In this document: positions 1 through 64,000 of the stretch, piece after piece
Layout of the letters: each line of letters opens with the position of its first letter
How positions within the stretch are numbered: position 1 is the stretch's first letter
Origin: an uncultured Candidatus Saccharibacteria bacterium
Lineage (GTDB): Bacteria > Patescibacteriota > Saccharimonadia > Saccharimonadales > JAGQNJ01
NCBI GenBank assembly: GCA_964510945.1
Contig: CAZEED010000002.1
Span: 80,924 to 144,923, forward strand
Length of the DNA stretch: 64,000 nt
Reading direction: 5' to 3'
Notes under the pieces: model-generated
What the model was told of the DNA's origin: nothing
Databases searched by the model: none
What the model saw: the letters and a program-made list of their open reading frames with translations, nothing else
Position numbers and translations under genes: made by a program

Positions 1-2459
1 GCAGATTCATCGGCACCTTCGTAACAGGCTGCAGATTTAGCGGTTATAGTGTCGGCAATGTAGAACCTATACTTCATTAAATCAGTGTTAGTTGTATCCT
101 TGCATTTATCTGGAATATCTTTCATATCTGGCGCGGTAGTGGTCTGTATTTTGCCCGATGTACTTATAGTAGTTTTAAAGCAGTCGTCGCCATATTCATC
201 ATTCATTTCGTTTAGTTTTGCAAAATTATCTTTTTCCATATATTTTGCAATTTCGTAAGGGTTTTCGTAATCATCATTCGTTTGCTCATCAAAGCTAAAG
301 CCATACTCTGGGAAACCGTAATCGTACTCAACGGAAGCTGCTTTTGCCCTACCGCCAAGAATATTACCTAAATTACCAAATATGTTTCCAAAGTTAGAGA
401 TTGGTGATTGAATCGCATATGCGACAGATGATGTTGGGGAGGCAAATCTAGGATTATTAAAGACAGCTGAGGCAAATAGAGAATTTGTTTCTTTAGGATC
501 CAGGTACCGTGCATACAGACTTTTACTCTTCATATCATAGCGTTCTAGTTCTTTACGTGTATTGTCTAACGTAATTTCTTCATTTTCAGTTAACTCACGT
601 CCTCCGATACTCAATGCCTCATCATTGGCATTAAGTCTGTTACCAAAATTAATACAGCTCCCCCATTGCGGTCCATCAGCACATTGCAGAGCAGTTCCAG
701 CGAGAATATAGATTAATGAATCAATCCAATCTGAGAAGAGAAAACCAGCCCCTGCGAAAAGCGCATTAGTTGATAATGAAGCCGCAACCGCAGATGTCCC
801 ACCGGAAAAGCCCGCCGCTATTAAATCTGCTATATCAGCTGGACAAAGCGAAAGAGTATCTGTTCCAATACATAAATTTGTCAAGATGTCGCAGGATCCT
901 TCTCCTAGAGGAACGCCTGCGACACTAATAGAGTTAACAATATTATCGGCAACCTTAAAAAGCAAAGGTTTGTCTTTGCCTGGTTTTGAGCTGGCCGGCA
1001 AATCGGCAGGACTGACCTGTTGTCCGGCATTTACTCCCTCTGTTGCCGTCCTAGGGCCAATTGGTTCGTTGCCTAATTCTGCTTGAATGCTGTCTGATGC
1101 AAAGGCGCTTAATTTGCCAATATCTGTTTCGCCGGAAAACCTAGTGAATAATGCGCCAAGCTCATCTGAATTAACATCTTGGCCGTACTGTATTTGCGCA
1201 CCCATAGCTAGCCCATCAAGTCCCATTCGCATCAGTGGCTGTATGATTTCCGCCATCCTTATATCGTCAATAGTTGCACCTATCTTATCTACGTTACACA
1301 TAAGTTCATACAATCCGACAAAACCAGTCGTGGTTGCCACTGCTGCTAGTAACTTAGCTTTTACGCCAGCAGGGGTATCAGCACTAAACGCATCTGGTGT
1401 ATCTTGACGTAATCTTTGTCTAGAATCGGCATCAAGTTCGTCTTGACTTGGAGCTGGCTTTAGCCTATCCGGAGCATCTACCCCTGTTCTTACACGATCA
1501 TCTTGATGTTGCCTTACACTCCTTGTGTAGTCAAGAATTGACTCGCCTGCTTCTCTGTAGAAGTTTTGTAGTGGGTGAAATCCGCCGGCGTAGCGTTTTT
1601 TGGCTAGTCTGTGGGTGACCGCGCTGACAATGCCATCTTCCCCCCTTGCTATTCTTAGATCATCTGCCATAGTCCTAATACGGGTTCTGCTCCCAATTCC
1701 ACGACTGGCATCTAGTTGCATGTACCTGCCAGTACCCTGACTGCCGTTAACATCAATTTCGCTTGGGACATAACCCTTATCTATCATCTTGTCTAGTGCG
1801 TCTTTAGCCCTAGGATTATCGGTATCAAAAGTAAAACTAGTTAATGATCTGTTGTTATAGTTTGGTTCAATACCGATGCCTCGCATTCGCGTGTCTAATT
1901 TGTCTACGAGCTTATTGCCAATTCTACCCAAGTTATTGTTAATACCCCTACCTCTAGCGTAACGCCATAACTTAGTGAGTCTGCCGTCTTGCATGTTAGT
2001 GTTGCTTTCGTGGTGAAAGTCTTGCATGAGATTTGCCATGTGTAAGAATGCTAAAGGACCGCTAGACACCATCAGTATGCCGGCGATGCTACCTAGACCC
2101 AGTATGCCAGCAACACCACCGGCGGCTTGTTTGCCTGTAATCTTAAAACGAAATCTTTTTTTGTTAGGGTTGTCTTTATCGTTAAAAAGGCTTGGTTCAT
2201 CGTCATTGTCGTTTGAGCTGGAAGTGGTCTTACTATCTAGCAAACTCTTTTCGTCTTTACCGGCTTTATGAGCCGAACCGTCATAGCCTAATTTTTCGCG
2301 CCTTGCAATATCATCCGCTGCTCCATTATGCGCATTACGATCCATGGAGTCTTCTTCATCTTTGTGAATACCCATTAATTCTCGGATCTTATCATCAGAG
2401 GTATTATTTTCACCAGTTAGACTATTATCTTCGGTTTTCTCTGGATCGTATACAGACAT
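1..2459 (-). CDS. Large membrane-anchored protein, N-terminal ~819 codons (the 3-prime end runs off the window start); first visible gene of the T4SS-like cluster
   Basis: Manual minus-strand translation from ATG at 2459-2457 (MSVYDPEKTEDNSLTGENNTSDDKIRELMG...) showed no stop in the parts checked. It is absent from the ORF track, presumably because no stop lies in the window. One hydrophobic segment (AAGGVAGILGLGSIAGILMVSSGPLAFL) follows an acidic N-terminus. No catalytic motif recognised. Confidence 0.6.
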   Translation of the reverse strand, partial: MSVYDPEKTEDNSLTGENNTSDDKIRELMGIHKDEEDSMDRNAHNGAADDIARREKLGYDGSAHKAGKDEKSLLDSKTTSSSNDNDDEPSLFNDKDNPNKKRFRFKITGKQAAGGVAGILGLGSIAGILMVSSGPLAFLHMANLMQDFHHESNTNMQDGRLTKLWRYARGRGINNNLGRIGNKLVDKLDTRMRGIGIEPNYNNRSLTSFTFDTDNPRAKDALDKMIDKGYVPSEIDVNGSQGTGRYMQLDASRGIGSRTRIRTMADDLRIARGEDGIVSAVTHRLAKKRYAGGFHPLQNFYREAGESILDYTRSVRQHQDDRVRTGVDAPDRLKPAPSQDELDADSRQRLRQDTPDAFSADTPAGVKAKLLAAVATTTGFVGLYELMCNVDKIGATIDDIRMAEIIQPLMRMGLDGLAMGAQIQYGQDVNSDELGALFTRFSGETDIGKLSAFASDSIQAELGNEPIGPRTATEGVNAGQQVSPADLPASSKPGKDKPLLFKVADNIVNSISVAGVPLGEGSCDILTNLCIGTDTLSLCPADIADLIAAGFSGGTSAVAASLSTNALFAGAGFLFSDWIDSLIYILAGTALQCADGPQWGSCINFGNRLNANDEALSIGGRELTENEEITLDNTRKELERYDMKSKSLYARYLDPKETNSLFASAVFNNPRFASPTSSVAYAIQSPISNFGNIFGNLGNILGGRAKAASVEYDYGFPEYGFSFDEQTNDDYENPYEIAKYMEKDNFAKLNEMNDEYGDDCFKTTISTSGKIQTTTAPDMKDIPDKCKDTTNTDLMKYRFYIADTITAKSAACYEGADES

Positions 2460-2508
2460 TTATTATTGGTTACCCTCGTTGTGAGCTTTTTCTACACATC
2501 TATTTATA

Positions 2509-4437
2509 TTATATCGCAGGTGGAGTACTTGTACTGCTTAAGTTGATGCTACCCTGCCCACTAGCGATTGTTCCTTTGGCATTAATCTCCTCAATCTGCT
2601 CTGGATTGGTGGTGATTAGGCTGGTTTCGGTATCACTGGCGGTAATCTGGATATGAACATGGTTTTGCCCAGCAAAGAAAAGGCCTTGCCCAATCGGGAA
2701 TTGACTTAATCGTTTTGCTTCGTTTTCTGTTAGCTTAAAGACATCGGCTAGCATGTCGACCGCCGAAGGTGATTGTTTTAGTAACAGTTGTAGTGAGGCG
2801 TTGGCTACAATTGCCCTGCCTAGTCGGCTACCAATAAAGTCTTCGACATCTTGAGTAATAGTAGTTATGCCGAGGTTATATTTTCGGGCTCGTTTAGCCA
2901 GAGAGAACATAAAGTTCGCGGAATCTTCGTAACGCATGATTTGCCAAGCCTCATCAATAATCAAAATGCGCTTTTTCTTGTCAGATTTAGTGACGTTCCA
3001 AATATGGTTAAGGACGATATACATCGCCACGGGTCGGAGTTCGTCTTCTAGATCGCGAACGTTAAAGACCACCATTTGGTTTTTCATCTCGATATTTGAT
3101 TGTTGTGAGAATATGCCAGCAAAAGTACCGCTCGTATATTTGCGCAGTCTTTGGGCTAGCTGTGGCCCTGTTCCGCCCATGTGCAGTAAGGTGTCGTACA
3201 GATCTGTTATAGTTGGCGGGATAGAATTGTGAGTCAACGGGTCTTGGGTTATTCCGGCTTTGGCATACGTCTCTATTAAGGCGGCGTCTAGATCGGCTTC
3301 TTCTACTGGTGATAATGCTGGGGCCGATACTCCGCCACTGGCCTGCGAGGCTAACATTTGAGCCTGCGCACCGCCCATCATTAGACGAAGCAGACCGTGC
3401 AAAGTTATCAGGTTGCTCCGCAGGGCGTTGTCGGCTTCGTCCACATCAATTACTTTAGGCAAATCAAAGGGGTTAATTCTAGTGTTAGAGTTAAGGCTTA
3501 GTCGGACGTATGCCCCCGCTACAGCTTCACACATACGTTGGTATTCATTTTCGGGATCGACGATAACAACTTCAGTACCAAACATCATGGAACGCAGAGC
3601 CTCGAGCTTTACAGCAAAGGATTTACCGGCACCCGATTTAGCAAAAACCACAGCATTGCCATTTTCTAAACTGAAGCGGTCGAATATCACTAGGCCCGAA
3701 TTATGCATATTAATGCCATAGAGTACGCCATCATCTTGGCTAAGGTCGGCACTTGTGAACGGGAAGCTAGTACTGGCGGCACCAGTACTCATGTTCCGCC
3801 TAATCTCTAATTGGTCGGTAAACTGCGGAACGGTGCTAGCGAGGGCCTGCTCTTGTTGTGAGGTAGCTGGCTTTGAGTATACTAACTGTTGCCCAAGCAT
3901 AGATTCAACTTTATGAGCGACGTATTCTAGCTCATCTAGGCTGTTACCATAAAGAGTAAAATAAAAACCAATTCTAAAAAATCTTTCTTCGCCGACTTGT
4001 AATTTGTCGCGGATTTCTTCAGCATCAATAATTGAAGCTTGTTTGCCTGGGTCTCGGACTCGGCCTTTTTCTTCGTCAATTTGGATTCCGGCCTCCATTT
4101 GCGATACTTTTTTGCGTAAGCTCTCTAATACTAGACGACTTTCAACTGGGTAAATAAACATCGAAATATCAACAATCTCATCAAGGTTGATTAGTCCACT
4201 AGTCCAACCGGTAGTTAGTGACCTCGGATAACCAAAGACGTAATATGTGCGGGCAAACCGACTGCCTATTTGAAAATGTGTACTACTGAGCTCTATCGAG
4301 CTAGGTGCAATAAAGTCACGGAGCGCCGTTACACCTTTGCGATAGATTTCGCCGACTTCTTGTTCTTCTCGACGACGTTGAGCCTCGGCCAGTTCTTTTG
4401 GATCAGTTATTGCCTTTTTCCCTCCAAATAAACCCAT
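2509..4437 (-). CDS. virB4: VirB4/TrbE/PrgJ-family type IV secretion ATPase
   Basis: 642 aa. Walker A is VVFAKSGAGKSFAVKLE, Walker B is RILIIDEAWQIM, followed by LGITTITQDVEDF. The N-terminal part (DFIAPSSIELSSTHFQIGSRFARTYYVFGYPRSLTTGW) matches the VirB4 middle-domain pattern recalled from Gram-positive systems. Confidence 0.9.
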   Translation of the reverse strand: MGLFGGKKAITDPKELAEAQRRREEQEVGEIYRKGVTALRDFIAPSSIELSSTHFQIGSRFARTYYVFGYPRSLTTGWTSGLINLDEIVDISMFIYPVESRLVLESLRKKVSQMEAGIQIDEEKGRVRDPGKQASIIDAEEIRDKLQVGEERFFRIGFYFTLYGNSLDELEYVAHKVESMLGQQLVYSKPATSQQEQALASTVPQFTDQLEIRRNMSTGAASTSFPFTSADLSQDDGVLYGINMHNSGLVIFDRFSLENGNAVVFAKSGAGKSFAVKLEALRSMMFGTEVVIVDPENEYQRMCEAVAGAYVRLSLNSNTRINPFDLPKVIDVDEADNALRSNLITLHGLLRLMMGGAQAQMLASQASGGVSAPALSPVEEADLDAALIETYAKAGITQDPLTHNSIPPTITDLYDTLLHMGGTGPQLAQRLRKYTSGTFAGIFSQQSNIEMKNQMVVFNVRDLEDELRPVAMYIVLNHIWNVTKSDKKKRILIIDEAWQIMRYEDSANFMFSLAKRARKYNLGITTITQDVEDFIGSRLGRAIVANASLQLLLKQSPSAVDMLADVFKLTENEAKRLSQFPIGQGLFFAGQNHVHIQITASDTETSLITTNPEQIEEINAKGTIASGQGSINLSSTSTPPAI

Positions 4438-4439
4438 AA

Positions 4440-5297
4440 TTAGATCCCCCCATCAATCGATGGTTTTGGCGCATGACCCTGACCTTTTACAATTACGGGT
4501 GCGGAGACATCATCGAAATTGTGAAGTTGTTGTCTGGTGGCGGTGTCAGGATTGTAAAAGTCATAGTACAGCTCGATTAATTCTTGGGTATCAAGAGGTA
4601 CAGCCTGAACGCCACATTGTTGTAGACCACCTATGACAGCTTGGATTCGGTTACGCAACTCGTCTTTTGCTTCACCAAGGACTTGCTCGGTTACTGTTAC
4701 TTGTGGTTGTTTAGACTTCAACATCCCAGATAATCCACTGAAAAAGTTTTTACTTTGAGTTATAGCCTTCTTTACAGAGACATTTGAGAAAAACGGCACC
4801 ACAATATAAAAATACTTGTCCATAATGTTAGATTCGGTTGAGAGATCTGTGATGAAGTCGATGTAATCGTCCATCAGTATGCCTAGCAACATATTGTCTT
4901 CTTGACTACGAGTCTTTGCCAGCTTGTCTAGGTATGGCCTGATGTCTACTTTTTGTGAGCGGATAAAGATTTGAATATCAAAATATAGTGAGTTTAAAAA
5001 CGCTTGATAACCGGCCTCGACCGACTCTTGTTCTTGGGCGCTCATTAGATCAAAGTTGATACTCTTTGCCATTACTACTGATCTGAACGATCCGTCGCTC
5101 ATGATTACGATGCCGTCACGGATTTCAGCAATTTGTAACATGTTTTGGGTACTAGTTCTGTTGATTTTGACTTCTGCATTTTTTTGAGGAGTGGCTGGGG
5201 GTTTATTAGGCGTGTTGGTAGGCTGTATTGTGCCCGGCTGAGGCGCCGACGGTGCTTGCTTTACTTGTTGTGGTTGTTGATTAGATTTAGGATTCAT
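4440..5297 (-). CDS. Protein resembling the N-terminal domain of Gram-positive VirB4 ATPases, encoded separately 2 nt upstream of virB4; P/Q-rich N-terminus
   Basis: 285 aa. The segments IAEIRDGIVIMSDGSFRSVVMAKSINFDLMSAQEQESVEAGYQAFLNSLYFDIQIFIRSQKVDIRPYL and LDTQELIELYYDFYNP fit the VirB4 N-domain pattern from memory. The TAA stop at 4442-4440 lies 2 nt before the virB4 ATG. A G-rich SD-like GGGGGGA sits upstream of that ATG. Confidence 0.55.
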   Translation of the reverse strand: MNPKSNQQPQQVKQAPSAPQPGTIQPTNTPNKPPATPQKNAEVKINRTSTQNMLQIAEIRDGIVIMSDGSFRSVVMAKSINFDLMSAQEQESVEAGYQAFLNSLYFDIQIFIRSQKVDIRPYLDKLAKTRSQEDNMLLGILMDDYIDFITDLSTESNIMDKYFYIVVPFFSNVSVKKAITQSKNFFSGLSGMLKSKQPQVTVTEQVLGEAKDELRNRIQAVIGGLQQCGVQAVPLDTQELIELYYDFYNPDTATRQQLHNFDDVSAPVIVKGQGHAPKPSIDGGI

Positions 5298-5441
5298 CCC
5301 GTAGCGACCTTATGTGTTTTTATATAATTTGAGGGCATATTGTAACTAATACTCTTGGAAGTATGTTGATCAGTTTTTGTATTTTGTTGAGTTTTATCGG
5401 GATTCATTAGCTTGCCCACCAATAGGCGATTTTTAGTGTTA

Positions 5442-6413
5442 CTAATGAAGAGATATTACTACTTCATCATCTGTATCACCGTCACTTACTTCAGAGTCTT
5501 GTGTTATGTTAATCTCCGAAGAAAGCTTACGCTTATTAACACCGTTAAGTATATCAGTATTTGCCTGTGGTGTCATAGGTTGTTTTGTATTGGTTGTTGA
5601 TGATGAGCTAGGCCTAGGGTTTAGGGGTTTAGAAATCGGGATTGTTGGTTGTGGGGTACTAGATTTTAAGATGATTTGTGGCGACGGCGTGGTGTTTTTT
5701 GGCTTAATAGTATTAGGCAAACTCGGAGCTACGATAGTAGGTGTAACCGGTTGACTATATTGTTCGGCCACACTTTGTATATTAGCCAATAGTTCTTGTC
5801 TGTGGATAAGCTCGGACTCATCTACCATATCTGTTAGATTGGCTGCTAGTGGATTGCTGGTCGAGGTATCCAGTACATCTGAGGCAGGCTTAATGGCGGT
5901 TAGGACCTCGTCGTCGGGCGTTTTTTGGATTGGCAGTAATCTTTCAGGGTTATCATTATTAATAAAACTTCTATTACCGGGGTTAACATTTTTTACAATC
6001 CAGCCTCGGGTATCCATTGTGGAGGCGAGGGTTTTTAGACGGCTTTTTACTTCGGATTTGCTAAGTCCGTCTGAATAGTGATGTTCTATCTTTTTTGGTA
6101 CCGTGATGGTGACCAAATGTTCAATGCCCTCTTGATCCCAGATGCGTTTTTTTGTAAAGAAAAAGAACCGTACTTTAGCGAGTAACCATATTTCTGATGA
6201 TTGATCGCGACCAAATGGGGCAGCAAGTAGCAAGAAAAAGATTAACGGTGGCAATAATGGAATTACAAGAAACCAAGCTTTAGTAGATACTAGCCGAAAA
6301 TCAATAAACCCAATAGCAACTACGATAGATGCATAAATAAACTGACGCAAAGTAAAAGGACCTAGCAGTTTGTCCTCTGCCTCTATATCCTGGATTACTT
6401 TATACTCTGCCAT
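5442..6413 (-). CDS. PrgI-family (VirB3-like) T4SS membrane protein with a P/S/T-rich C-terminal tail
   Basis: The N-terminus MAEYKVIQDIEAEDKLLGPFTLRQFIYASIVVAIGF followed by two hydrophobic helices is the characteristic PrgI-family start. Position immediately upstream of the VirB4 genes supports the call. Confidence 0.6.
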   Translation of the reverse strand: MAEYKVIQDIEAEDKLLGPFTLRQFIYASIVVAIGFIDFRLVSTKAWFLVIPLLPPLIFFLLLAAPFGRDQSSEIWLLAKVRFFFFTKKRIWDQEGIEHLVTITVPKKIEHHYSDGLSKSEVKSRLKTLASTMDTRGWIVKNVNPGNRSFINNDNPERLLPIQKTPDDEVLTAIKPASDVLDTSTSNPLAANLTDMVDESELIHRQELLANIQSVAEQYSQPVTPTIVAPSLPNTIKPKNTTPSPQIILKSSTPQPTIPISKPLNPRPSSSSTTNTKQPMTPQANTDILNGVNKRKLSSEINITQDSEVSDGDTDDEVVISLH

Positions 6414-6486
6414 ACTTACATATTAGCAAAAGCGGAATAATTTTGTTTAGGAAAAACCAAGCCTCTAATATTAAAACTCAATTAAG

Positions 6487-7818
6487 TTAATTATTGCTCG
6501 TGTTGTTTGAGTCGATTCTGTATGCCCTGTTTCCCACCCAACGAAATTGTGGGTTTACATCTGGAGTTGTTGGCGTTCTTTCTAGTTTTTTGACGATTCT
6601 GCGAGGCATAGCTGCTTTTGCTTCCGCTTTTTTACGAGCTAAGTCTGCATCAAACTTTGCATCCTCAAGGTGCGCTTCATTCCATACTTTACTTATATCT
6701 TCATCTGGGAAGCGATCTCTGTCTTCTAGATGAGCCTCATCCCAGACCTTACTTATTTGCCTATTAGCCTTACGTTTTGCTCGCTCTTTTACTTCTCTGT
6801 CATGTAGTTCAGACTGTCTTTTAGCCTCAACTGACTTTTCTCGGTGTTTTCGGGCTTTTTCTCGTGCCTTTGCACTATCTGATCCATATAAACCACCAGA
6901 CTCATGAAGGATTTGGCCGGCTTTTTTGGTAACAAGTTCTTCAACTCCAACTACCCGTGTTCTATTTCTTTCTGTTGTTCCGGCTTTTGCTACTTGCTGT
7001 ACTATTCTGTCGCCATGTCTGTTTGTTCTTGTAACAAAACCACTAGATTTTGTAGCCTTTATATGAAGCTGTTTTCTCTCCATATCTTCTCTGCTAATTG
7101 CACCGCTACGGTATTGTTCTCTAACTTCACTGAGACGTTCGCGCTGTCGCAACCACGGTTTAATCCCTGCCGTCTGGTTAGAGCTTTTACCTGATTTACT
7201 CTTGAGCACACGTTGTCCACCTAGCTTTCTAGCACGTCTATAAGCTCTATTTTCAATAAATTCTTCAAATTTACTATTTGCAGGTACTGCTTCGACAGTC
7301 TTTCTTCCATCAACTTCTATCACATCAGCAATTCCTTGCGCTTCAACTTCATCAACACCAATTACTTTAGCAATTAGTAACCCGCCTAATTGACGGTAAA
7401 ATTTTGATCTATGTTTGTCTTTTTCAGATTTATCAGTAGATTCTATGGCTTTTCTCTCGGATTTTAACTCTCGCCAAGCGCTAGCATCACGTTTAGCTTC
7501 AGCTCTCTTGTCGCCATAGTCTGACCAGCTTTCGCTGGTTTTTTCTCTAACGGTACTGAATATTCGTTTTATACCACCTATGGCTGTACGACCCGCATCG
7601 ATACTGTGTCCGATTAAATCCTCTGATTTATCCTTAGTCCACTCGCTTGCGGTTGCGGCTACTTGACCGGCACGCTCCAGAAATCTGTCATCGGCTTCAG
7701 TATAAAATGCAGAAGCAGTGCGTACTCTGTCGCCAAAGCTCTGATTAGTCTCGTCTTGTGGACGAGGTTGTTGTAGTTCTTCCAGGGGTGGTGTTTGTTT
7801 TGGCGGAAGTTCCGACAT
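6487..7818 (-). CDS. Hypothetical highly charged (K/R/E-rich) protein in the T4SS-like operon
   Basis: 443-aa ORF with an ATG start. Carries an internal tandem motif ISKVW[DN]EAHLED x2 near the C-terminus. No recognisable domain. Confidence 0.6.
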   Translation of the reverse strand: MSELPPKQTPPLEELQQPRPQDETNQSFGDRVRTASAFYTEADDRFLERAGQVAATASEWTKDKSEDLIGHSIDAGRTAIGGIKRIFSTVREKTSESWSDYGDKRAEAKRDASAWRELKSERKAIESTDKSEKDKHRSKFYRQLGGLLIAKVIGVDEVEAQGIADVIEVDGRKTVEAVPANSKFEEFIENRAYRRARKLGGQRVLKSKSGKSSNQTAGIKPWLRQRERLSEVREQYRSGAISREDMERKQLHIKATKSSGFVTRTNRHGDRIVQQVAKAGTTERNRTRVVGVEELVTKKAGQILHESGGLYGSDSAKAREKARKHREKSVEAKRQSELHDREVKERAKRKANRQISKVWDEAHLEDRDRFPDEDISKVWNEAHLEDAKFDADLARKKAEAKAAMPRRIVKKLERTPTTPDVNPQFRWVGNRAYRIDSNNTSNN

Positions 7819-7909
7819 GAGTGTATATTAACACAAGCTTTATCTATAGTCAATAGCATGATATAGGTTCAATATCTTGTATTAAACCTCACCAAATAAC
7901 GCTGTAATT

Positions 7910-9712
7910 TTATCGATTCTCTTCTTCTGGTGCCCGATAAGTTCTTGCTTCTGAATGCGCGACATCAGACCAAGTTTCAGCCCTGGTGACTCGCCTAACT
8001 CCCCTTGTTCTATCGATAGGATCCGACCAAGATGCTGCGTACCTTGGGTCAGCTGCTGCCCTTGCTGAATTGTATTTCTCATCGTAAGTTACAGTTGCAG
8101 GTAGGCCGGTTGTAGGATCAATTCTACCGGTTGCAGTTGCCATGTAAGCTTCTAGCTCGCCAGGACCACCGCCTGGAGGCCTTCCATGAGCATCTAAAGC
8201 CTCTCTTTGGGCGATAAGAGCATCTCGTGTGGCCCCTGTGGAGTTAGGAATCATTGCGTCTAGTTCTTGACGAAATACAGCAGCTTGGTGCAGAGCATCT
8301 GGGTCTCCAGTAGCCATGCGATCAATAATCTCTTCACCCATTCCTTGAATTGTGGAAGGTTGAGCATTAGCGAGTTGATACAATGATGCTTTTTCGCCAC
8401 CTTCGGTTGCTGTTCCGGCTCCAAGATCGAAACGCCCAGCACCCCTGGCATGATACTGAAATGCTCCAAGCGCTTCTGCAGCTTTACTATCATTACCATC
8501 GGCTAGCCTGCTAGCACCAGCCGCTACTAAGCCATTAGCCCCCGCACCAAGCGAACGGGCTTTATTCTGAGCAAGACCGTTAAACGCGGCTGCTGCGTTG
8601 GTCTTTGTCACACCTACGGCACGTGCAGCTGCAGTAGCTTGTGAGACTCTAGCATCAGCTTGCGCAAGAGCGTCAGCGTGAGATGCCCCCTTGGCTCGTT
8701 GCTGTTCATACCAGTGATTTCTAAGTTCTGCTTGTGCTTGTTTCATTCCTTCGCTTGTACCTCCACTTAAACCGAGTAATGCAGTTGCATCATCATTATT
8801 TAGCATCATAGATTGCAATTCAGGGTTCTTGGCTGCTTCTGTTTCTGCAACCTGCTTCTTAAGTTTAACAGCTTCTCGACCTCGTTTTCCAAGCCCAAAT
8901 CTATTGGTTGCCCCAACGCCTAAACCTGCACCGATTCTGTTAACCCTTCGTCCCAGAGCTGTTCGTTCTTTCATATTGCCGCCCATGAAATTCTGACCGC
9001 GTTCTGCCCATTTTTTCTTTTGGCGGTTTTTGCCCATACCTTGGGCCCAGTTTTGGGCACCGGCACCACGTTGCGCTATTGCGCCACCCATGGCTGCGAA
9101 GGCACTACCAGCAAGCGAAAAGGTTTTTGGGATAAGAAGTAATGGCACAAAAAATCCTGCCAGTACAATAGTAGTCTTTACGATGTCTCCGTTAGGATCG
9201 TGCCCTGCGATAAAGGCAAATATTCTGCCCGCGGCAATCATTGCCATAATCAGCGGGAACATCAGCAGGAGTTTGGTAAAGTTGTCCCACCACATCTTCC
9301 AAAACCGCTCGGTATTGGGTAAGATCCAGGCGACGAGTGCTATTGGCGAGAGAAGTACTAATAGAATCAGTAGGGCTCGCCGCACAGCAAGACTCAAAAA
9401 AGCCACTAATACAGCTATTACCACAAAAGCAGCGATTGCTAGTACTCCACCACCAAAGGCTACACCTACGGTTGCAAATAACAGGGTTGTACCGAGTGTT
9501 GTGGCACTAGAGCTTGATGATCCAGCCAGCAGAGAATCTAGGCCAAAATTCGCCGATCCTCCAAATGCTCCGTACATTAAACCTTCAATACCAAAGGCTA
9601 TCTGGTTAGTGATAAAAATAGCACCGGTTGTAATAAACCACGATAATTGGATCAGAATAACAGCAATAGCTAGTCGTGGTAGAACCTTCTTTACCGTATA
9701 AGCATCAAACAT
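7910..9712 (-). CDS. Polytopic membrane protein, VirB6/TrbL-like candidate, with a long Ala/Gly-rich soluble C-terminal half
   Basis: 600 aa. The first ~230 aa contain about 6 hydrophobic helices. Operon context with VirB4 and PrgI-like genes. No sequence motif is diagnostic by eye. Confidence 0.5.
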   Translation of the reverse strand: MFDAYTVKKVLPRLAIAVILIQLSWFITTGAIFITNQIAFGIEGLMYGAFGGSANFGLDSLLAGSSSSSATTLGTTLLFATVGVAFGGGVLAIAAFVVIAVLVAFLSLAVRRALLILLVLLSPIALVAWILPNTERFWKMWWDNFTKLLLMFPLIMAMIAAGRIFAFIAGHDPNGDIVKTTIVLAGFFVPLLLIPKTFSLAGSAFAAMGGAIAQRGAGAQNWAQGMGKNRQKKKWAERGQNFMGGNMKERTALGRRVNRIGAGLGVGATNRFGLGKRGREAVKLKKQVAETEAAKNPELQSMMLNNDDATALLGLSGGTSEGMKQAQAELRNHWYEQQRAKGASHADALAQADARVSQATAAARAVGVTKTNAAAAFNGLAQNKARSLGAGANGLVAAGASRLADGNDSKAAEALGAFQYHARGAGRFDLGAGTATEGGEKASLYQLANAQPSTIQGMGEEIIDRMATGDPDALHQAAVFRQELDAMIPNSTGATRDALIAQREALDAHGRPPGGGPGELEAYMATATGRIDPTTGLPATVTYDEKYNSARAAADPRYAASWSDPIDRTRGVRRVTRAETWSDVAHSEARTYRAPEEENR

Positions 9713-9898
9713 ACTATTCCTTACTTACTGCTTGTCCTATTATCATAACTAGTCCGATAACCACAAGCAATACACTAGCTATATTCCTAAAGTAAGACCA
9801 AGCCTCCTTCAACCCATCATCATTAATCTCTGCCCTACCCACCTGCAACATATCAGCTATAGCATTAACCATAGAATCTACAGAAGAGTCGACGATAC
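9711..9898. repeat. 188-bp direct repeat, copy 1 (3-prime end of paralog A plus its stop and flank)
   Basis: Aligned by eye with 10555-10742. One mismatch (A at 9885 versus G at 10729). Similarity drops sharply beyond 9898. Confidence 0.9.
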
Positions 9899-10553
9899 TC
9901 AAGACTAAGCAGACTAGCCATGCACCCGGAAAATCAAAACTGTCTTCACACTTCGGCTCACTATCGTCGGTGCTTGCTGGTGGTGCGGTAGCGGATCCTG
10001 GGGCTTCTGGAGCTTCAACCGGATCCGGCACACCATCAGCATCATCATCAGTACGATCAACAAAATCTTCTGCTATTTCAGTATCGCCGATTGTAGGTTC
10101 TGTTTCGCCTACTGATCTGTCGAGTTTGTCTTTGGATACACGAATTCCTGCAGAATTACTGGAAGGCGAATTCAATAGGCTAGCAAATTGCCACTCGCTA
10201 TTTAGCATAAAATCATCAGAAGATAGAATAAATTGAGGGAGGTCATCTACTGTTTCGGCTCGTTGGTTTGGCCTACAATAAATATATAACCACTTTTTGC
10301 CGTTATCTTTTTTTCTCTTCAGCGTATCTACAAGAGGATTGTTTCCCCCAGCATCCTCTATTAAGTCAATATCTGCTTGAGTTGGGGTTCTCGTTACGTA
10401 TGCACAAGGAAAATCTGTCAAGACGTCTTCTAGGCTATCCAACGAGGGCTCTGCAAGCACAATCCTTGGCGAAAATATCAAGATAAACATCGGTGCTAAC
10501 ACTAAAAGTATCATGAGATAGCTTTGAAGTCTTTTTAAAATGATTTTGTTCAA
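9714..10553 (-). CDS. Secreted/membrane-anchored protein, paralog A: variable acidic ectodomain plus a conserved C-terminal two-helix module
   Basis: 279 aa, TTG start with a signal-peptide-like N-terminus (MNKIILKRLQSYLMILLVLAPMFILIFSPRIVLA). The C-terminal ~62 aa are identical to those of the next gene (...IVDSSVDSMVNAIADMLQVGRAEINDDGLKEAWSYFRNIASVLLVVIGLVMIIGQAVSKE). Confidence 0.7.
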   Translation of the reverse strand: MNKIILKRLQSYLMILLVLAPMFILIFSPRIVLAEPSLDSLEDVLTDFPCAYVTRTPTQADIDLIEDAGGNNPLVDTLKRKKDNGKKWLYIYCRPNQRAETVDDLPQFILSSDDFMLNSEWQFASLLNSPSSNSAGIRVSKDKLDRSVGETEPTIGDTEIAEDFVDRTDDDADGVPDPVEAPEAPGSATAPPASTDDSEPKCEDSFDFPGAWLVCLVLSIVDSSVDSMVNAIADMLQVGRAEINDDGLKEAWSYFRNIASVLLVVIGLVMIIGQAVSKE

Positions 10554-10554
10554 G

Positions 10555-10742
10555 ATACTATTCCTTACTTACTGCTTGTCCTATTATCATAACTAGTCCG
10601 ATAACCACAAGCAATACACTAGCTATATTCCTAAAGTAAGACCAAGCCTCCTTCAACCCATCATCATTAATCTCTGCCCTACCCACCTGCAACATATCAG
10701 CTATAGCATTAACCATAGAATCTACAGAGGAGTCGACGATAC
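10555..10742. repeat. 188-bp direct repeat, copy 2 (3-prime end of paralog B)
   Basis: Same as copy 1, offset 844 bp. Confidence 0.9.
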
Positions 10743-11670
10743 CGAGCACAAAACAAACAATAAATCCCCCGGTAAAATTAAATTGTTCATCGCAAGTCTT
10801 TGGGCTTTCCGGCACAGGTTGGCCAAGACCTAAATCTAATCCGTCACCACAGGCATCTACTGAAAAATCAGCTGGCCCCACAGTACGAACCACTCTTTTA
10901 TTACCCGTCATATTAAGATTGCCAGTATCGAGGAAGACTATATTCGTTCTACCACGACAATCTATTCTGGAATTGTAAAGTAACTCGTATGTATATTTGC
11001 CCGGGTCTACTCTTTTCATGTATTCTCTTTCGTTCGAGTTGATTCCAGTAGGAGTAAAAATAATCGGATCTCCACCACCTTCTGGAGTAATAGAAACTCT
11101 AACTAATTCTGCCTCAGAATCTGTTTTGGGGAATGGTGTTTTTTGCAGATTATTTTCTGGATCCAAAAACGAGAGCACAAAAGTTAACCTTACCTTGTTT
11201 TCTATCTCATCAGTTACATCGATGGTTGTTTCTTTATCGCGTCCACATTCATTGGTTAGATCCACATTTTTTGTAATCTCATCACCCCTACTTGTAGTTA
11301 CTGTTAGTGTGAATTTTGCAAATTCGGCAGTGAATATATCGTTTCCGCCTGTTTCACACCAACCCTTAATATCGATATTGGTAACCTCGAAGTGATCTTC
11401 GTGCCTAGATAGTTCATACGTACTTTCAACACCCTCTAGCTCATCTTGTCGGTCAATTCTTAAGGTTGCATCTGGGTCATCTGGTTCCAGGTAGACAATT
11501 AGCGCTGAATCTTGTGGGTCATCGGGATCTGCATGTCCTGCTGATACTTTATGAGTAGAAAATAATGTCACGCTGGCGACAGGCATTATTAGGGTAAACA
11601 TAAAAATGCTAAGAAACACTAAAATCCTAGACTCTATATTTTTAGATGGCTTTGTTTTGAATGACATCAT
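10558..11670 (-). CDS. Secreted/membrane-anchored protein, paralog B: different Cys-containing ectodomain plus the same C-terminal two-helix module
   Basis: 370 aa with an N-terminal signal/anchor (ILVFLSIFMFTLIMPVASVTLF). Shares the motif C-x-[DE]-x-F-[DN]-F-x-G-x-[WF]-[LI]-V-C and the identical C-terminus with paralog A. The N-terminal ~290 aa show no similarity to paralog A. Confidence 0.7.
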   Translation of the reverse strand: MMSFKTKPSKNIESRILVFLSIFMFTLIMPVASVTLFSTHKVSAGHADPDDPQDSALIVYLEPDDPDATLRIDRQDELEGVESTYELSRHEDHFEVTNIDIKGWCETGGNDIFTAEFAKFTLTVTTSRGDEITKNVDLTNECGRDKETTIDVTDEIENKVRLTFVLSFLDPENNLQKTPFPKTDSEAELVRVSITPEGGGDPIIFTPTGINSNEREYMKRVDPGKYTYELLYNSRIDCRGRTNIVFLDTGNLNMTGNKRVVRTVGPADFSVDACGDGLDLGLGQPVPESPKTCDEQFNFTGGFIVCFVLGIVDSSVDSMVNAIADMLQVGRAEINDDGLKEAWSYFRNIASVLLVVIGLVMIIGQAVSKE

Positions 11671-11736
11671 GCTTACGCTATAATTAAACCATCATCTATA
11701 TCAAAATAGTAATGTTTGTTACTGCACATCAAAAAA

Positions 11737-12318
11737 ATGAATCCGCAAAATCAAAAACCAGAAAACACTAATCCAGACCTTGATTTTATTCGTAATATCA
11801 CCGATCCATTAGAAGCGCCTGTAAAAAAAGGTTTAGATAAAAAGATTATCGTGATAATTGTTTTAGTGGTTATTACCATTGTCGTTATGGTGTTCGGGAT
11901 GATGACTGGCGCAAATAATAAAGTGCAGAAGTCTAGCAAAACCACTAATACATCAATTAGCAGCGATGCAAATGTATCTAAGGCAAAGGATACTCTAATA
12001 CAATATTTTGAATTGATGGCGCAAGGAAACCTCGAGGAAGCCTACAAGTTTTTCAGCGGTGATGCACCGATGACAAAAGAATTATTTGTAAAAGAGAATA
12101 GCACGCTACCAACACAACTAAACTTTTCTAGTTGTGAACCCGTAAGCTCAAACTCTGGATTGGTTGATAAAGAGGGTAAATTGATCCAAACATTTAGGTG
12201 TGATAGCAAGGATGGAAAACAAAGCATAGATTTTGAGTTTCATATGGATAGCTCGGATAACGGGAGTTTAACTATCCACGAGTATTTTATATATTGGCCA
12301 AACTTAGGAATAGAATGA
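11737..12318 (+). CDS. Hypothetical N-terminally membrane-anchored protein, first gene of the plus-strand pilin operon
   Basis: The ORF track starts at TTG 11716, but ATG at 11737 (MNPQNQKPENT...) is preferred. Single TM helix IIVIIVLVVITIVVMVFGMMTG followed by a small soluble domain. Confidence 0.6.
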   Translation: MNPQNQKPENTNPDLDFIRNITDPLEAPVKKGLDKKIIVIIVLVVITIVVMVFGMMTGANNKVQKSSKTTNTSISSDANVSKAKDTLIQYFELMAQGNLEEAYKFFSGDAPMTKELFVKENSTLPTQLNFSSCEPVSSNSGLVDKEGKLIQTFRCDSKDGKQSIDFEFHMDSSDNGSLTIHEYFIYWPNLGIE

Positions 12319-12349
12319 AATATAATATTACCCTAATGGATGCTAGCAA

Positions 12350-13054
12350 ATGATAAGAAGAATCTTTACCTTGTCGTTTCTATATACTTTCAGTGCTATT
12401 TTTATTAGTTCTGGATTACTAATGATGCTTTTCTCTGCCACAGTAATTGCAGAATCTTCAGATGTCTTTCATTTTACGTGCAGATCTCAAGATGGCTCCG
12501 AAGATGATGTTGTTTTAGGCCGAGGAAACCCACCTAAAATAAAATGCGCTACTAGGACTTCGACCCTAGGACGAGCAAATATAGGTCAAGATGACCCCGA
12601 TAACAAATACGATAGTTTTAGAATAACCTGTCAAACCGGAGAGCCAAAACTAAATATACTATCTACATTACCAGAGTGTTCAGACGGATCATCTCCGGTG
12701 GTAGAAGATCTTGACGAAGGTTCGCTAGCCGTTCCTCCTGTAGCGACTACACCTCCTGGCTCCGGGGGGGCTGCCACGGGTCGGTTTGAGTGCACGGGTG
12801 ATGCTTGTGTGACCGACAATCCGATCACAAGATTCTTGATAACCGTTGTTAACTTTTTAAGTGCACTGGTTGGAATAATAGTGATTGCTGTAATTATAAT
12901 AGCCGGGATTCAATACACAACATCAGGGGGGAACCCTCAACAAGCGGCGCAGGCGAAAAAACGAATTATTAATGCCGTCACGGCGCTAGTGGCCTTCTTT
13001 TTCTTGTTTGCGATTTTGCAGTGGTTGATACCAGGGGGTATATTTAAGTCATGA
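12350..13054 (+). CDS. VirB2/TrbC-like T4SS pilin paralog 1, with a ~150-aa extra N-terminal ectodomain
   Basis: The C-terminus LITVVNFLSALVGIIVIAVIIIAGIQYTTSGGNPQQAAQAKKRIINAVTALVAFFFLFAIL matches the two-helix pilin module shared by the next five genes. Cys pair FECTGDAC precedes it. Pro-rich linker VPPVATTPPGSGG. Confidence 0.7.
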   Translation: MIRRIFTLSFLYTFSAIFISSGLLMMLFSATVIAESSDVFHFTCRSQDGSEDDVVLGRGNPPKIKCATRTSTLGRANIGQDDPDNKYDSFRITCQTGEPKLNILSTLPECSDGSSPVVEDLDEGSLAVPPVATTPPGSGGAATGRFECTGDACVTDNPITRFLITVVNFLSALVGIIVIAVIIIAGIQYTTSGGNPQQAAQAKKRIINAVTALVAFFFLFAILQWLIPGGIFKS

Positions 13055-13431
13055 ATCTAATCCCTGCATTGCTATCTAGATTTGCTGCAGCTTGCCCTGA
13101 GCAATCAGTCTTTGGTATCCCGACTTGGTATAAATATTTGCCTGCAGAGACAGTTAACGGTGAATGTAAACTACTCGGTGATTTTGCTCAAAGTAAGTTG
13201 GACTCACTACTAGGTATTGGGCTGGCGATCACTGAGATATTACTTTTTATTGCCGGTTTTTTGGCTATCGTATACGTTGTCTACGGTGGGTTTCGCTACG
13301 TTTTAAGCCAAGGTGAGCCAGAGAATACAAAAATTGCTAAAGACGCTATTTTAAATGCGGTAATTGGGCTGGTTATTGCAGTACTTGCCAGCGCTATTGT
13401 TAGATTTATTGGGAATAGTATATCGACATGA
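13051..13431 (+). CDS. VirB2/TrbC-like T4SS pilin paralog 2
   Basis: 126 aa. Module is LLFIAGFLAIVYVVYGGFRYVLSQGEPENTKIAKDAILNAVIGLVIAVLASAIVRFI. ATGA overlap with the upstream gene. Confidence 0.7.
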   Translation: MNLIPALLSRFAAACPEQSVFGIPTWYKYLPAETVNGECKLLGDFAQSKLDSLLGIGLAITEILLFIAGFLAIVYVVYGGFRYVLSQGEPENTKIAKDAILNAVIGLVIAVLASAIVRFIGNSIST

Positions 13432-13742
13432 TCAACATCCAGTATCTGATGATTAGAGTTGCGCAGTTAATTCCAAATCCGGGCACTAAGTTACCGAATC
13501 AAAATGTGACCGAAGCTAGCCTGCAGACTACGATTGCTAATGTCTTTACGATTGTTTTTGGTGCATTGGGAGCTATCTCGGTGTTAATTATCACGCTAGC
13601 TGGCCTGCAGTACATCATGTCTGGTGGCGATCCAGCCAAGACTGCCAAGGCCAAAGATACCATTATGTACGCTGTAATTGGGTTAGTTGTGGCTGTTTCT
13701 GCGGGGGCGATTGTTAATTTTGTACTTAAGAAGGCGACTTAA
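13428..13742 (+). CDS. VirB2/TrbC-like T4SS pilin paralog 3
   Basis: 104 aa. Module is FGALGAISVLIITLAGLQYIMSGGDPAKTAKAKDTIMYAVIGLVVAVSAGAIVNFV. ATGA overlap with the upstream gene. No Cys pair and no obvious signal peptide. Confidence 0.65.
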   Translation: MINIQYLMIRVAQLIPNPGTKLPNQNVTEASLQTTIANVFTIVFGALGAISVLIITLAGLQYIMSGGDPAKTAKAKDTIMYAVIGLVVAVSAGAIVNFVLKKAT

Positions 13743-13746
13743 GAAT

Positions 13747-14127
13747 ATGCTGAGAAAACTCTCATTACTACTGCTAACAATTTTTAGTTGTTTTTATGTA
13801 GCGTTCCCAGCTGTAGTACTAGCGACTGATCCAATCGAACAAGTTTGCCAGATTAATCCAGATTCGTCGGTTTGTAAATCATCTACAACCGAAAATCCTA
13901 TATTTGGCTCAAAAGGCATAATAACTAGAATCACAAAAGTATTAGGGTTTGTTGTCGGAGTAGCCGCCGTGATCATGATTATTATCAACGGATTTAAGTT
14001 TGTGCTATCGAATGGCAATCCCGAGAATGTAACCAAGGCAAAGAACGGAATAATTTTTGCCATAATTGGGCTTTTGGTTGCCTTGTTTGCAGAGGCTATT
14101 GCAATTTTTGTAATGCAGAGGCTATAG
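13747..14127 (+). CDS. VirB2/TrbC-like T4SS pilin paralog 4
   Basis: The track ORF starts at 13687 and overlaps the previous gene. ATG 13747 gives a signal peptide MLRKLSLLLLTIFSCFYVAFPAVVLA, a Cys pair QVCQINPDSSVC, and the module VGVAAVIMIIINGFKFVLSNGNPENVTKAKNGIIFAIIGLL. Confidence 0.75.
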   Translation: MLRKLSLLLLTIFSCFYVAFPAVVLATDPIEQVCQINPDSSVCKSSTTENPIFGSKGIITRITKVLGFVVGVAAVIMIIINGFKFVLSNGNPENVTKAKNGIIFAIIGLLVALFAEAIAIFVMQRL

Positions 14128-14153
14128 TATTAACAGAAAAAAGGATAACAAAA

Positions 14154-14609
14154 ATGAACAAATCAAAAATCAAAAACATCTTTTTAAGCTTTATGCTCGT
14201 GCTGGGTATGATTACGCCAGTATCTTTTGCTATTCAATCTAATGCTTTTGCTTTGGTAGATGATACTCCAGCCGGTGATGGCATTGACCCAACCGCCGAG
14301 GTATCTTCGGCACAAAGCGATGTATGTAATGGAATCAAGGCCACCGGCGGGACATGTGATGATGCCCCAGGCGCCAAAACTGTCAAAGACATTATTGCAC
14401 TTGCAATCAATATTCTGAGCTTTATTGTCGGAGTAGCCGCCGTGATCATGATTATTATCAACGGATTTAAGTTTGTGACTTCTAGCGGGGAAACAGCGGC
14501 AGTGGCTAGCGCCAAGAACGGAATAATCTTTGCAGTTATTGGTTTGGTGGTGGTTGCTTTGGCTCAAGTAATTGTCAGATTCGTAGTTAATAGAGCGACT
14601 GGTCTATAG
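14154..14609 (+). CDS. VirB2/TrbC-like T4SS pilin paralog 5
   Basis: Signal peptide, Cys pair DVCNGIKATGGTC, and module VGVAAVIMIIINGFKFVTSSGETAAVASAKNGIIFAVIGLVV. Confidence 0.75.
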   Translation: MNKSKIKNIFLSFMLVLGMITPVSFAIQSNAFALVDDTPAGDGIDPTAEVSSAQSDVCNGIKATGGTCDDAPGAKTVKDIIALAINILSFIVGVAAVIMIIINGFKFVTSSGETAAVASAKNGIIFAVIGLVVVALAQVIVRFVVNRATGL

Positions 14610-14681
14610 ATACACTTGTATTGCGTATCAACAATGCTTATGATAAATTTAAACTAACAACAAACATAAGGAAACACACTA

Positions 14682-15101
14682 ATGAATAAACTTATCAAGC
14701 GAATAACTTTAACTACAATAGCTTTATTTACAATTTTAGCACCGGCAGGTCTTGCCGTCTCCCCAGTTTTTGCAGTTTCGGACGCTAATATCGATGATAA
14801 CCTATGTAAGGGTGCAAATCTTGATGTTACCGATGGTACCTGTTCTACTGATCCCGTAGAAGCACAACAGACTGTAAACGATATTATCGCAACCGTTATT
14901 AATATATTCTCGATCGTTGTTGGTGTAACAGCGGTGATTATGATAATTGTTGGAGGCTTTCAGTATATTACCTCTGGTGGTGATAGTGGTAAGGTGACGA
15001 CAGCCAAGAACACCATATTATTTGCGATAGTCGGTCTAGTTATAGTCGCGCTTGCTCAGGTAATAGTTAACTTTGTCCTATCAAAAGCCATAGACGTTTA
15101 A
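14682..15101 (+). CDS. VirB2/TrbC-like T4SS pilin paralog 6
   Basis: Signal peptide, Cys pair NLCKGANLDVTDGTC, and module VGVTAVIMIIVGGFQYITSGGDSGKVTTAKNTILFAIVGLVI. Confidence 0.75.
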   Translation: MNKLIKRITLTTIALFTILAPAGLAVSPVFAVSDANIDDNLCKGANLDVTDGTCSTDPVEAQQTVNDIIATVINIFSIVVGVTAVIMIIVGGFQYITSGGDSGKVTTAKNTILFAIVGLVIVALAQVIVNFVLSKAIDV

Positions 15102-15128
15102 TCGCTTACGAAGGTTAAGTTTAAAAAA

Positions 15129-15159
15129 GACCCACCAAAATTGGTGGGTCTAATTTTTT
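15129..15159 (+). terminator. Rho-independent terminator of the pilin operon
   Basis: Hairpin GACCCACCA-aaa-TGGTGGGTC followed by a T-run (taatttttt). Confidence 0.8.
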
Positions 15160-15291
15160 GTGGGTGTTTGTTTGATATTATTGTAACGCTTGAGATTATG
15201 TCATTACAAACCAGACTCGTTACCTAGCCTGTTAATGTCCAATTGTTATAATTACAATATGCCAGAATTCGTTGCATTGGCTATAAATATT

Positions 15292-15321
15292 AAAAAAGCA
15301 CCATTTTGGCGGTGCTTTTTT
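15292..15321. terminator. Bidirectional terminator (hsp20 on the minus strand; possible short plus-strand transcript)
   Basis: Stem GCACC/GGTGC with an 8-nt loop, flanked by an A-run upstream and a T-run downstream. Lies 20 nt past the hsp20 stop. Confidence 0.6.
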
Positions 15322-15340
15322 AATAAATCGAAGGTTTTTG

Positions 15341-15835
15341 TTACATTACCTGGATTTTTTTAACGGTGTCTTGTTTAACTTTCGTGAACGAGATTGTAAG
15401 CACGCCGTCTTTGAGTACTGCTTCTACGCCTTCCTCTTTGACCTGTACGGGCAATGCAATGCTTCTAGAGAATTCACCCCAGTAACATTCTTGAACGAAG
15501 TAATTAACTACATCATCTTCGTTACCAGCCGATAGTGTGCCTCTGATGCTAAGCGTGTTATCTGATATGTTTACGTCTAGATCGCTTTTGTTGACCCCTG
15601 CTGTTCGAGCCTTTACTACTAACTTTTCTTTAGTCTCGTATACGTCAACTGCTAATTGACCAGGTACTACTGATTCTTCTTCGTCCCATTCTTCGCCGGC
15701 AGCTTGTTGTGCGCCCGTGGCTGATTCTGGACTTTCGCTTTTTGTGGCTTCTACCACATCATCGTCGCTTAAAAAAGCGGCAGTTAACTCGTCTTCTATT
15801 AATAAATCCTCATCGTTTCGGCTTTTACGAGCCAT
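15341..15835 (-). CDS. Hsp20/alpha-crystallin family small heat-shock protein
   Basis: LAVDVYETKEKLVVKARTAGVNKSDLDVNISDNTLSIRG ... GVLTISFTK matches the alpha-crystallin domain pattern. Confidence 0.9.
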   Translation of the reverse strand: MARKSRNDEDLLIEDELTAAFLSDDDVVEATKSESPESATGAQQAAGEEWDEEESVVPGQLAVDVYETKEKLVVKARTAGVNKSDLDVNISDNTLSIRGTLSAGNEDDVVNYFVQECYWGEFSRSIALPVQVKEEGVEAVLKDGVLTISFTKVKQDTVKKIQVM

Positions 15836-15964
15836 GGTTGTTACCCTCCACTAAATGTAATTGTTATGTTGGCACCTTTTTATTTCTTATGCAAGTATAG
15901 CGTATTATGTAAGGAGTTAGCAATGGTTTGAACACAAAAATTACAACGCAATTAACACAACACT

Positions 15965-16633
15965 ATGAACCCGATTTATAACCTTATTAGTCTTTTAACC
16001 CCGTATGACTGCTTGTTTTGTGATCGCGAGGGGGCTTTGGTATGTAATAATTGTCGGCTGGAGATAATCGATTCTATACCTAGTAGGTGTTTTTTATGTA
16101 AATCAGCTACGAATAATTACGATACTTGTAGCAAATGCCGAAAACTGACTCCGCTAAAGAGGGTTTACGTAGCCACTACTTATAATGAGAATGTAAAACG
16201 CTTAATTCATAAGATGAAGTTGGGGTCGGCACGTGAAGCTACGTCTGTTATAGCTAGATGTCTGGATGAACTTGCGCCATATTACGACAATCCAATTGTT
16301 TGCTTTGTACCTACGACACCTGCTCATGTGCGCCTGAGAGGCTTTAATCATACGCGGTTGATTGCCAAGGAGTTTGCGCGGATACGGGGGTATAGATCTA
16401 TAGAGTTGCTATCGAGGACCGATAGCGCAAAACAAGTGGGCAAATCCCGTCAAGAGAGATTGTCGCAGTTAAAGGGGGTGTTTGCTATCGAAGAAAAACT
16501 TAAACCCAAACAAACGGTTTTATTAATTGATGACGTGACGACTACTGGCGCAACTATTAACGAGGCTACAAAAACTCTCAAAAAGTCTGGGATTAAGAAT
16601 GTTGAAGCTTTAATCTTTGCCCAGACAATTTAA
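15965..16633 (+). CDS. comFC: ComF-family protein (ComFC-like phosphoribosyltransferase-domain competence protein)
   Basis: N-terminal Cys-rich motif (CLFCDREGALVCNNC ... CFLC ... CSKC) and a C-terminal PRTase motif VLLIDDVTTTGATINEA. Confidence 0.85.
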   Translation: MNPIYNLISLLTPYDCLFCDREGALVCNNCRLEIIDSIPSRCFLCKSATNNYDTCSKCRKLTPLKRVYVATTYNENVKRLIHKMKLGSAREATSVIARCLDELAPYYDNPIVCFVPTTPAHVRLRGFNHTRLIAKEFARIRGYRSIELLSRTDSAKQVGKSRQERLSQLKGVFAIEEKLKPKQTVLLIDDVTTTGATINEATKTLKKSGIKNVEALIFAQTI

Positions 16634-16661
16634 CGTATTTTTAGGTTAAACTATCTAATAA

Positions 16662-16749
16662 GGAGAGGTGCAGGAGTGGTTGAACTGGCCGCTCTCGAAA
16701 AGCGGTAAGGCGTAAGCCTTCGTGGGTTCGAATCCCACCCTCTCCGCCA
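16662..16749 (+). tRNA. tRNA-Ser (anticodon CGA), CCA encoded
   Basis: Acceptor GGAGAGG/CCTCTCC, anticodon arm CCGCT-CTCGAAA-AGCGG, long variable arm, T-arm GTGGG-TTCGAAT-CCCAC, 3-prime GCCA. Confidence 0.9.
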
Positions 16750-16792
16750 ATAAAATATCCCCACCTGACTAGAGTGGGGTTATTTTATTGAT

Positions 16793-16924
16793 AGAGTTCA
16801 AAGCCAACTGCTTGGCTTTGAAGGGATTCGAACAGTCGGAACGTAGTTTGCCGGTACTCGGCAAACCGTGAGACGAGCTCATGAGCAAATTGCAAAGCAA
16901 TTTGACTTGGGAGTCGTATATCCC
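16793..16924. ncRNA. Candidate structured RNA / tRNA-linked repeat, copy S-A (132 nt)
   Basis: Identical to 25902-26033 except for 5 substitutions confined to one hairpin. Helices: TTCAAAGCCAA/TTGGCTTTGAA, closing GGGAT/ATCCC, GTTTGCCG/CGGCAAAC, CAAATTGC/GCAATTTG. Single-stranded motifs AGTCGGAA (16834-16841) and TGAGACG (16869-16875). Strand undetermined. Confidence 0.55.
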
Positions 16925-16940
16925 ACCCTCTCCGCCAATA
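16920..16940 (+). repeat. 21-nt perfect duplicate of the tRNA-Ser(CGA) 3-prime end plus 3 flanking nt
   Basis: ATCCCACCCTCTCCGCCAATA occurs at 16732-16752 (within and just past the tRNA) and again at 16920-16940, a 188-bp period. Confidence 0.9.
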
Positions 16941-17030
16941 GATGTCCTGCATGTACCCCGCTCACCTAATTTAATTAACAAGCATATGCGCTATAATACG
17001 AAACATTAATAAGAATAAAACGAGGTAACT

Positions 17031-17621
17031 ATGGATCCAAACAATGCTCAAAATAATCAATCACCAACCCCAGTTAATCCCTCACCTATCCCTGGTGACG
17101 GCAATGATCCATCCCAACCAGTTATGCCCCCAGCTAATCAGTCACCTACATCTCAGGATGGTGGCAAAAAGAAGATGGTGATTATTGTGGTCGTTGTGCT
17201 TGTAGTATTGGCAGTAGTCGGTGCATTAGTTTTTGCCATGATGGGCAAAGATAGCGATAAGGATGCGACGCCAACAACACCAACACAAAACCAAGAAACG
17301 CCAGCTCAGACTGACGTAGCAGAGCCAGATAAAACAAGTGATTCTGATGCTCAATCTGGTGCCGTAGCCGTAACAATTAGTAATTTCGCATTTAGCCCGA
17401 GCACCATCAAGGTTAAAAAGGGCTCAACCGTAACTTGGACTAACAATGACAGTGCAGGCCACACCGTCACGTCAGATGATAATAGTGCCGTATCAGGATT
17501 AGATAGCGAATTAATCGCCCAAGGCAAGACCTTTTCGTTCACTTTTGATAAAGTTGGAGTCTACAGCTATCATTGCACGCCACACCCAAGTATGACCGGA
17601 ACCATTGAAGTCGTAGAATAG
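17031..17621 (+). CDS. Membrane-anchored cupredoxin (plastocyanin/amicyanin-like type-1 copper protein)
   Basis: Pro/Gln-rich N-terminus, TM helix MVIIVVVVLVVLAVVGALVFAMM, and a C-terminal domain with the copper ligand pattern GHTV ... YSYHCTPHPSMTG (His, Cys, His, Met). Confidence 0.85.
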   Translation: MDPNNAQNNQSPTPVNPSPIPGDGNDPSQPVMPPANQSPTSQDGGKKKMVIIVVVVLVVLAVVGALVFAMMGKDSDKDATPTTPTQNQETPAQTDVAEPDKTSDSDAQSGAVAVTISNFAFSPSTIKVKKGSTVTWTNNDSAGHTVTSDDNSAVSGLDSELIAQGKTFSFTFDKVGVYSYHCTPHPSMTGTIEVVE

Positions 17622-17685
17622 ACTGTTTTTAACTCACTATTCTGGCAATTTATGGGGCTACGTGTTAGTATGGCCTCTGTTATAT

Positions 17686-17741
17686 GTACCCGTAGCCTAA
17701 GCGTGATAGAGCGCATCCCTCAGGGTGGATGAGGCCAGAGG
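17686..17741 (+). pseudogene. 5-prime portion of a tRNA-Arg-like gene (acceptor through the T-stem 5-prime strand), with an 8-nt anticodon loop
   Basis: GTACCCGTAGCCTAAGCGTGATAGAGCGCATCC-CTCAGGGT-GGATGAGGCCAGAGG is collinear with positions 1-53 of the intact tRNA-Arg at 17890. It stops exactly where the T-loop should start. Confidence 0.7.
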
Positions 17742-17853
17742 CGAGAACAGCCCGATGGCTGTTCGCAGAGTCGGAAGCCTGGCGCAAATTATTGCCCAAG
17801 CTGAGACGGGGTCGCATAATTTGTTCAACAAACAAATATCTGCGACAGAATCC
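17742..17853. ncRNA. Candidate structured RNA, divergent member (R-up) of the S-element family
   Basis: Same order of elements as S-A and S-B. Hairpin GAACAGCC/GGCTGTTC, then AGTCGGAA (17769-17776), an imperfect hairpin GCCTGGCGCAA/TTGCCCAAGC, TGAGACG (17802-17808), and helix GTCGCA/TGCGAC enclosing hairpin ATTTGTT/AACAAAT. Spacing between the two motifs is 33 nt versus 35 nt in S. Confidence 0.5.
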
Positions 17854-17889
17854 TGATTCGAACCTTTACATGATAAATTTTGCAAATAT

Positions 17890-17966
17890 GTACCCGTAGC
17901 TCAGCTGGATAGAGCGCATCCTTGCGGAGGATGAGGCCAGAGGTTCGAATCCTCTCGGGTACACCA
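17890..17966 (+). tRNA. tRNA-Arg (anticodon GCG), CCA encoded
   Basis: Acceptor GTACCCG/CGGGTAC, D-arm GCTC-AGCTGGATA-GAGC, anticodon arm CATCC-TTGCGGA-GGATG, T-arm AGAGG-TTCGAAT-CCTCT, 3-prime ACCA. Confidence 0.9.
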
Positions 17967-18110
17967 TCCTCCGTCGTTTGCCTTTCTGGCAAACTATGAA
18001 GGTTTTTTTATTTGATTGAGGATTCGAGCCGATAGGCGAAAACAGTTGGGAACTGTTTGAGTTATAAATATTTCTAGCGAAATGCTTTAGCTCTTGAGCG
18101 GATAACATAA

Positions 18111-18133
18111 TTCGAATCTTCTCGGCTACACCA
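18111..18133 (+). pseudogene. 3-prime portion of a tRNA-Arg-like gene (T-loop, T-stem 3-prime strand, acceptor 3-prime strand, CCA)
   Basis: TTCGAAT-CTTCT-CGGCTAC-A-CCA. It pairs with the 5-prime fragment at 17686-17741: the T-stem gives 5/5 pairs including one G-U, and the acceptor gives 6/7 pairs. Confidence 0.65.
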
Positions 18134-18202
18134 AGTCCCTTAAGTTAATTGTTATTCTTAAATAGCTAACCTATACTCAATTATATAAATTATGGATTTA
18201 TA

Positions 18203-18886
18203 GTGAATAAACTAAATAAATATGGTTTTGGACTAGTCGAGATCATCTTGTTGATTACAATTATCGTTGCCTTAGGATTAATTGGCTATTATGTTTATTC
18301 TAACGCCCACATGAGTGATGAGGGCAATAAACCAATCAATGATGCTGATGCCTCTAGTCCCCAGACTACCGAATACGCAAATAAAGAATTTGGCTTTAAG
18401 TTTAGCTATCCAACACCTAGTGAGCGCGATGCTCCGGTAGTAAGTGATACAACTCCTAATGTTGGGCCGGTTTTGGGTAAATCCTACAGCATAACTCTTG
18501 AACCAAAATTTGTTGGCGGTTTTGTTACGAATAATTTTGCAATGGCACCAGATAAAGTTGACGAAATGCCACTAGGCTTTAGCCTCTATGATGGTTGTAG
18601 GCCCGATGATACCGTCCAAAAACAGGCTATTTTGTATAAATCTAAAGATGTTTGTGTAGTTGTGAATGCATCAGAAGAATTAGCGCCAGGCTCAGATGTA
18701 AAATCACTTTACGCTACCATGGTTGTTCAAAAAAAGTTTACAAAAAATGATCAGATTGCCGGCCTAGAGTTCGCTCGGTCACCCGTTGCGATAAAAAGTC
18801 TAGACAAAGCAAAACTAAAATTAACTTACGGCGAGCAGGTCAACAATGACACAACCGTCTTTGCAAAATCAATCCACGAATTGTAG
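18203..18886 (+). CDS. Protein with a prepilin-type (type IV pilin-like) N-terminal cleavage/methylation motif
   Basis: GTG start. MNKLNKYG/FGLVEIILLITIIVALGLIGYYVY fits the G-F-x-L-x-E class III signal followed by a hydrophobic helix. Confidence 0.6.
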   Translation: MNKLNKYGFGLVEIILLITIIVALGLIGYYVYSNAHMSDEGNKPINDADASSPQTTEYANKEFGFKFSYPTPSERDAPVVSDTTPNVGPVLGKSYSITLEPKFVGGFVTNNFAMAPDKVDEMPLGFSLYDGCRPDDTVQKQAILYKSKDVCVVVNASEELAPGSDVKSLYATMVVQKKFTKNDQIAGLEFARSPVAIKSLDKAKLKLTYGEQVNNDTTVFAKSIHEL

Positions 18887-18921
18887 ATCAAATCAAGGTA
18901 TTTGTGCAATAATCTATTAAT

Positions 18922-21213
18922 ATGTCTGATCAGTCAGAAGAAGATTTTACAGATCAAGAACAGTTACCTCGTATTAGGCTAGGGTATGAAAGTGCTCGGG
19001 AATTTATTAATGCGGCAGGTGATCAAACAAATGCAGTCCCGGAAGGCTCAGTTGTCATTGCTGAACCATATGTTGTTCAACCTGAAGATACCGAAACGGT
19101 TGTGGGGTCGTTGTTTGCGGTAGTTGAAGAAGGGGCGCCAGTTGCGAGCGATATTGCCACAGCTGGAAATGCCCGTATGGTAAATATTATCGAGGCGTTA
19201 TCTACTCCAGAAGTGTCTGATCTATTGGTCTCTCAAGGTATTCCTAGTGCCGTGAGTCTTTCAAAACTATTTTACAATGACGCTGTTATTGAGAAGAGAG
19301 ACGGTTATCCATACGATATGATTGGTACCAGACTCGAGCAAACTTTACCCACTGACGAGTATACTCGTCAGCAGAATGACCTTGTAACGAAACTTTTCGT
19401 GGAGACTTTAGCAAGTCTAGGAACAGATTTTGTAAAGATCCAGCCAATTATGCAAAAAGCTGAGACTGCAAGTCAAGCCTCAAGAAGGTCTCGTGAAGAT
19501 GTAGAGTTATTGACAGAAGAGATATTGTTAACTGCCGCCGATCAATTACGTAAAGATACTACGCTTAGCTCATCTGAATTAACATCGTCTGTCCATGTAT
19601 TAATTAATGCCTCTATGCAAGGGGGCGTCGCTGGTAGTCGTAGAGATAAAATACTGTCAACTGTGTTTGGAATACCCGAAGAACAGGCCAAACTTTTTTT
19701 GGACACCTCCCTGTCTATTAATCCAAATGCTTCAATTTTATTTGATGAGCGTGCTGTGAGTGTTTCAGAAACGGGTAGTAAGCTTGAGATTGATAGTTTG
19801 TTAAAATCGTTGTATACACAAGCGTTTCGTCAATCTTGGACCTTTTTATCTGATCAAAGATATTCATTAGATAAAATTACGGATACAACTAGATCACAAC
19901 TTTGGGAGTTTATTACATCAACTTCAGAGCTAGTTCAAGCAGTCGAGACTGACAACAGGACAACTCAATTACAGCAAAACCTTATGGAGATGGCTGGAAG
20001 GTTTTTTGCTGACGATAGCGACGTCTATAGCTCAGAAGAGCTAGGCTCGGTTGAATTTCAGGATGATCATCGTGCGTCAACTATAGAGCTACATGAAAAA
20101 CAGCCAAAAAAAGTTGAAGTAGACACTAACTTGCCTTCTGAGAGGTTGCTAGGAATCTTATCTAGGGTCACAAGCCGGGATAGAAGATTCTTAGTCGGCA
20201 GTGATCCCGCTATGGTCCAGTCGGATATTGAACAAATTGAATTGATCCGTGAAACACTTGTCGAGCGAGAGCCAGAATTAGAACAAACGATATTAGTTCG
20301 CCTAAGCCAGCATTTTATGGCGCTTGGCGGAGATTACCTTGCACTTGGCGAGGATGCGATTGAGGGGATTACTGACCAAAATGCCAGAGAAGCGTTAATA
20401 GAATCTATGGGCTATGCTCGTGCAATGGAAAGTGTTAGCTCGCAGGATGAGGCTAAGCTTCAGGCACAAAAAATATGTACAGATTCAGAGCCAACGGCTC
20501 GAGAGATGACTGAGGCACAACAAGCCCGTGCTGACCAGCTAGCGGAAAAAATACGCCAAGACGATTCTAGCTTGGTCCTACGGGTTGGTGATCCTGAGGT
20601 TTTGATTGACATTCTCTTTGGCGCAAAGCGGGTCAAATCTATGTGGGAAACTGCTATGACTAATGGTACGTCAACATACTCAATTGTTTTGGGATCTTCT
20701 GAAGGCCCAAGTTATTTACAAAGTCGAGTAACTGCCGAGCGCGCTATGGGGATTGCTGATCATATGGATCACCCTACTCTTATAGAGCCTGCCATTAGCA
20801 CATATATACGGCCGGGAGATGAACCTCCAGTTTCGACAGACGGCTATGGTTTTATCGAGATATCATTAAGGAAAGATGCTGTTCGTGATAGATCGGTGTA
20901 TGTTGATGGTGATTCCGCAAATCAAGCAAATAATGGTGAGCACAAATTTATGAGACTTGATGATGCTATTACTTCTGCGGCTGAGAAAAAAATCTTGGTG
21001 GAAGATGAAGTAATTGAAAGACCTGGTGGTCCCAAAGAACCAAAGGGCTGGGATTATGTTGAAGGATTGATTTTGGGCGGGGTGTCGCGAGATGATATTG
21101 GGCCTGAAATTCGCATATATACTGGTCGAGGCGAAATATCAAAACCGGAAGCTGAAAAGCTCGCGAAAATTATTACTGACCGTGATCCATCTATTAAAGT
21201 TACAATTATCTAA
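18922..21213 (+). CDS. Large acidic hypothetical protein (763 aa)
   Basis: Long ORF with no TM segment, signal peptide or motif recognised. Confidence 0.6.
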   Translation: MSDQSEEDFTDQEQLPRIRLGYESAREFINAAGDQTNAVPEGSVVIAEPYVVQPEDTETVVGSLFAVVEEGAPVASDIATAGNARMVNIIEALSTPEVSDLLVSQGIPSAVSLSKLFYNDAVIEKRDGYPYDMIGTRLEQTLPTDEYTRQQNDLVTKLFVETLASLGTDFVKIQPIMQKAETASQASRRSREDVELLTEEILLTAADQLRKDTTLSSSELTSSVHVLINASMQGGVAGSRRDKILSTVFGIPEEQAKLFLDTSLSINPNASILFDERAVSVSETGSKLEIDSLLKSLYTQAFRQSWTFLSDQRYSLDKITDTTRSQLWEFITSTSELVQAVETDNRTTQLQQNLMEMAGRFFADDSDVYSSEELGSVEFQDDHRASTIELHEKQPKKVEVDTNLPSERLLGILSRVTSRDRRFLVGSDPAMVQSDIEQIELIRETLVEREPELEQTILVRLSQHFMALGGDYLALGEDAIEGITDQNAREALIESMGYARAMESVSSQDEAKLQAQKICTDSEPTAREMTEAQQARADQLAEKIRQDDSSLVLRVGDPEVLIDILFGAKRVKSMWETAMTNGTSTYSIVLGSSEGPSYLQSRVTAERAMGIADHMDHPTLIEPAISTYIRPGDEPPVSTDGYGFIEISLRKDAVRDRSVYVDGDSANQANNGEHKFMRLDDAITSAAEKKILVEDEVIERPGGPKEPKGWDYVEGLILGGVSRDDIGPEIRIYTGRGEISKPEAEKLAKIITDRDPSIKVTII

Positions 21214-21286
21214 TGCTATAACAATCTTTGCTTGAATTAACAGAGTATAATAAGAGTAGGTATTTAATTAGAAAGGACGTCATATT

Positions 21287-21484
21287 ATGGAGTTTAATTT
21301 ACTAGGATTCACTATTAGTACTATTTGGGCAGTATTTATATTAATTATTTGGATTGGGATTGCCTTTTGGCCGGCCAGAGTAGCTGGGCGCAAAGGACAT
21401 AGTTTTTTAGGCTACTTTATCTTTAGTCTCTTCTTCTTTCCGCTAGCTTTATTGGTTGCCTACCTAGCGCCAGATCGACTTTAA
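21287..21484 (+). CDS. Small two-helix membrane protein
   Basis: 65 aa with two hydrophobic segments separated by ARVAGRKGHS. SD-like AAAGGA upstream. Confidence 0.5.
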   Translation: MEFNLLGFTISTIWAVFILIIWIGIAFWPARVAGRKGHSFLGYFIFSLFFFPLALLVAYLAPDRL

Positions 21485-21496
21485 TATTTAGTAATC

Positions 21497-21754
21497 GTGG
21501 AACCGTTAATCATTGATGTTAGAGAATCAGCCGAATACTCTACTGGACATGTAGAGGGGTCGATTAATATCCCCCCATCTGAATTAATAGAAGGCGCCAA
21601 AGCGCTAAAAGACATTCCTAAAGACACCCCAATTATTTTGTATTGCCGAAGTGGCAGCCGATCACAAGTTGCAATTAATTTATTACGACAACAGGGCTTT
21701 AATAATCTAACTAACGGCATAAATCAACAAAACGTCGAAAAAAATTACCTCTAA
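21497..21754 (+). CDS. Rhodanese-domain sulfurtransferase (single domain)
   Basis: IIDVRESAEYSTGHVEGSINIP and the active-site loop ILYCRSGSRSQVA. GTG start. Confidence 0.85.
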   Translation: MEPLIIDVRESAEYSTGHVEGSINIPPSELIEGAKALKDIPKDTPIILYCRSGSRSQVAINLLRQQGFNNLTNGINQQNVEKNYL

Positions 21755-23226
21755 CTAAATGTTATAACAGTAGTGCCAACCGGCGCCCAGTTAAAGAGCC
21801 ATCCTGCTTGGCTAACGTTCATCCCGACGCAACCGTGTGATGCGTTAATATTGCCCAGATAACTATCGGGACGCCAATAAACTCCGTGGATAGCATAGTC
21901 TGCATAAAAATAGTTTACGTATGGCACGGCAGGCTGAAAGTATCTTGTCCCGTCGGCATTTGGTCCGGCCATGTCTTGTGAGGCAATCTTCGAGTAGATC
22001 TTGTAGGTGCCTTCTACAGTTGGGGTTCCTGGTGCGCCGGCGCTAATTAAAAATGTGTTCACTAATTTGGTATTTTCATAGGCATACAGAACTTTTGAGG
22101 TTAGATCTACGGCAATCCATTTATCATGAGGTGTGGCTGTGACAGTTTTATAGGTCTGATATTGCACAGACAAGGTCTGATTAATAGTAGATTTTTTTAG
22201 CATTTGTTTGGATATTTCAGATGCCAGAGCTTCTTTGTTAACTATATCAACCCCATTTCGACCAGGAATCAGAACTCTAGAACTTCCAGGCAAGACGATA
22301 GCATTTTGCGGTGGCGACACGTAAGGAGTAGCGATACTATCCAAGTACTCAAGTACTTTACCGCTGTTAATTGCCACATCGATGGTCTTGTTTTTTGATG
22401 CTGGGGTAATTTCCAACCATTGCCCGATGTCTGCCGGTGTGGCAGTAATCTTTACACCCGTAATGTCAAAATTTACACTCCGTTTTAAGTAAGTATCTAC
22501 TATTTTTTTGGCTGCAATCGCGTCTTTTTTAACTACTTTGGCGTAGATATTAGATTTCTCGAGGGTTATTGGATCTTGGTCTAGATATGAGATATGACTG
22601 AGCAAAGTAGTTTGCGGATCATCGACAACATAGCCCTTGCCGTTTTTTTCACTGACTACTTTTGAAACCCCGTTAGTAACTTTAACGGTGGCGTCTTTTG
22701 GTTTTATTAAGACTACAGTGAGTTGTTTAGCTACAAATTTATCTGTCTTTTTCTGGTCTAGGGTTAGGTCGAGAGGAATATTATATTTAGCCCAAAAAGC
22801 CAATCTTTTTAGTAAGTTATTAGGTTTTTTAGTTGCAAGCGCATTCTCTATGGACGTATCTAGGTCAATGATTACCCCTGTTTTTGATAAAGTGTATGTT
22901 TTGGAGGATTTTGGTCCTTTCACCGTGATTTTATACTCGGTTGCTTCTTTCTCAAGATCTGCTTTTAGCCTACTTACGTCAGTTTGTTGGTTTATTTGAT
23001 GACCGGCTAGGCTAACAGAGACAAATGAATACTTTAAGCTAATAGCTAATAGTATCCCAAGCCCAACCACTAGGCCGAACAATACGTAACCCAAGATTTT
23101 CACTGATTTATTTTTTGTGCGCGGATTCGGGTTCTTTTTTTGTGATGTTTCGGATTTTACGCGTTCAATAGTAACTGCTTTATGTAGTGGCGCCTGCTTA
23201 AGCACATGCTTCTTGAATAATCCCAT
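21751..23226 (-). CDS. Membrane-anchored L,D-transpeptidase (YkuD-domain) protein
   Basis: N-terminal TM helix, long linker domain, and a C-terminal YkuD catalytic motif INASHGCVGMNVSQAGWLFNW. Confidence 0.8.
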   Translation of the reverse strand: MGLFKKHVLKQAPLHKAVTIERVKSETSQKKNPNPRTKNKSVKILGYVLFGLVVGLGILLAISLKYSFVSVSLAGHQINQQTDVSRLKADLEKEATEYKITVKGPKSSKTYTLSKTGVIIDLDTSIENALATKKPNNLLKRLAFWAKYNIPLDLTLDQKKTDKFVAKQLTVVLIKPKDATVKVTNGVSKVVSEKNGKGYVVDDPQTTLLSHISYLDQDPITLEKSNIYAKVVKKDAIAAKKIVDTYLKRSVNFDITGVKITATPADIGQWLEITPASKNKTIDVAINSGKVLEYLDSIATPYVSPPQNAIVLPGSSRVLIPGRNGVDIVNKEALASEISKQMLKKSTINQTLSVQYQTYKTVTATPHDKWIAVDLTSKVLYAYENTKLVNTFLISAGAPGTPTVEGTYKIYSKIASQDMAGPNADGTRYFQPAVPYVNYFYADYAIHGVYWRPDSYLGNINASHGCVGMNVSQAGWLFNWAPVGTTVITFS

Positions 23227-23298
23227 TATTTTCTCACCAATTAGTATTACTTATACTTTAGCATTTTATATCCGAGATCGGGATTAATTTGTTACAAT

Positions 23299-23577
23299 AT
23301 GCTTATGGCAAAATTAAAAATTTCAAACGATCAAGAAAACGGCGCAACAATGGCATTGATTACAGTAATTATAGGGCTCTTAATGGCGGTTATCGGTTTT
23401 ATTTGGAGCCAGTATACTGTCGGAGACCCAAATTACGTTGGGTCAAATATTGCTGCTGGCTTACTAATCTTTTTTGGACTAGTATTAGCAGCTGCCGGGT
23501 TACTTGTTGCAGCAGTTATCGTAATTAATACCTCAGTTAAAAGCAGTAAAAAGAAGTCTAAAAAACGAAAAAAATAG
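23299..23577 (+). CDS. Small membrane protein with a polybasic C-terminal tail
   Basis: 92 aa with two or three hydrophobic helices and the tail KSSKKKSKKRKK. Alternative ATG at 23305 lies 6 nt after a TACAAT box. Confidence 0.5.
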   Translation: MLMAKLKISNDQENGATMALITVIIGLLMAVIGFIWSQYTVGDPNYVGSNIAAGLLIFFGLVLAAAGLLVAAVIVINTSVKSSKKKSKKRKK

Positions 23578-23985
23578 ATGGACACGATAAAGTATCTATA
23601 TACTTATTTACTAACTGTTCCGGTTTTTTTTGCTATTGATATGATTTGGCTTGGTTTAGTAGCCAAGGGTTTATATGCAAAAGAACTATCTAAATTCTTA
23701 ACTGATAAACCAAATTGGGTCGCTGCGGCAGTATTCTATCTTGCCTATATTGCCGGGATTATTGTTTTGGCCGTAATGCCGGCAGTGGAAAAACAATCAC
23801 TGATAAAGGCCGTAGTTTTAGGCGGAGTTTTTGGTGGTCTGGCTTACGCAACTTATGATCTAACTAATCTTGCCACACTAAAAGATTGGCCAATAAAGAT
23901 TGTAATCATAGACATAATCTGGGGTATGTTACTGACCGCTATTGTTGCCGCAATTAGTTATCAGATCGCAAACTGGGTAAGGTGA
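23578..23985 (+). CDS. DUF2177-like integral membrane protein
   Basis: 135 aa, 4 TM helices, N-terminal pattern [21 protein letters not shown] recalled from DUF2177. Confidence 0.45.
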
Positions 23986-24755
23986 ATATGAACGAAGTAA
24001 TTATTCAATCCGCAGTAATTGTCTGGGTGTATATGACGCTTTGGTCTATTTACGCCATCGTTAATAAACGTAACGATGTTGCTGATTTCGCATGGGGCCT
24101 TGGTTTTCCAGTTCTGGCAATGATCCTACTCCAAATTAACTCATCTACATCCGTAAAAGCTTTACTGATAACAATGCTAATATCGATATGGGGTATCCGG
24201 CTGGCCCTTCATATTTATCCTCGGCTTAGTAAAAAACATGAAGATTTTCGTTATGATCAGATGCGCTTAAAGTGGGGTAAATCCGCTAATATCAGATCAT
24301 ATTTTCAAGTATTTATGCTACAAGGTTTATTTTTGCTTCTTATTAGCGCTTCGACCATGGTTGCGGTGAATGGTAGTGAAACGTTTTTTAATATCAACGC
24401 TGTTGGTATTGCGGTGTGGGTTATTGGCTTTTTGTTCGAATCTATCGGTGATTATCAGCTTAGTCGTTTTATCAAGAATCCTGCCAACAAGGGAAAAGTT
24501 ATGACTGAAGGCCTATGGAGATATACGCGTCACCCCAACTATTTTGGCGAAATTACTCAGTGGTGGGGTATATGGTTGATTGTAATTGGTGCTACGAATT
24601 GGCAATTTGCCATAATTAGCCCAATAACAATTACCATTTTGATATATTTTGTATCGGGTGTACCACTGTTAGAGAAAAAGTACAAAGACAACCATGCCTA
24701 TAAAGAATATGCAAAAAAGACTAGCAAATTCTTTCCCCTTCCCCCTCGTAAATAA
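23982..24755 (+). CDS. DUF1295 / steroid-5-alpha-reductase-like membrane protein
   Basis: [14 protein letters not shown] motif in a polytopic protein. Confidence 0.75.
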
Positions 24756-24838
24756 TATTAGATATCAAACTAGACACATAAGCATAAGTATGTTACTATG
24801 TTTATAGTTTATTAAATAAATACAAAAAAGGATAAAAA

Positions 24839-25087
24839 ATGTCTTCACCAGAAAAAGGAACACACATTACAGTAACCGAAGCTGATTTAGCAGGGTCACA
24901 AGATGTCGGAGTAACTCACGAATCTCGTAATATAGACGTCAGCAGACAATTGCCGCCGTTAACTTCAGACCACTTTCGACAAGGGGCAGAGGATGTCTTG
25001 GCGGGTCGTTTGTCACCGGATGCATCACCAAAGCTAGTAGCTAGTGAACAGGCGTACGCTAGAACTATTCTTGGCGAAAATAATTAG
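24839..25087 (+). CDS. Hypothetical small protein
   Basis: 82-aa ORF with the SD-like AAAGGA upstream. No motif. Confidence 0.4.
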   Translation: MSSPEKGTHITVTEADLAGSQDVGVTHESRNIDVSRQLPPLTSDHFRQGAEDVLAGRLSPDASPKLVASEQAYARTILGENN

Positions 25088-25647
25088 AATCTAATCTTGT
25101 GCATTAATTTGTCGACTTTGTCTTGTTGACGCTCTTCTTGTGGCAACATTGCGCCGAGTGCATCGACAATCTTTTTTTCATCATCTGGTGCAAAATATAC
25201 TGTTATTGCTGGCATAAATCTTTTTAGTGGTAATAATGCTATAGAGCTAATAGCTCCCTCTTCGACAATGGCGAAGGATTTGAACATCGATACGGGGTAT
25301 AGTTTTGCACCTATATGGATGCCTTGAGAGTCCAGTTTATAGCTTAGTGTTTCTGGCTTTCGGCCGGCAAAGTAGCCTATGCCAACGGCTAATACGCTCA
25401 GCACGACAATAGATATATAGTCACGTGTTACAAAGAATGTTACTCCAATAATACCGATACTTGCTAACCCAAATTGTACAAACCACATGTTCCCTTTTTC
25501 ATGCTCGACATATTCTGATGCGGTCCACTCAACGTTTTTTATTGAGTTTGTTGTGGGGGCAGGACTTTGTTGCCCATTAGTAGGGTTAGCAGTTTGATCG
25601 TTTGTAAATTTCCAGCCCGCAGACTGCCCCGCATTATCATTATCCAT
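25084..25647 (-). CDS. Hypothetical membrane protein (two TM helices plus a soluble C-domain)
   Basis: The track ORF starts at GTG 25653. ATG at 25647 is preferred because a TAGAAT box lies 6 nt upstream. Confidence 0.55.
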   Translation of the reverse strand: MDNDNAGQSAGWKFTNDQTANPTNGQQSPAPTTNSIKNVEWTASEYVEHEKGNMWFVQFGLASIGIIGVTFFVTRDYISIVVLSVLAVGIGYFAGRKPETLSYKLDSQGIHIGAKLYPVSMFKSFAIVEEGAISSIALLPLKRFMPAITVYFAPDDEKKIVDALGAMLPQEERQQDKVDKLMHKIRF

Positions 25648-25715
25648 AAGCACATTCTACATTGCATTAACAAATACTGGAAGAGTTGTCTTGGGTGTTC
25701 ATGTGAGATTTCCTC

Positions 25716-25724
25716 TGTTATAAT
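25716..25724 (+). promoter_or_regulatory. Extended -10 promoter element TGTTATAAT upstream of tRNA-Ser(GCU)
   Basis: CCTCTGTTATAAT lies 35 nt upstream of the tRNA. The same 13-mer core recurs at 26054-26067 and, as CCTCTGTTATAT, at 17674-17685. Confidence 0.6.
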
Positions 25725-25759
25725 GGCGAAAGCCTTTGCAATATTTGCAGATAAAATCC

Positions 25760-25852
25760 GGAGAGGTACCCAAGTGGCTGAAGGGGACGGTTTGCTAAAT
25801 CGTTAGTGGGGCGCAAGTTCCAGCGAGGGTTCGAATCCCTCCCTCTCCGCCA
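25760..25852 (+). tRNA. tRNA-Ser (anticodon GCU), CCA encoded
   Basis: Acceptor GGAGAGG/CCTCTCC, anticodon arm ACGGT-TTGCTAA-ATCGT, long variable arm, T-arm GAGGG-TTCGAAT-CCCTC. Confidence 0.9.
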
Positions 25853-25857
25853 AAAAA

Positions 25858-25892
25858 ACGACCGCACTCATATTTTGAGTGGGGTCGTTTTT
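25858..25892. terminator. Rho-independent terminator after tRNA-Ser(GCU), bidirectional in form
   Basis: 13-bp stem ACGACCGCACTCA/TGAGTGGGGTCGT with one mismatch. A-run upstream and T-run downstream. Confidence 0.8.
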
Positions 25893-25901
25893 ACGAGAGC
25901 G

Positions 25902-26033
25902 AGAGTTCAAAGCCAACTGCTTGGCTTTGAAGGGATTCGAACAGTCGGAACGTAGTTTGCCGGTACTCGGCAAACCGTGAGACGAGCTCATGAGCAAATT
26001 ATGGAGTAATTTGACTTGGGAGTCGTATATCCC
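25902..26033. ncRNA. Candidate structured RNA / tRNA-linked repeat, copy S-B (132 nt)
   Basis: See copy S-A. The only differences (GCAAAGC versus ATGGAGT within CAAATT...AATTTG) keep the hairpin paired. Confidence 0.55.
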
Positions 26034-26058
26034 GACACTATAAATAGGCTTAGGCCTC

Positions 26059-26067
26059 TGTTATAAT
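26059..26067 (+). promoter_or_regulatory. Extended -10 promoter element TGTTATAAT upstream of tRNA-Ser(UGA)
   Basis: GGCCTCTGTTATAAT ends 11 nt before the tRNA 5-prime end. Confidence 0.65.
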
Positions 26068-26078
26068 TCATGAGTCAT

Positions 26079-26168
26079 GGAGAGGTGCCCGAGTGGTTGA
26101 AGGGACCGGTCTTGAAAACCGGCAGGCCCGCAAGGGTCTCGTGGGTTCGAATCCCACCCTCTCCGCCA
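26079..26168 (+). tRNA. tRNA-Ser (anticodon UGA), CCA encoded
   Basis: Acceptor GGAGAGG/CCTCTCC, anticodon arm CCGGT-CTTGAAA-ACCGG, long variable arm, T-arm GTGGG-TTCGAAT-CCCAC. Confidence 0.9.
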
Positions 26169-26197
26169 TCCTTGGTAGCGAAGCCATCTAGGCTTAG

Positions 26198-27247
26198 TTA
26201 TGAAGGATTTTTTTGATCAAGATTTAATGGTGTTTTGTTTTCTACTGGTATTTTCGGCTTTAGTCTATTAATGAAGATTGTGAAGATAATAACGCCTATT
26301 ACGCCGATTATTAACAGAGTAATTCCAGAATTTTGCAAAATCCGTGCCCAGTCTGAGAAGATGGTTTCTGCTAGTTTTTTGAGCGACTCTATCGGTGCTT
26401 GGCTAGAGTTGTCACTGGTGGTTGGCATTAGATTGCTGATTGAAAATCTTAACATTATGGCTGAAATAGTCAGAAAGACCCCTGTAATTAGTAGAGTCAC
26501 ACTCCCCTTTCTGGCTCCATGAAGTTTCGTTTTGCTCAGCATTACAACCCCAACCAAACTGATAATCAGCAATATAAATGCGTAGGGAAAGATCTTTTCA
26601 ACAAGTTGAAAAAGTTTAGGTATAGTCTCTGGCGTGTTCTCGTTAATTGGCGCCGAAAAGCCCAGATCCTCGGCTTCTTTATTAGTTAGGCTCCCATCGC
26701 TGGTTGTGCTGTCAGAGAACACATCGTTATTGAGGTTAGCTTGGTCAATTGCTTCATCAATTAATTGATTAACGTTAGTACCGCTTGGGATGCAGTCAAT
26801 ATTACTGATATCTTCAAGATTAGGGATCTGCCCGTAGGCACAAGTTGGGAGTGTTTTGGCTCGCACTTTCAAAGCCTTAGAATACGTACTAACGAAAGAA
26901 TCTTTAATCTTGTCGATATTAATAACTATTTTCGGTGTTTTTGTCTCTCCGTTAAGCCAAGCGTAGCTGGCATCAATAACAGGATTGGCAATCTTTTGAA
27001 TATTTTCTGGTGAGGCTGCGGTCGCGATGGATTTGGCTAATAATTTGTTACTGGGATCATCTTTGGTGGCCTGTTTGACAATAATTTTGCTTGTCTCTAT
27101 ATATAGACCTGATTCAGTAATAGAATTTGCTAGATATTCCTTGTCGCCAATCGTGTGATGAAAGCTATATACAAACACTAATGTGTAAATCGCCGGTGCT
27201 AAAAGCCCAACAGACAAAATTAAACCGATTTTTTTCAGGATATTCAC
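26198..27247 (-). CDS. Hypothetical membrane protein (N-terminal anchor, ~200-aa ectodomain, C-terminal multi-TM region)
   Basis: 349-aa ORF with a GTG start. No motif. Confidence 0.6.
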   Translation of the reverse strand: MNILKKIGLILSVGLLAPAIYTLVFVYSFHHTIGDKEYLANSITESGLYIETSKIIVKQATKDDPSNKLLAKSIATAASPENIQKIANPVIDASYAWLNGETKTPKIVINIDKIKDSFVSTYSKALKVRAKTLPTCAYGQIPNLEDISNIDCIPSGTNVNQLIDEAIDQANLNNDVFSDSTTSDGSLTNKEAEDLGFSAPINENTPETIPKLFQLVEKIFPYAFILLIISLVGVVMLSKTKLHGARKGSVTLLITGVFLTISAIMLRFSISNLMPTTSDNSSQAPIESLKKLAETIFSDWARILQNSGITLLIIGVIGVIIFTIFINRLKPKIPVENKTPLNLDQKNPS

Positions 27248-27358
27248 TATGTCCTTGATTATACCTTAAGCGAAAAAGTACTTGTATATTTTTGTAATTT
27301 GTGCTAATATAGTGTTGTTAAACAATAAAAAACAAAAAAACTAAACAAGGAAAAAATC

Positions 27359-28336
27359 ATGAGCGAACGAGCACCAAAACTAGAGCAAGCACCAAAATCA
27401 AAGCCGGAAGGACGTGTCGCTAGACATCTCGGACGTTTAGCACATAGAATTAAAACTGGCGAAACTCCAGAGCAAACTTCTGCTCGAGGTATGGCTCAAA
27501 TTCGTGCCGAACAAGATGCTAGGAGTGATGAAGTTAGACGCAAAGGATCAGAAGCCCGAAAAAGTGTTACTGCATCAGCTGAAGCAATTAAAGATAAGCT
27601 ATATGGCAAAAAACTAAAAGGTCTACGTGATGCGCTTGCTTCAAGGGTTTCCGAGGAGTCTGCTGTAGTAGTAGATAAGGCATCGGAGCGTATAACTAAT
27701 AGAATAGAGAAGAAAATGAAGCCTGAAACGGAGATAATTGGTAGCAGTAAAGAATGGGGCATGGGTTTAGAAGATGAATGGAAAGCTCAATATGCACCAA
27801 CTGAACATTCTGTACGAAGTGAAGCCGCCCGAGTAGAAGCCGAACAAGAGTCAGTAGCGAGCGAGTTTGGTGTACTAGCTGGCTTGGCTGAGAGATCAGT
27901 CAAGGGTGGTAAACCAACTGGTACAGTTATAGGCCAACATGAGACTCCTGAATCTAAAGCTGCAAGAATGAAAGGCGATTATTTTGGTGGCCCACCACTT
28001 GAAGGTCAATATGGATGGAGCGGTGAGTCGGTCGACTTGATCTATGAAGCATTAGGTGCAGAGCGCCCTAGGGGCATGACTGAAGAAAAGCGTATCGCTG
28101 AACGTAAAAAACACTCAGTTGCAGCCGTGGAAACAGTTACTCCTTCAGGTGTTAGAATAGTAGAAACTTGGAGAATTGGACAAAGAGGTGATGAATACGC
28201 ACCAGTAGATGATTACACGGATGCAGGAACTAAACCTATAACAAATATGCATGGCGCAAAGATTGATGGCGAGATACACCACATTAACTTCTATCCTCCA
28301 AAACCACCAGAAGCTGAACAAGCTCCTGCCGCATAG
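27359..28336 (+). CDS. Hypothetical charged soluble protein
   Basis: 325-aa ORF with SD-like AAGGA upstream and a terminator downstream. Confidence 0.6.
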   Translation: MSERAPKLEQAPKSKPEGRVARHLGRLAHRIKTGETPEQTSARGMAQIRAEQDARSDEVRRKGSEARKSVTASAEAIKDKLYGKKLKGLRDALASRVSEESAVVVDKASERITNRIEKKMKPETEIIGSSKEWGMGLEDEWKAQYAPTEHSVRSEAARVEAEQESVASEFGVLAGLAERSVKGGKPTGTVIGQHETPESKAARMKGDYFGGPPLEGQYGWSGESVDLIYEALGAERPRGMTEEKRIAERKKHSVAAVETVTPSGVRIVETWRIGQRGDEYAPVDDYTDAGTKPITNMHGAKIDGEIHHINFYPPKPPEAEQAPAA

Positions 28337-28356
28337 AGAGTCTGTGTTAATTAAAT

Positions 28357-28381
28357 AGACGTCCGAGAGGGCGTCTTTTTA
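28357..28381 (+). terminator. Rho-independent terminator
   Basis: AGACGTCC-gaga-GGGCGTCT followed by TTTTT. Confidence 0.8.
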
Positions 28382-28410
28382 ATACCTGCACAATGTTATA
28401 ATTTCAATCA

Positions 28411-28806
28411 ATGGCAGATTCGATATTTACCAAGATTATAAAGGGGGAGATTCCTTGTCATAAGCTGTATGAAGATGACAAGACTATCGCTTTTTTGGAT
28501 ATTCATCCTATTGCTGATGGTCATACGTTGATTGTGCCTAAAAAACAGATTGAATTTGTCTGGGATTTGCCTAACGAGGATTACCAGGCTGTGATGAAAA
28601 CGACCAAAATTGTTGCCCTAAGGCTCCGAGAGGTACTTCCCTTCACCTTCGTTAGTGAGCGAATTGTTGGTGTTGATGTACCACACGCGCACGTCCAGTT
28701 AATCCCTTTTAATCATTCGGATGAACTAAGCCGACAGCAAGATATGAGCTCTGAGCCCGATCATGAGGCTTTGGCTAAAATAGCAGAACGACTCAAGATT
28801 AGTTAA
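28411..28806 (+). CDS. HIT-family (histidine triad) nucleotide hydrolase/transferase, with a variant triad
   Basis: The N-terminus ADSIFTKIIKGEIPCHKLYEDDKTIAFLDIHP is typical of Hint-like proteins. The triad region reads VPHAHVQLIPF (H-x-H-x-Q rather than H-x-H-x-H). Confidence 0.8.
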   Translation: MADSIFTKIIKGEIPCHKLYEDDKTIAFLDIHPIADGHTLIVPKKQIEFVWDLPNEDYQAVMKTTKIVALRLREVLPFTFVSERIVGVDVPHAHVQLIPFNHSDELSRQQDMSSEPDHEALAKIAERLKIS

Positions 28807-28884
28807 ATCCCTAAAAGCCGATGCCCGCTAACCCAAAGAAGCACAATATTCCACTATACCTAATGTAAGTGGTAGTATATTGAT

Positions 28885-29067
28885 ATGTCTAATGGATTAG
28901 TCGCATTTATGTTAGGAGCTGGGGCTGGGGCTTGGGTTTACTCTGTAATGATGAAGCGAACAGGTAGCAATACTACTAACTCTTTGGTTGTGGCAGGGAT
29001 AGCGGGGTTGTTTGGGTTTGTGGCAATGCTAGTCCTACTGTCTTTTATAAAAAATATGCTTGGCTAG
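28885..29067 (+). CDS. Small two-helix membrane protein
   Basis: 60-aa ORF, Gly/Ala-rich helices. Confidence 0.4.
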   Translation: MSNGLVAFMLGAGAGAWVYSVMMKRTGSNTTNSLVVAGIAGLFGFVAMLVLLSFIKNMLG

Positions 29068-29123
29068 CATTAAAGCGCTAATAATACTTCCCTCTCAATA
29101 CAAAAACTAGTATTATATGGTTA

Positions 29124-29984
29124 ATGGATAATGTGGGTGAACAGCAAGTGGTTGAGAAATTTGGCAAACGTTTGCAAGAAGCGCGCCAGCAAGCGGGACT
29201 AACCCAGCAAGATTTATGTGATCAGGCCGATTTGTCATATTCTACGTTGGCAAAGATTGAGCGTGGGGCAATTAAATCTCCATCGGTTTTTACTGTCGAG
29301 AAGATTGCCGATGTTATTGGCGTAACCGTTGACAGCCTACTAGGTAGGCAATCTGAAGTGACAACAGCTGAAAAAAAGATTTCAAAGAGTGGAATAAGAT
29401 TTGTGTACTTTGATATTAACGGTTGTTTGGTGCGGTTTTTTCACCGAGCATTTACGCAACTGGCAGAAGAATCTGGTGTGTCACTAGAAAAGATCGAATC
29501 TGTATTCTGGCGTTATAACGATCAGATTAACAGAGGTGAGATGACTATGGACGAGTTTAACAAGCTTCTTGCTACTCATCTTGGGAAAGATAATGTCGCT
29601 TGGCAGGACTACTACCTAGATGCGGTTGATCCAATTAAGGAAATGCACGAATTAGTAAATTGGGCTCATGAACATTACAAGATTGGTCTATGTAGCAACA
29701 GTATGCCTGGGATAATCGATAACTTACTTGAAAAAGATCTAATCCCCGATATTGATTACGATGTAGTTATCGATAGCTCGGAAGTCCATTCAATAAAGCC
29801 AGAAAAAAAGATTTATGAAATAGCAGAAGAAAAAGCCGGTGTGAAGCCGGATGAAATACTGCTGATAGACGATACTAGAGCCAATCTGATGGCCGCAGAG
29901 CGTATGGACTGGAAAGTGCTTTGGTTTGATGATTATCGCGCGTCAGACAGCGTAGAACGCGTCAAACAAGTACTCGAGTTCTAG
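29124..29984 (+). CDS. XRE-type helix-turn-helix domain fused to a HAD-superfamily hydrolase-like domain
   Basis: HTH: FGKRLQEARQQAGLTQQDLCDQADLSYSTLAKIERG. HAD motifs: I VYFDINGCL (D-x-N instead of D-x-D), II GLCSNS, III HSIKPEKK, IV LLIDDTRANL. Confidence 0.7.
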   Translation: MDNVGEQQVVEKFGKRLQEARQQAGLTQQDLCDQADLSYSTLAKIERGAIKSPSVFTVEKIADVIGVTVDSLLGRQSEVTTAEKKISKSGIRFVYFDINGCLVRFFHRAFTQLAEESGVSLEKIESVFWRYNDQINRGEMTMDEFNKLLATHLGKDNVAWQDYYLDAVDPIKEMHELVNWAHEHYKIGLCSNSMPGIIDNLLEKDLIPDIDYDVVIDSSEVHSIKPEKKIYEIAEEKAGVKPDEILLIDDTRANLMAAERMDWKVLWFDDYRASDSVERVKQVLEF

Positions 29985-31249
29985 GCAGCTATTTTTTCTC
30001 TCTTATCAGCTCGACGATCACTGCGTGCTTTGCGACGTTCTGCTTGTTGTAATTGTCGACGAGCAGCTCTGTTGGCAGCTTTCTTTGGTTCTCTGGTACG
30101 AGTGAGTTTACTTAACGCCATAAAGCCACCCATCAAAACAGCGGCCATTACTTCGGGATTTAGGTCTCCTCCGTATTCTTCGGTTTGTTCGGTTCTGACA
30201 TAGCGAGTTCGGGGAACGTTACGCACAACTTCTTTTGTTCCTTCGAGCTGCAGTTCTGATACACGACCGCGGGCCAACTCTTGGTCTAGTTCTTGGCCAC
30301 GCAACGAATCAATTTGATCTTGTGTTAGAACAACTTCTTCGCCATCAATTCGTGGATCAACTAGCACGGTAAAACCATGCTCATGCAGTACGTCAGACAG
30401 GGCTCGAGCGGCTATCATTGCTCGTGCAAGATAAAGTGTACGTTGCTCGGGGTCTAGCTTTCCTAGTGTGCCATTAAACTCATCACTAGCCCGTCCAAAT
30501 GCTCCAAAAGAAGTAACAGTAAATCTATTAGGGTTACCTAGATTACTAACAAGTTCTTCGGCTGCATCGTGGGCTAACTGGTATTCTTCACCAGTAAGTG
30601 AAAGATCAGTTGCAACAGGGTTTGATTCTGAATTAGCAGTAGTATATGTATTATTACGTTGCACTTGGCGTTCTTGAACGCGTCTCTCTTGAGTTACTAC
30701 ACGAGTTGTCTCAAAAGGAGAGCGTTCAGGTATGCCGGGAATTAATTCACGTAGGTTTCTGACGAATGGCGTGTTTGCGCCTAGACTGCCTGGAAGGAAA
30801 GATCTATCGTGTGAAGTCACATCTTCAATCGAAGCCGGCACATTAGTTCTATTCTCTTGTAAATCGGCATCAGTTTCAAATAGCCCCAACATGGAACCGG
30901 CAGTTAATGCAGCACTGGCAGCTACAGCACCCATGTAGCGACGAACTCTACGACCCCTAGAAAGCCTCCATCGACGTTCTGCAAGCGAAGTTGTGTCGTC
31001 TAAAAGGCTATCCTCTTCTGGTGTTGTCGGTTCTTCACTGTAACGTTTTACACGTGCATTACGAGTGTGATCGTGTATGGCGTCTATTTCCTTTGGACCA
31101 TGTAGTGCAACTACTACTGTTTTCGGATCAATCATGTCTACTGTCAATCCACGTTCTTGCATGTATGCATTGGCTGACTCAAGAAGCTCGGTAGCATTAA
31201 GAGTATTTGGGGTCTGTTTCGCTGGTCTTTCTTGAATTACAGTTGTCAT
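29981..31249 (-). CDS. Hypothetical membrane protein with a basic C-terminal tail
   Basis: 422 aa with a central TM (AVAASAALTAGSMLGLF) and a C-terminal TM plus an R/K-rich tail. There is a weak OmpA-C-like resemblance (GRASDEFNGTLGKLDPEQRTLYLARAMIAARAL) that I do not trust. Confidence 0.55.
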   Translation of the reverse strand: MTTVIQERPAKQTPNTLNATELLESANAYMQERGLTVDMIDPKTVVVALHGPKEIDAIHDHTRNARVKRYSEEPTTPEEDSLLDDTTSLAERRWRLSRGRRVRRYMGAVAASAALTAGSMLGLFETDADLQENRTNVPASIEDVTSHDRSFLPGSLGANTPFVRNLRELIPGIPERSPFETTRVVTQERRVQERQVQRNNTYTTANSESNPVATDLSLTGEEYQLAHDAAEELVSNLGNPNRFTVTSFGAFGRASDEFNGTLGKLDPEQRTLYLARAMIAARALSDVLHEHGFTVLVDPRIDGEEVVLTQDQIDSLRGQELDQELARGRVSELQLEGTKEVVRNVPRTRYVRTEQTEEYGGDLNPEVMAAVLMGGFMALSKLTRTREPKKAANRAARRQLQQAERRKARSDRRADKREKIAA

Positions 31250-31342
31250 AATTCACTATATACTAACATAAACATATGCATTATGTCAATGATATTGTAT
31301 AGTCTACTTGAGTTTTTAGTGGGGTGAGATTTACTGGAGTAA

Positions 31343-31771
31343 TTAGTTAGTATTTGTTATTCCTAGTGTTAATGCAGTGATAGGAAACAGCCAATTTTCG
31401 TTTCCGTCATGGCCGAGATTAGAGTTTGGTCTAGATCTTTGTGTTAGTGCCTCAATAAGAAGATGGTCGTCTTCGCGTTGTTGCTGAGCCGCATTTAATA
31501 ATTGTTTTGTGTCTGTCATTAGACCAACTTCTGATCCTAAAACTAAATCGACACAACTATGTGATTTATGAAGTCGTCCCATATCTTTAGGCAACAGCAG
31601 TTCTTGACCGAATCTAACTGCCAAACCGCCCAATCTATTAACAGGAACATCACGCAATATTTCTTCTGCATTGTAGTGGTTGAATTGCCAAACTTTAACA
31701 GGATTATTGTAAACGTTTTCCGCCCATTCTGAACTAATTCTTCCGGTTAAAAATTCAACTGGTTCATCCAT
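31343..31771 (-). CDS. Hypothetical protein
   Basis: 142-aa ORF. No motif. Confidence 0.45.
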   Translation of the reverse strand: MDEPVEFLTGRISSEWAENVYNNPVKVWQFNHYNAEEILRDVPVNRLGGLAVRFGQELLLPKDMGRLHKSHSCVDLVLGSEVGLMTDTKQLLNAAQQQREDDHLLIEALTQRSRPNSNLGHDGNENWLFPITALTLGITNTN

Positions 31772-31863
31772 TGCATACTCCTTTATATATCGTTAAGATT
31801 ACGCGTTGTTGAAATATTTGCAAGCACAAGCAAAATGTGGTGCTTTCGATGAAAAAAAGCTAG

Positions 31864-34425
31864 CTAATCGAGTTTTTTGGATTCTGATTGGAGTTTTTCT
31901 AGAGTGGTTTTGGTTTGAGATAGTTCGTCTTTTGTCTGGCTTACTACTTGTTCAGGAGCATTATCGACGTATGATTTGTTAGATAGCCTTTTTTCTAGGG
32001 CTTTTATGCGATCTTGTGCTTCGCTAATTTTATCCTCTAGTTCATCTTTATAGGCATCTAATTTTTCATCAGATACGTCTAGCCAAACATCAAGAGCATC
32101 ACTTACTACTTTTAGACCACTTCCCTGCTTTACATTCTCAATTGATCCGAGTCCTGCTAGTTGCGTTATTAAATCGCTGTTTTCCTCAATTAATATGTTG
32201 TTTTGGTGTTGAAGTACAGGTTTTTTTAGCTTCAATGCCGTTTTGAGCTGGCGAATTTCAGTTACTAGATTTTGAATATCAGAGAATTGTTTTGCGGAGT
32301 CATTATTAGATTCTGGAGCGATAGGCCAACTTTCAATTGCCAATACTGATTTTTCATTTTCGTGAAAATTTTGCCAGATTGATTCTGTTAAAAATGGGGC
32401 AAATGGGTGTGCAAGCTTTAGGATTGTAAAAAGACTCTCTTTTAATAACGGAACGTTCGGAGACGATTTTGAAGCTTCGATGTACCAATCCGCAAAGTCA
32501 TCCCACACCAAATGATAGAGATTATCATAGGCGCTAGCATAGCGGTGGTTCTCTAAATCTTTGCTAATCGCCTCTGTAGAGTGTTGTAACTTGCTCAACA
32601 TCCAATGATCGGCGATTGTTGAGGGTTTTGGTTCTGGTGAACCATTGCCAGAGTCATCAACTTTATCTTCGATGAACCGTGCGATGTTCCATAGCTTATT
32701 GCAAAAGTTTCGGGCACCGACAATTTTGCTCTCGTCGTATGGTCGGTTATTCCCTGCCGCTTCATCTGCGATGATGCCCATTCTGAAGGCATCTGATCCA
32801 TATTGATCAACTTTAATTTGTGGGTCGACGGTATTGCCCTTACTCTTACTCATTTTGGCACCGTGTTCGTCCTGAATCAGGCCGTGAAGATAGACTTCTT
32901 TGAACGGAATCTCCCCTGTTACGTACAACCCCAACATTATCATACGGGACACCCAAGGGTATAGGATATCGGCGGCCGTCTCCATTAGGCTGAGCGGGTA
33001 GAATTCCTTAAAATAATCGTCATCTGGATAGCCGAGTGTGGCGTATGGCCAGCTAGAGCTCGAGAACCAGGTGTCAAATACATCTGGATCATGACGGTAA
33101 GTCTTATTCCCAATTTTGATCGTTTCTTGGTCTACCCTATCGTCAAAAATCCAGTCATCTGGCTCATCGATGTTCTGAAAGGCTGGGATTGGAATACCCC
33201 AAGCAATTTGGCGGCTAAGATTCCAATCTCGGATGCCTTCTAAATACAAGATTAGTTGGTCTTTTTTGTTGTCTGGATAGAATTTAATTTGGTTAGTTTT
33301 TAGGATCTGGATGGCACTTTTAGCGAGCGGCTTTACGTCAATAAACCATTGATCCCGTAGTAGCGGCTGAATCACTGTTCCGCACTTGTAACAGTGGCCA
33401 ACGCTGTGCTGATAAGGCTCTTCTTTGACTAGATACCCTTGTTTTTTAAGCTCACTAACAGTTGCTTTTCTGGCATCATCAACGGGTAGATTAATGTATG
33501 CTTCAGGTACCTCGTGATTCATGTTACCTTCAAAATCGACGACAGTAATCATCGGCAAATCGTGGCGAGTGGCGACTTCAAAGTCATTTTGATCATGCGC
33601 CGGCGTAATCTTAACTGCTCCTGTGCCAAACTCAGAATCAACCATGTCATCAGAAATTATTGGGATTTCACGATTTGTCAGGGGTAGTTTGATAGTTTTG
33701 CCTACAAATTTTGCGTATCTTTTATCTTTTGGATTAACGGCTACGGCTGTATCGCCAAACATTGTTTCTGGTCTGGTTGTAGCTACGACCAGTTCCCCGC
33801 TCTTATCTGTCAGCGGATAGCGGATGTGCCACAAATGGCTATCTTCGTTCTTGTACGATACCTCAATGTCAGCAAAACCAGTACCGTGATGTGTGCAGAA
33901 GTTTACGAGTCTCTCACCTCTGTAGATTAGCTTGTCGTCCCACATTTTTTTAAAGGTTTTGTAAGCACGATCAACGATTTTTTTATCAAGCGTATAAACG
34001 TACTGGCTCCAGTCTAGGCTGGCGCCAAGCTTACGAAATTGAGACTCGTAATTCTCTTTATTTTCTGCCACAAAATCCCAGATTTGTTGATATAACTCTT
34101 CTCGGGTGTAATCAAAGCGCGACTTCCCTTTTGAGGCTAGGTGTTTTTCGTAGACTACTTGGGTTTCGAATCCAGCATGGTCTGCCCCTGGGAGCATCAG
34201 GGTTGCCTCCCCTTTCATACGGTGATAACGAACGGCAATATCTTCGATCGCCAATGTTAGCCCATAGCCAATATGTAAGTTGGCGTTGGCGTTAGGCGGT
34301 GGAATTACAAGGCTATAAGAGTCGTCACTACCTCTGTTTTTGGGCACAAATGCTTTATGTTTCTCCCATAGAGTGTATATTTCTTTCTCTTGTTTGGCTG
34401 GTTCGTAAACCTTGTCTAACTTCAT
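31864..34425 (-). CDS. valS: Valine--tRNA ligase
   Basis: PPPNANANLHIGYG (HIGH region), TRPETMFGDTAVAVNPKD, GAKMSKSKGN, and a C-terminal coiled coil. Confidence 0.95.
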   Translation of the reverse strand: MKLDKVYEPAKQEKEIYTLWEKHKAFVPKNRGSDDSYSLVIPPPNANANLHIGYGLTLAIEDIAVRYHRMKGEATLMLPGADHAGFETQVVYEKHLASKGKSRFDYTREELYQQIWDFVAENKENYESQFRKLGASLDWSQYVYTLDKKIVDRAYKTFKKMWDDKLIYRGERLVNFCTHHGTGFADIEVSYKNEDSHLWHIRYPLTDKSGELVVATTRPETMFGDTAVAVNPKDKRYAKFVGKTIKLPLTNREIPIISDDMVDSEFGTGAVKITPAHDQNDFEVATRHDLPMITVVDFEGNMNHEVPEAYINLPVDDARKATVSELKKQGYLVKEEPYQHSVGHCYKCGTVIQPLLRDQWFIDVKPLAKSAIQILKTNQIKFYPDNKKDQLILYLEGIRDWNLSRQIAWGIPIPAFQNIDEPDDWIFDDRVDQETIKIGNKTYRHDPDVFDTWFSSSSWPYATLGYPDDDYFKEFYPLSLMETAADILYPWVSRMIMLGLYVTGEIPFKEVYLHGLIQDEHGAKMSKSKGNTVDPQIKVDQYGSDAFRMGIIADEAAGNNRPYDESKIVGARNFCNKLWNIARFIEDKVDDSGNGSPEPKPSTIADHWMLSKLQHSTEAISKDLENHRYASAYDNLYHLVWDDFADWYIEASKSSPNVPLLKESLFTILKLAHPFAPFLTESIWQNFHENEKSVLAIESWPIAPESNNDSAKQFSDIQNLVTEIRQLKTALKLKKPVLQHQNNILIEENSDLITQLAGLGSIENVKQGSGLKVVSDALDVWLDVSDEKLDAYKDELEDKISEAQDRIKALEKRLSNKSYVDNAPEQVVSQTKDELSQTKTTLEKLQSESKKLD

Positions 34426-34461
34426 TTAACTAGCGTATCACATCTGTTAGGGCTCTTAAAA

Positions 34462-34490
34462 TAAAAAAACCTCCTTAAAACTTAAGGGGT
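34462..34490 (-). terminator. Terminator-like hairpin plus T-run inside the valS leader (candidate attenuator)
   Basis: The minus strand reads CCCCTTAAG-tttt-AAGGAGG TTTTTTT about 40 nt upstream of the valS ATG. A TTGCGT-17 nt-TATAAT promoter lies at 34683-34655, upstream of it. Confidence 0.45.
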
Positions 34491-34713
34491 TTCACGTGAA
34501 AGAAGCACAAACTAATACAAGAACTTAATCTTAAAAGCCTTTCTACAAAATTTCCCACAACCAATAATTTTGTTTGAGCCGCCTACAAATAGGCCTATGT
34601 TCGATCTCCATGGTTCTTAGAGATAGTACCTTCACGCTTTTTGTTTTCATAAGCATTATACTACTAGCCTAACAGAGACGCAATATTGACAATACAATGC
34701 TAGTATTATACAG

Positions 34714-35775
34714 CTACATTGATAAATTTGGTTGGATATCTAGAGAGTATGGGTCGGTGGTTGGTTGATTTAATTTCATCTTGTAGCAACCTAGGGTGGC
34801 GATCATGGCGCCGTTGTCGGTACAGAGCTTTGGGTCTGTGTATTCGATAGGGCAGGGTAGTTGTTCGGAAAGCTGTCGACGTAATTCGCCACTAGCAGCT
34901 ACGCCACCGGCTATTACCACACTTTTTGGCGAAAATTCTTCGTAGGCTAACAATGCTTTATCTACCACTGTTTCTATGGCAGTTTTTTGAAAACTAGCCG
35001 CAATATCAGAGATTTGAGCTTTTGTAAGGTGCTTAGAGATATCTTGCGAGGGATAAGTGTAATCTTTACCAATCTTAGCCTGCGCGAGCCTTAAAACAGC
35101 TGTCTTTAGCCCAGAGAAGCTAAAGTCGTAGGGGCTGTCTAGCTTTGATTTGGGTAATTTGAATTTATCCGGATCTCCGTCTACGGCTGCTTTAGCAATG
35201 CTTGGTCCGCCAGGGTAGGGAAGACCGAGAATCTTCGCCACTTTATCAAAGGCTTCGCCTATAGCGTCGTCGCGCGTTCTGCCCAGTAGTTGGTATTTAA
35301 AGTGATCTTCGAATAGAGCTAGCTGAGTATGTCCACCGCTGACAATTACGGCTAGAAGGGGAAAGTCAGGCTGATTTGGGGGTAGTTTGTAACCAGATAG
35401 AGAGGCGCTAGTTAAAAAGTTGGCATAGACATGTCCTTCGACATGATTACAAGGGTAGAGGGGCTTTTTGTGGATAATTGCCAGAGTTCTGGCAGCCATG
35501 ACGCCTACTAGTAGAGACCCGCCAAGGCCTGCCCCATATGTAACGGCAATTCCGTCAATATCGTCCCAGGTGCACTTGGCCTCTGTTAATGCCTGTTTTA
35601 TAACAGGATTTATGGCTTCGATATGCGATCTTGCGGCGATTTCTGGTACAACCCCACCAAACTGGATATGAAGATTCATGCTACTAGCCACAACATTCGA
35701 CAGCAGTTTTTTACCATCCTCGACGACAGCGGCAGCTGTTTCATCACAACTCGTCTCAATCCCAAGTATTTTCAC
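34714..35775 (-). CDS. tsaD: tRNA N6-adenosine threonylcarbamoyltransferase TsaD (Kae1/Gcp)
   Basis: MKILGIETSCDETAAAVV ... HVEGHVYANF ... VSGGHTQL. Confidence 0.95.
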   Translation of the reverse strand: MKILGIETSCDETAAAVVEDGKKLLSNVVASSMNLHIQFGGVVPEIAARSHIEAINPVIKQALTEAKCTWDDIDGIAVTYGAGLGGSLLVGVMAARTLAIIHKKPLYPCNHVEGHVYANFLTSASLSGYKLPPNQPDFPLLAVIVSGGHTQLALFEDHFKYQLLGRTRDDAIGEAFDKVAKILGLPYPGGPSIAKAAVDGDPDKFKLPKSKLDSPYDFSFSGLKTAVLRLAQAKIGKDYTYPSQDISKHLTKAQISDIAASFQKTAIETVVDKALLAYEEFSPKSVVIAGGVAASGELRRQLSEQLPCPIEYTDPKLCTDNGAMIATLGCYKMKLNQPTTDPYSLDIQPNLSM

Positions 35776-35837
35776 TACAGACTAGAATAGCAGATTAGAG
35801 TAAAATACCTTTTTTTGTTTGAAGTAGACCGCGCCTA

Positions 35838-36320
35838 TTATTCTACTTTTAGTGTAGACACTTTTATGGTAACTGGGCTAGATTTTTCTCCAGAGCCATT
35901 AATTCCACCAGTTTGTGACTTGCGATAATTCCTACGATCCAAAGAGGATAGTGGCGCGACGGCACTATGCGTTTTTCTGTCACTTAACTGGGCAAAATCA
36001 TGTCCGTCAAGTTCGGTCTTATCATCTCTCTTTCCAAAAGGGTAAAATTGCTTATCTTTTGCAACTGCCCGGTCAACTGTAACTTCAACCTCAGAGTAAC
36101 GACCTTCTTGACTCTCTGAAAGGCTAAGTGTCCCATCTACTGTTTCCTCGTAAACTTCTCTTAGAGTACGAATTACCCCATATACACCAAGCCCACGCAA
36201 GTCGTAAGGTTCGTCAAAGGAATCGCCTTCTAAGATATATCTGCGAGCAGATTCGTATATCTCCAAAACTTCTTCTGGTGTTTCTAGGTACGGTTCCTGC
36301 TCAAATCCAGTCACTGTCAT
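35838..36320 (-). CDS. Hypothetical protein
   Basis: The track ORF extends to 36362. ATG at 36320 (MTVTGFEQ...) is preferred because a TATAGT box lies 6 nt upstream. Confidence 0.5.
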   Translation of the reverse strand: MTVTGFEQEPYLETPEEVLEIYESARRYILEGDSFDEPYDLRGLGVYGVIRTLREVYEETVDGTLSLSESQEGRYSEVEVTVDRAVAKDKQFYPFGKRDDKTELDGHDFAQLSDRKTHSAVAPLSSLDRRNYRKSQTGGINGSGEKSSPVTIKVSTLKVE

Positions 36321-36409
36321 ACTGATACTATAGCATATAATTCTAATCACTGCAATAATCATGATATGCGGATGCTATCCGAAAAAGTTTTGAGTTATAA
36401 TGAGTCTAA

Positions 36410-37759
36410 ATGAGTTTTCGAGGGATTGTAAAAAAAGTTATTCCAACCGGGCTTTTTAAAAAAGTCGAACCATATGGGCATTTATGTGAGGCGATTTTAG
36501 TACAAACTTTAGCTGGACGACCAGCTAAGAATCTAAAAGTTATCGGTGTAACAGGTACTAACGGCAAGACTAGCACTGCATTTTTGATACATAAAATGAT
36601 GGTTGAGGCTAAACTTAAAACTGGCCTAATGACCACTGTTGCCTATGGCGTAAATAACGACATTAAACCTCAGATAGAGCATATGACTAGCGTGTCGCCA
36701 GGGCAATTAGCTAAACGGCTGAAATATATGCGCAGTAAGAATGTGGAGTGGCTAGTGCTAGAGGTTACATCGCATGCTTTGGCGCAACATCGGATATGGG
36801 GTGTGCCAATCAGTGTGGCCGTAATGACAAATGTTACGCACGAGCATCTAGATTATCACGGAACATTTGCCAAATATCGCGATGCCAAACGGATGCTATT
36901 TAAGCTCGCAAACAAAAATAAAAAAGGCCTACAAACTGGCATAATTAATGGGGAAGATCCCAGCGCGGGACTGTTTAGTGTAGATGTAAGAAATCATTTA
37001 TCTTACGGCATTAAAGAGGGTGATATTAGGGCTAAGCACATCGATCTAAAACCATCAGGTAGTCGATATGCGGCTACTATTGGCAAAGATGAATATTGGA
37101 TAAAGTGTAATCTGCCTGGCACATTTAATGTGTTTAATTCAATGGCTGCGGTAGGCGTGGGGCGAACGATTGGGCTGAGTAAAGATCAGATAGAGAAGGG
37201 GATTGAAGCTTTGCAGGGTGTAGAGGGCCGGATGACGCGTATAGATGAAGGTCAACCTTACGATGTCATTGTTGATTATGCCCATACACCAGATAGTTTT
37301 GAGAAGTTATTTAAGGATATAAAACCTGTAGTTAAGGGCAAATTGATTGTAATGTTTGGCTCGGCAGGGCGTCGAGATGAAGGAAAACGAGCAACTCAAG
37401 GTCAATTAGCCGGAAAATACGCAGATGAAATAGTAATAACAGAGGAAGACGATCGAGATATCGATGGACAAGAGATTATGGATGCCATTGCGCGAGGCGC
37501 TGAAAAAGAGGGTAAAATGCGCGATAAAGATATGTTTTTAGTACATGATCGAACAGAAGCCATCAAATTTACGCTTGGACGGGCTAAAAAGGGCGACACT
37601 GTGTTACTTTTGGGCAAAGGCCATGAAAAAGACATCCTGCGAAACGGACCACGTGCTGCAGAACTACGCCATCTTAAACAAGATGACCACAACCCAGACC
37701 GGGTAAAAGAAGACCCGTGGGACGAAATCAAAACCACCAAAACTCTACTAACAAAATAA
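36410..37759 (+). CDS. murE: Mur ligase, MurE-like (UDP-MurNAc-L-Ala-D-Glu:diamino acid ligase)
   Basis: VIGVTGTNGKTSTAFL P-loop and DYAHTPDSFEKL. The N-terminal domain is short relative to typical MurE. Confidence 0.8.
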   Translation: MSFRGIVKKVIPTGLFKKVEPYGHLCEAILVQTLAGRPAKNLKVIGVTGTNGKTSTAFLIHKMMVEAKLKTGLMTTVAYGVNNDIKPQIEHMTSVSPGQLAKRLKYMRSKNVEWLVLEVTSHALAQHRIWGVPISVAVMTNVTHEHLDYHGTFAKYRDAKRMLFKLANKNKKGLQTGIINGEDPSAGLFSVDVRNHLSYGIKEGDIRAKHIDLKPSGSRYAATIGKDEYWIKCNLPGTFNVFNSMAAVGVGRTIGLSKDQIEKGIEALQGVEGRMTRIDEGQPYDVIVDYAHTPDSFEKLFKDIKPVVKGKLIVMFGSAGRRDEGKRATQGQLAGKYADEIVITEEDDRDIDGQEIMDAIARGAEKEGKMRDKDMFLVHDRTEAIKFTLGRAKKGDTVLLLGKGHEKDILRNGPRAAELRHLKQDDHNPDRVKEDPWDEIKTTKTLLTK

Positions 37760-37829
37760 ATAAACATAAGAGTATTGCATTATAAGCAATATCATGCTAA
37801 TATACTTATGGATATTCAATTAAATAAAA

Positions 37830-38558
37830 ATGTCAGAAACAATAACAATACCAGCTGAAACATTTGCATATACTGAAAGAGATGAAAAACTTAGGCGTCT
37901 GCTTGGTGTGGATTACGATTATGCTATAGAAAGTGGATTGTTAGACATATTCTCACGAGATTCAGAAACCGGTGACGACGGAGCTCTTCACATTCTAACC
38001 GGTATAAGTAAAGAAATACCAAATGGCGGTGAAGTAGTTGAAGGATTTCATCACGCACCATCTGCTGAGTTAGTAACTAATGAAGGTGAAATGCAGAATA
38101 CATATGTTGCCGGCCCCGTTATGGGTAGTATTGCCGCAAAGAGGCGTAATGAATTTGTACGGTATCCATTTGGCCCACACAACAAGCATGTTGTTATTGA
38201 AGGTCGACCTAAATTATCCGCCGATGATGATGGTGGTCAGGGTCTTAAATTCGCAAGAAATAGTATGTACCCAGATGAATACGATCCGCTAGCAGTTCTT
38301 GAAACTGTAAAGTACGCATATGATTCGCGTGACCCAGAAGCTGACATAAGATCTGAGCGTCAAGGTGAAGTACGTTTTGTTAACGAGTCAACCGCGCCAT
38401 TGATAGACGGTTTAAACGATGATGGCACACCAAAGACGCCACTTCGAATCAGGTTAGTTATGGATAAAGATCATAAAATAATTTCTGCAATTCCTATATC
38501 CAGACCTAACATCTTAAAATTGACAAAAGGGGAGATTGACGAACATCTAGGTTTGTAA
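37830..38558 (+). CDS. Candidate bacterial EndoU-like ribonuclease-fold protein
   Basis: GALHILTGISKEIPNGGEVVEGFHHAPS and KFARNSMYPDEYDPLAVLETVKYAY resemble the H-I-L-x-G ... G-G-H-H ... K-x-x-x-F-P pattern of bacterial EndoU toxin domains, recalled from memory. No secretion signal. Confidence 0.4.
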   Translation: MSETITIPAETFAYTERDEKLRRLLGVDYDYAIESGLLDIFSRDSETGDDGALHILTGISKEIPNGGEVVEGFHHAPSAELVTNEGEMQNTYVAGPVMGSIAAKRRNEFVRYPFGPHNKHVVIEGRPKLSADDDGGQGLKFARNSMYPDEYDPLAVLETVKYAYDSRDPEADIRSERQGEVRFVNESTAPLIDGLNDDGTPKTPLRIRLVMDKDHKIISAIPISRPNILKLTKGEIDEHLGL

Positions 38559-38590
38559 AAAGCACATAATTGTGTTAGCATATATCTCTT

Positions 38591-38902
38591 ATGGATAGAC
38601 AAGAATATATGGAGCCTGTGTTCACTGATTTGGCATTTGAAATATTTGCTGAAGCCGTAGGTGTAGAAGCAGTAAGAAATGTATTTTCTCGAGATAGAGA
38701 GGCTAAAGCTATTGGTTGGGATAGTGGAGTTACGATAGAAAACAATGAAAATAGTGCATGGTGGACTGCTACTACTGATGAAAAAGATCTTTCATTTGTT
38801 ATTGGGTCATTTCGAATGACGATTCCACTGAATCGGGCTGAAAAAATTCTAGACACTTTCACTTCAGTTTACGACAAGCACAAGACCAAAGAGACAGAAT
38901 AA
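38591..38902 (+). CDS. Small hypothetical protein immediately downstream of the EndoU-like gene (possible cognate partner)
   Basis: 103-aa ORF, 32-nt gap, same strand. No motif. Confidence 0.4.
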   Translation: MDRQEYMEPVFTDLAFEIFAEAVGVEAVRNVFSRDREAKAIGWDSGVTIENNENSAWWTATTDEKDLSFVIGSFRMTIPLNRAEKILDTFTSVYDKHKTKETE

Positions 38903-38930
38903 TACTCTTTCGTTAACTGGATAAAAATGC

Positions 38931-39785
38931 TTATAAAGTTAAGGTGGTGCAACGGATGTAGCCGCCACCTTTGAAAAGTTCTGTAGCTGGGATAGTGATT
39001 GTTTTGAAACCTGCGTTTTCTATATCTTTTTTTAGTTTTGGAGCGTAGTGGCTCATGACCACCGCTTCGCCATTTGAGACCAGATTGCAGGCAAAGCCTT
39101 TAACGGCTTCTTCATACGTGACTTCAATTTTTTCTATGTCTGTTATTTTGTCGATTTTTGCTTGGCTCTCGGGTGTAAATGCGTCTCGGCACCAGGCGAT
39201 TAGATTTGGCGAAAGTACAGCAATGGCAAGATCAATATCGTAGAAGAAGCTATCCGGCCAACCAGTTATTTTGTTAATAACTGGTTTTTTTTGTTTATCT
39301 AGGGTTGGTATAGCCTGCAAGCTGATAACTTTATATCCCAGATTTTTTGCTAACTGATCATGGACTTCTTTGTCGGTTCGGTAACCAGTACCCGCAAATA
39401 GATAGTCCCCGCAAGGCAGGGCATCGCCTTGCCCGCTAAATTTTAAGCCTTTGGGTAGAAATACTAGTCGTTTTCCTAGTTTGCTCAGTATCTCGGCAGC
39501 GTAGTCTTCTTCGTCGGTGCGCTTGTTTGGTAGAGAAGCCATGACGGCGGTGTCACCTCTACAAAGAGCCCAATTAGCAGTATATACACCATCCTGACAA
39601 CCTCTAGGTGGATGGACTTGAATAACTTCGACGCCAATGCTTTGCAATGCGTGTTTTATGGAATCGTGTTCTTGTTTAGCCTTAGCTAGATCTACAGGAT
39701 TTGTGGCATCCATAAGTGCATTAATGGCGAACCCATCATTAAAGTAGTCAGCTCCAGACATCAGTACTTTTTTGTTTATGAGCAT
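38931..39785 (-). CDS. Guanidino-group-modifying enzyme superfamily protein (amidinotransferase/DDAH/YkgA-like)
   Basis: 284 aa ending in KGGGYIRCTTLTL (the C-terminal catalytic Cys motif of this superfamily). Internal FFYDIDLAI aligns with the F-x-H-L-D region. Confidence 0.7.
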   Translation of the reverse strand: MLINKKVLMSGADYFNDGFAINALMDATNPVDLAKAKQEHDSIKHALQSIGVEVIQVHPPRGCQDGVYTANWALCRGDTAVMASLPNKRTDEEDYAAEILSKLGKRLVFLPKGLKFSGQGDALPCGDYLFAGTGYRTDKEVHDQLAKNLGYKVISLQAIPTLDKQKKPVINKITGWPDSFFYDIDLAIAVLSPNLIAWCRDAFTPESQAKIDKITDIEKIEVTYEEAVKGFACNLVSNGEAVVMSHYAPKLKKDIENAGFKTITIPATELFKGGGYIRCTTLTL

Positions 39786-39824
39786 TAGAGATTAGTATAC
39801 CAAACCACTGAAAAACATAAATAA

Positions 39825-39851
39825 TTAGCACTCGGGGGTTGCAAGTGCCAA
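39825..39851 (+). promoter_or_regulatory. CIRCE-like inverted repeat (HrcA operator) upstream of groES
   Basis: TTAGCACTC-GGGGGTTGC-AAGTGCCAA versus the consensus TTAGCACTC-N9-GAGTGCTAA. The left arm is perfect and the right arm matches 7/9. Confidence 0.75.
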
Positions 39852-39908
39852 TTTTGTTTTGTAAAATATGGCTTACCAAACGTGTCAAATAAATGAAGGA
39901 GGAAGATT

Positions 39909-40178
39909 ATGGCAATACCCATTAATCCATTAGCAGGTTACGTGGTGGTCCAAGCAGAGGACGCCGAGAAAAAGACAGCGAGCGGGCTATATCTACCTGA
40001 CAGTGCCAAAGAAAAACCAAAAACTGCCAAAGTTGTAGCGGTAGGAGAAGGTATCAACGACGTAAAAGTTGGCCAGAGAGTTATTTATAAGAATGAATAT
40101 GAAGCGACGACAGTAAAAGTTAAAGACGAAGAATACACACTGGTTTTTATTAAAAATATAATCGCAACCGTAAATTAG
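39909..40178 (+). CDS. groES: Co-chaperonin GroES
   Basis: 89 aa. PLAGYVVVQAEDAEKKTASGLYLPDSAKEKPKTAKVVAVGEG. SD AAGGAGG upstream. Confidence 0.95.
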   Translation: MAIPINPLAGYVVVQAEDAEKKTASGLYLPDSAKEKPKTAKVVAVGEGINDVKVGQRVIYKNEYEATTVKVKDEEYTLVFIKNIIATVN

Positions 40179-40188
40179 GAGGTTTTTG

Positions 40189-41838
40189 ATGGCAAATAGA
40201 GTTTTTTATGATGAAGATGCGCGCAGGCGAGTGCTCGAGGGCGCTAGGATTTTATACGAAGCAGTAAAAACAACTATGGGGCCAAAAGGCCGTAACGTAA
40301 TTATTGATAAGTCATACGGCAACCCAACTGTCACGCACGATGGCGTAACAGTAGCAAAAGGTGTAGAGATTGAAGATAAAGATGACGAGACTCTCGGCTA
40401 CAAAGTTGGCGCCGAACTAATAAAACAAGCGGCCAACAAGATGAATGACGTGGCTGGTGACGGGACTACAACCGTAACGGTTTTGACTTATCATATCTTA
40501 AACGAAGCTAATAAATTAATTGCAGCTGGGCATAACCCAATGTTGCTACGAAAAGGTTTAGAACAAGCGGCGCACGATGTTATCAAGCAACTGGCTGGAA
40601 TGAGCGAGGACATCAAGGCTAACCAAAAACGTGTAGCGGAAGTGGCTACAATCTCGGCTGGTGATAGTCAGATTGGCGACATGATTGCTGATGTAATCAG
40701 TAAAGTTGGTAAAGATGGTGTTGTAACTGTCGAAGAAGGCCAAAGTCTAGAGCTAGAAAGTGAAGTTGTAGAAGGCTTTACCATGGATCGCGGTTTTGTT
40801 AGCCCGTACATGGTTACTGATACTACCCGCATGGAAGCAGTTGTTGATAAACCAGTAATTGTGGTGACCGATAAAAAGATAAGTTCTGTTCAAGAGTTTT
40901 TGCCAATTTTAGAAAAAGCCGCCAATGAGGGCAAAAAAGACCTAATAATTATTGCTGATGATGTTGAGGGGGAAGTGCTTGGTACGTTAATCCTAAACAA
41001 ATTGAAGGGCGTTCTAAACGCTGTGGCCGTTAAGGCTCCAAGCTTTGGTGACAGGCGTAAAGAAGAGTTGCAAGATATCGCCACTTTGACCGGTGCAACG
41101 GTAATTAGCGAAGACCAAGGACATACCTTTGAGAACATGGCCGAGCAAGATATTTTTGGATCTGCACGAAAAGTAATTGTTACAAAAGACGACACCACCA
41201 TTGTTGAGGGCGCAGGTTCAGCATCTGCAGTAAAAGCACGCATTGCTCAAATAACGTCTCAGGCTAATATCGCAACCAGTGAATATGACAAAGAAAACCT
41301 AGATAAGCGACGAGCCGCTTTGCAGGGCAAAGTTGCAGTGATAAAAGTTGGTGGAGCGACCGAAACCGAGATCGAAGAAAAGAAATATCGTGTTGATGAT
41401 GCTGTAGCTGCCGTGAAAGCGGCGCTAGACGAAGGAATCGTTGCCGGTGGAGGTGTAACGCTCGCAGAACTTAGCGAGAAAATTGTTGTTGAAGCTAGCG
41501 ATGACCTTGCACACGGAAAACAACTGTTAAAAACTGCCTTACTACGACCATTTTACGAGCTACTTCAAAACTCTGGGTTAAACCCTGACGAGTGGTGGCC
41601 ACAAGTACGCAAAGCAAAGTCAGGACAGGGTATAGACGTGACTAATCCGACCAAGCTTGTTGATCTAAAAAGTACTGGAATAGTCGACCCTACTCGGGTA
41701 ACTCGTGAAGCTGTGCAGAATTCTGTCTCGATCGCTGGGACGGCTATGACTATGGGTGCACTTGTTGCAGAAGTACCAAAGGAAGAGTCAGCCCCAGCTG
41801 GTGGTGGAATGCCCGGTGGTGGCATGATGGGCATGTAG
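40189..41838 (+). CDS. groEL: Chaperonin GroEL
   Basis: ATG at 40189 lies 6 nt after AGGAGG (the track begins at TTG 40186). [23 protein letters not shown]-terminal [12 protein letters not shown]. Confidence 0.95.
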
Positions 41839-41982
41839 GTCAATCTACCTTACTTGAGCCTGTAAGTAGCAGTAATAGTGACCTAGTATAGTCAACTGCT
41901 ATGTTAGATTTATAGGAATAGTTGCAAAAACTACTAAAATCTAGTATTATAGTGCTATAGGTTTTAAAGGGGAGACGAAAAC

Positions 41983-42417
41983 ATGGCTATTTGGCCGTTT
42001 AATAAGAAAAAATTAGATCAATCAATGTTACCTGATGAGGTATCAGAATATTATAAAGAGGAAAAGGGCGAATCTGGACGACGGTCTTGGGTGTCAGCAT
42101 TATTAACTGTGGCGATTACAGCGCTTCTTGCAGTTGTGCTATTTTTTGGTGGTAAGTGGGTATATCAATCAATCTTTGGCAATAATGATGAAAGTAACGA
42201 GACTCAGACGGCACAACAAGACCAAACTGAAAACGTGAATCAGGGTAATCAAGATAAATCGTCCGATTCGACAACAGATAATAATGATTCGACGGCGGTT
42301 GCTGATGATGACGCAGTAGATAAGACACCGTCGTCAGGGGCAGATTCTGAATCAACACCTACGACTGGTGCAAACGAAATACCTGACACTGGCCCCGGCC
42401 CTGGTGGATTACAGTAA
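41983..42417 (+). CDS. Hypothetical membrane-anchored low-complexity acidic protein
   Basis: 144 aa with one TM (VSALLTVAITALLAVVLFFGG) and a D/S/T/N-rich tail. Confidence 0.5.
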   Translation: MAIWPFNKKKLDQSMLPDEVSEYYKEEKGESGRRSWVSALLTVAITALLAVVLFFGGKWVYQSIFGNNDESNETQTAQQDQTENVNQGNQDKSSDSTTDNNDSTAVADDDAVDKTPSSGADSESTPTTGANEIPDTGPGPGGLQ

Positions 42418-42438
42418 ACAAAGTTCGAGCGTCGAGTT

Positions 42439-43086
42439 ATGGCCTTATCTTTAGAACCCGTTGAATTTAAGCGGGCATCGGATATACATGAATTTGCAGT
42501 ACTTCTTACTCAGGTACGAGCTCAAACCCTTGGCGGTGCAATTTTGTCGTTACACCCAAGCGACAAAACCCCTCTTATTAATCCCGAACAACTTGTAGCA
42601 ACCAAAGATCCATTTGATTATTCTCAGGAAAGGATTGATGAGTTGACGGGTAATTTATTCGGCATTACTGTTCAAATGGTCTGTGCGACCAGTAGCCTGA
42701 TTCCAAAGAGTTGGATTTCGTCCGCAGATATTGATGTTCCGTTGCACGTTGATCCAACCTTGACAACTATCTATGGTCGTTATAGGTCTTCACTCTCACA
42801 CCACTACACTCCATACGGCTCTGGAATATTTGAAGCAGCACGAGTGTTGGGATCAAATGAAGAACTTAAAGGTATTAAACGACCAAGAGACCGTTTGTTA
42901 GAAATAGGTCACCAGATGTCCGATGAATTCAAAGAGGTTAAAGCTCAGATCCCTATTAATCAAGGAGATGTGGTCGCGTTCCCTGCTAATGGGCAAACTA
43001 TAGGTTATGGTAGAGATCAAATGCTAAATCCCCTAATGCATAGAGTAATTACGACTTCCGATATTCGAGCAGTAATTGTTCGCTAG
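42439..43086 (+). CDS. Hypothetical protein, possible 2OG-Fe(II) oxygenase fold
   Basis: H-x-D (PLHVDPT) and a distal His (NPLMHRV) followed by IRAVIV fit the facial triad plus Arg pattern. Weak. Confidence 0.35.
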   Translation: MALSLEPVEFKRASDIHEFAVLLTQVRAQTLGGAILSLHPSDKTPLINPEQLVATKDPFDYSQERIDELTGNLFGITVQMVCATSSLIPKSWISSADIDVPLHVDPTLTTIYGRYRSSLSHHYTPYGSGIFEAARVLGSNEELKGIKRPRDRLLEIGHQMSDEFKEVKAQIPINQGDVVAFPANGQTIGYGRDQMLNPLMHRVITTSDIRAVIVR

Positions 43087-43686
43087 CTATTTCTTTTTGT
43101 TGGTGAAGTAGTTGATTTCGTTAACGATATCTAGCATGGCCTGAGCACGTTTTTTATCATCTTTGATGTCTTTAGCAGCATTAAAAACTGATCCGATTAG
43201 AGATTGATCGTCGGTTGCTTGAATCATCATCAGTAGTGTCATGGTCTTCTCTTCTGGGGTTTGGTCTAGTTTGTCTATAAGTGGCGAGAGTTCTTCGAGG
43301 GCGCTACGCTTTATGTCCATCAGCTCACTGGATGGAGCGGGGGATGAGTCTGATGTTGCTGAGAAATCTACACTATCTGTTTTGTCAGCATCATCTGAAT
43401 CTGTTGCGGGAACTATTGGATCGTCGGTTTCTGACTTGTCATCATCATCGCCTTGATCATTTGCTGGAGTTTCGTTAGCGTCTGTTGATGCGTTGATATT
43501 CTCAACGATGTCGTTGATGTCCTTGTCTTGATTATCATCATTATTTGATGTATCAGATGAATCATCATCTGAAGTTGTCGAATTATTATCGTCTACACCA
43601 AGTAGCTTCTCATCAGCCGGTGTTGTGCTGATAGGATGAATTACATTGTCGTTATCTTTTTTGTCTTCTTTGTCGTGCCCGAACAT
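43087..43686 (-). CDS. Hypothetical very acidic low-complexity protein
   Basis: 199 aa, D/S/N-rich, structured C-terminal ~70 aa. Confidence 0.5.
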   Translation of the reverse strand: MFGHDKEDKKDNDNVIHPISTTPADEKLLGVDDNNSTTSDDDSSDTSNNDDNQDKDINDIVENINASTDANETPANDQGDDDDKSETDDPIVPATDSDDADKTDSVDFSATSDSSPAPSSELMDIKRSALEELSPLIDKLDQTPEEKTMTLLMMIQATDDQSLIGSVFNAAKDIKDDKKRAQAMLDIVNEINYFTNKKK

Positions 43687-43756
43687 AGTGCCCCCTTAAT
43701 AATGTATGATTATAATGGATATTATATAGTAATCAATCAAAAGTTTGGAGTGCTAG

Positions 43757-44785
43757 ATGCTGGATGATTTAAAACAGATACATTATAGAGATAAAAGTGA
43801 CGCACTGGGTATAGCCGAGAAACAATGGCAACAGTTAGAACACGATTTTGAAGTAGAAAATATTGAAGGTAATTTTGAAAACGTCGTCTACGTAGGTATG
43901 GGCGGATCGGCGTTATCGGCAAGATTAAGCATGACATGGCCGGGCTATAACGTGCCTTTTGAGATTGTCTCTAATTATAATATTCCGCACTACGTATCAA
44001 AAAATACGTTGTTTGTGGTCTGTAGTTATTCTGGTAATACCGAAGAAACTATATCAGCCTATAATCAGGCGAATAAAACTGAGGCTACAATTGTAGTAAT
44101 TTCTTGCGGTGGTGAACTAGAGAGATTAGCCGCAGAACGAGGGCATATTTTTGTGCAGATTCCGCCGGTATCTCAACCAAGGTTTGCGACCTTATATATT
44201 CTAAAGGCGCTGATCACTGTTTTAGAGCGAGCGGGACTAGTTAAGGTATATGATGCAGAGAATCAGATACATAGCGCATCAGAGTTTTTAAAAGAATCGA
44301 TTAATGCATGGTTGCCAACAGTGCCGACGGCTAAAAACGAAGCAAAACAAATAGCTCAGGATGTTATGGGTACGAGTGCGGTAATCTACTCAGGGCCACT
44401 ATTGGCGCCAGTGGCATATAAATGGAAAATTAGCTTTAACGAGAACGCTAAAAACGTGGCGTGGTGTGGGCAATATCCAGAGTTTGATCATAATGAATTT
44501 GTAGGCTGGTTGGCCCAGCCTATAGAAAAACCCTACACCGTTATTGACCTTCGTAGCAATCTAGAACATCCGCAAGTGCAAAAACGCTTCATGCTTAGCG
44601 ATAAATTATTGTCGGGCAAACGACCTCATCCAATTGTGGTAGAAGTAGAAGGTGATAGTATTCTAGAACAATTGCTTTACGCAGTTGCACTGGGCGATTT
44701 TGTTAGTCTCTACACCGCAATTCTAAATAATGTCGATCCAACTGAAGTTGCCTTGATGGAAAAACTCAAAAAAGAACTAGCCTAA
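43757..44785 (+). CDS. Bifunctional phosphoglucose/phosphomannose isomerase family (SIS domain)
   Basis: VGMGGSALSARL, VVCSYSGNTEET. Size and layout are typical of the PGI/PMI family. Confidence 0.75.
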   Translation: MLDDLKQIHYRDKSDALGIAEKQWQQLEHDFEVENIEGNFENVVYVGMGGSALSARLSMTWPGYNVPFEIVSNYNIPHYVSKNTLFVVCSYSGNTEETISAYNQANKTEATIVVISCGGELERLAAERGHIFVQIPPVSQPRFATLYILKALITVLERAGLVKVYDAENQIHSASEFLKESINAWLPTVPTAKNEAKQIAQDVMGTSAVIYSGPLLAPVAYKWKISFNENAKNVAWCGQYPEFDHNEFVGWLAQPIEKPYTVIDLRSNLEHPQVQKRFMLSDKLLSGKRPHPIVVEVEGDSILEQLLYAVALGDFVSLYTAILNNVDPTEVALMEKLKKELA

Positions 44786-44863
44786 ATCGGCTTGTCTTTT
44801 AGCTTGAGCAAAAATTCAATGCAGCCGCCGATAATGTAATCAATTTGGTCAAATGGAAACCAA

Positions 44864-45334
44864 CTATCCCCTGGGTTTACTTGCTCTATCAATTTTATTT
44901 CTAGCAAGCTTAGTTACTAAAGCTGCCGCCTTTGCTGCTGAAACAGGATTGGCTTGAATTGGTCGTTCTCTTGTAACTGGTTGACCAAAAACATGCTTAT
45001 ATCTTTTACCGTCTGGGAGTTGGCGATCTACATCTGCCCATCCAACAGCATCGGTAGCTGAAGTTTCATGCTCTGTAGCATATCTGCCCGCACCACTTTT
45101 TACAGCAGCATATGTCAAAGTATTACTACCCCGATCTTCTATTCTTGCACTCACAGGACGTGAGTCATCTGTGTTCGATGCTATCCCTCCTTGATAAAAA
45201 GTTGTTTCACCATATTTTTGCGGTTCGGCATGGGTTGGAGACTCAGGTCCATTTAGAACTACACGTAATTCATCATCGGCTTGTCTTATTGTTTCTTCCT
45301 GACCATGCATTTCTATCAGTTCCGCTCGTTTCAT
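44864..45334 (-). CDS. Hypothetical protein
   Basis: 156-aa ORF. No motif. Confidence 0.45.
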   Translation of the reverse strand: MKRAELIEMHGQEETIRQADDELRVVLNGPESPTHAEPQKYGETTFYQGGIASNTDDSRPVSARIEDRGSNTLTYAAVKSGAGRYATEHETSATDAVGWADVDRQLPDGKRYKHVFGQPVTRERPIQANPVSAAKAAALVTKLARNKIDRASKPRG

Positions 45335-45438
45335 TTTTGTTTTGTCCTTTTTAGTTTTTGTTATATTCCAGACGGTTTAGTCTTAAATACATATTAGCAT
45401 ATGTTTAATACTTTGTCAATGATTTTATATCATTGATC

Positions 45439-45987
45439 CTAGATTGGTTTGTCTTTCAATTTAAGAAGATAGCCTATATAGCCGGCTATTAAATGTAGGC
45501 TGAACCAAATTATTAGTATTAATAAATAGGTTCTTGCACTTAGCAGTACGATCGGCATTGATAGGATAATACCTCCGATAATGAAATCAATTTGATCATA
45601 TGGGAACCAGCTGTCTCCTGGCTTAACATGTGATCGGCGTTTGAAAAAACTCTCTACCGCATCGCCAAGCAGAGCACCTAAACCAAGTAGTCCACCAAGT
45701 ACTGTCATAGTTAGGGCTGGACTGTTTGACGCTATCCCAAGCTCGTTGATAAAGTCCGGATAAATTAAAAATTGTATGTAGGCAGTTAGTGCACCAAATA
45801 TCATGCCGAAGATTAAACCACGCCAGCGTTTGTTGTCACCAAAGATTCGTTTGCCGTTAAAACTTTTACCGAAGTCCATTGGTGTATTTAACCTATTGAT
45901 CCTTGGTATTTTGTTGGCCCAAGTGGGGGAGGCATTGGCAATACCAGCCGGAAGGAAAAACCAGATTACAAGCAGTAATTCATTCAT
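45439..45987 (-). CDS. CDP-archaeol synthase-like (CarS/DUF46 family) membrane protein
   Basis: FLPAGIANASPTWANKIP, GDNKRWRGLIFG, GDAVESFFKRR, WFPYDQIDFIIG match the CarS/DUF46 pattern from memory. 4-nt overlap with the upstream PHP gene. Confidence 0.65.
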   Translation of the reverse strand: MNELLLVIWFFLPAGIANASPTWANKIPRINRLNTPMDFGKSFNGKRIFGDNKRWRGLIFGMIFGALTAYIQFLIYPDFINELGIASNSPALTMTVLGGLLGLGALLGDAVESFFKRRSHVKPGDSWFPYDQIDFIIGGIILSMPIVLLSARTYLLILIIWFSLHLIAGYIGYLLKLKDKPI

Positions 45988-46649
45988 TTAGTTGTTCTCT
46001 TTCGTCTATCAAATTTTTGGCGCAAGCGATGGGCTTTGGGGTAGAGGAGGGTCTTTAGCGGAGGGCGACTCATTTTCATATGACCAAGATTAAGTTGTTG
46101 AATTAGATTATGTACTGTTGGCTCTACTTGGGCCAATGAGTAGGCTGTACCTAGGCCTTTTTGGCCGTGAGCATCGCTACTGGCGGCGGCAACTTTTTGA
46201 TTTACCCTAGCCCAGACGCTGGCTTCAGGGCCCTTGTTCTGCATCAGCGCACGCCCGTTATAGACTTCTACTATGTCTATATAATCTTTTATTGAATCGA
46301 GTAGGCTTTTTGGCAGGCCTTTTCTGACGGTTTCAAACGGGTGAGGAATGTACACCAGACCACCTTGTTTTTTAATCTGCTTGGCTGCCTGTTCGGCGTG
46401 TAACCCTGGTTTTATGGTCTCGGACAAGAATAGTCCAATGATTTCGCCCTCGCGACAGGTGATTTCTTCGCCAACAATTATTTTGTCACCAAGACTGGCT
46501 TTTAAGGCGCGAGCATTTTTGGTTGTGTTGTGGTCGGTAATGGCTACGAAATCTAGTAGTCCTTCACCGATTACATTAATGTATTGATCGATTGTAATTC
46601 CGCCGTCAGGGCTTGCCGTAGAATGTGTGTGAAGATCAACTTTATACAT
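45984..46649 (-). CDS. PHP-domain metal-dependent phosphoesterase
   Basis: MYKVDLHTHSTASPDG, VAITDHN, IPHPFE, SSDAHG. Confidence 0.8.
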   Translation of the reverse strand: MYKVDLHTHSTASPDGGITIDQYINVIGEGLLDFVAITDHNTTKNARALKASLGDKIIVGEEITCREGEIIGLFLSETIKPGLHAEQAAKQIKKQGGLVYIPHPFETVRKGLPKSLLDSIKDYIDIVEVYNGRALMQNKGPEASVWARVNQKVAAASSDAHGQKGLGTAYSLAQVEPTVHNLIQQLNLGHMKMSRPPLKTLLYPKAHRLRQKFDRRKRTTK

Positions 46650-46653
46650 ATTG

Positions 46654-47283
46654 TTATAGCTCGGGTAGCACTTTTATTAATCGCCAAAAAGCCGTTAGCC
46701 AAGTTGTTATTGCGAGAATAACGATTGCGCCAGACAAAAAGTTAAATACTAGTCCAATGACCAAAACGAACATCCGAACTTCGTAACGCATCAGTCCACC
46801 TTTGAATAATCGGTTGATTTGATTGGCCGATAGATCCTTATCTTTAACGGCGGTTTCTGCCTTGGCTTTAACATAACTAACTAGCAACGCCCCAGCGCAG
46901 ACGGCTACAGTCCAAACCGCAAAAATCTCTAAATTATTTTGAACAAAAAAGTAGGCAACCCCAATGTATAACAAGCTTTCTTTCATTCGATCAGTGCTGG
47001 CATCAAGCACCATCCCGCGAGGGCTATCAGTCTTTTGTAAACGTGCCAGCTCGCCGTCAAGAGTGTCGAACAACCCAAATATTACTAATAAAATTGCTGC
47101 CGGAATAAAGCTACCTATAGCGATTAGGTAGGCAATTGGTAAATGCGCAACTAGGCTGATATAGGTGATAGCAGAAGGGGATATTTTACCGCGACTGAGT
47201 TTATTTAATAGACCTGCTATGCCTCTCATTGGTTTTCGGACGGATCTACCGGCAAAGTCAATTATCGAATCCATGACAATCAT
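46654..47283 (-). CDS. CDP-alcohol phosphatidyltransferase family protein
   Basis: DTLDGELARL ... DASTDRMKE corresponds to D-x2-D-G-x2-A-R ... D-x3-D. Multi-TM. Confidence 0.85.
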   Translation of the reverse strand: MIVMDSIIDFAGRSVRKPMRGIAGLLNKLSRGKISPSAITYISLVAHLPIAYLIAIGSFIPAAILLVIFGLFDTLDGELARLQKTDSPRGMVLDASTDRMKESLLYIGVAYFFVQNNLEIFAVWTVAVCAGALLVSYVKAKAETAVKDKDLSANQINRLFKGGLMRYEVRMFVLVIGLVFNFLSGAIVILAITTWLTAFWRLIKVLPEL

Positions 47284-47327
47284 TATAACCTGTAAGTGTA
47301 TAAAAAACCGAGTATACTAGTTAACAT

Positions 47328-48011
47328 ATGAGTGAGAGAAAAAGAGTCCCTTTCACGATGCAGGTTTTATTAACGTTGCTGGCCTCGTCGGCGATTAGTC
47401 TGGTGCTTTTAGGTATTAGAGTCTTGGTATCAGGCAAATTTAGCTTTTGGTTCTTATCTTGGAATTTGGTTTTAGCTTGGGTCCCCTTAATCTTTGCATT
47501 AGCTCTTCGTATCCGACTATTTAAACATCCGTTTTTAACATGGCAATCTATGGGATTGTTCATCTTGTGGCTAGGATTCTTGCCGAATAGCTTTTATTTA
47601 ATGAGTGACCTTATACATCTGCAAAGTTCTGGCGACACAGTCATCTTGTTCGATATTGCTATGGTAATGAGCTTTATTATTAACGGCTTAATACTGGGCT
47701 ATATGAGTGTATATATTGTCCATTCGTTACTACGACCACGGATGAGTAGATATCAATCGTGGTTTGTTATTCAACTGGTCTTTTTAGCGTCTAGTTTTGC
47801 TATTTATTTGGGTAGGTATTTACGGTGGAACACTTGGGATCTTTTATTTAATCCGTTTGGACTAATATTCGATATATCAGAACGCATTATTAACCCGGTG
47901 CTTCACATACAAACGTATATTGTTACCTTCACCTTTTTTATAGTACTTAGCGCAACCTATACAATTGTCTATCAACTAGCTCATGTATTGAGCGGGGAAG
48001 TAAAAAGTTAA
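47328..48011 (+). CDS. DUF1361-like integral membrane protein
   Basis: WNLVLAWVPLIFAL and GFLPNSFYLMSDLIHL resemble the DUF1361 signature. Confidence 0.6.
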   Translation: MSERKRVPFTMQVLLTLLASSAISLVLLGIRVLVSGKFSFWFLSWNLVLAWVPLIFALALRIRLFKHPFLTWQSMGLFILWLGFLPNSFYLMSDLIHLQSSGDTVILFDIAMVMSFIINGLILGYMSVYIVHSLLRPRMSRYQSWFVIQLVFLASSFAIYLGRYLRWNTWDLLFNPFGLIFDISERIINPVLHIQTYIVTFTFFIVLSATYTIVYQLAHVLSGEVKS

Positions 48012-48032
48012 TCTGATATACTGACATCTGTT

Positions 48033-49700
48033 ATGCAGGAGATTAGAGAATTATTCAAAACTGGAGTCAAAGAAGCATTTGGTGTTGAGATTGATTTTGA
48101 TTTATCTATTCCAGAAGAAAAATTTGGTGACTTTTCTAGCAATATCGCCCTAATACTAGCAAAAAAGCTAAATTTAAAACCACATCAGGTCGCTGAAAAA
48201 ATAATCGAAACACTTCCAAATAACAGCATTATAAATAAAATCGATATTGCTGGCCCAGGGTTTATCAACATTACTATAGCTGACGATGTGTTATTTGATT
48301 TAGCAAACAAAGCAACGACAATAAAGCCCCAAACCTACAAGGATGAGGTGGTAGTAGCCGAGTATTCTGACCCCAATCCTTTTAAGGTACTACATGCTGG
48401 GCACGTATATACAACGGTGGTAGGCGATGGCATTGCGACATTATTCGAAATAGCTGGCGCAAAAGTACATCGAGTTAATTTTGGTGGTGATGTTGGTCGT
48501 CACGTTGCTATTACCTTGTGGGTAATTTTACAAAAGCTCGGTGGCGAAAATCCTGAAAAACTTAATAATATCCCAGCAAAAGATAGAACACAGTGGCTAG
48601 CAGATTGTTATGTTGAAGGGAATAATATTTTCGAGACTGATGAATATATTAAAACAGAAATGATAGCGTTAAATAAACGAATATATAAAATCCATGCAGA
48701 TAATGACCATGAAAGTAATTTTGCCAAGATTTATTGGTTAGCTCGCCAGTGGAGCTATGAGGCTTTTGATGCTTTCTATGCACGACTCGGTGCAAAAATG
48801 GAAAAATACTATCCAGAAAGTGAAGTTGCTGATCTTGGGATAGCAAAAGTTAATGAACAACTAGCAAAGGGCGTTTTTGAAAAATCTGATGGTGCAGTTA
48901 TCTTTCCTGGCGAAAAATATGATCTTCACACAAGGGTTTTTATTAATTCCGAAGGCTTGCCAACCTATGAAGCTAAAGACATTGGTGTAGTACTACAAAA
49001 ATACGAAGATTATCATTTCGATAGATCAGTGATTGTTACAGACAACGAACAGCAACAGTACATGTCAGTAATTATAAAGGCGATTGAACAGTTTGCCCCA
49101 AAACTCGCGGCGGCTACAACTTATATTCCTCACGGAAAAGTAAAACTGGCTGGTGGAGTAAAAATGAGTTCACGTAAAGGAAATATCATTAAAGCTAGCG
49201 ATGTTTTAGATGTGACCGCACAGGCTCTGCTTGAATCAGATCGTAATCCTGAAGATGAAGTGGTTTTAGCAGCTGTAAAATATGCATTTTTGAAATATAG
49301 AATCGGGGGTGACATCATCTACGATCCAAAAGAGTCAGTTAGTTTACAGGGTAACAGCGGGCCGTACCTTCAGTATGCACATGCAAGGGCGTGTTCAATT
49401 TTGGCAAAAGTAAAAAATACTCCGCCGACTGAACACAATTTTGAATCTATGGAACGTAGTTTGGCGAGAAAAATTGGCGAATACCCAGAGGTAGTTGACA
49501 AGGCTGTAACTGACTTGATGCCACACCATATTGCAGTGTACCTATACGAATTAGCCCAAGCTTTTAATCGTTTTTATGAAAAAAACCGAGTTGTTGACGA
49601 TAAGCGGGAGTCAATTAGGGTGCAATTAGTAAAGGCATATAGAGATACTTTAGCTGACGGATTGTCTATTCTGAAGATTAAAGCCCCAGAGAAAATGTAA
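48033..49700 (+). CDS. argS: Arginine--tRNA ligase
   Basis: SDPNPFKVLHAGHV (HIGH), KMSSRKGN, C-terminal anticodon-binding helix bundle. Confidence 0.95.
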   Translation: MQEIRELFKTGVKEAFGVEIDFDLSIPEEKFGDFSSNIALILAKKLNLKPHQVAEKIIETLPNNSIINKIDIAGPGFINITIADDVLFDLANKATTIKPQTYKDEVVVAEYSDPNPFKVLHAGHVYTTVVGDGIATLFEIAGAKVHRVNFGGDVGRHVAITLWVILQKLGGENPEKLNNIPAKDRTQWLADCYVEGNNIFETDEYIKTEMIALNKRIYKIHADNDHESNFAKIYWLARQWSYEAFDAFYARLGAKMEKYYPESEVADLGIAKVNEQLAKGVFEKSDGAVIFPGEKYDLHTRVFINSEGLPTYEAKDIGVVLQKYEDYHFDRSVIVTDNEQQQYMSVIIKAIEQFAPKLAAATTYIPHGKVKLAGGVKMSSRKGNIIKASDVLDVTAQALLESDRNPEDEVVLAAVKYAFLKYRIGGDIIYDPKESVSLQGNSGPYLQYAHARACSILAKVKNTPPTEHNFESMERSLARKIGEYPEVVDKAVTDLMPHHIAVYLYELAQAFNRFYEKNRVVDDKRESIRVQLVKAYRDTLADGLSILKIKAPEKM

Positions 49701-50884
49701 TGTTAGATACAACCACAGAGATCATAACCCGCGTAGCTAAAAAAATTGGCTTATCCGCAGTAGAAACAAAAGAATTGCTTGAAGTCGATGCAATTCATGA
49801 GTTTGAGATTGCTCTCGGAGATACAAAGCTCAAAGCCTTTAGATCTCAGCACAATAACAAGTTGGGTCCCTACAAAGGTGGAATCAGATTCCATGAGTCA
49901 GTTGATCGCGATGAAGTCCATGCCTTATCAATCTTAATGTCACTAAAAACTGCAGCTGTTGGTCTTCCACTTGGTGGTGGCAAGGGTGGAATTGCTGTTG
50001 ATCCGCGCAAATTGAGTATTGATGAATTAGAAAATATTTCGCGTGATTTTGTACGTCATCTGCATCAACATATTGGTCCAGAAAAAGATATTCCAGCGCC
50101 TGATGTTAATACAAATTCGATGATTATTGATTGGATGGTCGACGAGTTCTCTGATATTACCGGCGATAAATCAAAGGCCAGCTTCACGGGAAAGAGCTTA
50201 AATAACGGGGGAAGTTTAGGTAGGGAAGCCGCCACTGGACAGGGGGGTGTGTATTGCCTAGAAGAATATCTAGCGCAGACTAAAAATAATAAAAAGTTAA
50301 AAATTGCCGTGCAGGGGTTTGGTAACGTAGGATCATTTTTTGCAAAAATTGCCTCAGATAATCCTAGCTGGCGAGTAGTTGCTGTAAGTGATTCTAGTGC
50401 AACGGTTATTGATGACAATGGTCTTGATCTCAATAAATTAATCGAATTTAAAAAAAGAGATCAATTAAAAAACTGTGACTTTGCTCGGACCGATAGTGTT
50501 GAAAAGATTTTTTCACTCGATGTTGATATTTTAGTGCTTGCGGCACTCGATAACGCCGTCAATGACTCAAATAAGCACACGATTAAATCTAGTACTTTAT
50601 TAGAGCTTGCCAATAGCCCGATAGATACAAGAGCTGAAGAATATTTATTAGGAAAAAATAAGGTTATTATTCCGGATATTATTGCTAATTCTGGAGGGGT
50701 AATTGTAAGTTTTCTAGAGTGGATGCAAAATAAGCAAGGACATAGTTGGACAGAGGTTGAGGTTAACGCTAGATTAAAGAAATTTATGATAACCGCTACA
50801 GATAATGTGATTAATGTTTCAAAGCAGAAGAACTTATCTTTAAAAGAAGCGGCAATTGCTCTGGCTCTAGAACGTCTCGTCTAA
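49700..50884 (+). CDS. Glu/Leu/Phe/Val dehydrogenase family (glutamate dehydrogenase-like)
   Basis: GPYKGGIRFH, GLPLGGGKGG, Rossmann motif VQGFGNVGS. Confidence 0.9.
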   Translation: MLDTTTEIITRVAKKIGLSAVETKELLEVDAIHEFEIALGDTKLKAFRSQHNNKLGPYKGGIRFHESVDRDEVHALSILMSLKTAAVGLPLGGGKGGIAVDPRKLSIDELENISRDFVRHLHQHIGPEKDIPAPDVNTNSMIIDWMVDEFSDITGDKSKASFTGKSLNNGGSLGREAATGQGGVYCLEEYLAQTKNNKKLKIAVQGFGNVGSFFAKIASDNPSWRVVAVSDSSATVIDDNGLDLNKLIEFKKRDQLKNCDFARTDSVEKIFSLDVDILVLAALDNAVNDSNKHTIKSSTLLELANSPIDTRAEEYLLGKNKVIIPDIIANSGGVIVSFLEWMQNKQGHSWTEVEVNARLKKFMITATDNVINVSKQKNLSLKEAAIALALERLV

Positions 50885-50927
50885 CTAGGTGTATAATTTA
50901 ACTATTCAATAATAAGGAGAGCAGAAT

Positions 50928-51353
50928 ATGCAGGTACTACTAGATTACATAAACGAACTTAATTGGCTAGCTGTTGTGGTGGCGTCAATGGCTGCTTTTG
51001 CCTCGGGGGCCGTTTGGTATGCCGAGCCAGTGTTTGGAAAAATTTGGATGAAAATGGTTGGTTTGACGCGTAAGGATACCGAAAAAGGCAATATGCCAAA
51101 AACTATGGGCTTATCTTTCTTGGCAACAATAGTCTCGGCGATGGCAATTGGTGTTTTAGTTCAAGTTTTGGATCTATCTACTGCGCTTCAAGGTGCATCA
51201 CTTGGTATTATGGTGGCTGTCGGAATACTAGCGACTAATAAATTGATGATGGCTCAATTTGAAATGCGTCCACTGGGCTATTCTGTCCTAACCTTGGGCG
51301 GTGATGTAGTGGCTCTGGGGATTATGGGTGCAATCCTAGCTGTCTGGCAATAG
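50928..51353 (+). CDS. DUF1761-like membrane protein
   Basis: 141 aa, 4 TM, GAVWYAEPVFGKIWMKMVG. Confidence 0.5.
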   Translation: MQVLLDYINELNWLAVVVASMAAFASGAVWYAEPVFGKIWMKMVGLTRKDTEKGNMPKTMGLSFLATIVSAMAIGVLVQVLDLSTALQGASLGIMVAVGILATNKLMMAQFEMRPLGYSVLTLGGDVVALGIMGAILAVWQ

Positions 51354-51357
51354 AATT

Positions 51358-51747
51358 ATGGACAATATCAAATCCCAAAAGCCAAGAAGATCAGTTGCTA
51401 CTAAGGCGCGTGCTAAAAGCAAAGCCGAATTTAGTGGATTTGTAGAGTTTTTGCGCACTCAAGGAGTGGTTGGATTAGCCATCGGTTTTATTATTGGTAC
51501 GCAAGCCAAAGTACTTGTCGATACCCTAAACGCTAGTTTTATTAACCCTTTGCTTGGTCTAATGCTTGGGAGTGGAGCAAATCTTAGTGCTCAAAAGTTC
51601 ACATTAACAATTGGTAGCAATAAGGCAGTTTTTGCTTGGGGACAATTTGTGTTTGTGCTAATCAATTTCATAATTACGGCAGTGATTATTTATATTGCGT
51701 ATAGGTGGCTTCGACTAGATAAGCTCGAAAAAGAAAAGAAAAAATAG
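51358..51747 (+). CDS. mscL: Large-conductance mechanosensitive channel MscL
   Basis: FVEFLRTQGVVGLAIGFIIGTQAKVLVDTLNASFINPLLG. Confidence 0.85.
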   Translation: MDNIKSQKPRRSVATKARAKSKAEFSGFVEFLRTQGVVGLAIGFIIGTQAKVLVDTLNASFINPLLGLMLGSGANLSAQKFTLTIGSNKAVFAWGQFVFVLINFIITAVIIYIAYRWLRLDKLEKEKKK

Positions 51748-51767
51748 ACCCCCGATTTTTAGAAAAT

Positions 51768-52775
51768 TTATTTTGAAGGAAGCTTAATCTTAAATATGGT
51801 ACCTACGCCGATTTCTGAACTGGCTGAAATGCTACCGTGATGTAAATCAACAATTTGTTTAGCAATCGATAAGCCTAGCCCATGTCCGTTGGATTTAGTT
51901 TTGTTTCTGGATATATCCCCTCGGTAAAATCTTTCAAAAATATGGGGCAGATCACTCGATTTTATCCCTTGTCCCTTGTCTGTTACGAAAATTTCGACTT
52001 GATTTCGCTGTTTTTTCGCCTCACATTTAATCATGGCTTTGTCGTTCGAATATTTTATTGCATTGTCAAAAAGTATTACAAACAGATTGATTAAATTTTC
52101 AATTTCTCCTAACACTAAGATGTCTTTACTTACTAAATTGACTATTTCAAATTCTGAATTTGGTTCTCTTTTTGATACGCGCTTTTCAGCTTGCGTTACT
52201 ACTTTTTGTAGATTTATTGGATGCAGTTGTGGGCTTTTTTGACTTTCTCTAGCTAGGTTAAGTAGCGAATCAGTCAGTATAGTCAGGTCATTTAATTCTT
52301 CTAGATTACTGCCCAAAATTTCTTTTAATTGTGGTTGAGTCAGATTTTTGTTTCTTAGAGCTACTTCAATTTCTGTTTGCATTGTGGCTAGAGGTGTTCT
52401 TAGTTCGTGGCTGGCATCTGCGGTAAATCTTTTTTGGGACTCAAGGGCTTTTTCGATTGGATCAAGAGTTCTCTTGGCTAACAAATAGCTTCCTAATCCG
52501 CCGATTGCTAAAATTGCCATATTTGCTACCAGTAGTCTCGAGACAATTCGGGCTTGGCCTAGGCTCAGAACATCCTCTAATTCATTTTCGATTTCGCCTT
52601 CCTCGTCAGTTATTCTTCTTGGTCGAGCTATGTTTAGCCGTTTTTGTTGCGCACGAAGTCCTCGTTCTAACTCTTTGGTCGAAATATCGTATAGATTAAG
52701 ACTAAAATAGACGCAAATCACTGCAATTATTGCCACGTAGAGCAAAGTTAGCTTTACTACCGCTGATTTAAACAC
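51768..52775 (-). CDS. Sensor histidine kinase (two TM helices, HisKA + HATPase_c)
   Basis: H-box FTADASHELRTPLA, N-box LFDNAIKY, G-boxes DKGQGI and GHGLGLSIAKQIV. Confidence 0.9.
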   Translation of the reverse strand: MFKSAVVKLTLLYVAIIAVICVYFSLNLYDISTKELERGLRAQQKRLNIARPRRITDEEGEIENELEDVLSLGQARIVSRLLVANMAILAIGGLGSYLLAKRTLDPIEKALESQKRFTADASHELRTPLATMQTEIEVALRNKNLTQPQLKEILGSNLEELNDLTILTDSLLNLARESQKSPQLHPINLQKVVTQAEKRVSKREPNSEFEIVNLVSKDILVLGEIENLINLFVILFDNAIKYSNDKAMIKCEAKKQRNQVEIFVTDKGQGIKSSDLPHIFERFYRGDISRNKTKSNGHGLGLSIAKQIVDLHHGSISASSEIGVGTIFKIKLPSK

Positions 52776-53453
52776 TTACGCTCCTCCTAACATGTATCCA
52801 AATCCACGTTTGGTATTAATTAATGAAGGTTTGTCAGGGAAGGGCTTATCGATTTTATTCCTTAGGTATCCAATAAATACCTCGACGTTATTGGGTAAGA
52901 TATCTGATTCAAAACTCCACACATGTTCAATAATTTGTTCTTTACTGTGTGGCTCTTCGGGATTTCGCATCAAATATTCTAGTAAGGCAAATTCCTTGTT
53001 TGTTAGGTCAATTGATATCGACCCGCGGGTAACTTTGAAGGCTTTGATATCCAGCGATAAATCCTTGTATTTCAAAACATTAGATTTTGTATTCTCGGGG
53101 CGTCGAAGTAATGCTCGGACCCGAGCCAGCAACTCGTCGAAAGAAAATGGCTTTACTAAATAATCATCAGCTCCAACATCGAGTCCTTCAATTCTGTCGC
53201 TTATCGAATCTTTAGCCGTTAAAAAAATGATGGGAGTCTGTATTTTTTTGGACCTTATCTTCTTAACGATCTCAATACCGGACAGATCTGGAAGCATGCG
53301 ATCTAGAATTAAGAGATCATATTTTATTGATAAAGCCATATTTAGACCTTCCATGCCGTTAAACGATACATCAACCGCATAATTTTCTTGTTTTAACCCT
53401 TTTTGAAGTGCAAGGGCTAGCTTTTCCTTGTCTTCGACAACCAATAATCGCAT
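52776..53453 (-). CDS. OmpR/PhoB-family response regulator
   Basis: Receiver domain (LLILDRMLPDLSG, KPF) plus a winged-helix C-terminus (LTNKEFALLEYL ... RGFGY). Confidence 0.9.
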   Translation of the reverse strand: MRLLVVEDKEKLALALQKGLKQENYAVDVSFNGMEGLNMALSIKYDLLILDRMLPDLSGIEIVKKIRSKKIQTPIIFLTAKDSISDRIEGLDVGADDYLVKPFSFDELLARVRALLRRPENTKSNVLKYKDLSLDIKAFKVTRGSISIDLTNKEFALLEYLMRNPEEPHSKEQIIEHVWSFESDILPNNVEVFIGYLRNKIDKPFPDKPSLINTKRGFGYMLGGA

Positions 53454-53470
53454 ATGCTCATTATAGGGGA

Positions 53471-53492
53471 AATTAGCTGAAAATTAGCTGAA
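53471..53492 (-). promoter_or_regulatory. Tandem 11-bp direct repeat (TTCAGCTAATT x2 on the minus strand) at the -35 position of the response-regulator promoter
   Basis: The minus strand reads TTCAGCTAATT TTCAGCTAATT tcccc TATAAT gagcat ATG. An 11-bp periodicity of direct repeats is typical of OmpR/PhoB boxes. Confidence 0.5.
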
Positions 53493-53493
53493 T

Positions 53494-53535
53494 AAAAAAC
53501 CTTGCGCATCACGAGGGATAGCGCAAGGTTTTTTG
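53494..53535. terminator. Bidirectional rho-independent terminator (ends the 53574-54074 gene)
   Basis: 9-bp stem ACCTTGCGC/GCGCAAGGT with a 13-nt loop, flanked by an A-run and a T-run. Confidence 0.8.
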
Positions 53536-53573
53536 GGTAGAACGTTAACAGGAAGGGTAGGTACTGCTAATGT

Positions 53574-54074
53574 CTAGCTGTTGGATTGGTCGTCAGGATC
53601 ATGCATTGGTCCGTGTTCACCAAATTCAGGACCGTGATGTCGTCCACGTCCAGGCATTGTCCATTTGTTGTGTATTCCGTTTTCTTTTGCCCATGCCTCC
53701 ATTTCTTTTTTATGATTATCTAAGGCAGTTTTTCTCTCTGCTGGACTCATATCCTTTAGTGATTCAAAAAAGGCTTTATTCTCATCTATTTTTGCCAGAA
53801 TTTTTGCCTTCTGATCCTCTGTTAATTTGCCATTTTGCACAGCCTTGGTTAGCCTGTTTTCTAATTTAGCTTTCCTCTCTTGCTGGTGCTCTGCTCGGTT
53901 TTCATCGAAAACACTCTGAACATCATCTTTGTTCAAGTTAAAGCGTGATGCAATTTTTGAGACAATATCGTCCTTATTAGGATTTTGTGCAGCCGAAACT
54001 GCTCCAATTCCCAGTGTTGATACGGCGATTGCTATCAGCGATCCCCCTAGTATTAAGTTTCTTTTTATTGCCAT
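53574..54074 (-). CDS. Exported helical protein (CpxP/Spy-like or DUF2680-like candidate) upstream of the two-component system
   Basis: Signal peptide MAIKRNLILGGSLIAIAVSTLGIGAVSA. K/E/D-rich helical repeats and a His-rich C-terminus. Confidence 0.45.
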   Translation of the reverse strand: MAIKRNLILGGSLIAIAVSTLGIGAVSAAQNPNKDDIVSKIASRFNLNKDDVQSVFDENRAEHQQERKAKLENRLTKAVQNGKLTEDQKAKILAKIDENKAFFESLKDMSPAERKTALDNHKKEMEAWAKENGIHNKWTMPGRGRHHGPEFGEHGPMHDPDDQSNS

Positions 54075-54183
54075 TTATTCAACCTTTCTGTGCAAGTAAA
54101 TGTGCACGTTTAATTAATGGTACCTATAAAGATACTCGCTAAAACTTAGAAAAAGCTTAAAAAGCGAATATAATGTTTTGTTA

Positions 54184-54570
54184 ATGGACGAGAAGGAATT
54201 AAAGACTAAATTAACTAAACAACAATATGAGGTCTTAAGAGAGAAAGCCACAGAAGCACCATTTAGTGGTAAGTTGCTTCATAACAATAAGTCAGGTAGC
54301 TATTTGTGTGCTGCATGTGGGGCAGAATTATTTGATTCAAAAACGAAGTTTGATTCTGGCAGTGGATGGCCAAGTTTTTATGACGTAAAAAAGTCTGAAA
54401 TAGTTAATTTGGATCAAGATAAAAGTCTAGGTATTAATCGAGTTGAGGTGACATGTGCAAAATGTGGCTCACATCTTGGACACTTGTTTGACGATGCACC
54501 TCAGACCCCGACAGGCAAGAGGTACTGTATTAATTCTTGTGCTCTGGATTTTAAGCCAGATAGTAGATAA
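54184..54570 (+). CDS. msrB: Peptide-methionine (R)-S-oxide reductase MsrB
   Basis: CAACGAELF, GSGWPSF, CAKCGSHLGH, RYCINS. ATG at 54184 preferred over the track TTG at 54178. Confidence 0.9.
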   Translation: MDEKELKTKLTKQQYEVLREKATEAPFSGKLLHNNKSGSYLCAACGAELFDSKTKFDSGSGWPSFYDVKKSEIVNLDQDKSLGINRVEVTCAKCGSHLGHLFDDAPQTPTGKRYCINSCALDFKPDSR

Positions 54571-54572
54571 GC

Positions 54573-55772
54573 GTGAATTACCGCAACCATGAGTCAAAAT
54601 CTCGCCCGCTTTTAAAGTTTTTGTTATTATTTATCATCGCTCTTACTATAGGGGCATTTGTTAGCTGGTTGATACTAACAAAGCAATCATCCCAAACAGT
54701 AAATACAAAATCTAATCCTATTAACTCTAGCAGTCCGACTGTTTTGTCAGTCAACAGCAGATACCTGTTTAATGGCACGATTTTTTGGGGCAGAGCAATT
54801 GAAAAATGGTCGGAAAATTCAGACGGATCATATGACTACAGCCATCCATTTAGTCTGTTAAAAACGTTCGATAGAGATAAATATGATGCTTGGGTTGCAG
54901 ATCTAGAGTGTCCGGTGCTTGATATCGATATTCCATATCAGGTGCAGGTAGATCAGCTAAAGTTTAATTGTCGCCCAGAATTTTTATCTGAAGCGGTGAA
55001 ATACTTTAACATTATCGATCTTGCTAATAACCACAGTGGAGATCAGGGATTGGATGGTTATAGCAAAACTAAGCAAGCTGTCATAAAAGCCGGCGCCCAG
55101 ACTTTTGGCCATTTTGATCCTTCGCTGACTGACGACACTTGTCAGGTTATTGCTTTGCCAGTTAGGCTAAAACTGTCGGATAAAAAACAAAAAGCTTCAT
55201 CTTTACCGGTGGCATTTTGTGCATGGCATTATTTTTACCGCACACCGGTGCCTGGAGAAATTGAAGTTATGAAAAAATATGCAAAATTGATGCCGGTGTT
55301 TGCTTTTGTGCATATGGGGCAAGAGTATCTGACTAGTGCAACTCCCATACAACAAGATATCGCCCATCAGGTTATTGATGCGGGGGCTGATTTTGTGATT
55401 GCCAATAATCCACATTGGGTACAAAACAGCGAAGTCTATAAGAAAAAACTAATTTTTTATTCGACTGGTAACTTTATCTTCGACCAAATAGACGCAGAGG
55501 GCATGCGTAGTGCTAGTGTTGATTTAAAGATGTCAGTTGATTATGACGATAGTTTACAAAAATGGCTTGATATAGGCGACAAGTGTCAAAAGCATACAAA
55601 TAACTGCTTAGAAATTGTCGCCGGTTTATCAAAGCCTCGTTATAAGTTAAAATTTGATCTTGTTGCTGGAGACAATAGCACGCATGTTACCAAAAAAGGC
55701 GATAAATCACTTCAATCAGCAATTGAAAAACGTGCAAATTGGACACAAACGCTCAGCGAGCTTGGGCAATGA
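54573..55772 (+). CDS. CapA/PgsA-family metallophosphatase-like protein, N-terminally anchored
   Basis: DLANNHSGDQG and HWVQNSE motifs. GTG start. Confidence 0.65.
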   Translation: MNYRNHESKSRPLLKFLLLFIIALTIGAFVSWLILTKQSSQTVNTKSNPINSSSPTVLSVNSRYLFNGTIFWGRAIEKWSENSDGSYDYSHPFSLLKTFDRDKYDAWVADLECPVLDIDIPYQVQVDQLKFNCRPEFLSEAVKYFNIIDLANNHSGDQGLDGYSKTKQAVIKAGAQTFGHFDPSLTDDTCQVIALPVRLKLSDKKQKASSLPVAFCAWHYFYRTPVPGEIEVMKKYAKLMPVFAFVHMGQEYLTSATPIQQDIAHQVIDAGADFVIANNPHWVQNSEVYKKKLIFYSTGNFIFDQIDAEGMRSASVDLKMSVDYDDSLQKWLDIGDKCQKHTNNCLEIVAGLSKPRYKLKFDLVAGDNSTHVTKKGDKSLQSAIEKRANWTQTLSELGQ

Positions 55773-56356
55773 CGCAAAACAAGGATATAATGACCGTTAT
55801 GAAAGATAAGAACGTCCGTCCAACCAAGTTGCTATGGGTAGACTTAGAAATGACTGGTCTCGACCCTAAAAAAGATGTAATTCTAGAGATTGCTGCTGAG
55901 ATAACAGATATGGATTTTAAAACGTTGGCAAGTTATGAGGCGAGGGTAAAACAGCCAAAAGCCATGGTAGTAAAGCGCATGCAGGCGAATAATTGGTGGC
56001 AAAGCTATCCAGAAAATCGCGATAATTTTGTAAATAACCTTGAAAGTGGCAAGCCAATTTTGCTTGTCGAACAAGAATTACTGGCAATCATGGAGCAAAC
56101 TTTTGGCAAGGAAACGGCAATACTGGCTGGCAATTCTATATACAATGATCGTAAATTTATTACTCAATGGATGCCAGCACTAGATTTAAAACTGCATTAT
56201 CGCATGCTAGATGTTAGTGCTTGGAAGATTGTCATGCACGGCAAATTTGGTAAAGCCTTCCAAAAGCCAGAGGTGCATCGTGCCTTTGAAGATATTCAGG
56301 GTTCCATCGCCGAGCTTCAATATTACCTAGATTGGTTCAAGAAGAATGGATCATAA
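55769..56356 (+). CDS. orn: Oligoribonuclease
   Basis: LLWVDLEMTGLDP, AGNSIYNDRKFI, HRAFEDIQGSIAEL. ATG at 55769 overlaps the upstream stop (ATGA). Confidence 0.9.
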   Translation: MTQNKDIMTVMKDKNVRPTKLLWVDLEMTGLDPKKDVILEIAAEITDMDFKTLASYEARVKQPKAMVVKRMQANNWWQSYPENRDNFVNNLESGKPILLVEQELLAIMEQTFGKETAILAGNSIYNDRKFITQWMPALDLKLHYRMLDVSAWKIVMHGKFGKAFQKPEVHRAFEDIQGSIAELQYYLDWFKKNGS

Positions 56357-56699
56357 AAAGCTCGAGGATATAATTTTATCTATGCCTACGGCTTGGCTGG
56401 ACTATCCCTTTGGCAAGGACGTGGCTGTGTATAAAATTGGACCAAAAGATGATGGCAAAATGTTTGCGCTCGTCCCAGAGAATACAGACCCTTTAAAGGT
56501 TAGCCTAAAGTGTGACCCGACGCTAGCAGTTCACCTGCGGGAAAAGTACGAATCCGTCATGCCGGGTTATCATCTCAATAAAAAACACTGGAATACGATC
56601 GTGCTGGCAGGACAATTAACAGATCAGGATATTAAAGATCTTGTAAGGCATTCTTACGAGTTGGTGGCAAAAGTAACTGGTGATATCCCGGGGATGTAG
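56346..56699 (+). CDS. MmcQ/YjbR-family protein
   Basis: LDYPFGKDVAVYKIG ... KMFAL ... HLNKKHWNT matches the family pattern from memory. Confidence 0.65.
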   Translation: MDHKKLEDIILSMPTAWLDYPFGKDVAVYKIGPKDDGKMFALVPENTDPLKVSLKCDPTLAVHLREKYESVMPGYHLNKKHWNTIVLAGQLTDQDIKDLVRHSYELVAKVTGDIPGM

Positions 56700-56706
56700 A
56701 TAACGG

Positions 56707-57360
56707 TTAGCGGACTATGCTTTCAAGCAGGAGTCCGGCATTTTGGTAATAATTTGCCACAGATTGTTTAGCCAGAGGCCCGCTTAATTTTACATTACTA
56801 GTCTTTAAGAAAGCTTGATATTCTTCTAAAGCAGTTTTCATATTACTTGTGAAGACCTCATCAAATCTACCGTTGGTTGCGGCCTGCGAAAGTTCGTTGA
56901 TTACTTTTGCGTCCGGCGCTACAGCATATTCTTTTTGCTTGGCTTTCTTGCCGTTCTTTGTGATTAACGCAATAGTTTGATTTTGGTCGGTTTGCAGGGT
57001 TTGAGAAGTAGCGATTGCCAGATTCTGAGCTTTTACTCCACCACTTTTGTCGGTACCGATTTTAGCCAGTGCAATTATTTGATTTTGTTTTTTTGCAATG
57101 AGCGTTAGTGTCTCAACATCACCACCACCACGACCACCCAAAACTAAACTGAAGACTAATACGAGTACCGTAAAAACAGCTAAACCAATTGCTATCATTT
57201 TTAATTTACTGGACGAACCATTAAATGAAAATTTTGATTTACCCGATGACGTAGGAGCGGGATTATTGATAAAATCATACTGATTAGTGTCCAGAGGTTG
57301 TTGTGGCGGTGGGGGTATTATCGGCACTGGTGGTTGAACTGGTTGTTGACTAGGATCCAT
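56707..57360 (-). CDS. Hypothetical membrane-anchored protein with a Pro/Gln-rich N-terminus
   Basis: 217 aa, one TM (MIAIGLAVFTVLVLVFSLVLGG). Confidence 0.55.
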   Translation of the reverse strand: MDPSQQPVQPPVPIIPPPPQQPLDTNQYDFINNPAPTSSGKSKFSFNGSSSKLKMIAIGLAVFTVLVLVFSLVLGGRGGGDVETLTLIAKKQNQIIALAKIGTDKSGGVKAQNLAIATSQTLQTDQNQTIALITKNGKKAKQKEYAVAPDAKVINELSQAATNGRFDEVFTSNMKTALEEYQAFLKTSNVKLSGPLAKQSVANYYQNAGLLLESIVR

Positions 57361-57483
57361 GGGTTATATTTAAGCATAAGAGACTTACAGATACCAGAAT
57401 TAGGTTTAATGTGCCAATGTGATTCTATACCCTAAGCAATGTTAATGCTTTCAGCTTTCAGCACTTAGCTATAAGCTATATAT

Positions 57484-59220
57484 ATGGATGCGGTAGAGGA
57501 TGTTAAACAGAGACTGGGTATTGAAGACGTTATTGGCGAATATATTGAGTTAAAACGGGCGGGGCGTAACCTAAAAGGCCTTAGCCCTTTTAGTAATGAA
57601 AAGACGGCTAGTTTTATGGTTAGTCCTGAAAAACAGATCTGGCACGATTTTAGTAGTGGTAAGGGTGGCAATATGTTTAGCTTTGTCATGGAGATGGAGG
57701 GGGTGGACTTTAAGGGCGCGCTAGAGATTCTTGCACGTAAGGCTGGCGTTGATTTGAGCAAATACCGCAGTGGAGACTATGCTAATCGAACCAAACAAAA
57801 AGATAGACTATATCAGTGCCTAGAGACAGCCACGAAGTTTTATCAACTGCAGTTTTCAAAAAACAAGACTGCCTTAGAATATATATTAAAAAAGCGGGCC
57901 TACACCAAAGAAACTGCCTTGAAGTTTAAAATTGGTTACTCGCCCAACACTGGTGATGCGCTAACTAAGTACCTAAGGGGTAAAAAGTTTAGTGATAAAG
58001 AGATAATCAGTGCTGGATTGGCTACAGATAGATATAGTCGAGTCTCTGACATGTTTCGCGGTCGGATTATGGTGCCACTCTGCGATGGTCAAGGGCGAGT
58101 GATTGGCTTTACAGCCCGATTATTAGCTGACGATGATAGCGGCCCAAAATATATTAATACGGCGCAAACAGTGCTTTATGATAAAGGCCGCAATGTTTTT
58201 GGACTACATCTTGCTAAAGATCAGATTAGAACAGATGGTTTTGTGGTCGTAGCAGAAGGGAACCTAGACGTTATCGCTTCCCACCAAGCTGGAATAGCTA
58301 ATGTGGTAGCGAGCGCTGGCACAGCCATGACCGAGATGCACTTAAAAGAGTTAGCTAGATTTACAGACGATGTGCGGTTAGCCTTTGATCAGGATAAGGC
58401 AGGGTTGAACGCCATGGAGCGAGTTATACCACTGGCGAGTAAAACTAATATAAATCTAAGTATAATTACGATTCCTGACGGTAAAGACCCTGACGAGTTA
58501 ATCAAAAAGGATCCTAAAGTGTGGCGAGAAGTGATTAATTCTTACGATTATGCGCTGGACTGGTTAATAAATCAGTACAGAGCTAAGAATGATCCTAGCT
58601 CGGCGCGTGGTAAAAAAGCCATTACTGATGCTATTTTGCCGGTTATCAATCAACTCACTGATTCGGTCGAACAAGATCATTATTTGACTCGGTTGGCTGA
58701 AATTGTTCAAGTCGATAAAAGTGCTTTGAACAAAAAATTTACACATACCAAAAAAGACATCGATAAATCGGTGCGCTACAAAAAAGTTGAGGTCGAGAAA
58801 GTGACCTCACAGCAAGCCGACAATACAAAATCACAGAACCAGCTATTAGCACTATGTCTAAAACATGTAGAGTTTCGTAATTTGTTAGAGAGTTTGGCCG
58901 TTGAAATGTTTAGTAGCGAGCCTGCTAGAGTTCTTTATGCTCGTCTTCTGGGGAGCGATAAGGCGTCAGAGCGGTTGCGAGAAAACGATGATTATGGTAA
59001 AATCCTGGAAGTACTTTATGAGGAACTCTATTCCAACCTCGAGTTTGTAGAGCTTCAATACGAAGCCACTCGATTGCAGGTCCACGTGATAGAGAATTAT
59101 GTCAAAAATCAAAAACATCAGTTAGCTCAGCAAATGAGGGAAGCGGATGAATCTGGACAAAACAAATTAATCGAGAGAGACCAAGAACTTAATCAAATGT
59201 TAAAGCGCACAAGGGGATAA
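57484..59220 (+). CDS. dnaG: DNA primase DnaG with a degenerate zinc-binding motif
   Basis: The N-terminus aligns to the CHC2 zinc finger, but the expected ligand positions read LSPFSNEKTASF...WHDFSSGKGG, i.e. S, S, D, S. TOPRIM motifs VVVAEGNLDVIA and AFDQDKAGLNA are present. Confidence 0.9.
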   Translation: MDAVEDVKQRLGIEDVIGEYIELKRAGRNLKGLSPFSNEKTASFMVSPEKQIWHDFSSGKGGNMFSFVMEMEGVDFKGALEILARKAGVDLSKYRSGDYANRTKQKDRLYQCLETATKFYQLQFSKNKTALEYILKKRAYTKETALKFKIGYSPNTGDALTKYLRGKKFSDKEIISAGLATDRYSRVSDMFRGRIMVPLCDGQGRVIGFTARLLADDDSGPKYINTAQTVLYDKGRNVFGLHLAKDQIRTDGFVVVAEGNLDVIASHQAGIANVVASAGTAMTEMHLKELARFTDDVRLAFDQDKAGLNAMERVIPLASKTNINLSIITIPDGKDPDELIKKDPKVWREVINSYDYALDWLINQYRAKNDPSSARGKKAITDAILPVINQLTDSVEQDHYLTRLAEIVQVDKSALNKKFTHTKKDIDKSVRYKKVEVEKVTSQQADNTKSQNQLLALCLKHVEFRNLLESLAVEMFSSEPARVLYARLLGSDKASERLRENDDYGKILEVLYEELYSNLEFVELQYEATRLQVHVIENYVKNQKHQLAQQMREADESGQNKLIERDQELNQMLKRTRG

Positions 59221-59229
59221 TTTATTATT

Positions 59230-60354
59230 ATGGCGAAGAAAAAAAAGAAGTTGACTTCAAAAGAGATCGAGTCAGCCAAGAAAAAGTTGTTAAAAAAAGC
59301 AGAAAAAGAAGAAAAAAAGCTCGAACAACGCGAGATCTTTAAGCTTATTCCAGATACTCCAGATAACATTGTTACACTAGAAAAATTTTATAAAGAACTA
59401 GATAAGGCAGAGATAGAGATTATCGAGGCGACCGAACCTAATGTCGAAGACTTTACCGACGAGTGGGTTGAAGAAGAGGAAGAAGAGAAGATCAAGGTTG
59501 AAGATAAGGTATTTCTTGATGATATTGCTGATGACTCCGTCCGACTTTATCTGCGAGAGATCGGGAAAATCCCACTTCTGAAACCTGACGAAGAACTAAA
59601 ATTAGCGTATGAAGTAGTGAATGGTAAAAAAGGCGCTAAAGACAAAATGGCTGAGGCAAACATGCGTCTTGTGGTGTCAATTGCCAAGCGATATGTCGGA
59701 CGCGGGTTGGACCTACTCGACCTGATTCAAGAGGGTAATACCGGATTACTTCGTGCTGTAGAAAAGTTTGATCCAGACAAAGGTTTTAAATTCAGTACTT
59801 ATGCAACATGGTGGATTAGACAAGCTATAACCCGTGCTATTGCCGATCAAGCTCGGACTATTCGTATTCCCGTACATATGGTTGAGACAATCAATAAATT
59901 ACTTCGTACGCAACGTCGATTAACTCAAGAGCTAAATCGAGAACCAACTAACGAAGAGATTGCTAAAGAGATGGAAATTGATGTCGAAAAAGTTGAACAC
60001 ATCATGAAGATTAAACAAGATATTTCTAGTCTAGATGCTAGTGTGCGTGAGGATGAAGAAGACAGCGTGCTGGGGGACTTTATTGAAGACGAAGATACCG
60101 TAACACCAGAAGAATCGGCCACGGGTTCCCTCCTAAAAGAACACGTCAAAATTATGCTAAGCGCCTTATCTGATAGAGAACAAAAGATATTAAAATTACG
60201 ATTCGGTCTAGAAGATGGACGATCGCATACACTGGAAGAAGTTGGTCAAGAATTCAACGTTACGCGTGAGCGTATTCGACAGATTGAAGCCAAAGCGCTT
60301 GCAAAACTTCGCAAACATAAAGATAGCCGCAAACTTCACGATTATATAAAATAG
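59230..60354 (+). CDS. rpoD: RNA polymerase sigma factor RpoD (sigma-70)
   Basis: [27 protein letters not shown] (region 2), [23 protein letters not shown] (region 4), K/E-rich N-terminus. Confidence 0.95.
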
Positions 60355-60602
60355 TTTTTTCCAAAAACAAAAAACTTGTTACTTTTGTTTTGTCAAAAGT
60401 AACCAAAACCAGTGGGCTATCCATTTGTCTTGATGTATATTCTTGTCAAGCCACACAACAGCTTGCGGAACTCGTCGATAAATCTCCTCAAACAGTCCTC
60501 AGCTTTTTTGTTGTGTGTTTGACGAATATCCTCAGGACAAGCCGGACGCCCAACAAACGCAAACTACATAATAATCGAAGTTTATTTGTTAATATATAGC
60601 CT

Positions 60603-61190
60603 ATGAAGATAGTTGGGATTTCTGGAACTAACGGTAGCGGAAAGGATACTGTATCAAAAATGTTAGCTGAAAAATACGGCTATTTGTTTGCAGATGCTTC
60701 GGCAATGTTAGTTGCGGAGCTTAATCAGAGAGGTTTGCCAATCGATCGAGCAAACAAAGCAAAACTTAGCGCTGAGTGGCGAAGAGAGTTTGGTATGGGT
60801 GCGATAGTTGATAAGGCTGTTGAAATGTTCAATAAATCTAGTAAAGCATATGCTGGCCTAGTAGTTGGTAGTCTTCGTCATCCTGGTGAAGTAGATAGCG
60901 TACACCAATTGAGCGGTGAAGTTGTATGGGTAGATGCTGATCCGCGCGTTAGATATGATCGAATACAAAAAAATCTTCACGAACGTCAAACAACTCACGC
61001 TGAGGAAGGAAAAAGTTTTGAGGAATTTTTAGCAGAACAAGAGCGGGAGATGACGCCTGTAGGTGACTCGGCTACCCTTAATATGAGTGCAGTTAAGGAA
61101 AAAGCTGATATATTCCTAGAAAATGACGGAAATGATGTTAAGACATTTAGAAATGAGGCCGAAAAAGCCTTAATAAAGTACTTGACATAA
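60603..61190 (+). CDS. P-loop nucleotide/nucleoside kinase-like protein (dNMP kinase / CoaE-like)
   Basis: MKIVGISGTNGSGKDTVSKML. Size and layout match small P-loop kinases. Confidence 0.55.
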   Translation: MKIVGISGTNGSGKDTVSKMLAEKYGYLFADASAMLVAELNQRGLPIDRANKAKLSAEWRREFGMGAIVDKAVEMFNKSSKAYAGLVVGSLRHPGEVDSVHQLSGEVVWVDADPRVRYDRIQKNLHERQTTHAEEGKSFEEFLAEQEREMTPVGDSATLNMSAVKEKADIFLENDGNDVKTFRNEAEKALIKYLT

Positions 61191-61286
61191 TCATAGATAT
61201 GTAGTATTTTAAAAGAGGTTTCGAAAAACCGACAACCCCCTCTAACAACAAAAGAGGAGGTTTTTTTATGCCAAAAGAACAATGCT

Positions 61287-61309
61287 AGCCGATATCTTCG
61301 GCTTTTTTT
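61287..61309 (+). terminator. Rho-independent terminator
   Basis: AGCCGA-tatct-TCGGCT followed by TTTTTT. A second weaker hairpin plus T-run lies at 61233-61267. Confidence 0.8.
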
Positions 61310-61355
61310 ATAGCCGAAATCATAAGTATATCAATTTAGATAAGGACCAATAATT

Positions 61356-62147
61356 ATGGAAAAAGATCAAAATATAGAACTTGCAAACGGAGGCATTTTA
61401 CTGCGAGAAGCAGGACTTAGAACGAGTGAGCCAAGTATCGAGGATCTCGATGATATTAGCTTAATATGGGGTGCGGCGCTTTACCGGATTCGAAACAACT
61501 CAGTTAAGGATGGGCTAGGAAATGATAGAGCTTGGCTTAAAGGGCGAGACATTTCAACAGAACCACCTTATTCAACTGATCCAGAAACGATAAGTTTGAC
61601 TCAAGATTACGATGGGGCCTGGCGTGATACCTACAGAACCTTGACAATTTCACCCACAAGTCCAATATCGTTTCGTTTTCAAAACATACATTGGAATGGC
61701 GATGAAGAATTAGATCAGGATATTACCTGGTCTTCTGAAGAAGAGGAGACGCTCGCGCAGGTTAAGGCGTTTGCCAACCGGTTAAGAGAAGATCCTGAAA
61801 CAATGGTAGACGATAGCGTATTTAAGCTAAGGTCTGAAAGCGAACAACCGGTCTTTGGGCAGACTGAAGCGGGAATAGAAATAAAAACCCAAGTACTGGA
61901 TTGGCTAAACGGAGCAACTACCATAGCTTTGTCCGAGTATCTATGGCTGGAGAAAGAAGTCGATAGCATAATTGGGGAAATGGGGGAATCGCTTGCCGAT
62001 ATGAAACCGACTAAGGCTCAGAAAAAAATAATAAAGAATCTACTAAAAAGACTTCACCCAGATGTTAATACTGGGGGTGACGAACTCTTCAAGAAGGTGT
62101 CAGAACATAGAGATAAGACAGATTGGAGAAAAAAGGATGAACAATAA
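61356..62147 (+). CDS. Hypothetical acidic protein with a C-terminal J-domain-like HPD segment
   Basis: KAQKKIIKNLLKRLHPDVNTGGDELFKKVSEH resembles J-domain helix II, the HPD loop and helix III. The rest is unassigned. Confidence 0.5.
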   Translation: MEKDQNIELANGGILLREAGLRTSEPSIEDLDDISLIWGAALYRIRNNSVKDGLGNDRAWLKGRDISTEPPYSTDPETISLTQDYDGAWRDTYRTLTISPTSPISFRFQNIHWNGDEELDQDITWSSEEEETLAQVKAFANRLREDPETMVDDSVFKLRSESEQPVFGQTEAGIEIKTQVLDWLNGATTIALSEYLWLEKEVDSIIGEMGESLADMKPTKAQKKIIKNLLKRLHPDVNTGGDELFKKVSEHRDKTDWRKKDEQ

Positions 62148-62775
62148 TATCCCGAAAGTCGTACTAACTGGTGGTCCATGCGCCGGAAAGTCTACGATTC
62201 TAAGTCGCATTCAGGAGTCGTTTCCAGAACAGGTAGAAACGGTCCCAGAGGCAGCAAATATGTTAATAGGTGGTGGCTTTCCATTGCCGAGCGATTCGCT
62301 ACCTTATAGCGAGAGGTGGCAGATGACTTTGCAGGACCCATTGTTTACCTTGCAACAATCATTGGAAGCCAATCATTCCGAGATTGCCACGCGTACTAAT
62401 AAACAACTACTGGTATGCGACCGCGGGCTACTGGATCAAGTGGCATACTTTAGGGGAGGGGTTAGCGAGTTTTTAGAACGCTATAAAGTTAGCGATGTCG
62501 GCGAGATAATTGGTCGATACAGTCTGGTTATACATCTAGCCTCGGTTGCGCTACTTGGCGAAAGCGCCTACCAACAAGCTTCATCTGCCCAAGAAAGAGT
62601 TGAAGACACTGTAGAGCAAGTTAGGGAAGCCGAGCAAAAAACGCTTGAAGCTTGGTCGTTGCACCCAAATCTCGTGACGATCGAACCGAATGATGATTTT
62701 CAGACGAAAGTTAAGGACGTGTTAAAGATAATAGATGAACAATTACGCGATATAGATCAAGGAGGTCAAGAATGA
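62137..62775 (+). CDS. P-loop ATPase/kinase (AAA_28 / NadR-like or dNK-like)
   Basis: ATG at 62137 (MNNNIPKVVLTGGPCAGKSTILSRI) is preferred over the track start at 62062. Walker B-like LLVCDRGLLDQVAYF. Confidence 0.65.
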   Translation: MNNNIPKVVLTGGPCAGKSTILSRIQESFPEQVETVPEAANMLIGGGFPLPSDSLPYSERWQMTLQDPLFTLQQSLEANHSEIATRTNKQLLVCDRGLLDQVAYFRGGVSEFLERYKVSDVGEIIGRYSLVIHLASVALLGESAYQQASSAQERVEDTVEQVREAEQKTLEAWSLHPNLVTIEPNDDFQTKVKDVLKIIDEQLRDIDQGGQE

Positions 62776-63611
62776 GTTGTGGTGGTCTATCAGGGGGATA
62801 TGGGCAAGGACAGAGTGTTAAAGTGGCGACTGTAGAAGCTATTCCAATTTATCCAGAGCTAGAGCCAATGCCATCGCCTAATAAGGGGATTGAAGCATTG
62901 CGAACGGCTCACGAGCTACTCGCGCAAACAGGACTTGTTGGATATTTGATAGGCGGAGTAGCGGAGGAAATGCAACTTAAAACTCATGATATACGCGATG
63001 AATATCTAACAGACCATAAAGATATAGATATATTGTTAGCCGAGGATTATAAGTGGCCCGAGAAACTATGGCAGTACGGAATTGACTGGTGGAAGATCAG
63101 AAGAGACGGCTCGATTGGCCGCGCGGGCCAATCAGTACCGTATGATGTGTTTTTGAAAATTCCACGATTTGATTTTAGCGTTAATAGCGAACATGAGTGG
63201 GCAGGTCTAGAGTCCGGTTTGTATCTACCGGATGCAGATGAAACTAGGGCCAAATGTTTGCTTGAAACCGCTAGTAAATTAGCGCGAATGCAAGAACCTA
63301 TTGAGTTATTAGATAATACGTACTTGGAATTTGAAGAAGACCTAACGACAAATTACAATATCAAATTTCGTGGACCTATTGGAGAAGATATTGATTATGA
63401 CAAAGAAGAGTATTGGACTGACTGGATTGAGCAAAGATCTTTGATTTACAGAGACGACTATGATTATTCTGCTGAGCCAATATTCAAAATAGTTCCACCT
63501 CCTGTACCTGAGAGTATGGAGCATCAAATAAAAACAGGGTCAATTCTACGCCAATCAAGAATAGAACGGATAAGAAAGTTGGGTAATCGATTGATAGACC
63601 AAAAATTTTGA
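62772..63611 (+). CDS. Hypothetical protein with a nucleotidyltransferase-fold-like motif
   Basis: GLVGYLIGGVAEEMQLKTHDIRDEYLTDHKDIDILLAED resembles the G-G ... H-x-D-I-D-I pattern of Lnu/ANT-type pol-beta-fold nucleotidyltransferases. ATGA overlap with the upstream gene. Confidence 0.45.
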   Translation: MSCGGLSGGYGQGQSVKVATVEAIPIYPELEPMPSPNKGIEALRTAHELLAQTGLVGYLIGGVAEEMQLKTHDIRDEYLTDHKDIDILLAEDYKWPEKLWQYGIDWWKIRRDGSIGRAGQSVPYDVFLKIPRFDFSVNSEHEWAGLESGLYLPDADETRAKCLLETASKLARMQEPIELLDNTYLEFEEDLTTNYNIKFRGPIGEDIDYDKEEYWTDWIEQRSLIYRDDYDYSAEPIFKIVPPPVPESMEHQIKTGSILRQSRIERIRKLGNRLIDQKF

Positions 63612-63653
63612 GCACATAGCCAATCATATCAGCCTGCCGTATACTAGTAATGT

Positions 63654-64000
63654 ATGGTTGAGGAGGAAAAAGGCGAGCGTAAGCGACTGGTGATAATCGA
63701 CGGCAAGAGCGTATTTTATCGCGGTTATTATGCTATGCCAAACTTGAGCACAAAAGACGGTGTTCCGACAGGCGGTGTGTTTGGATTTGCCAGCATGGCA
63801 CTCGAAGTTATGCGTAAACTAAAGCCAGACTACGTATGTGTAGCGTGGGATAAACAAAAAACAAATATCCGAAAACGTGTAGAGTTGTATCCAGAATACA
63901 AAGCTGGTCGCAAACCAGCACCGCCGGATTTTTACGATCAAATACCCCTACTGCACGACCTGCTAGAAGCTTTTGGCTGGCCACTTTACGAGTTAGATGA
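63654..64000 (+). CDS. polA: DNA polymerase I, N-terminal 5-prime-3-prime exonuclease domain (partial; runs off the window end)
   Basis: Manual translation MVEEEKGERKRLVIIDGKSVFYRGYYAMPNLSTKDGVPTGGVFGFASMALEVMRKLKPDYVCVAWDK...YKAGRKP matches the PolA/FEN N-terminal pattern. Confidence 0.9.
   Translation, partial: MVEEEKGERKRLVIIDGKSVFYRGYYAMPNLSTKDGVPTGGVFGFASMALEVMRKLKPDYVCVAWDKQKTNIRKRVELYPEYKAGRKPAPPDFYDQIPLLHDLLEAFGWPLYELD

Follow-up and report, generated by a model that had tools for sequence, protein, structure and literature searches.

Phosphatidylinositol (PI) synthesis in mycobacteria and actinobacteria proceeds from CdsA through the phosphatidylinositol phosphate (PIP) synthase PgsA1 (PIPS) to a PIP phosphatase, which in mycobacteria is reported to be still unidentified (PMC6506517). 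Similarly, the archaeal archaetidylinositol pathway runs from CarS through an archaetidylinositol phosphate (AIP) synthase, AIPS, to an AIP phosphatase. Archaeal CarS, when purified, has a strong preference for DGGGP over phosphatidic acid, and AfCarS failed to complement a cdsA mutant of E. coli (PMC9385802). In Bacteroides, an inositol-lipid cluster encodes the inositol-1-phosphate synthase (MIPS) BT_1526, the PIPS BT_1523 and BT_1525, a member of the PgpA family and the one bacterial enzyme to which the literature searched assigns a PIP phosphatase function (PMC9246714). The CPR bacteria (Patescibacteria) and Saccharibacteria were reported to be devoid of fatty-acid and complete lipid synthesis (PMC7242380; PMC12592800), and GGGPS and DGGGPS homologues were reported in a Parcubacteria genome (PMC7852524). 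The pathway logic considered below is textbook, and a similar route from scavenged lipid through CDP-DAG and PI to PIM was already predicted in a Saccharibacterium (Starr et al., 2018). No paper linking Saccharibacteria or CPR with a CarS operon was returned by our literature search, whose ranking could miss a paper on Patescibacteria and CDP-archaeol synthase, and the term CarS is absent from Coleman 2019.

The window analyzed here, i.e., the whole stretch of 64,000 nucleotides, belongs to a Saccharibacterium (Patescibacteria/CPR), its closest relatives in homologue and genome-collection searches being Candidatus Saccharibacteria MAGs. Three genes follow one another on its minus strand. The first encodes a CDP-alcohol phosphatidyltransferase of 209 aa (positions 46654 to 47283), the second a soluble PHP-family metal-dependent phosphoesterase of 221 aa (45984 to 46649) and the last a CarS-like CTP:lipid-phosphate cytidylyltransferase of 182 aa (45439 to 45987). 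Read from the sequence, the junction between transferase and PHP genes is TAA-CAAT-ATG, leaving a gap of 4 nt, whereas the PHP and CarS-like genes share an ATGA, the start of the latter overlapping the stop of the former by 4 nt. An intergenic region of 44 nt (47284 to 47327), presumably carrying promoters, separates the operon from a divergent gene on the plus strand (47328 to 48011) for a DUF1361 integral membrane protein (PF07099, 122.9 bits; five hydrophobic segments), and a scan for consensus promoters and terminators found no site above the shuffled background. The first-pass annotation, made from the sequence alone, had described this layout, the gap, the overlap and the divergent DUF1361 gene, and had assigned the three proteins to the CDP-alcohol phosphatidyltransferase, PHP and CarS/DUF46 families; each of these statements holds, as detailed for each protein below. 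Chance is no explanation for the operon, since the profile matches are strong and the gene arrangement is conserved.

With moderate confidence, we propose that the operon encodes a pathway by which a Saccharibacterium dependent on host lipids installs head groups on membrane glycerolipids. The CarS-like, PIPS-like and PHP proteins would act in this order to yield PI. In the first step, the CarS-like membrane enzyme would combine CTP with a salvaged lipid phosphate, most likely phosphatidic acid either imported as such or produced from host diacylglycerol through a lipid kinase whose gene lies elsewhere, to form a CDP-activated lipid, and would replace the usual bacterial CdsA. In the second, the PIPS/AIPS-like transferase would pass the phosphatidyl group on to an alcohol phosphate, of which myo-inositol-1-phosphate is the most probable, giving PIP. 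In the third and least secure step, the soluble PHP metallo-phosphoesterase, possibly aided by its conserved basic C-terminal helix, may strip the extra phosphate to release PI, which could then anchor PIM-like glycolipids. The earlier suggestion of three such steps is supported. Comparison across lineages favors it, through conserved tight coupling, lipid kinases and alternative transferase or phosphatase partners beside the CarS-like gene and a fusion of transferase with CarS. In a small correction, the transcription order (transferase, PHP, CarS-like) differs from the proposed reaction order. The accompanying expectations also find support, i.e., that the logic is of the PIP/AIP-synthase type, the transferase being nearest to PIPS and AIPS by NCBIfam and PDB profiles, and that the organism scavenges host lipids, as a member of a group reported without fatty-acid synthesis.

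The operon shares with the archaeal archaetidylinositol pathway an activating family, recognized by sequence, motifs and predicted fold, a transferase of the same class (its best NCBIfam match is AIPS) and, as proposed, three steps through a phosphorylated intermediate. On the contrary, its host is a bacterium, no ether-lipid core genes were seen among the window genes and locus neighbors examined, and its genes form a tight operon that includes the putative PHP phosphatase. The lipid is here probably diacyl, because related lineages pair the CarS-like gene with diacylglycerol kinases and PgsA. As for mycobacterial and actinobacterial PI synthesis, the transferase is nearest to solved PIPS, with catalytic motif and inositol-phosphate ligands retained, and a dephosphorylation step is needed in both, whereas activation is of CarS type instead of CdsA, the transferase scores under the PIPS equivalog cut-off and a phosphoesterase gene is part of the operon. 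The Bacteroides cluster similarly combines a PIPS with a phosphatase in a common PIP-to-PI logic (PMC9246714), but the phosphatase is of the PgpA family there and a PHP protein here, no MIPS was recognized in the operon or in the examined genes of the window, and the operon includes a CDP-lipid synthase, of CarS type.

The arrangement was compared across 80 related genome loci. Transferase, PHP and CarS-like genes lie in this order on the same strand in 59 of the 80, a figure that the high synteny of Saccharibacteria genomes inflates as a measure of operon conservation. The genes are closely spaced, with about -25 to +15 nt from PHP to CarS in 63 of 64 loci and about -4 to +19 nt from transferase to PHP in 56 of 59, at a protein identity of only 40-60%. 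Variant architectures are also found. In five loci (L054, L063, L037, L076, L077), the CarS-like gene is flanked by a DAGK_cat lipid kinase (YegS/DgkB type) and a second CDP-alcohol transferase, and two others (L031, L062) contain both this module and the PIPS-like/PHP one. A lipid kinase and a fusion of PgsA with a YqeG-HAD domain (PGP_phosphatase) stand beside the CarS-like gene in L072, and an AIPS-like transferase (153.8 bits) is divergent from the PHP gene, with DgkA nearby, in L043, L022 and L049; a 320-aa protein encoded between PHP and CarS in these L043-type loci has no sequence relative in the PDB and no Pfam or NCBIfam match. Among the matches listed, two proteins (P0446, P0458) fuse a CDP-OH_P_transf domain to a CarS-like one, P0458 coming from the complete Nomurabacteria genome CP060223.1. 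Altogether, the lipid kinases, the alternative partners and the fusion support a tie between the CarS-like gene and diacylglycerolipid salvage.

The transferase matches PF01066 (51.6 bits; cut-off 22) and contains the DTLDGELARL...DASTDR motif quoted in the first-pass annotation. Its top NCBIfam models are AIPS NF040950 (94.6 bits; cut-off 180) and PIPS NF045883 (83.8 bits; cut-off 170), followed by BT_1523-type PIPS and DIPP synthase, all of them annotated as inositol-phosphate enzymes. Since these scores are well below the cut-offs, the protein is best described from its sequence as a divergent relative of the PIP/AIP synthases and not as a certified equivalog. Among solved structures, mycobacterial PIPS match best (6H53, profile E 4.6e-16; 6WM5). 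The defined residues of the D1xxD2GxxAR...GxxxD3xxxD4 motif (D73, D76, G77, A80, R81, G90, D94, D98) do not vary among 20 orthologues. In MtPgsA1, the phosphate of inositol phosphate is bound by R94, S132, R155 and R195, and also by K135 and R137 (PMC6506517). A HMMER alignment to 6H53 places R99, S136, K139, K141 and R201 of the transferase opposite R94, S132, K135, R137 and R195, and R166/R170 in the region of R152/R155 in an uncertain exact register; all seven of these residues are also invariant in the 20 orthologues.

With the same pathway logic, the acceptor might instead be glycerol-3-phosphate. In this case, a divergent PGP synthase would act with the PHP protein, then a PGP phosphatase, to make phosphatidylglycerol, a reading that we consider unlikely. 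Glycerol-3-phosphate too would need a phosphate-binding pocket, the transferase falls below both the PIPS and AIPS cut-offs, JGI pipelines name its orthologues phosphatidylglycerophosphate synthase, and the sister architecture of L072 clearly sets PgsA and a PGP-phosphatase-like HAD domain beside CarS. However, the pgsA model TIGR00560 gives no match to the transferase at E<=0.01, whereas the AIPS, PIPS and DIPPS models match it at 1e-27 to 1e-13, and a profile search of the PDB retrieves PIPS structures but nothing annotated as a PGP synthase. Moreover, the residue that follows D4 is an Arg in the transferase, a feature described as conserved among enzymes using inositol phosphate (PMC6506517), but a Lys in a PgsA-type enzyme from the same phylum, and the existence of this separate enzyme in the phylum implies a distinct specificity here. 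By its sequence, the transferase is thus closest to the inositol-phosphate-using PIPS/AIPS enzymes, in agreement with a PIP product. The pathway to the soluble osmolyte di-myo-inositol-phosphate was also considered and rejected, the cytidylyltransferase being an integral-membrane CarS instead of a soluble IPCT, and the DIPPS model only the fourth-best match.

The PHP protein scores 26.3 bits against PF02811, marginally below the cut-off of 26.4, and 60 bits against the CehA/McbA metallohydrolase model of NCBIfam. Its AlphaFold model (pLDDT 85.5) matches 7UG9, 3E38 and 2ANU with a Foldseek probability of 1.0, and its matches comprise the PHP protein RNase AM, BVU_3505, TM0559 and Cv1693. All 30 homologues compared retain H7, H9, D15, H40, E62, H103, D159 and H161, together with an RPPLxxLLYPK motif that precedes the basic C-terminal helix. 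The predicted model together with these residues confirms a PHP fold with all metal ligands intact. No hydrophobic segment was found in the protein, and searches of Pfam, NCBIfam and the PDB detected no homology to the PgpA, PgpB/PAP2, PgpC or GEP4 HAD-type phosphatases, all matches being of PHP type.

The gene adjoins the CarS-like one in 68 of the 80 loci, and genomic context makes its product a candidate lipid-phosphate (PIP) phosphatase. The closest structural relatives (RNase AM, Cv1693, which is a pAp phosphatase, and some functionally uncharacterized PHP proteins) act, as far as known, on RNA or nucleotides and none on lipids, and no PHP-family lipid phosphatase was found in the literature searched or among the structural matches. 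The protein might therefore be a co-transcribed housekeeping phosphoesterase (an RNase AM-like nuclease or pAp phosphatase) or a pyrophosphatase that removes PPi and pulls the CarS reaction, the lipid phosphate being removed by another enzyme or kept. This is quite unlikely in our opinion, even if the PHP gene stays beside CarS in three loci without an adjacent PIPS-like gene (L044, L053, L073). Indeed, PHP is absent from most of those lipid-kinase-type loci in which CarS pairs with the other type of transferase and no PIPS/AIPS-like one is present, and this argues against a general helper of CarS such as a pyrophosphatase. In the rearranged L043-type loci, PHP once more accompanies an AIPS-like gene, the HAD PGP-phosphatase domain fused to PgsA fills the equivalent slot in L072, and the tight translational coupling is conserved. 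In L080, a PIPS-like gene lies beside CarS without PHP. Overall, the presence of PHP follows that of the PIPS/AIPS-like transferase more than that of CarS itself, which is consistent with the proposed removal of phosphate from PIP.

The CarS-like protein reaches 126.5 bits against PF01864 (cut-off 22), in a match that spans positions 5-173 of the 175 in the profile, and 150.7 bits against the NCBIfam CDP-archaeol synthase model NF003114 (cut-off 148). Its relatives in the other loci score 121-133 bits, under the NCBIfam cut-off, and the clade therefore sits at the edge of the CarS equivalog. Residues 4-181 align end to end with residues 14-173 of ApCarS (5GUF; phmmer E 3.4e-11, about 36% identity), and the AlphaFold model (pLDDT 91.7), which exhibits five long helices, superposes on the same structure with a TM of 0.70/0.80 and an rmsd of 2.2 A (Foldseek). 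The PAGxAN, GDxxxSFxKR and DQxD motifs are invariant. Bacterial CdsA has the same proposed reaction and belongs to the same superfamily, as reflected by a weak PF01148 match (28 bits, residues 52-122, C-terminal part of the profile). However, it has nine helices instead of five, its model NF008635 gives only 18.7 bits (cut-off 385), its PROSITE signature PS01315 finds no match in the protein, and TmCdsA (4Q2E) is reached with a TM of 0.38 and an E of 1.1. The 182-aa protein is a true member of the CarS family, CdsA being excluded by profile and predicted fold, and it thereby withstands the refuting check set in the first-pass annotation, a lack of match to the CarS/DUF46 profile. In NCBI records, the protein is already called CDP-archaeol synthase in Saccharibacteria MAGs, and homologue searches with it returned close relatives only. 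A regular expression for the CdsA signature had no match in the window and the 80 related loci (934 kb), a result that supports the salvage role although it is a weak stand-in for a genome-wide test.

Use of phosphatidic acid would require a specificity shift, because archaeal CarS prefers DGGGP. That the enzyme instead keeps an isoprenoid specificity (an archaetidic-acid-like lipid or polyprenyl phosphate), the operon making an isoprenoid-based inositol lipid or an envelope-polymer anchor, is very improbable: it would suit the archaeal CarS equivalog cut-off passed at NCBI, the superposition on ApCarS, the slightly better score of the transferase on the archaeal AIPS than on the bacterial PIPS model (markedly so in L043) and the Parcubacteria homologues mentioned above, but no G1P dehydrogenase, GGGPS or DGGGPS was seen among the window ORFs and locus neighbors examined without dedicated profiles, related loci place PgsA and lipid kinases of diacylglycerol type next to the CarS-like gene, all hosts known for Saccharibacteria are bacterial, and CPR lipids measured in situ are of the ordinary fatty-acid type.

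The new parts of the proposed diacyl route would be a candidate CarS-type enzyme in the role of CdsA within a large phylum of bacteria, of relevance to arguments on the archaeal/bacterial lipid divide, and a PHP protein nominated for the PIP-to-PI step. If this is true, the PHP family would be a candidate for the step reported to be still unassigned in mycobacteria. Operon, variants and fusion define a compact, testable module of lipid kinase, CarS-type activation, head-group transfer and dephosphorylation, which would let cells re-tailor host lipids, as opposed to using them unchanged. If the CarS-like enzyme accepted both acyl and isoprenoid lipids, epibionts could re-head the lipids of bacterial or archaeal hosts. 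More tentatively, and with some doubt, Patescibacteria as a group may use CarS-type enzymes, sometimes fused to the transferase, and no CdsA to make CDP-lipids, the PHP proteins forming an unrecognized class of PIP/PGP phosphatases. The complete gene tables of the cultured Saccharibacterium Southlakia epibionticum contain no CarS-like, CdsA or DAG-kinase domain; the operon is therefore not essential to the lifestyle.

A defence-system role for the PHP protein, the DUF1361 protein or a 156-aa protein was rejected, the sole PADLOC match being a weak one of the PHP protein (PDC-M49A, E 0.0018, 14.9 bits) that was taken as noise. The DUF1361 protein has no sequence relative in the PDB and, in Pfam and NCBIfam, matches its own family PF07099 only. 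Because saccharibacterial genomes are highly syntenic, its adjacency is weak evidence for a functional link with the operon, and it is best regarded as a conserved neighbor with a possible functional link. The gene adjoins the operon in most loci, is retained in L044 and L053, where the transferase is missing, and is still adjacent in L066, where both the transferase and PHP genes are missing.

Three minus-strand genes are tightly packed in the window and encode a CDP-alcohol phosphatidyltransferase (46654-47283, 209 aa), a PHP protein (45984-46649, 221 aa) and a CarS-like protein (45439-45987, 182 aa). The coordinates agree exactly with the first-pass annotation, which had described a 4-nt gap and a 4-nt overlap; the junctions read TAA-CAAT-ATG between transferase and PHP genes (the gap) and ATGA between PHP and CarS-like genes (the overlap). 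Its family assignments were recovered by profile searches: PF01066 matches the transferase (51.6 bits), PF02811 (26.3 bits, cut-off 26.4) and the CehA/McbA metallohydrolase domain (60 bits) match the PHP protein, whose model and metal ligands agree, and PF01864 (126.5 bits) and NF003114 (150.7 bits, cut-off 148) match the CarS/DUF46-like protein. The gene described as divergently transcribed (47328-48011, plus strand) indeed scores 122.9 bits on DUF1361. The three-gene operon is confirmed as real, and its interpretation as a lipid head-group operon working by CDP-lipid activation, transfer to an alcohol phosphate and dephosphorylation is supported.

The nearest homologues of all three proteins (82-97% identity) are found in Candidatus Saccharibacteria MAGs, and nearly all of the 80 related genome loci compared with the window are from Saccharibacteria or Patescibacteria. 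Fatty-acid and complete phospholipid synthesis are reported missing in CPR and Saccharibacteria (PMC7242380; PMC12592800), and for a Saccharibacterium the scavenging of lipids was already predicted, together with PIM synthesis, a phosphatidylinositol (PI) synthase and a putative phosphatidate cytidylyltransferase (Starr et al., 2018; PMC6031116). As a general claim, it is quite probable that head groups are built on scavenged lipid by way of a CDP-lipid. The CarS-like enzyme would make this CDP-lipid from phosphatidic acid, which is either salvaged or formed from diacylglycerol by a lipid kinase, the PIPS/AIPS-like transferase would move the phosphatidyl group onto inositol-1-phosphate, and the PHP protein would remove the phosphate from the product to give PI; we lean slightly towards this full three-step mechanism. 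The same pathway logic is found in the archaeal AI pathway and in the mycobacterial and Bacteroides PI pathways. The operon is a variant of this known pathway type that differs in two components, as a bacterial CarS-type enzyme appears to take the CdsA role and a PHP protein occupies the phosphatase slot. In the literature found, the PgpA-type BT_1525 is the sole bacterial PIP phosphatase identified (PMC9246714), and the mycobacterial one is described as yet to be identified (PMC6506517).

The PHP protein could instead be a nuclease, a pAp phosphatase or a pyrophosphatase. The structures that match its model (pLDDT 85.5) are the RNase AM PHP domain, BVU_3505, TM0559, PsfC and the pAp phosphatase Cv1693; its structural relatives act on nucleotides, a main piece of counter-evidence to the PI mechanism. 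Because no lipid phosphatase is among the structural matches, any lipid role rests on genomic context. The metal ligands (H7, H9, D15, H40, E62, H103, D159 and H161) are invariant in 30/30 homologues, as is an RPPLxxLLYPK motif at the C-terminal end with a basic helix after it, and the protein contains no hydrophobic segment. PHP and PIPS/AIPS-like transferase occur together in 64 loci, and PHP is absent from kinase-type loci devoid of this transferase. The exceptions to the pairing are three loci with PHP and CarS without transferase (L044, L053, L073) and one with transferase and CarS without PHP (L080).

The same-strand order transferase-PHP-CarS is kept in 59 of the 80 loci at 40-60% protein identity, with junctions of about -4 to +19 nt from transferase to PHP (56/59 loci) and about -25 to +15 nt from PHP to CarS (63/64). 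Since synteny is very high among Saccharibacterial genomes (neighbouring ArgRS, DUF1361 and PGI being conserved too), rearranged architectures weigh more than this count. Five loci (L054, L063, L037, L076 and L077) have a DAGK_cat lipid kinase (YegS/BmrU/DgkB-type) and a second, different CDP-alcohol transferase of ambiguous specificity flanking the CarS-like gene (the module lies at 5087-6052 and 6552-7172 in L054), and L031 and L062 carry both this module and the window-type one. In L072 (3767-5855), CarS is preceded by a lipid kinase together with a PgsA::YqeG-HAD (PGP_phosphatase) fusion. L043, L022 and L049 have DgkA nearby and an operon of PHP, a 320-aa protein and CarS, from which the gene of an AIPS-like transferase (153.8 bits) diverges. 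The protein between PHP and CarS (L043 5040-6002, plus strand) is conserved at about 310-320 aa, and in the WS6 genome locus L021 (5076-6008) it is directly upstream of CarS. No Pfam, NCBIfam or PDB match was obtained for this protein; judged by eye, its motifs VKEGRWDL, TDNIIV and IDTRWFWD look kinase-like, which makes it a possible kinase of lipids or inositol. Moreover, two representative proteins of 330-336 aa, P0446 and USN53187.1, are CDP-OH_P_transf::CarS-like fusions with the CDP-alcohol phosphatidyltransferase domain N-terminal and the CarS-like domain C-terminal; USN53187.1 is encoded among housekeeping genes, between gyrB and secE-nusG-rplK, in the complete Candidatus Nomurabacteria genome CP060223.1 (locus L081, 8001-8993).

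The alignment of the CarS-like protein with CarS of Aeropyrum pernix (5GUF; E 3.4e-11, about 36% identity, 158 aligned residues) runs from end to end, and the motifs PAGxAN, GDxxxSFxKR and DQxD are kept, invariant in 25/25 relatives. Its AlphaFold model (pLDDT 91.7) has five long helices and can be superposed on 5GUF (TM 0.70/0.80, rmsd 2.2 A). These results, together with low CdsA scores, place it in the CarS family; identity as CdsA is ruled out by 18.7 bits on the CdsA equivalog model (cut-off 385) and a TM of just 0.38 (E 1.1) to Thermotoga CdsA (4Q2E). No CdsA signature was found in the window and the 80 loci (934 kb). A profile of the clade retrieved 2690 representatives among 1.84 billion proteins at E<=1e-3, 351 of them at E<=1e-30, and Saccharibacteria homologues are already named CDP-archaeol synthase by NCBI. 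A rather unlikely alternative is that the enzyme keeps isoprenoid specificity. Archaeal CarS discriminates against phosphatidic acid (PMC9385802), which counts among the main evidence against the PI mechanism.

The product could also be PG instead of PI. None of the transferase's matches reaches a curated NCBIfam cut-off, again a main point against the PI mechanism. Its four best NCBIfam models, AIPS (94.6 bits), PIPS (83.8), BT_1523-type Bacteroides PIPS (57.2) and DIPP synthase (48.5), are all annotated as inositol-phosphate enzymes, and the pgsA model gives no match. Among solved structures, PIPS of mycobacteria and Renibacterium match best (profile E 4.6e-16 to 1e-13), and the PDB search returned no entry annotated as PGP synthase. 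In MtPgsA1, binding of the substrate phosphate is attributed to R94, S132, R155 and R195, which have K135 and R137 close by (Grave et al., 2019; PMC6506517); the aligned counterparts in the window protein are R99, S136, K139, K141 and R201, with R166/R170 in the R152/R155 region, all invariant in 20/20 orthologues.

Two absences were also counted against the PI mechanism. No inositol-1-phosphate synthase (MIPS) was seen among the window genes examined, and the complete gene tables of the cultured Saccharibacterium Southlakia epibionticum ML1 (S1 and S2; bioRxiv 10.1101/2023.05.02.539146) list no CarS-like, CdsA, DAG-kinase or DUF1361 domain. The only CDP-alcohol phosphatidyltransferase in these tables is SEML1_0297, which has few transposon insertions, and a TagD-like cytidylyltransferase is listed as well; reduced lineages may therefore use another route that starts from a CDP-alcohol donor.

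In most of the 80 loci, the operon has on its two sides a bifunctional PGI/PMI gene (43757-44785, plus strand), convergent with it, and, beyond DUF1361, an ArgRS gene (48033-49700, plus strand). PGI makes glucose-6-phosphate, the precursor of inositol-1-phosphate; the adjacency of both genes is probably general synteny, not a functional link. A 156-aa ORF with no family match (44864-45334, minus strand; upstream spacer to 45438) is found in the closest relative L002 only. It is a strain-variable insertion, since it is missing from the other contigs with an identical CarS protein, where PGI directly follows CarS. Of the promoter-like sites in this region, the best one (45419-45391) precedes the ORF, in a scan where none rose above shuffled background.

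Type IV secretion genes, typical of Saccharibacteria, are also present in the window: a type IV secretion-like cluster (2509-15101) encodes a TraG/VirB4-like ATPase (2509-4437), T4SS_pilin paralogues of which at least two are confirmed (13687-14609), large unannotated membrane proteins and, up to 15101, more small membrane ORFs that look similar to the pilins. At 23578-24755 (plus strand), a DUF2177 membrane protein, followed by an overlapping DUF1295 protein (steroid-reductase, PEMT, ICMT-like; 235.8 bits), may form with it another lipid-modifying membrane enzyme pair. An extremely acidic 199-aa protein rich in Asp/Ser/Asn low-complexity sequence, with no family match, is encoded at 43087-43686 (minus strand), and a HIT-family protein precedes an unusual regulator-phosphatase fusion, HTH (Cro/C1-type)::HAD hydrolase, at 28411-29984 (plus strand).
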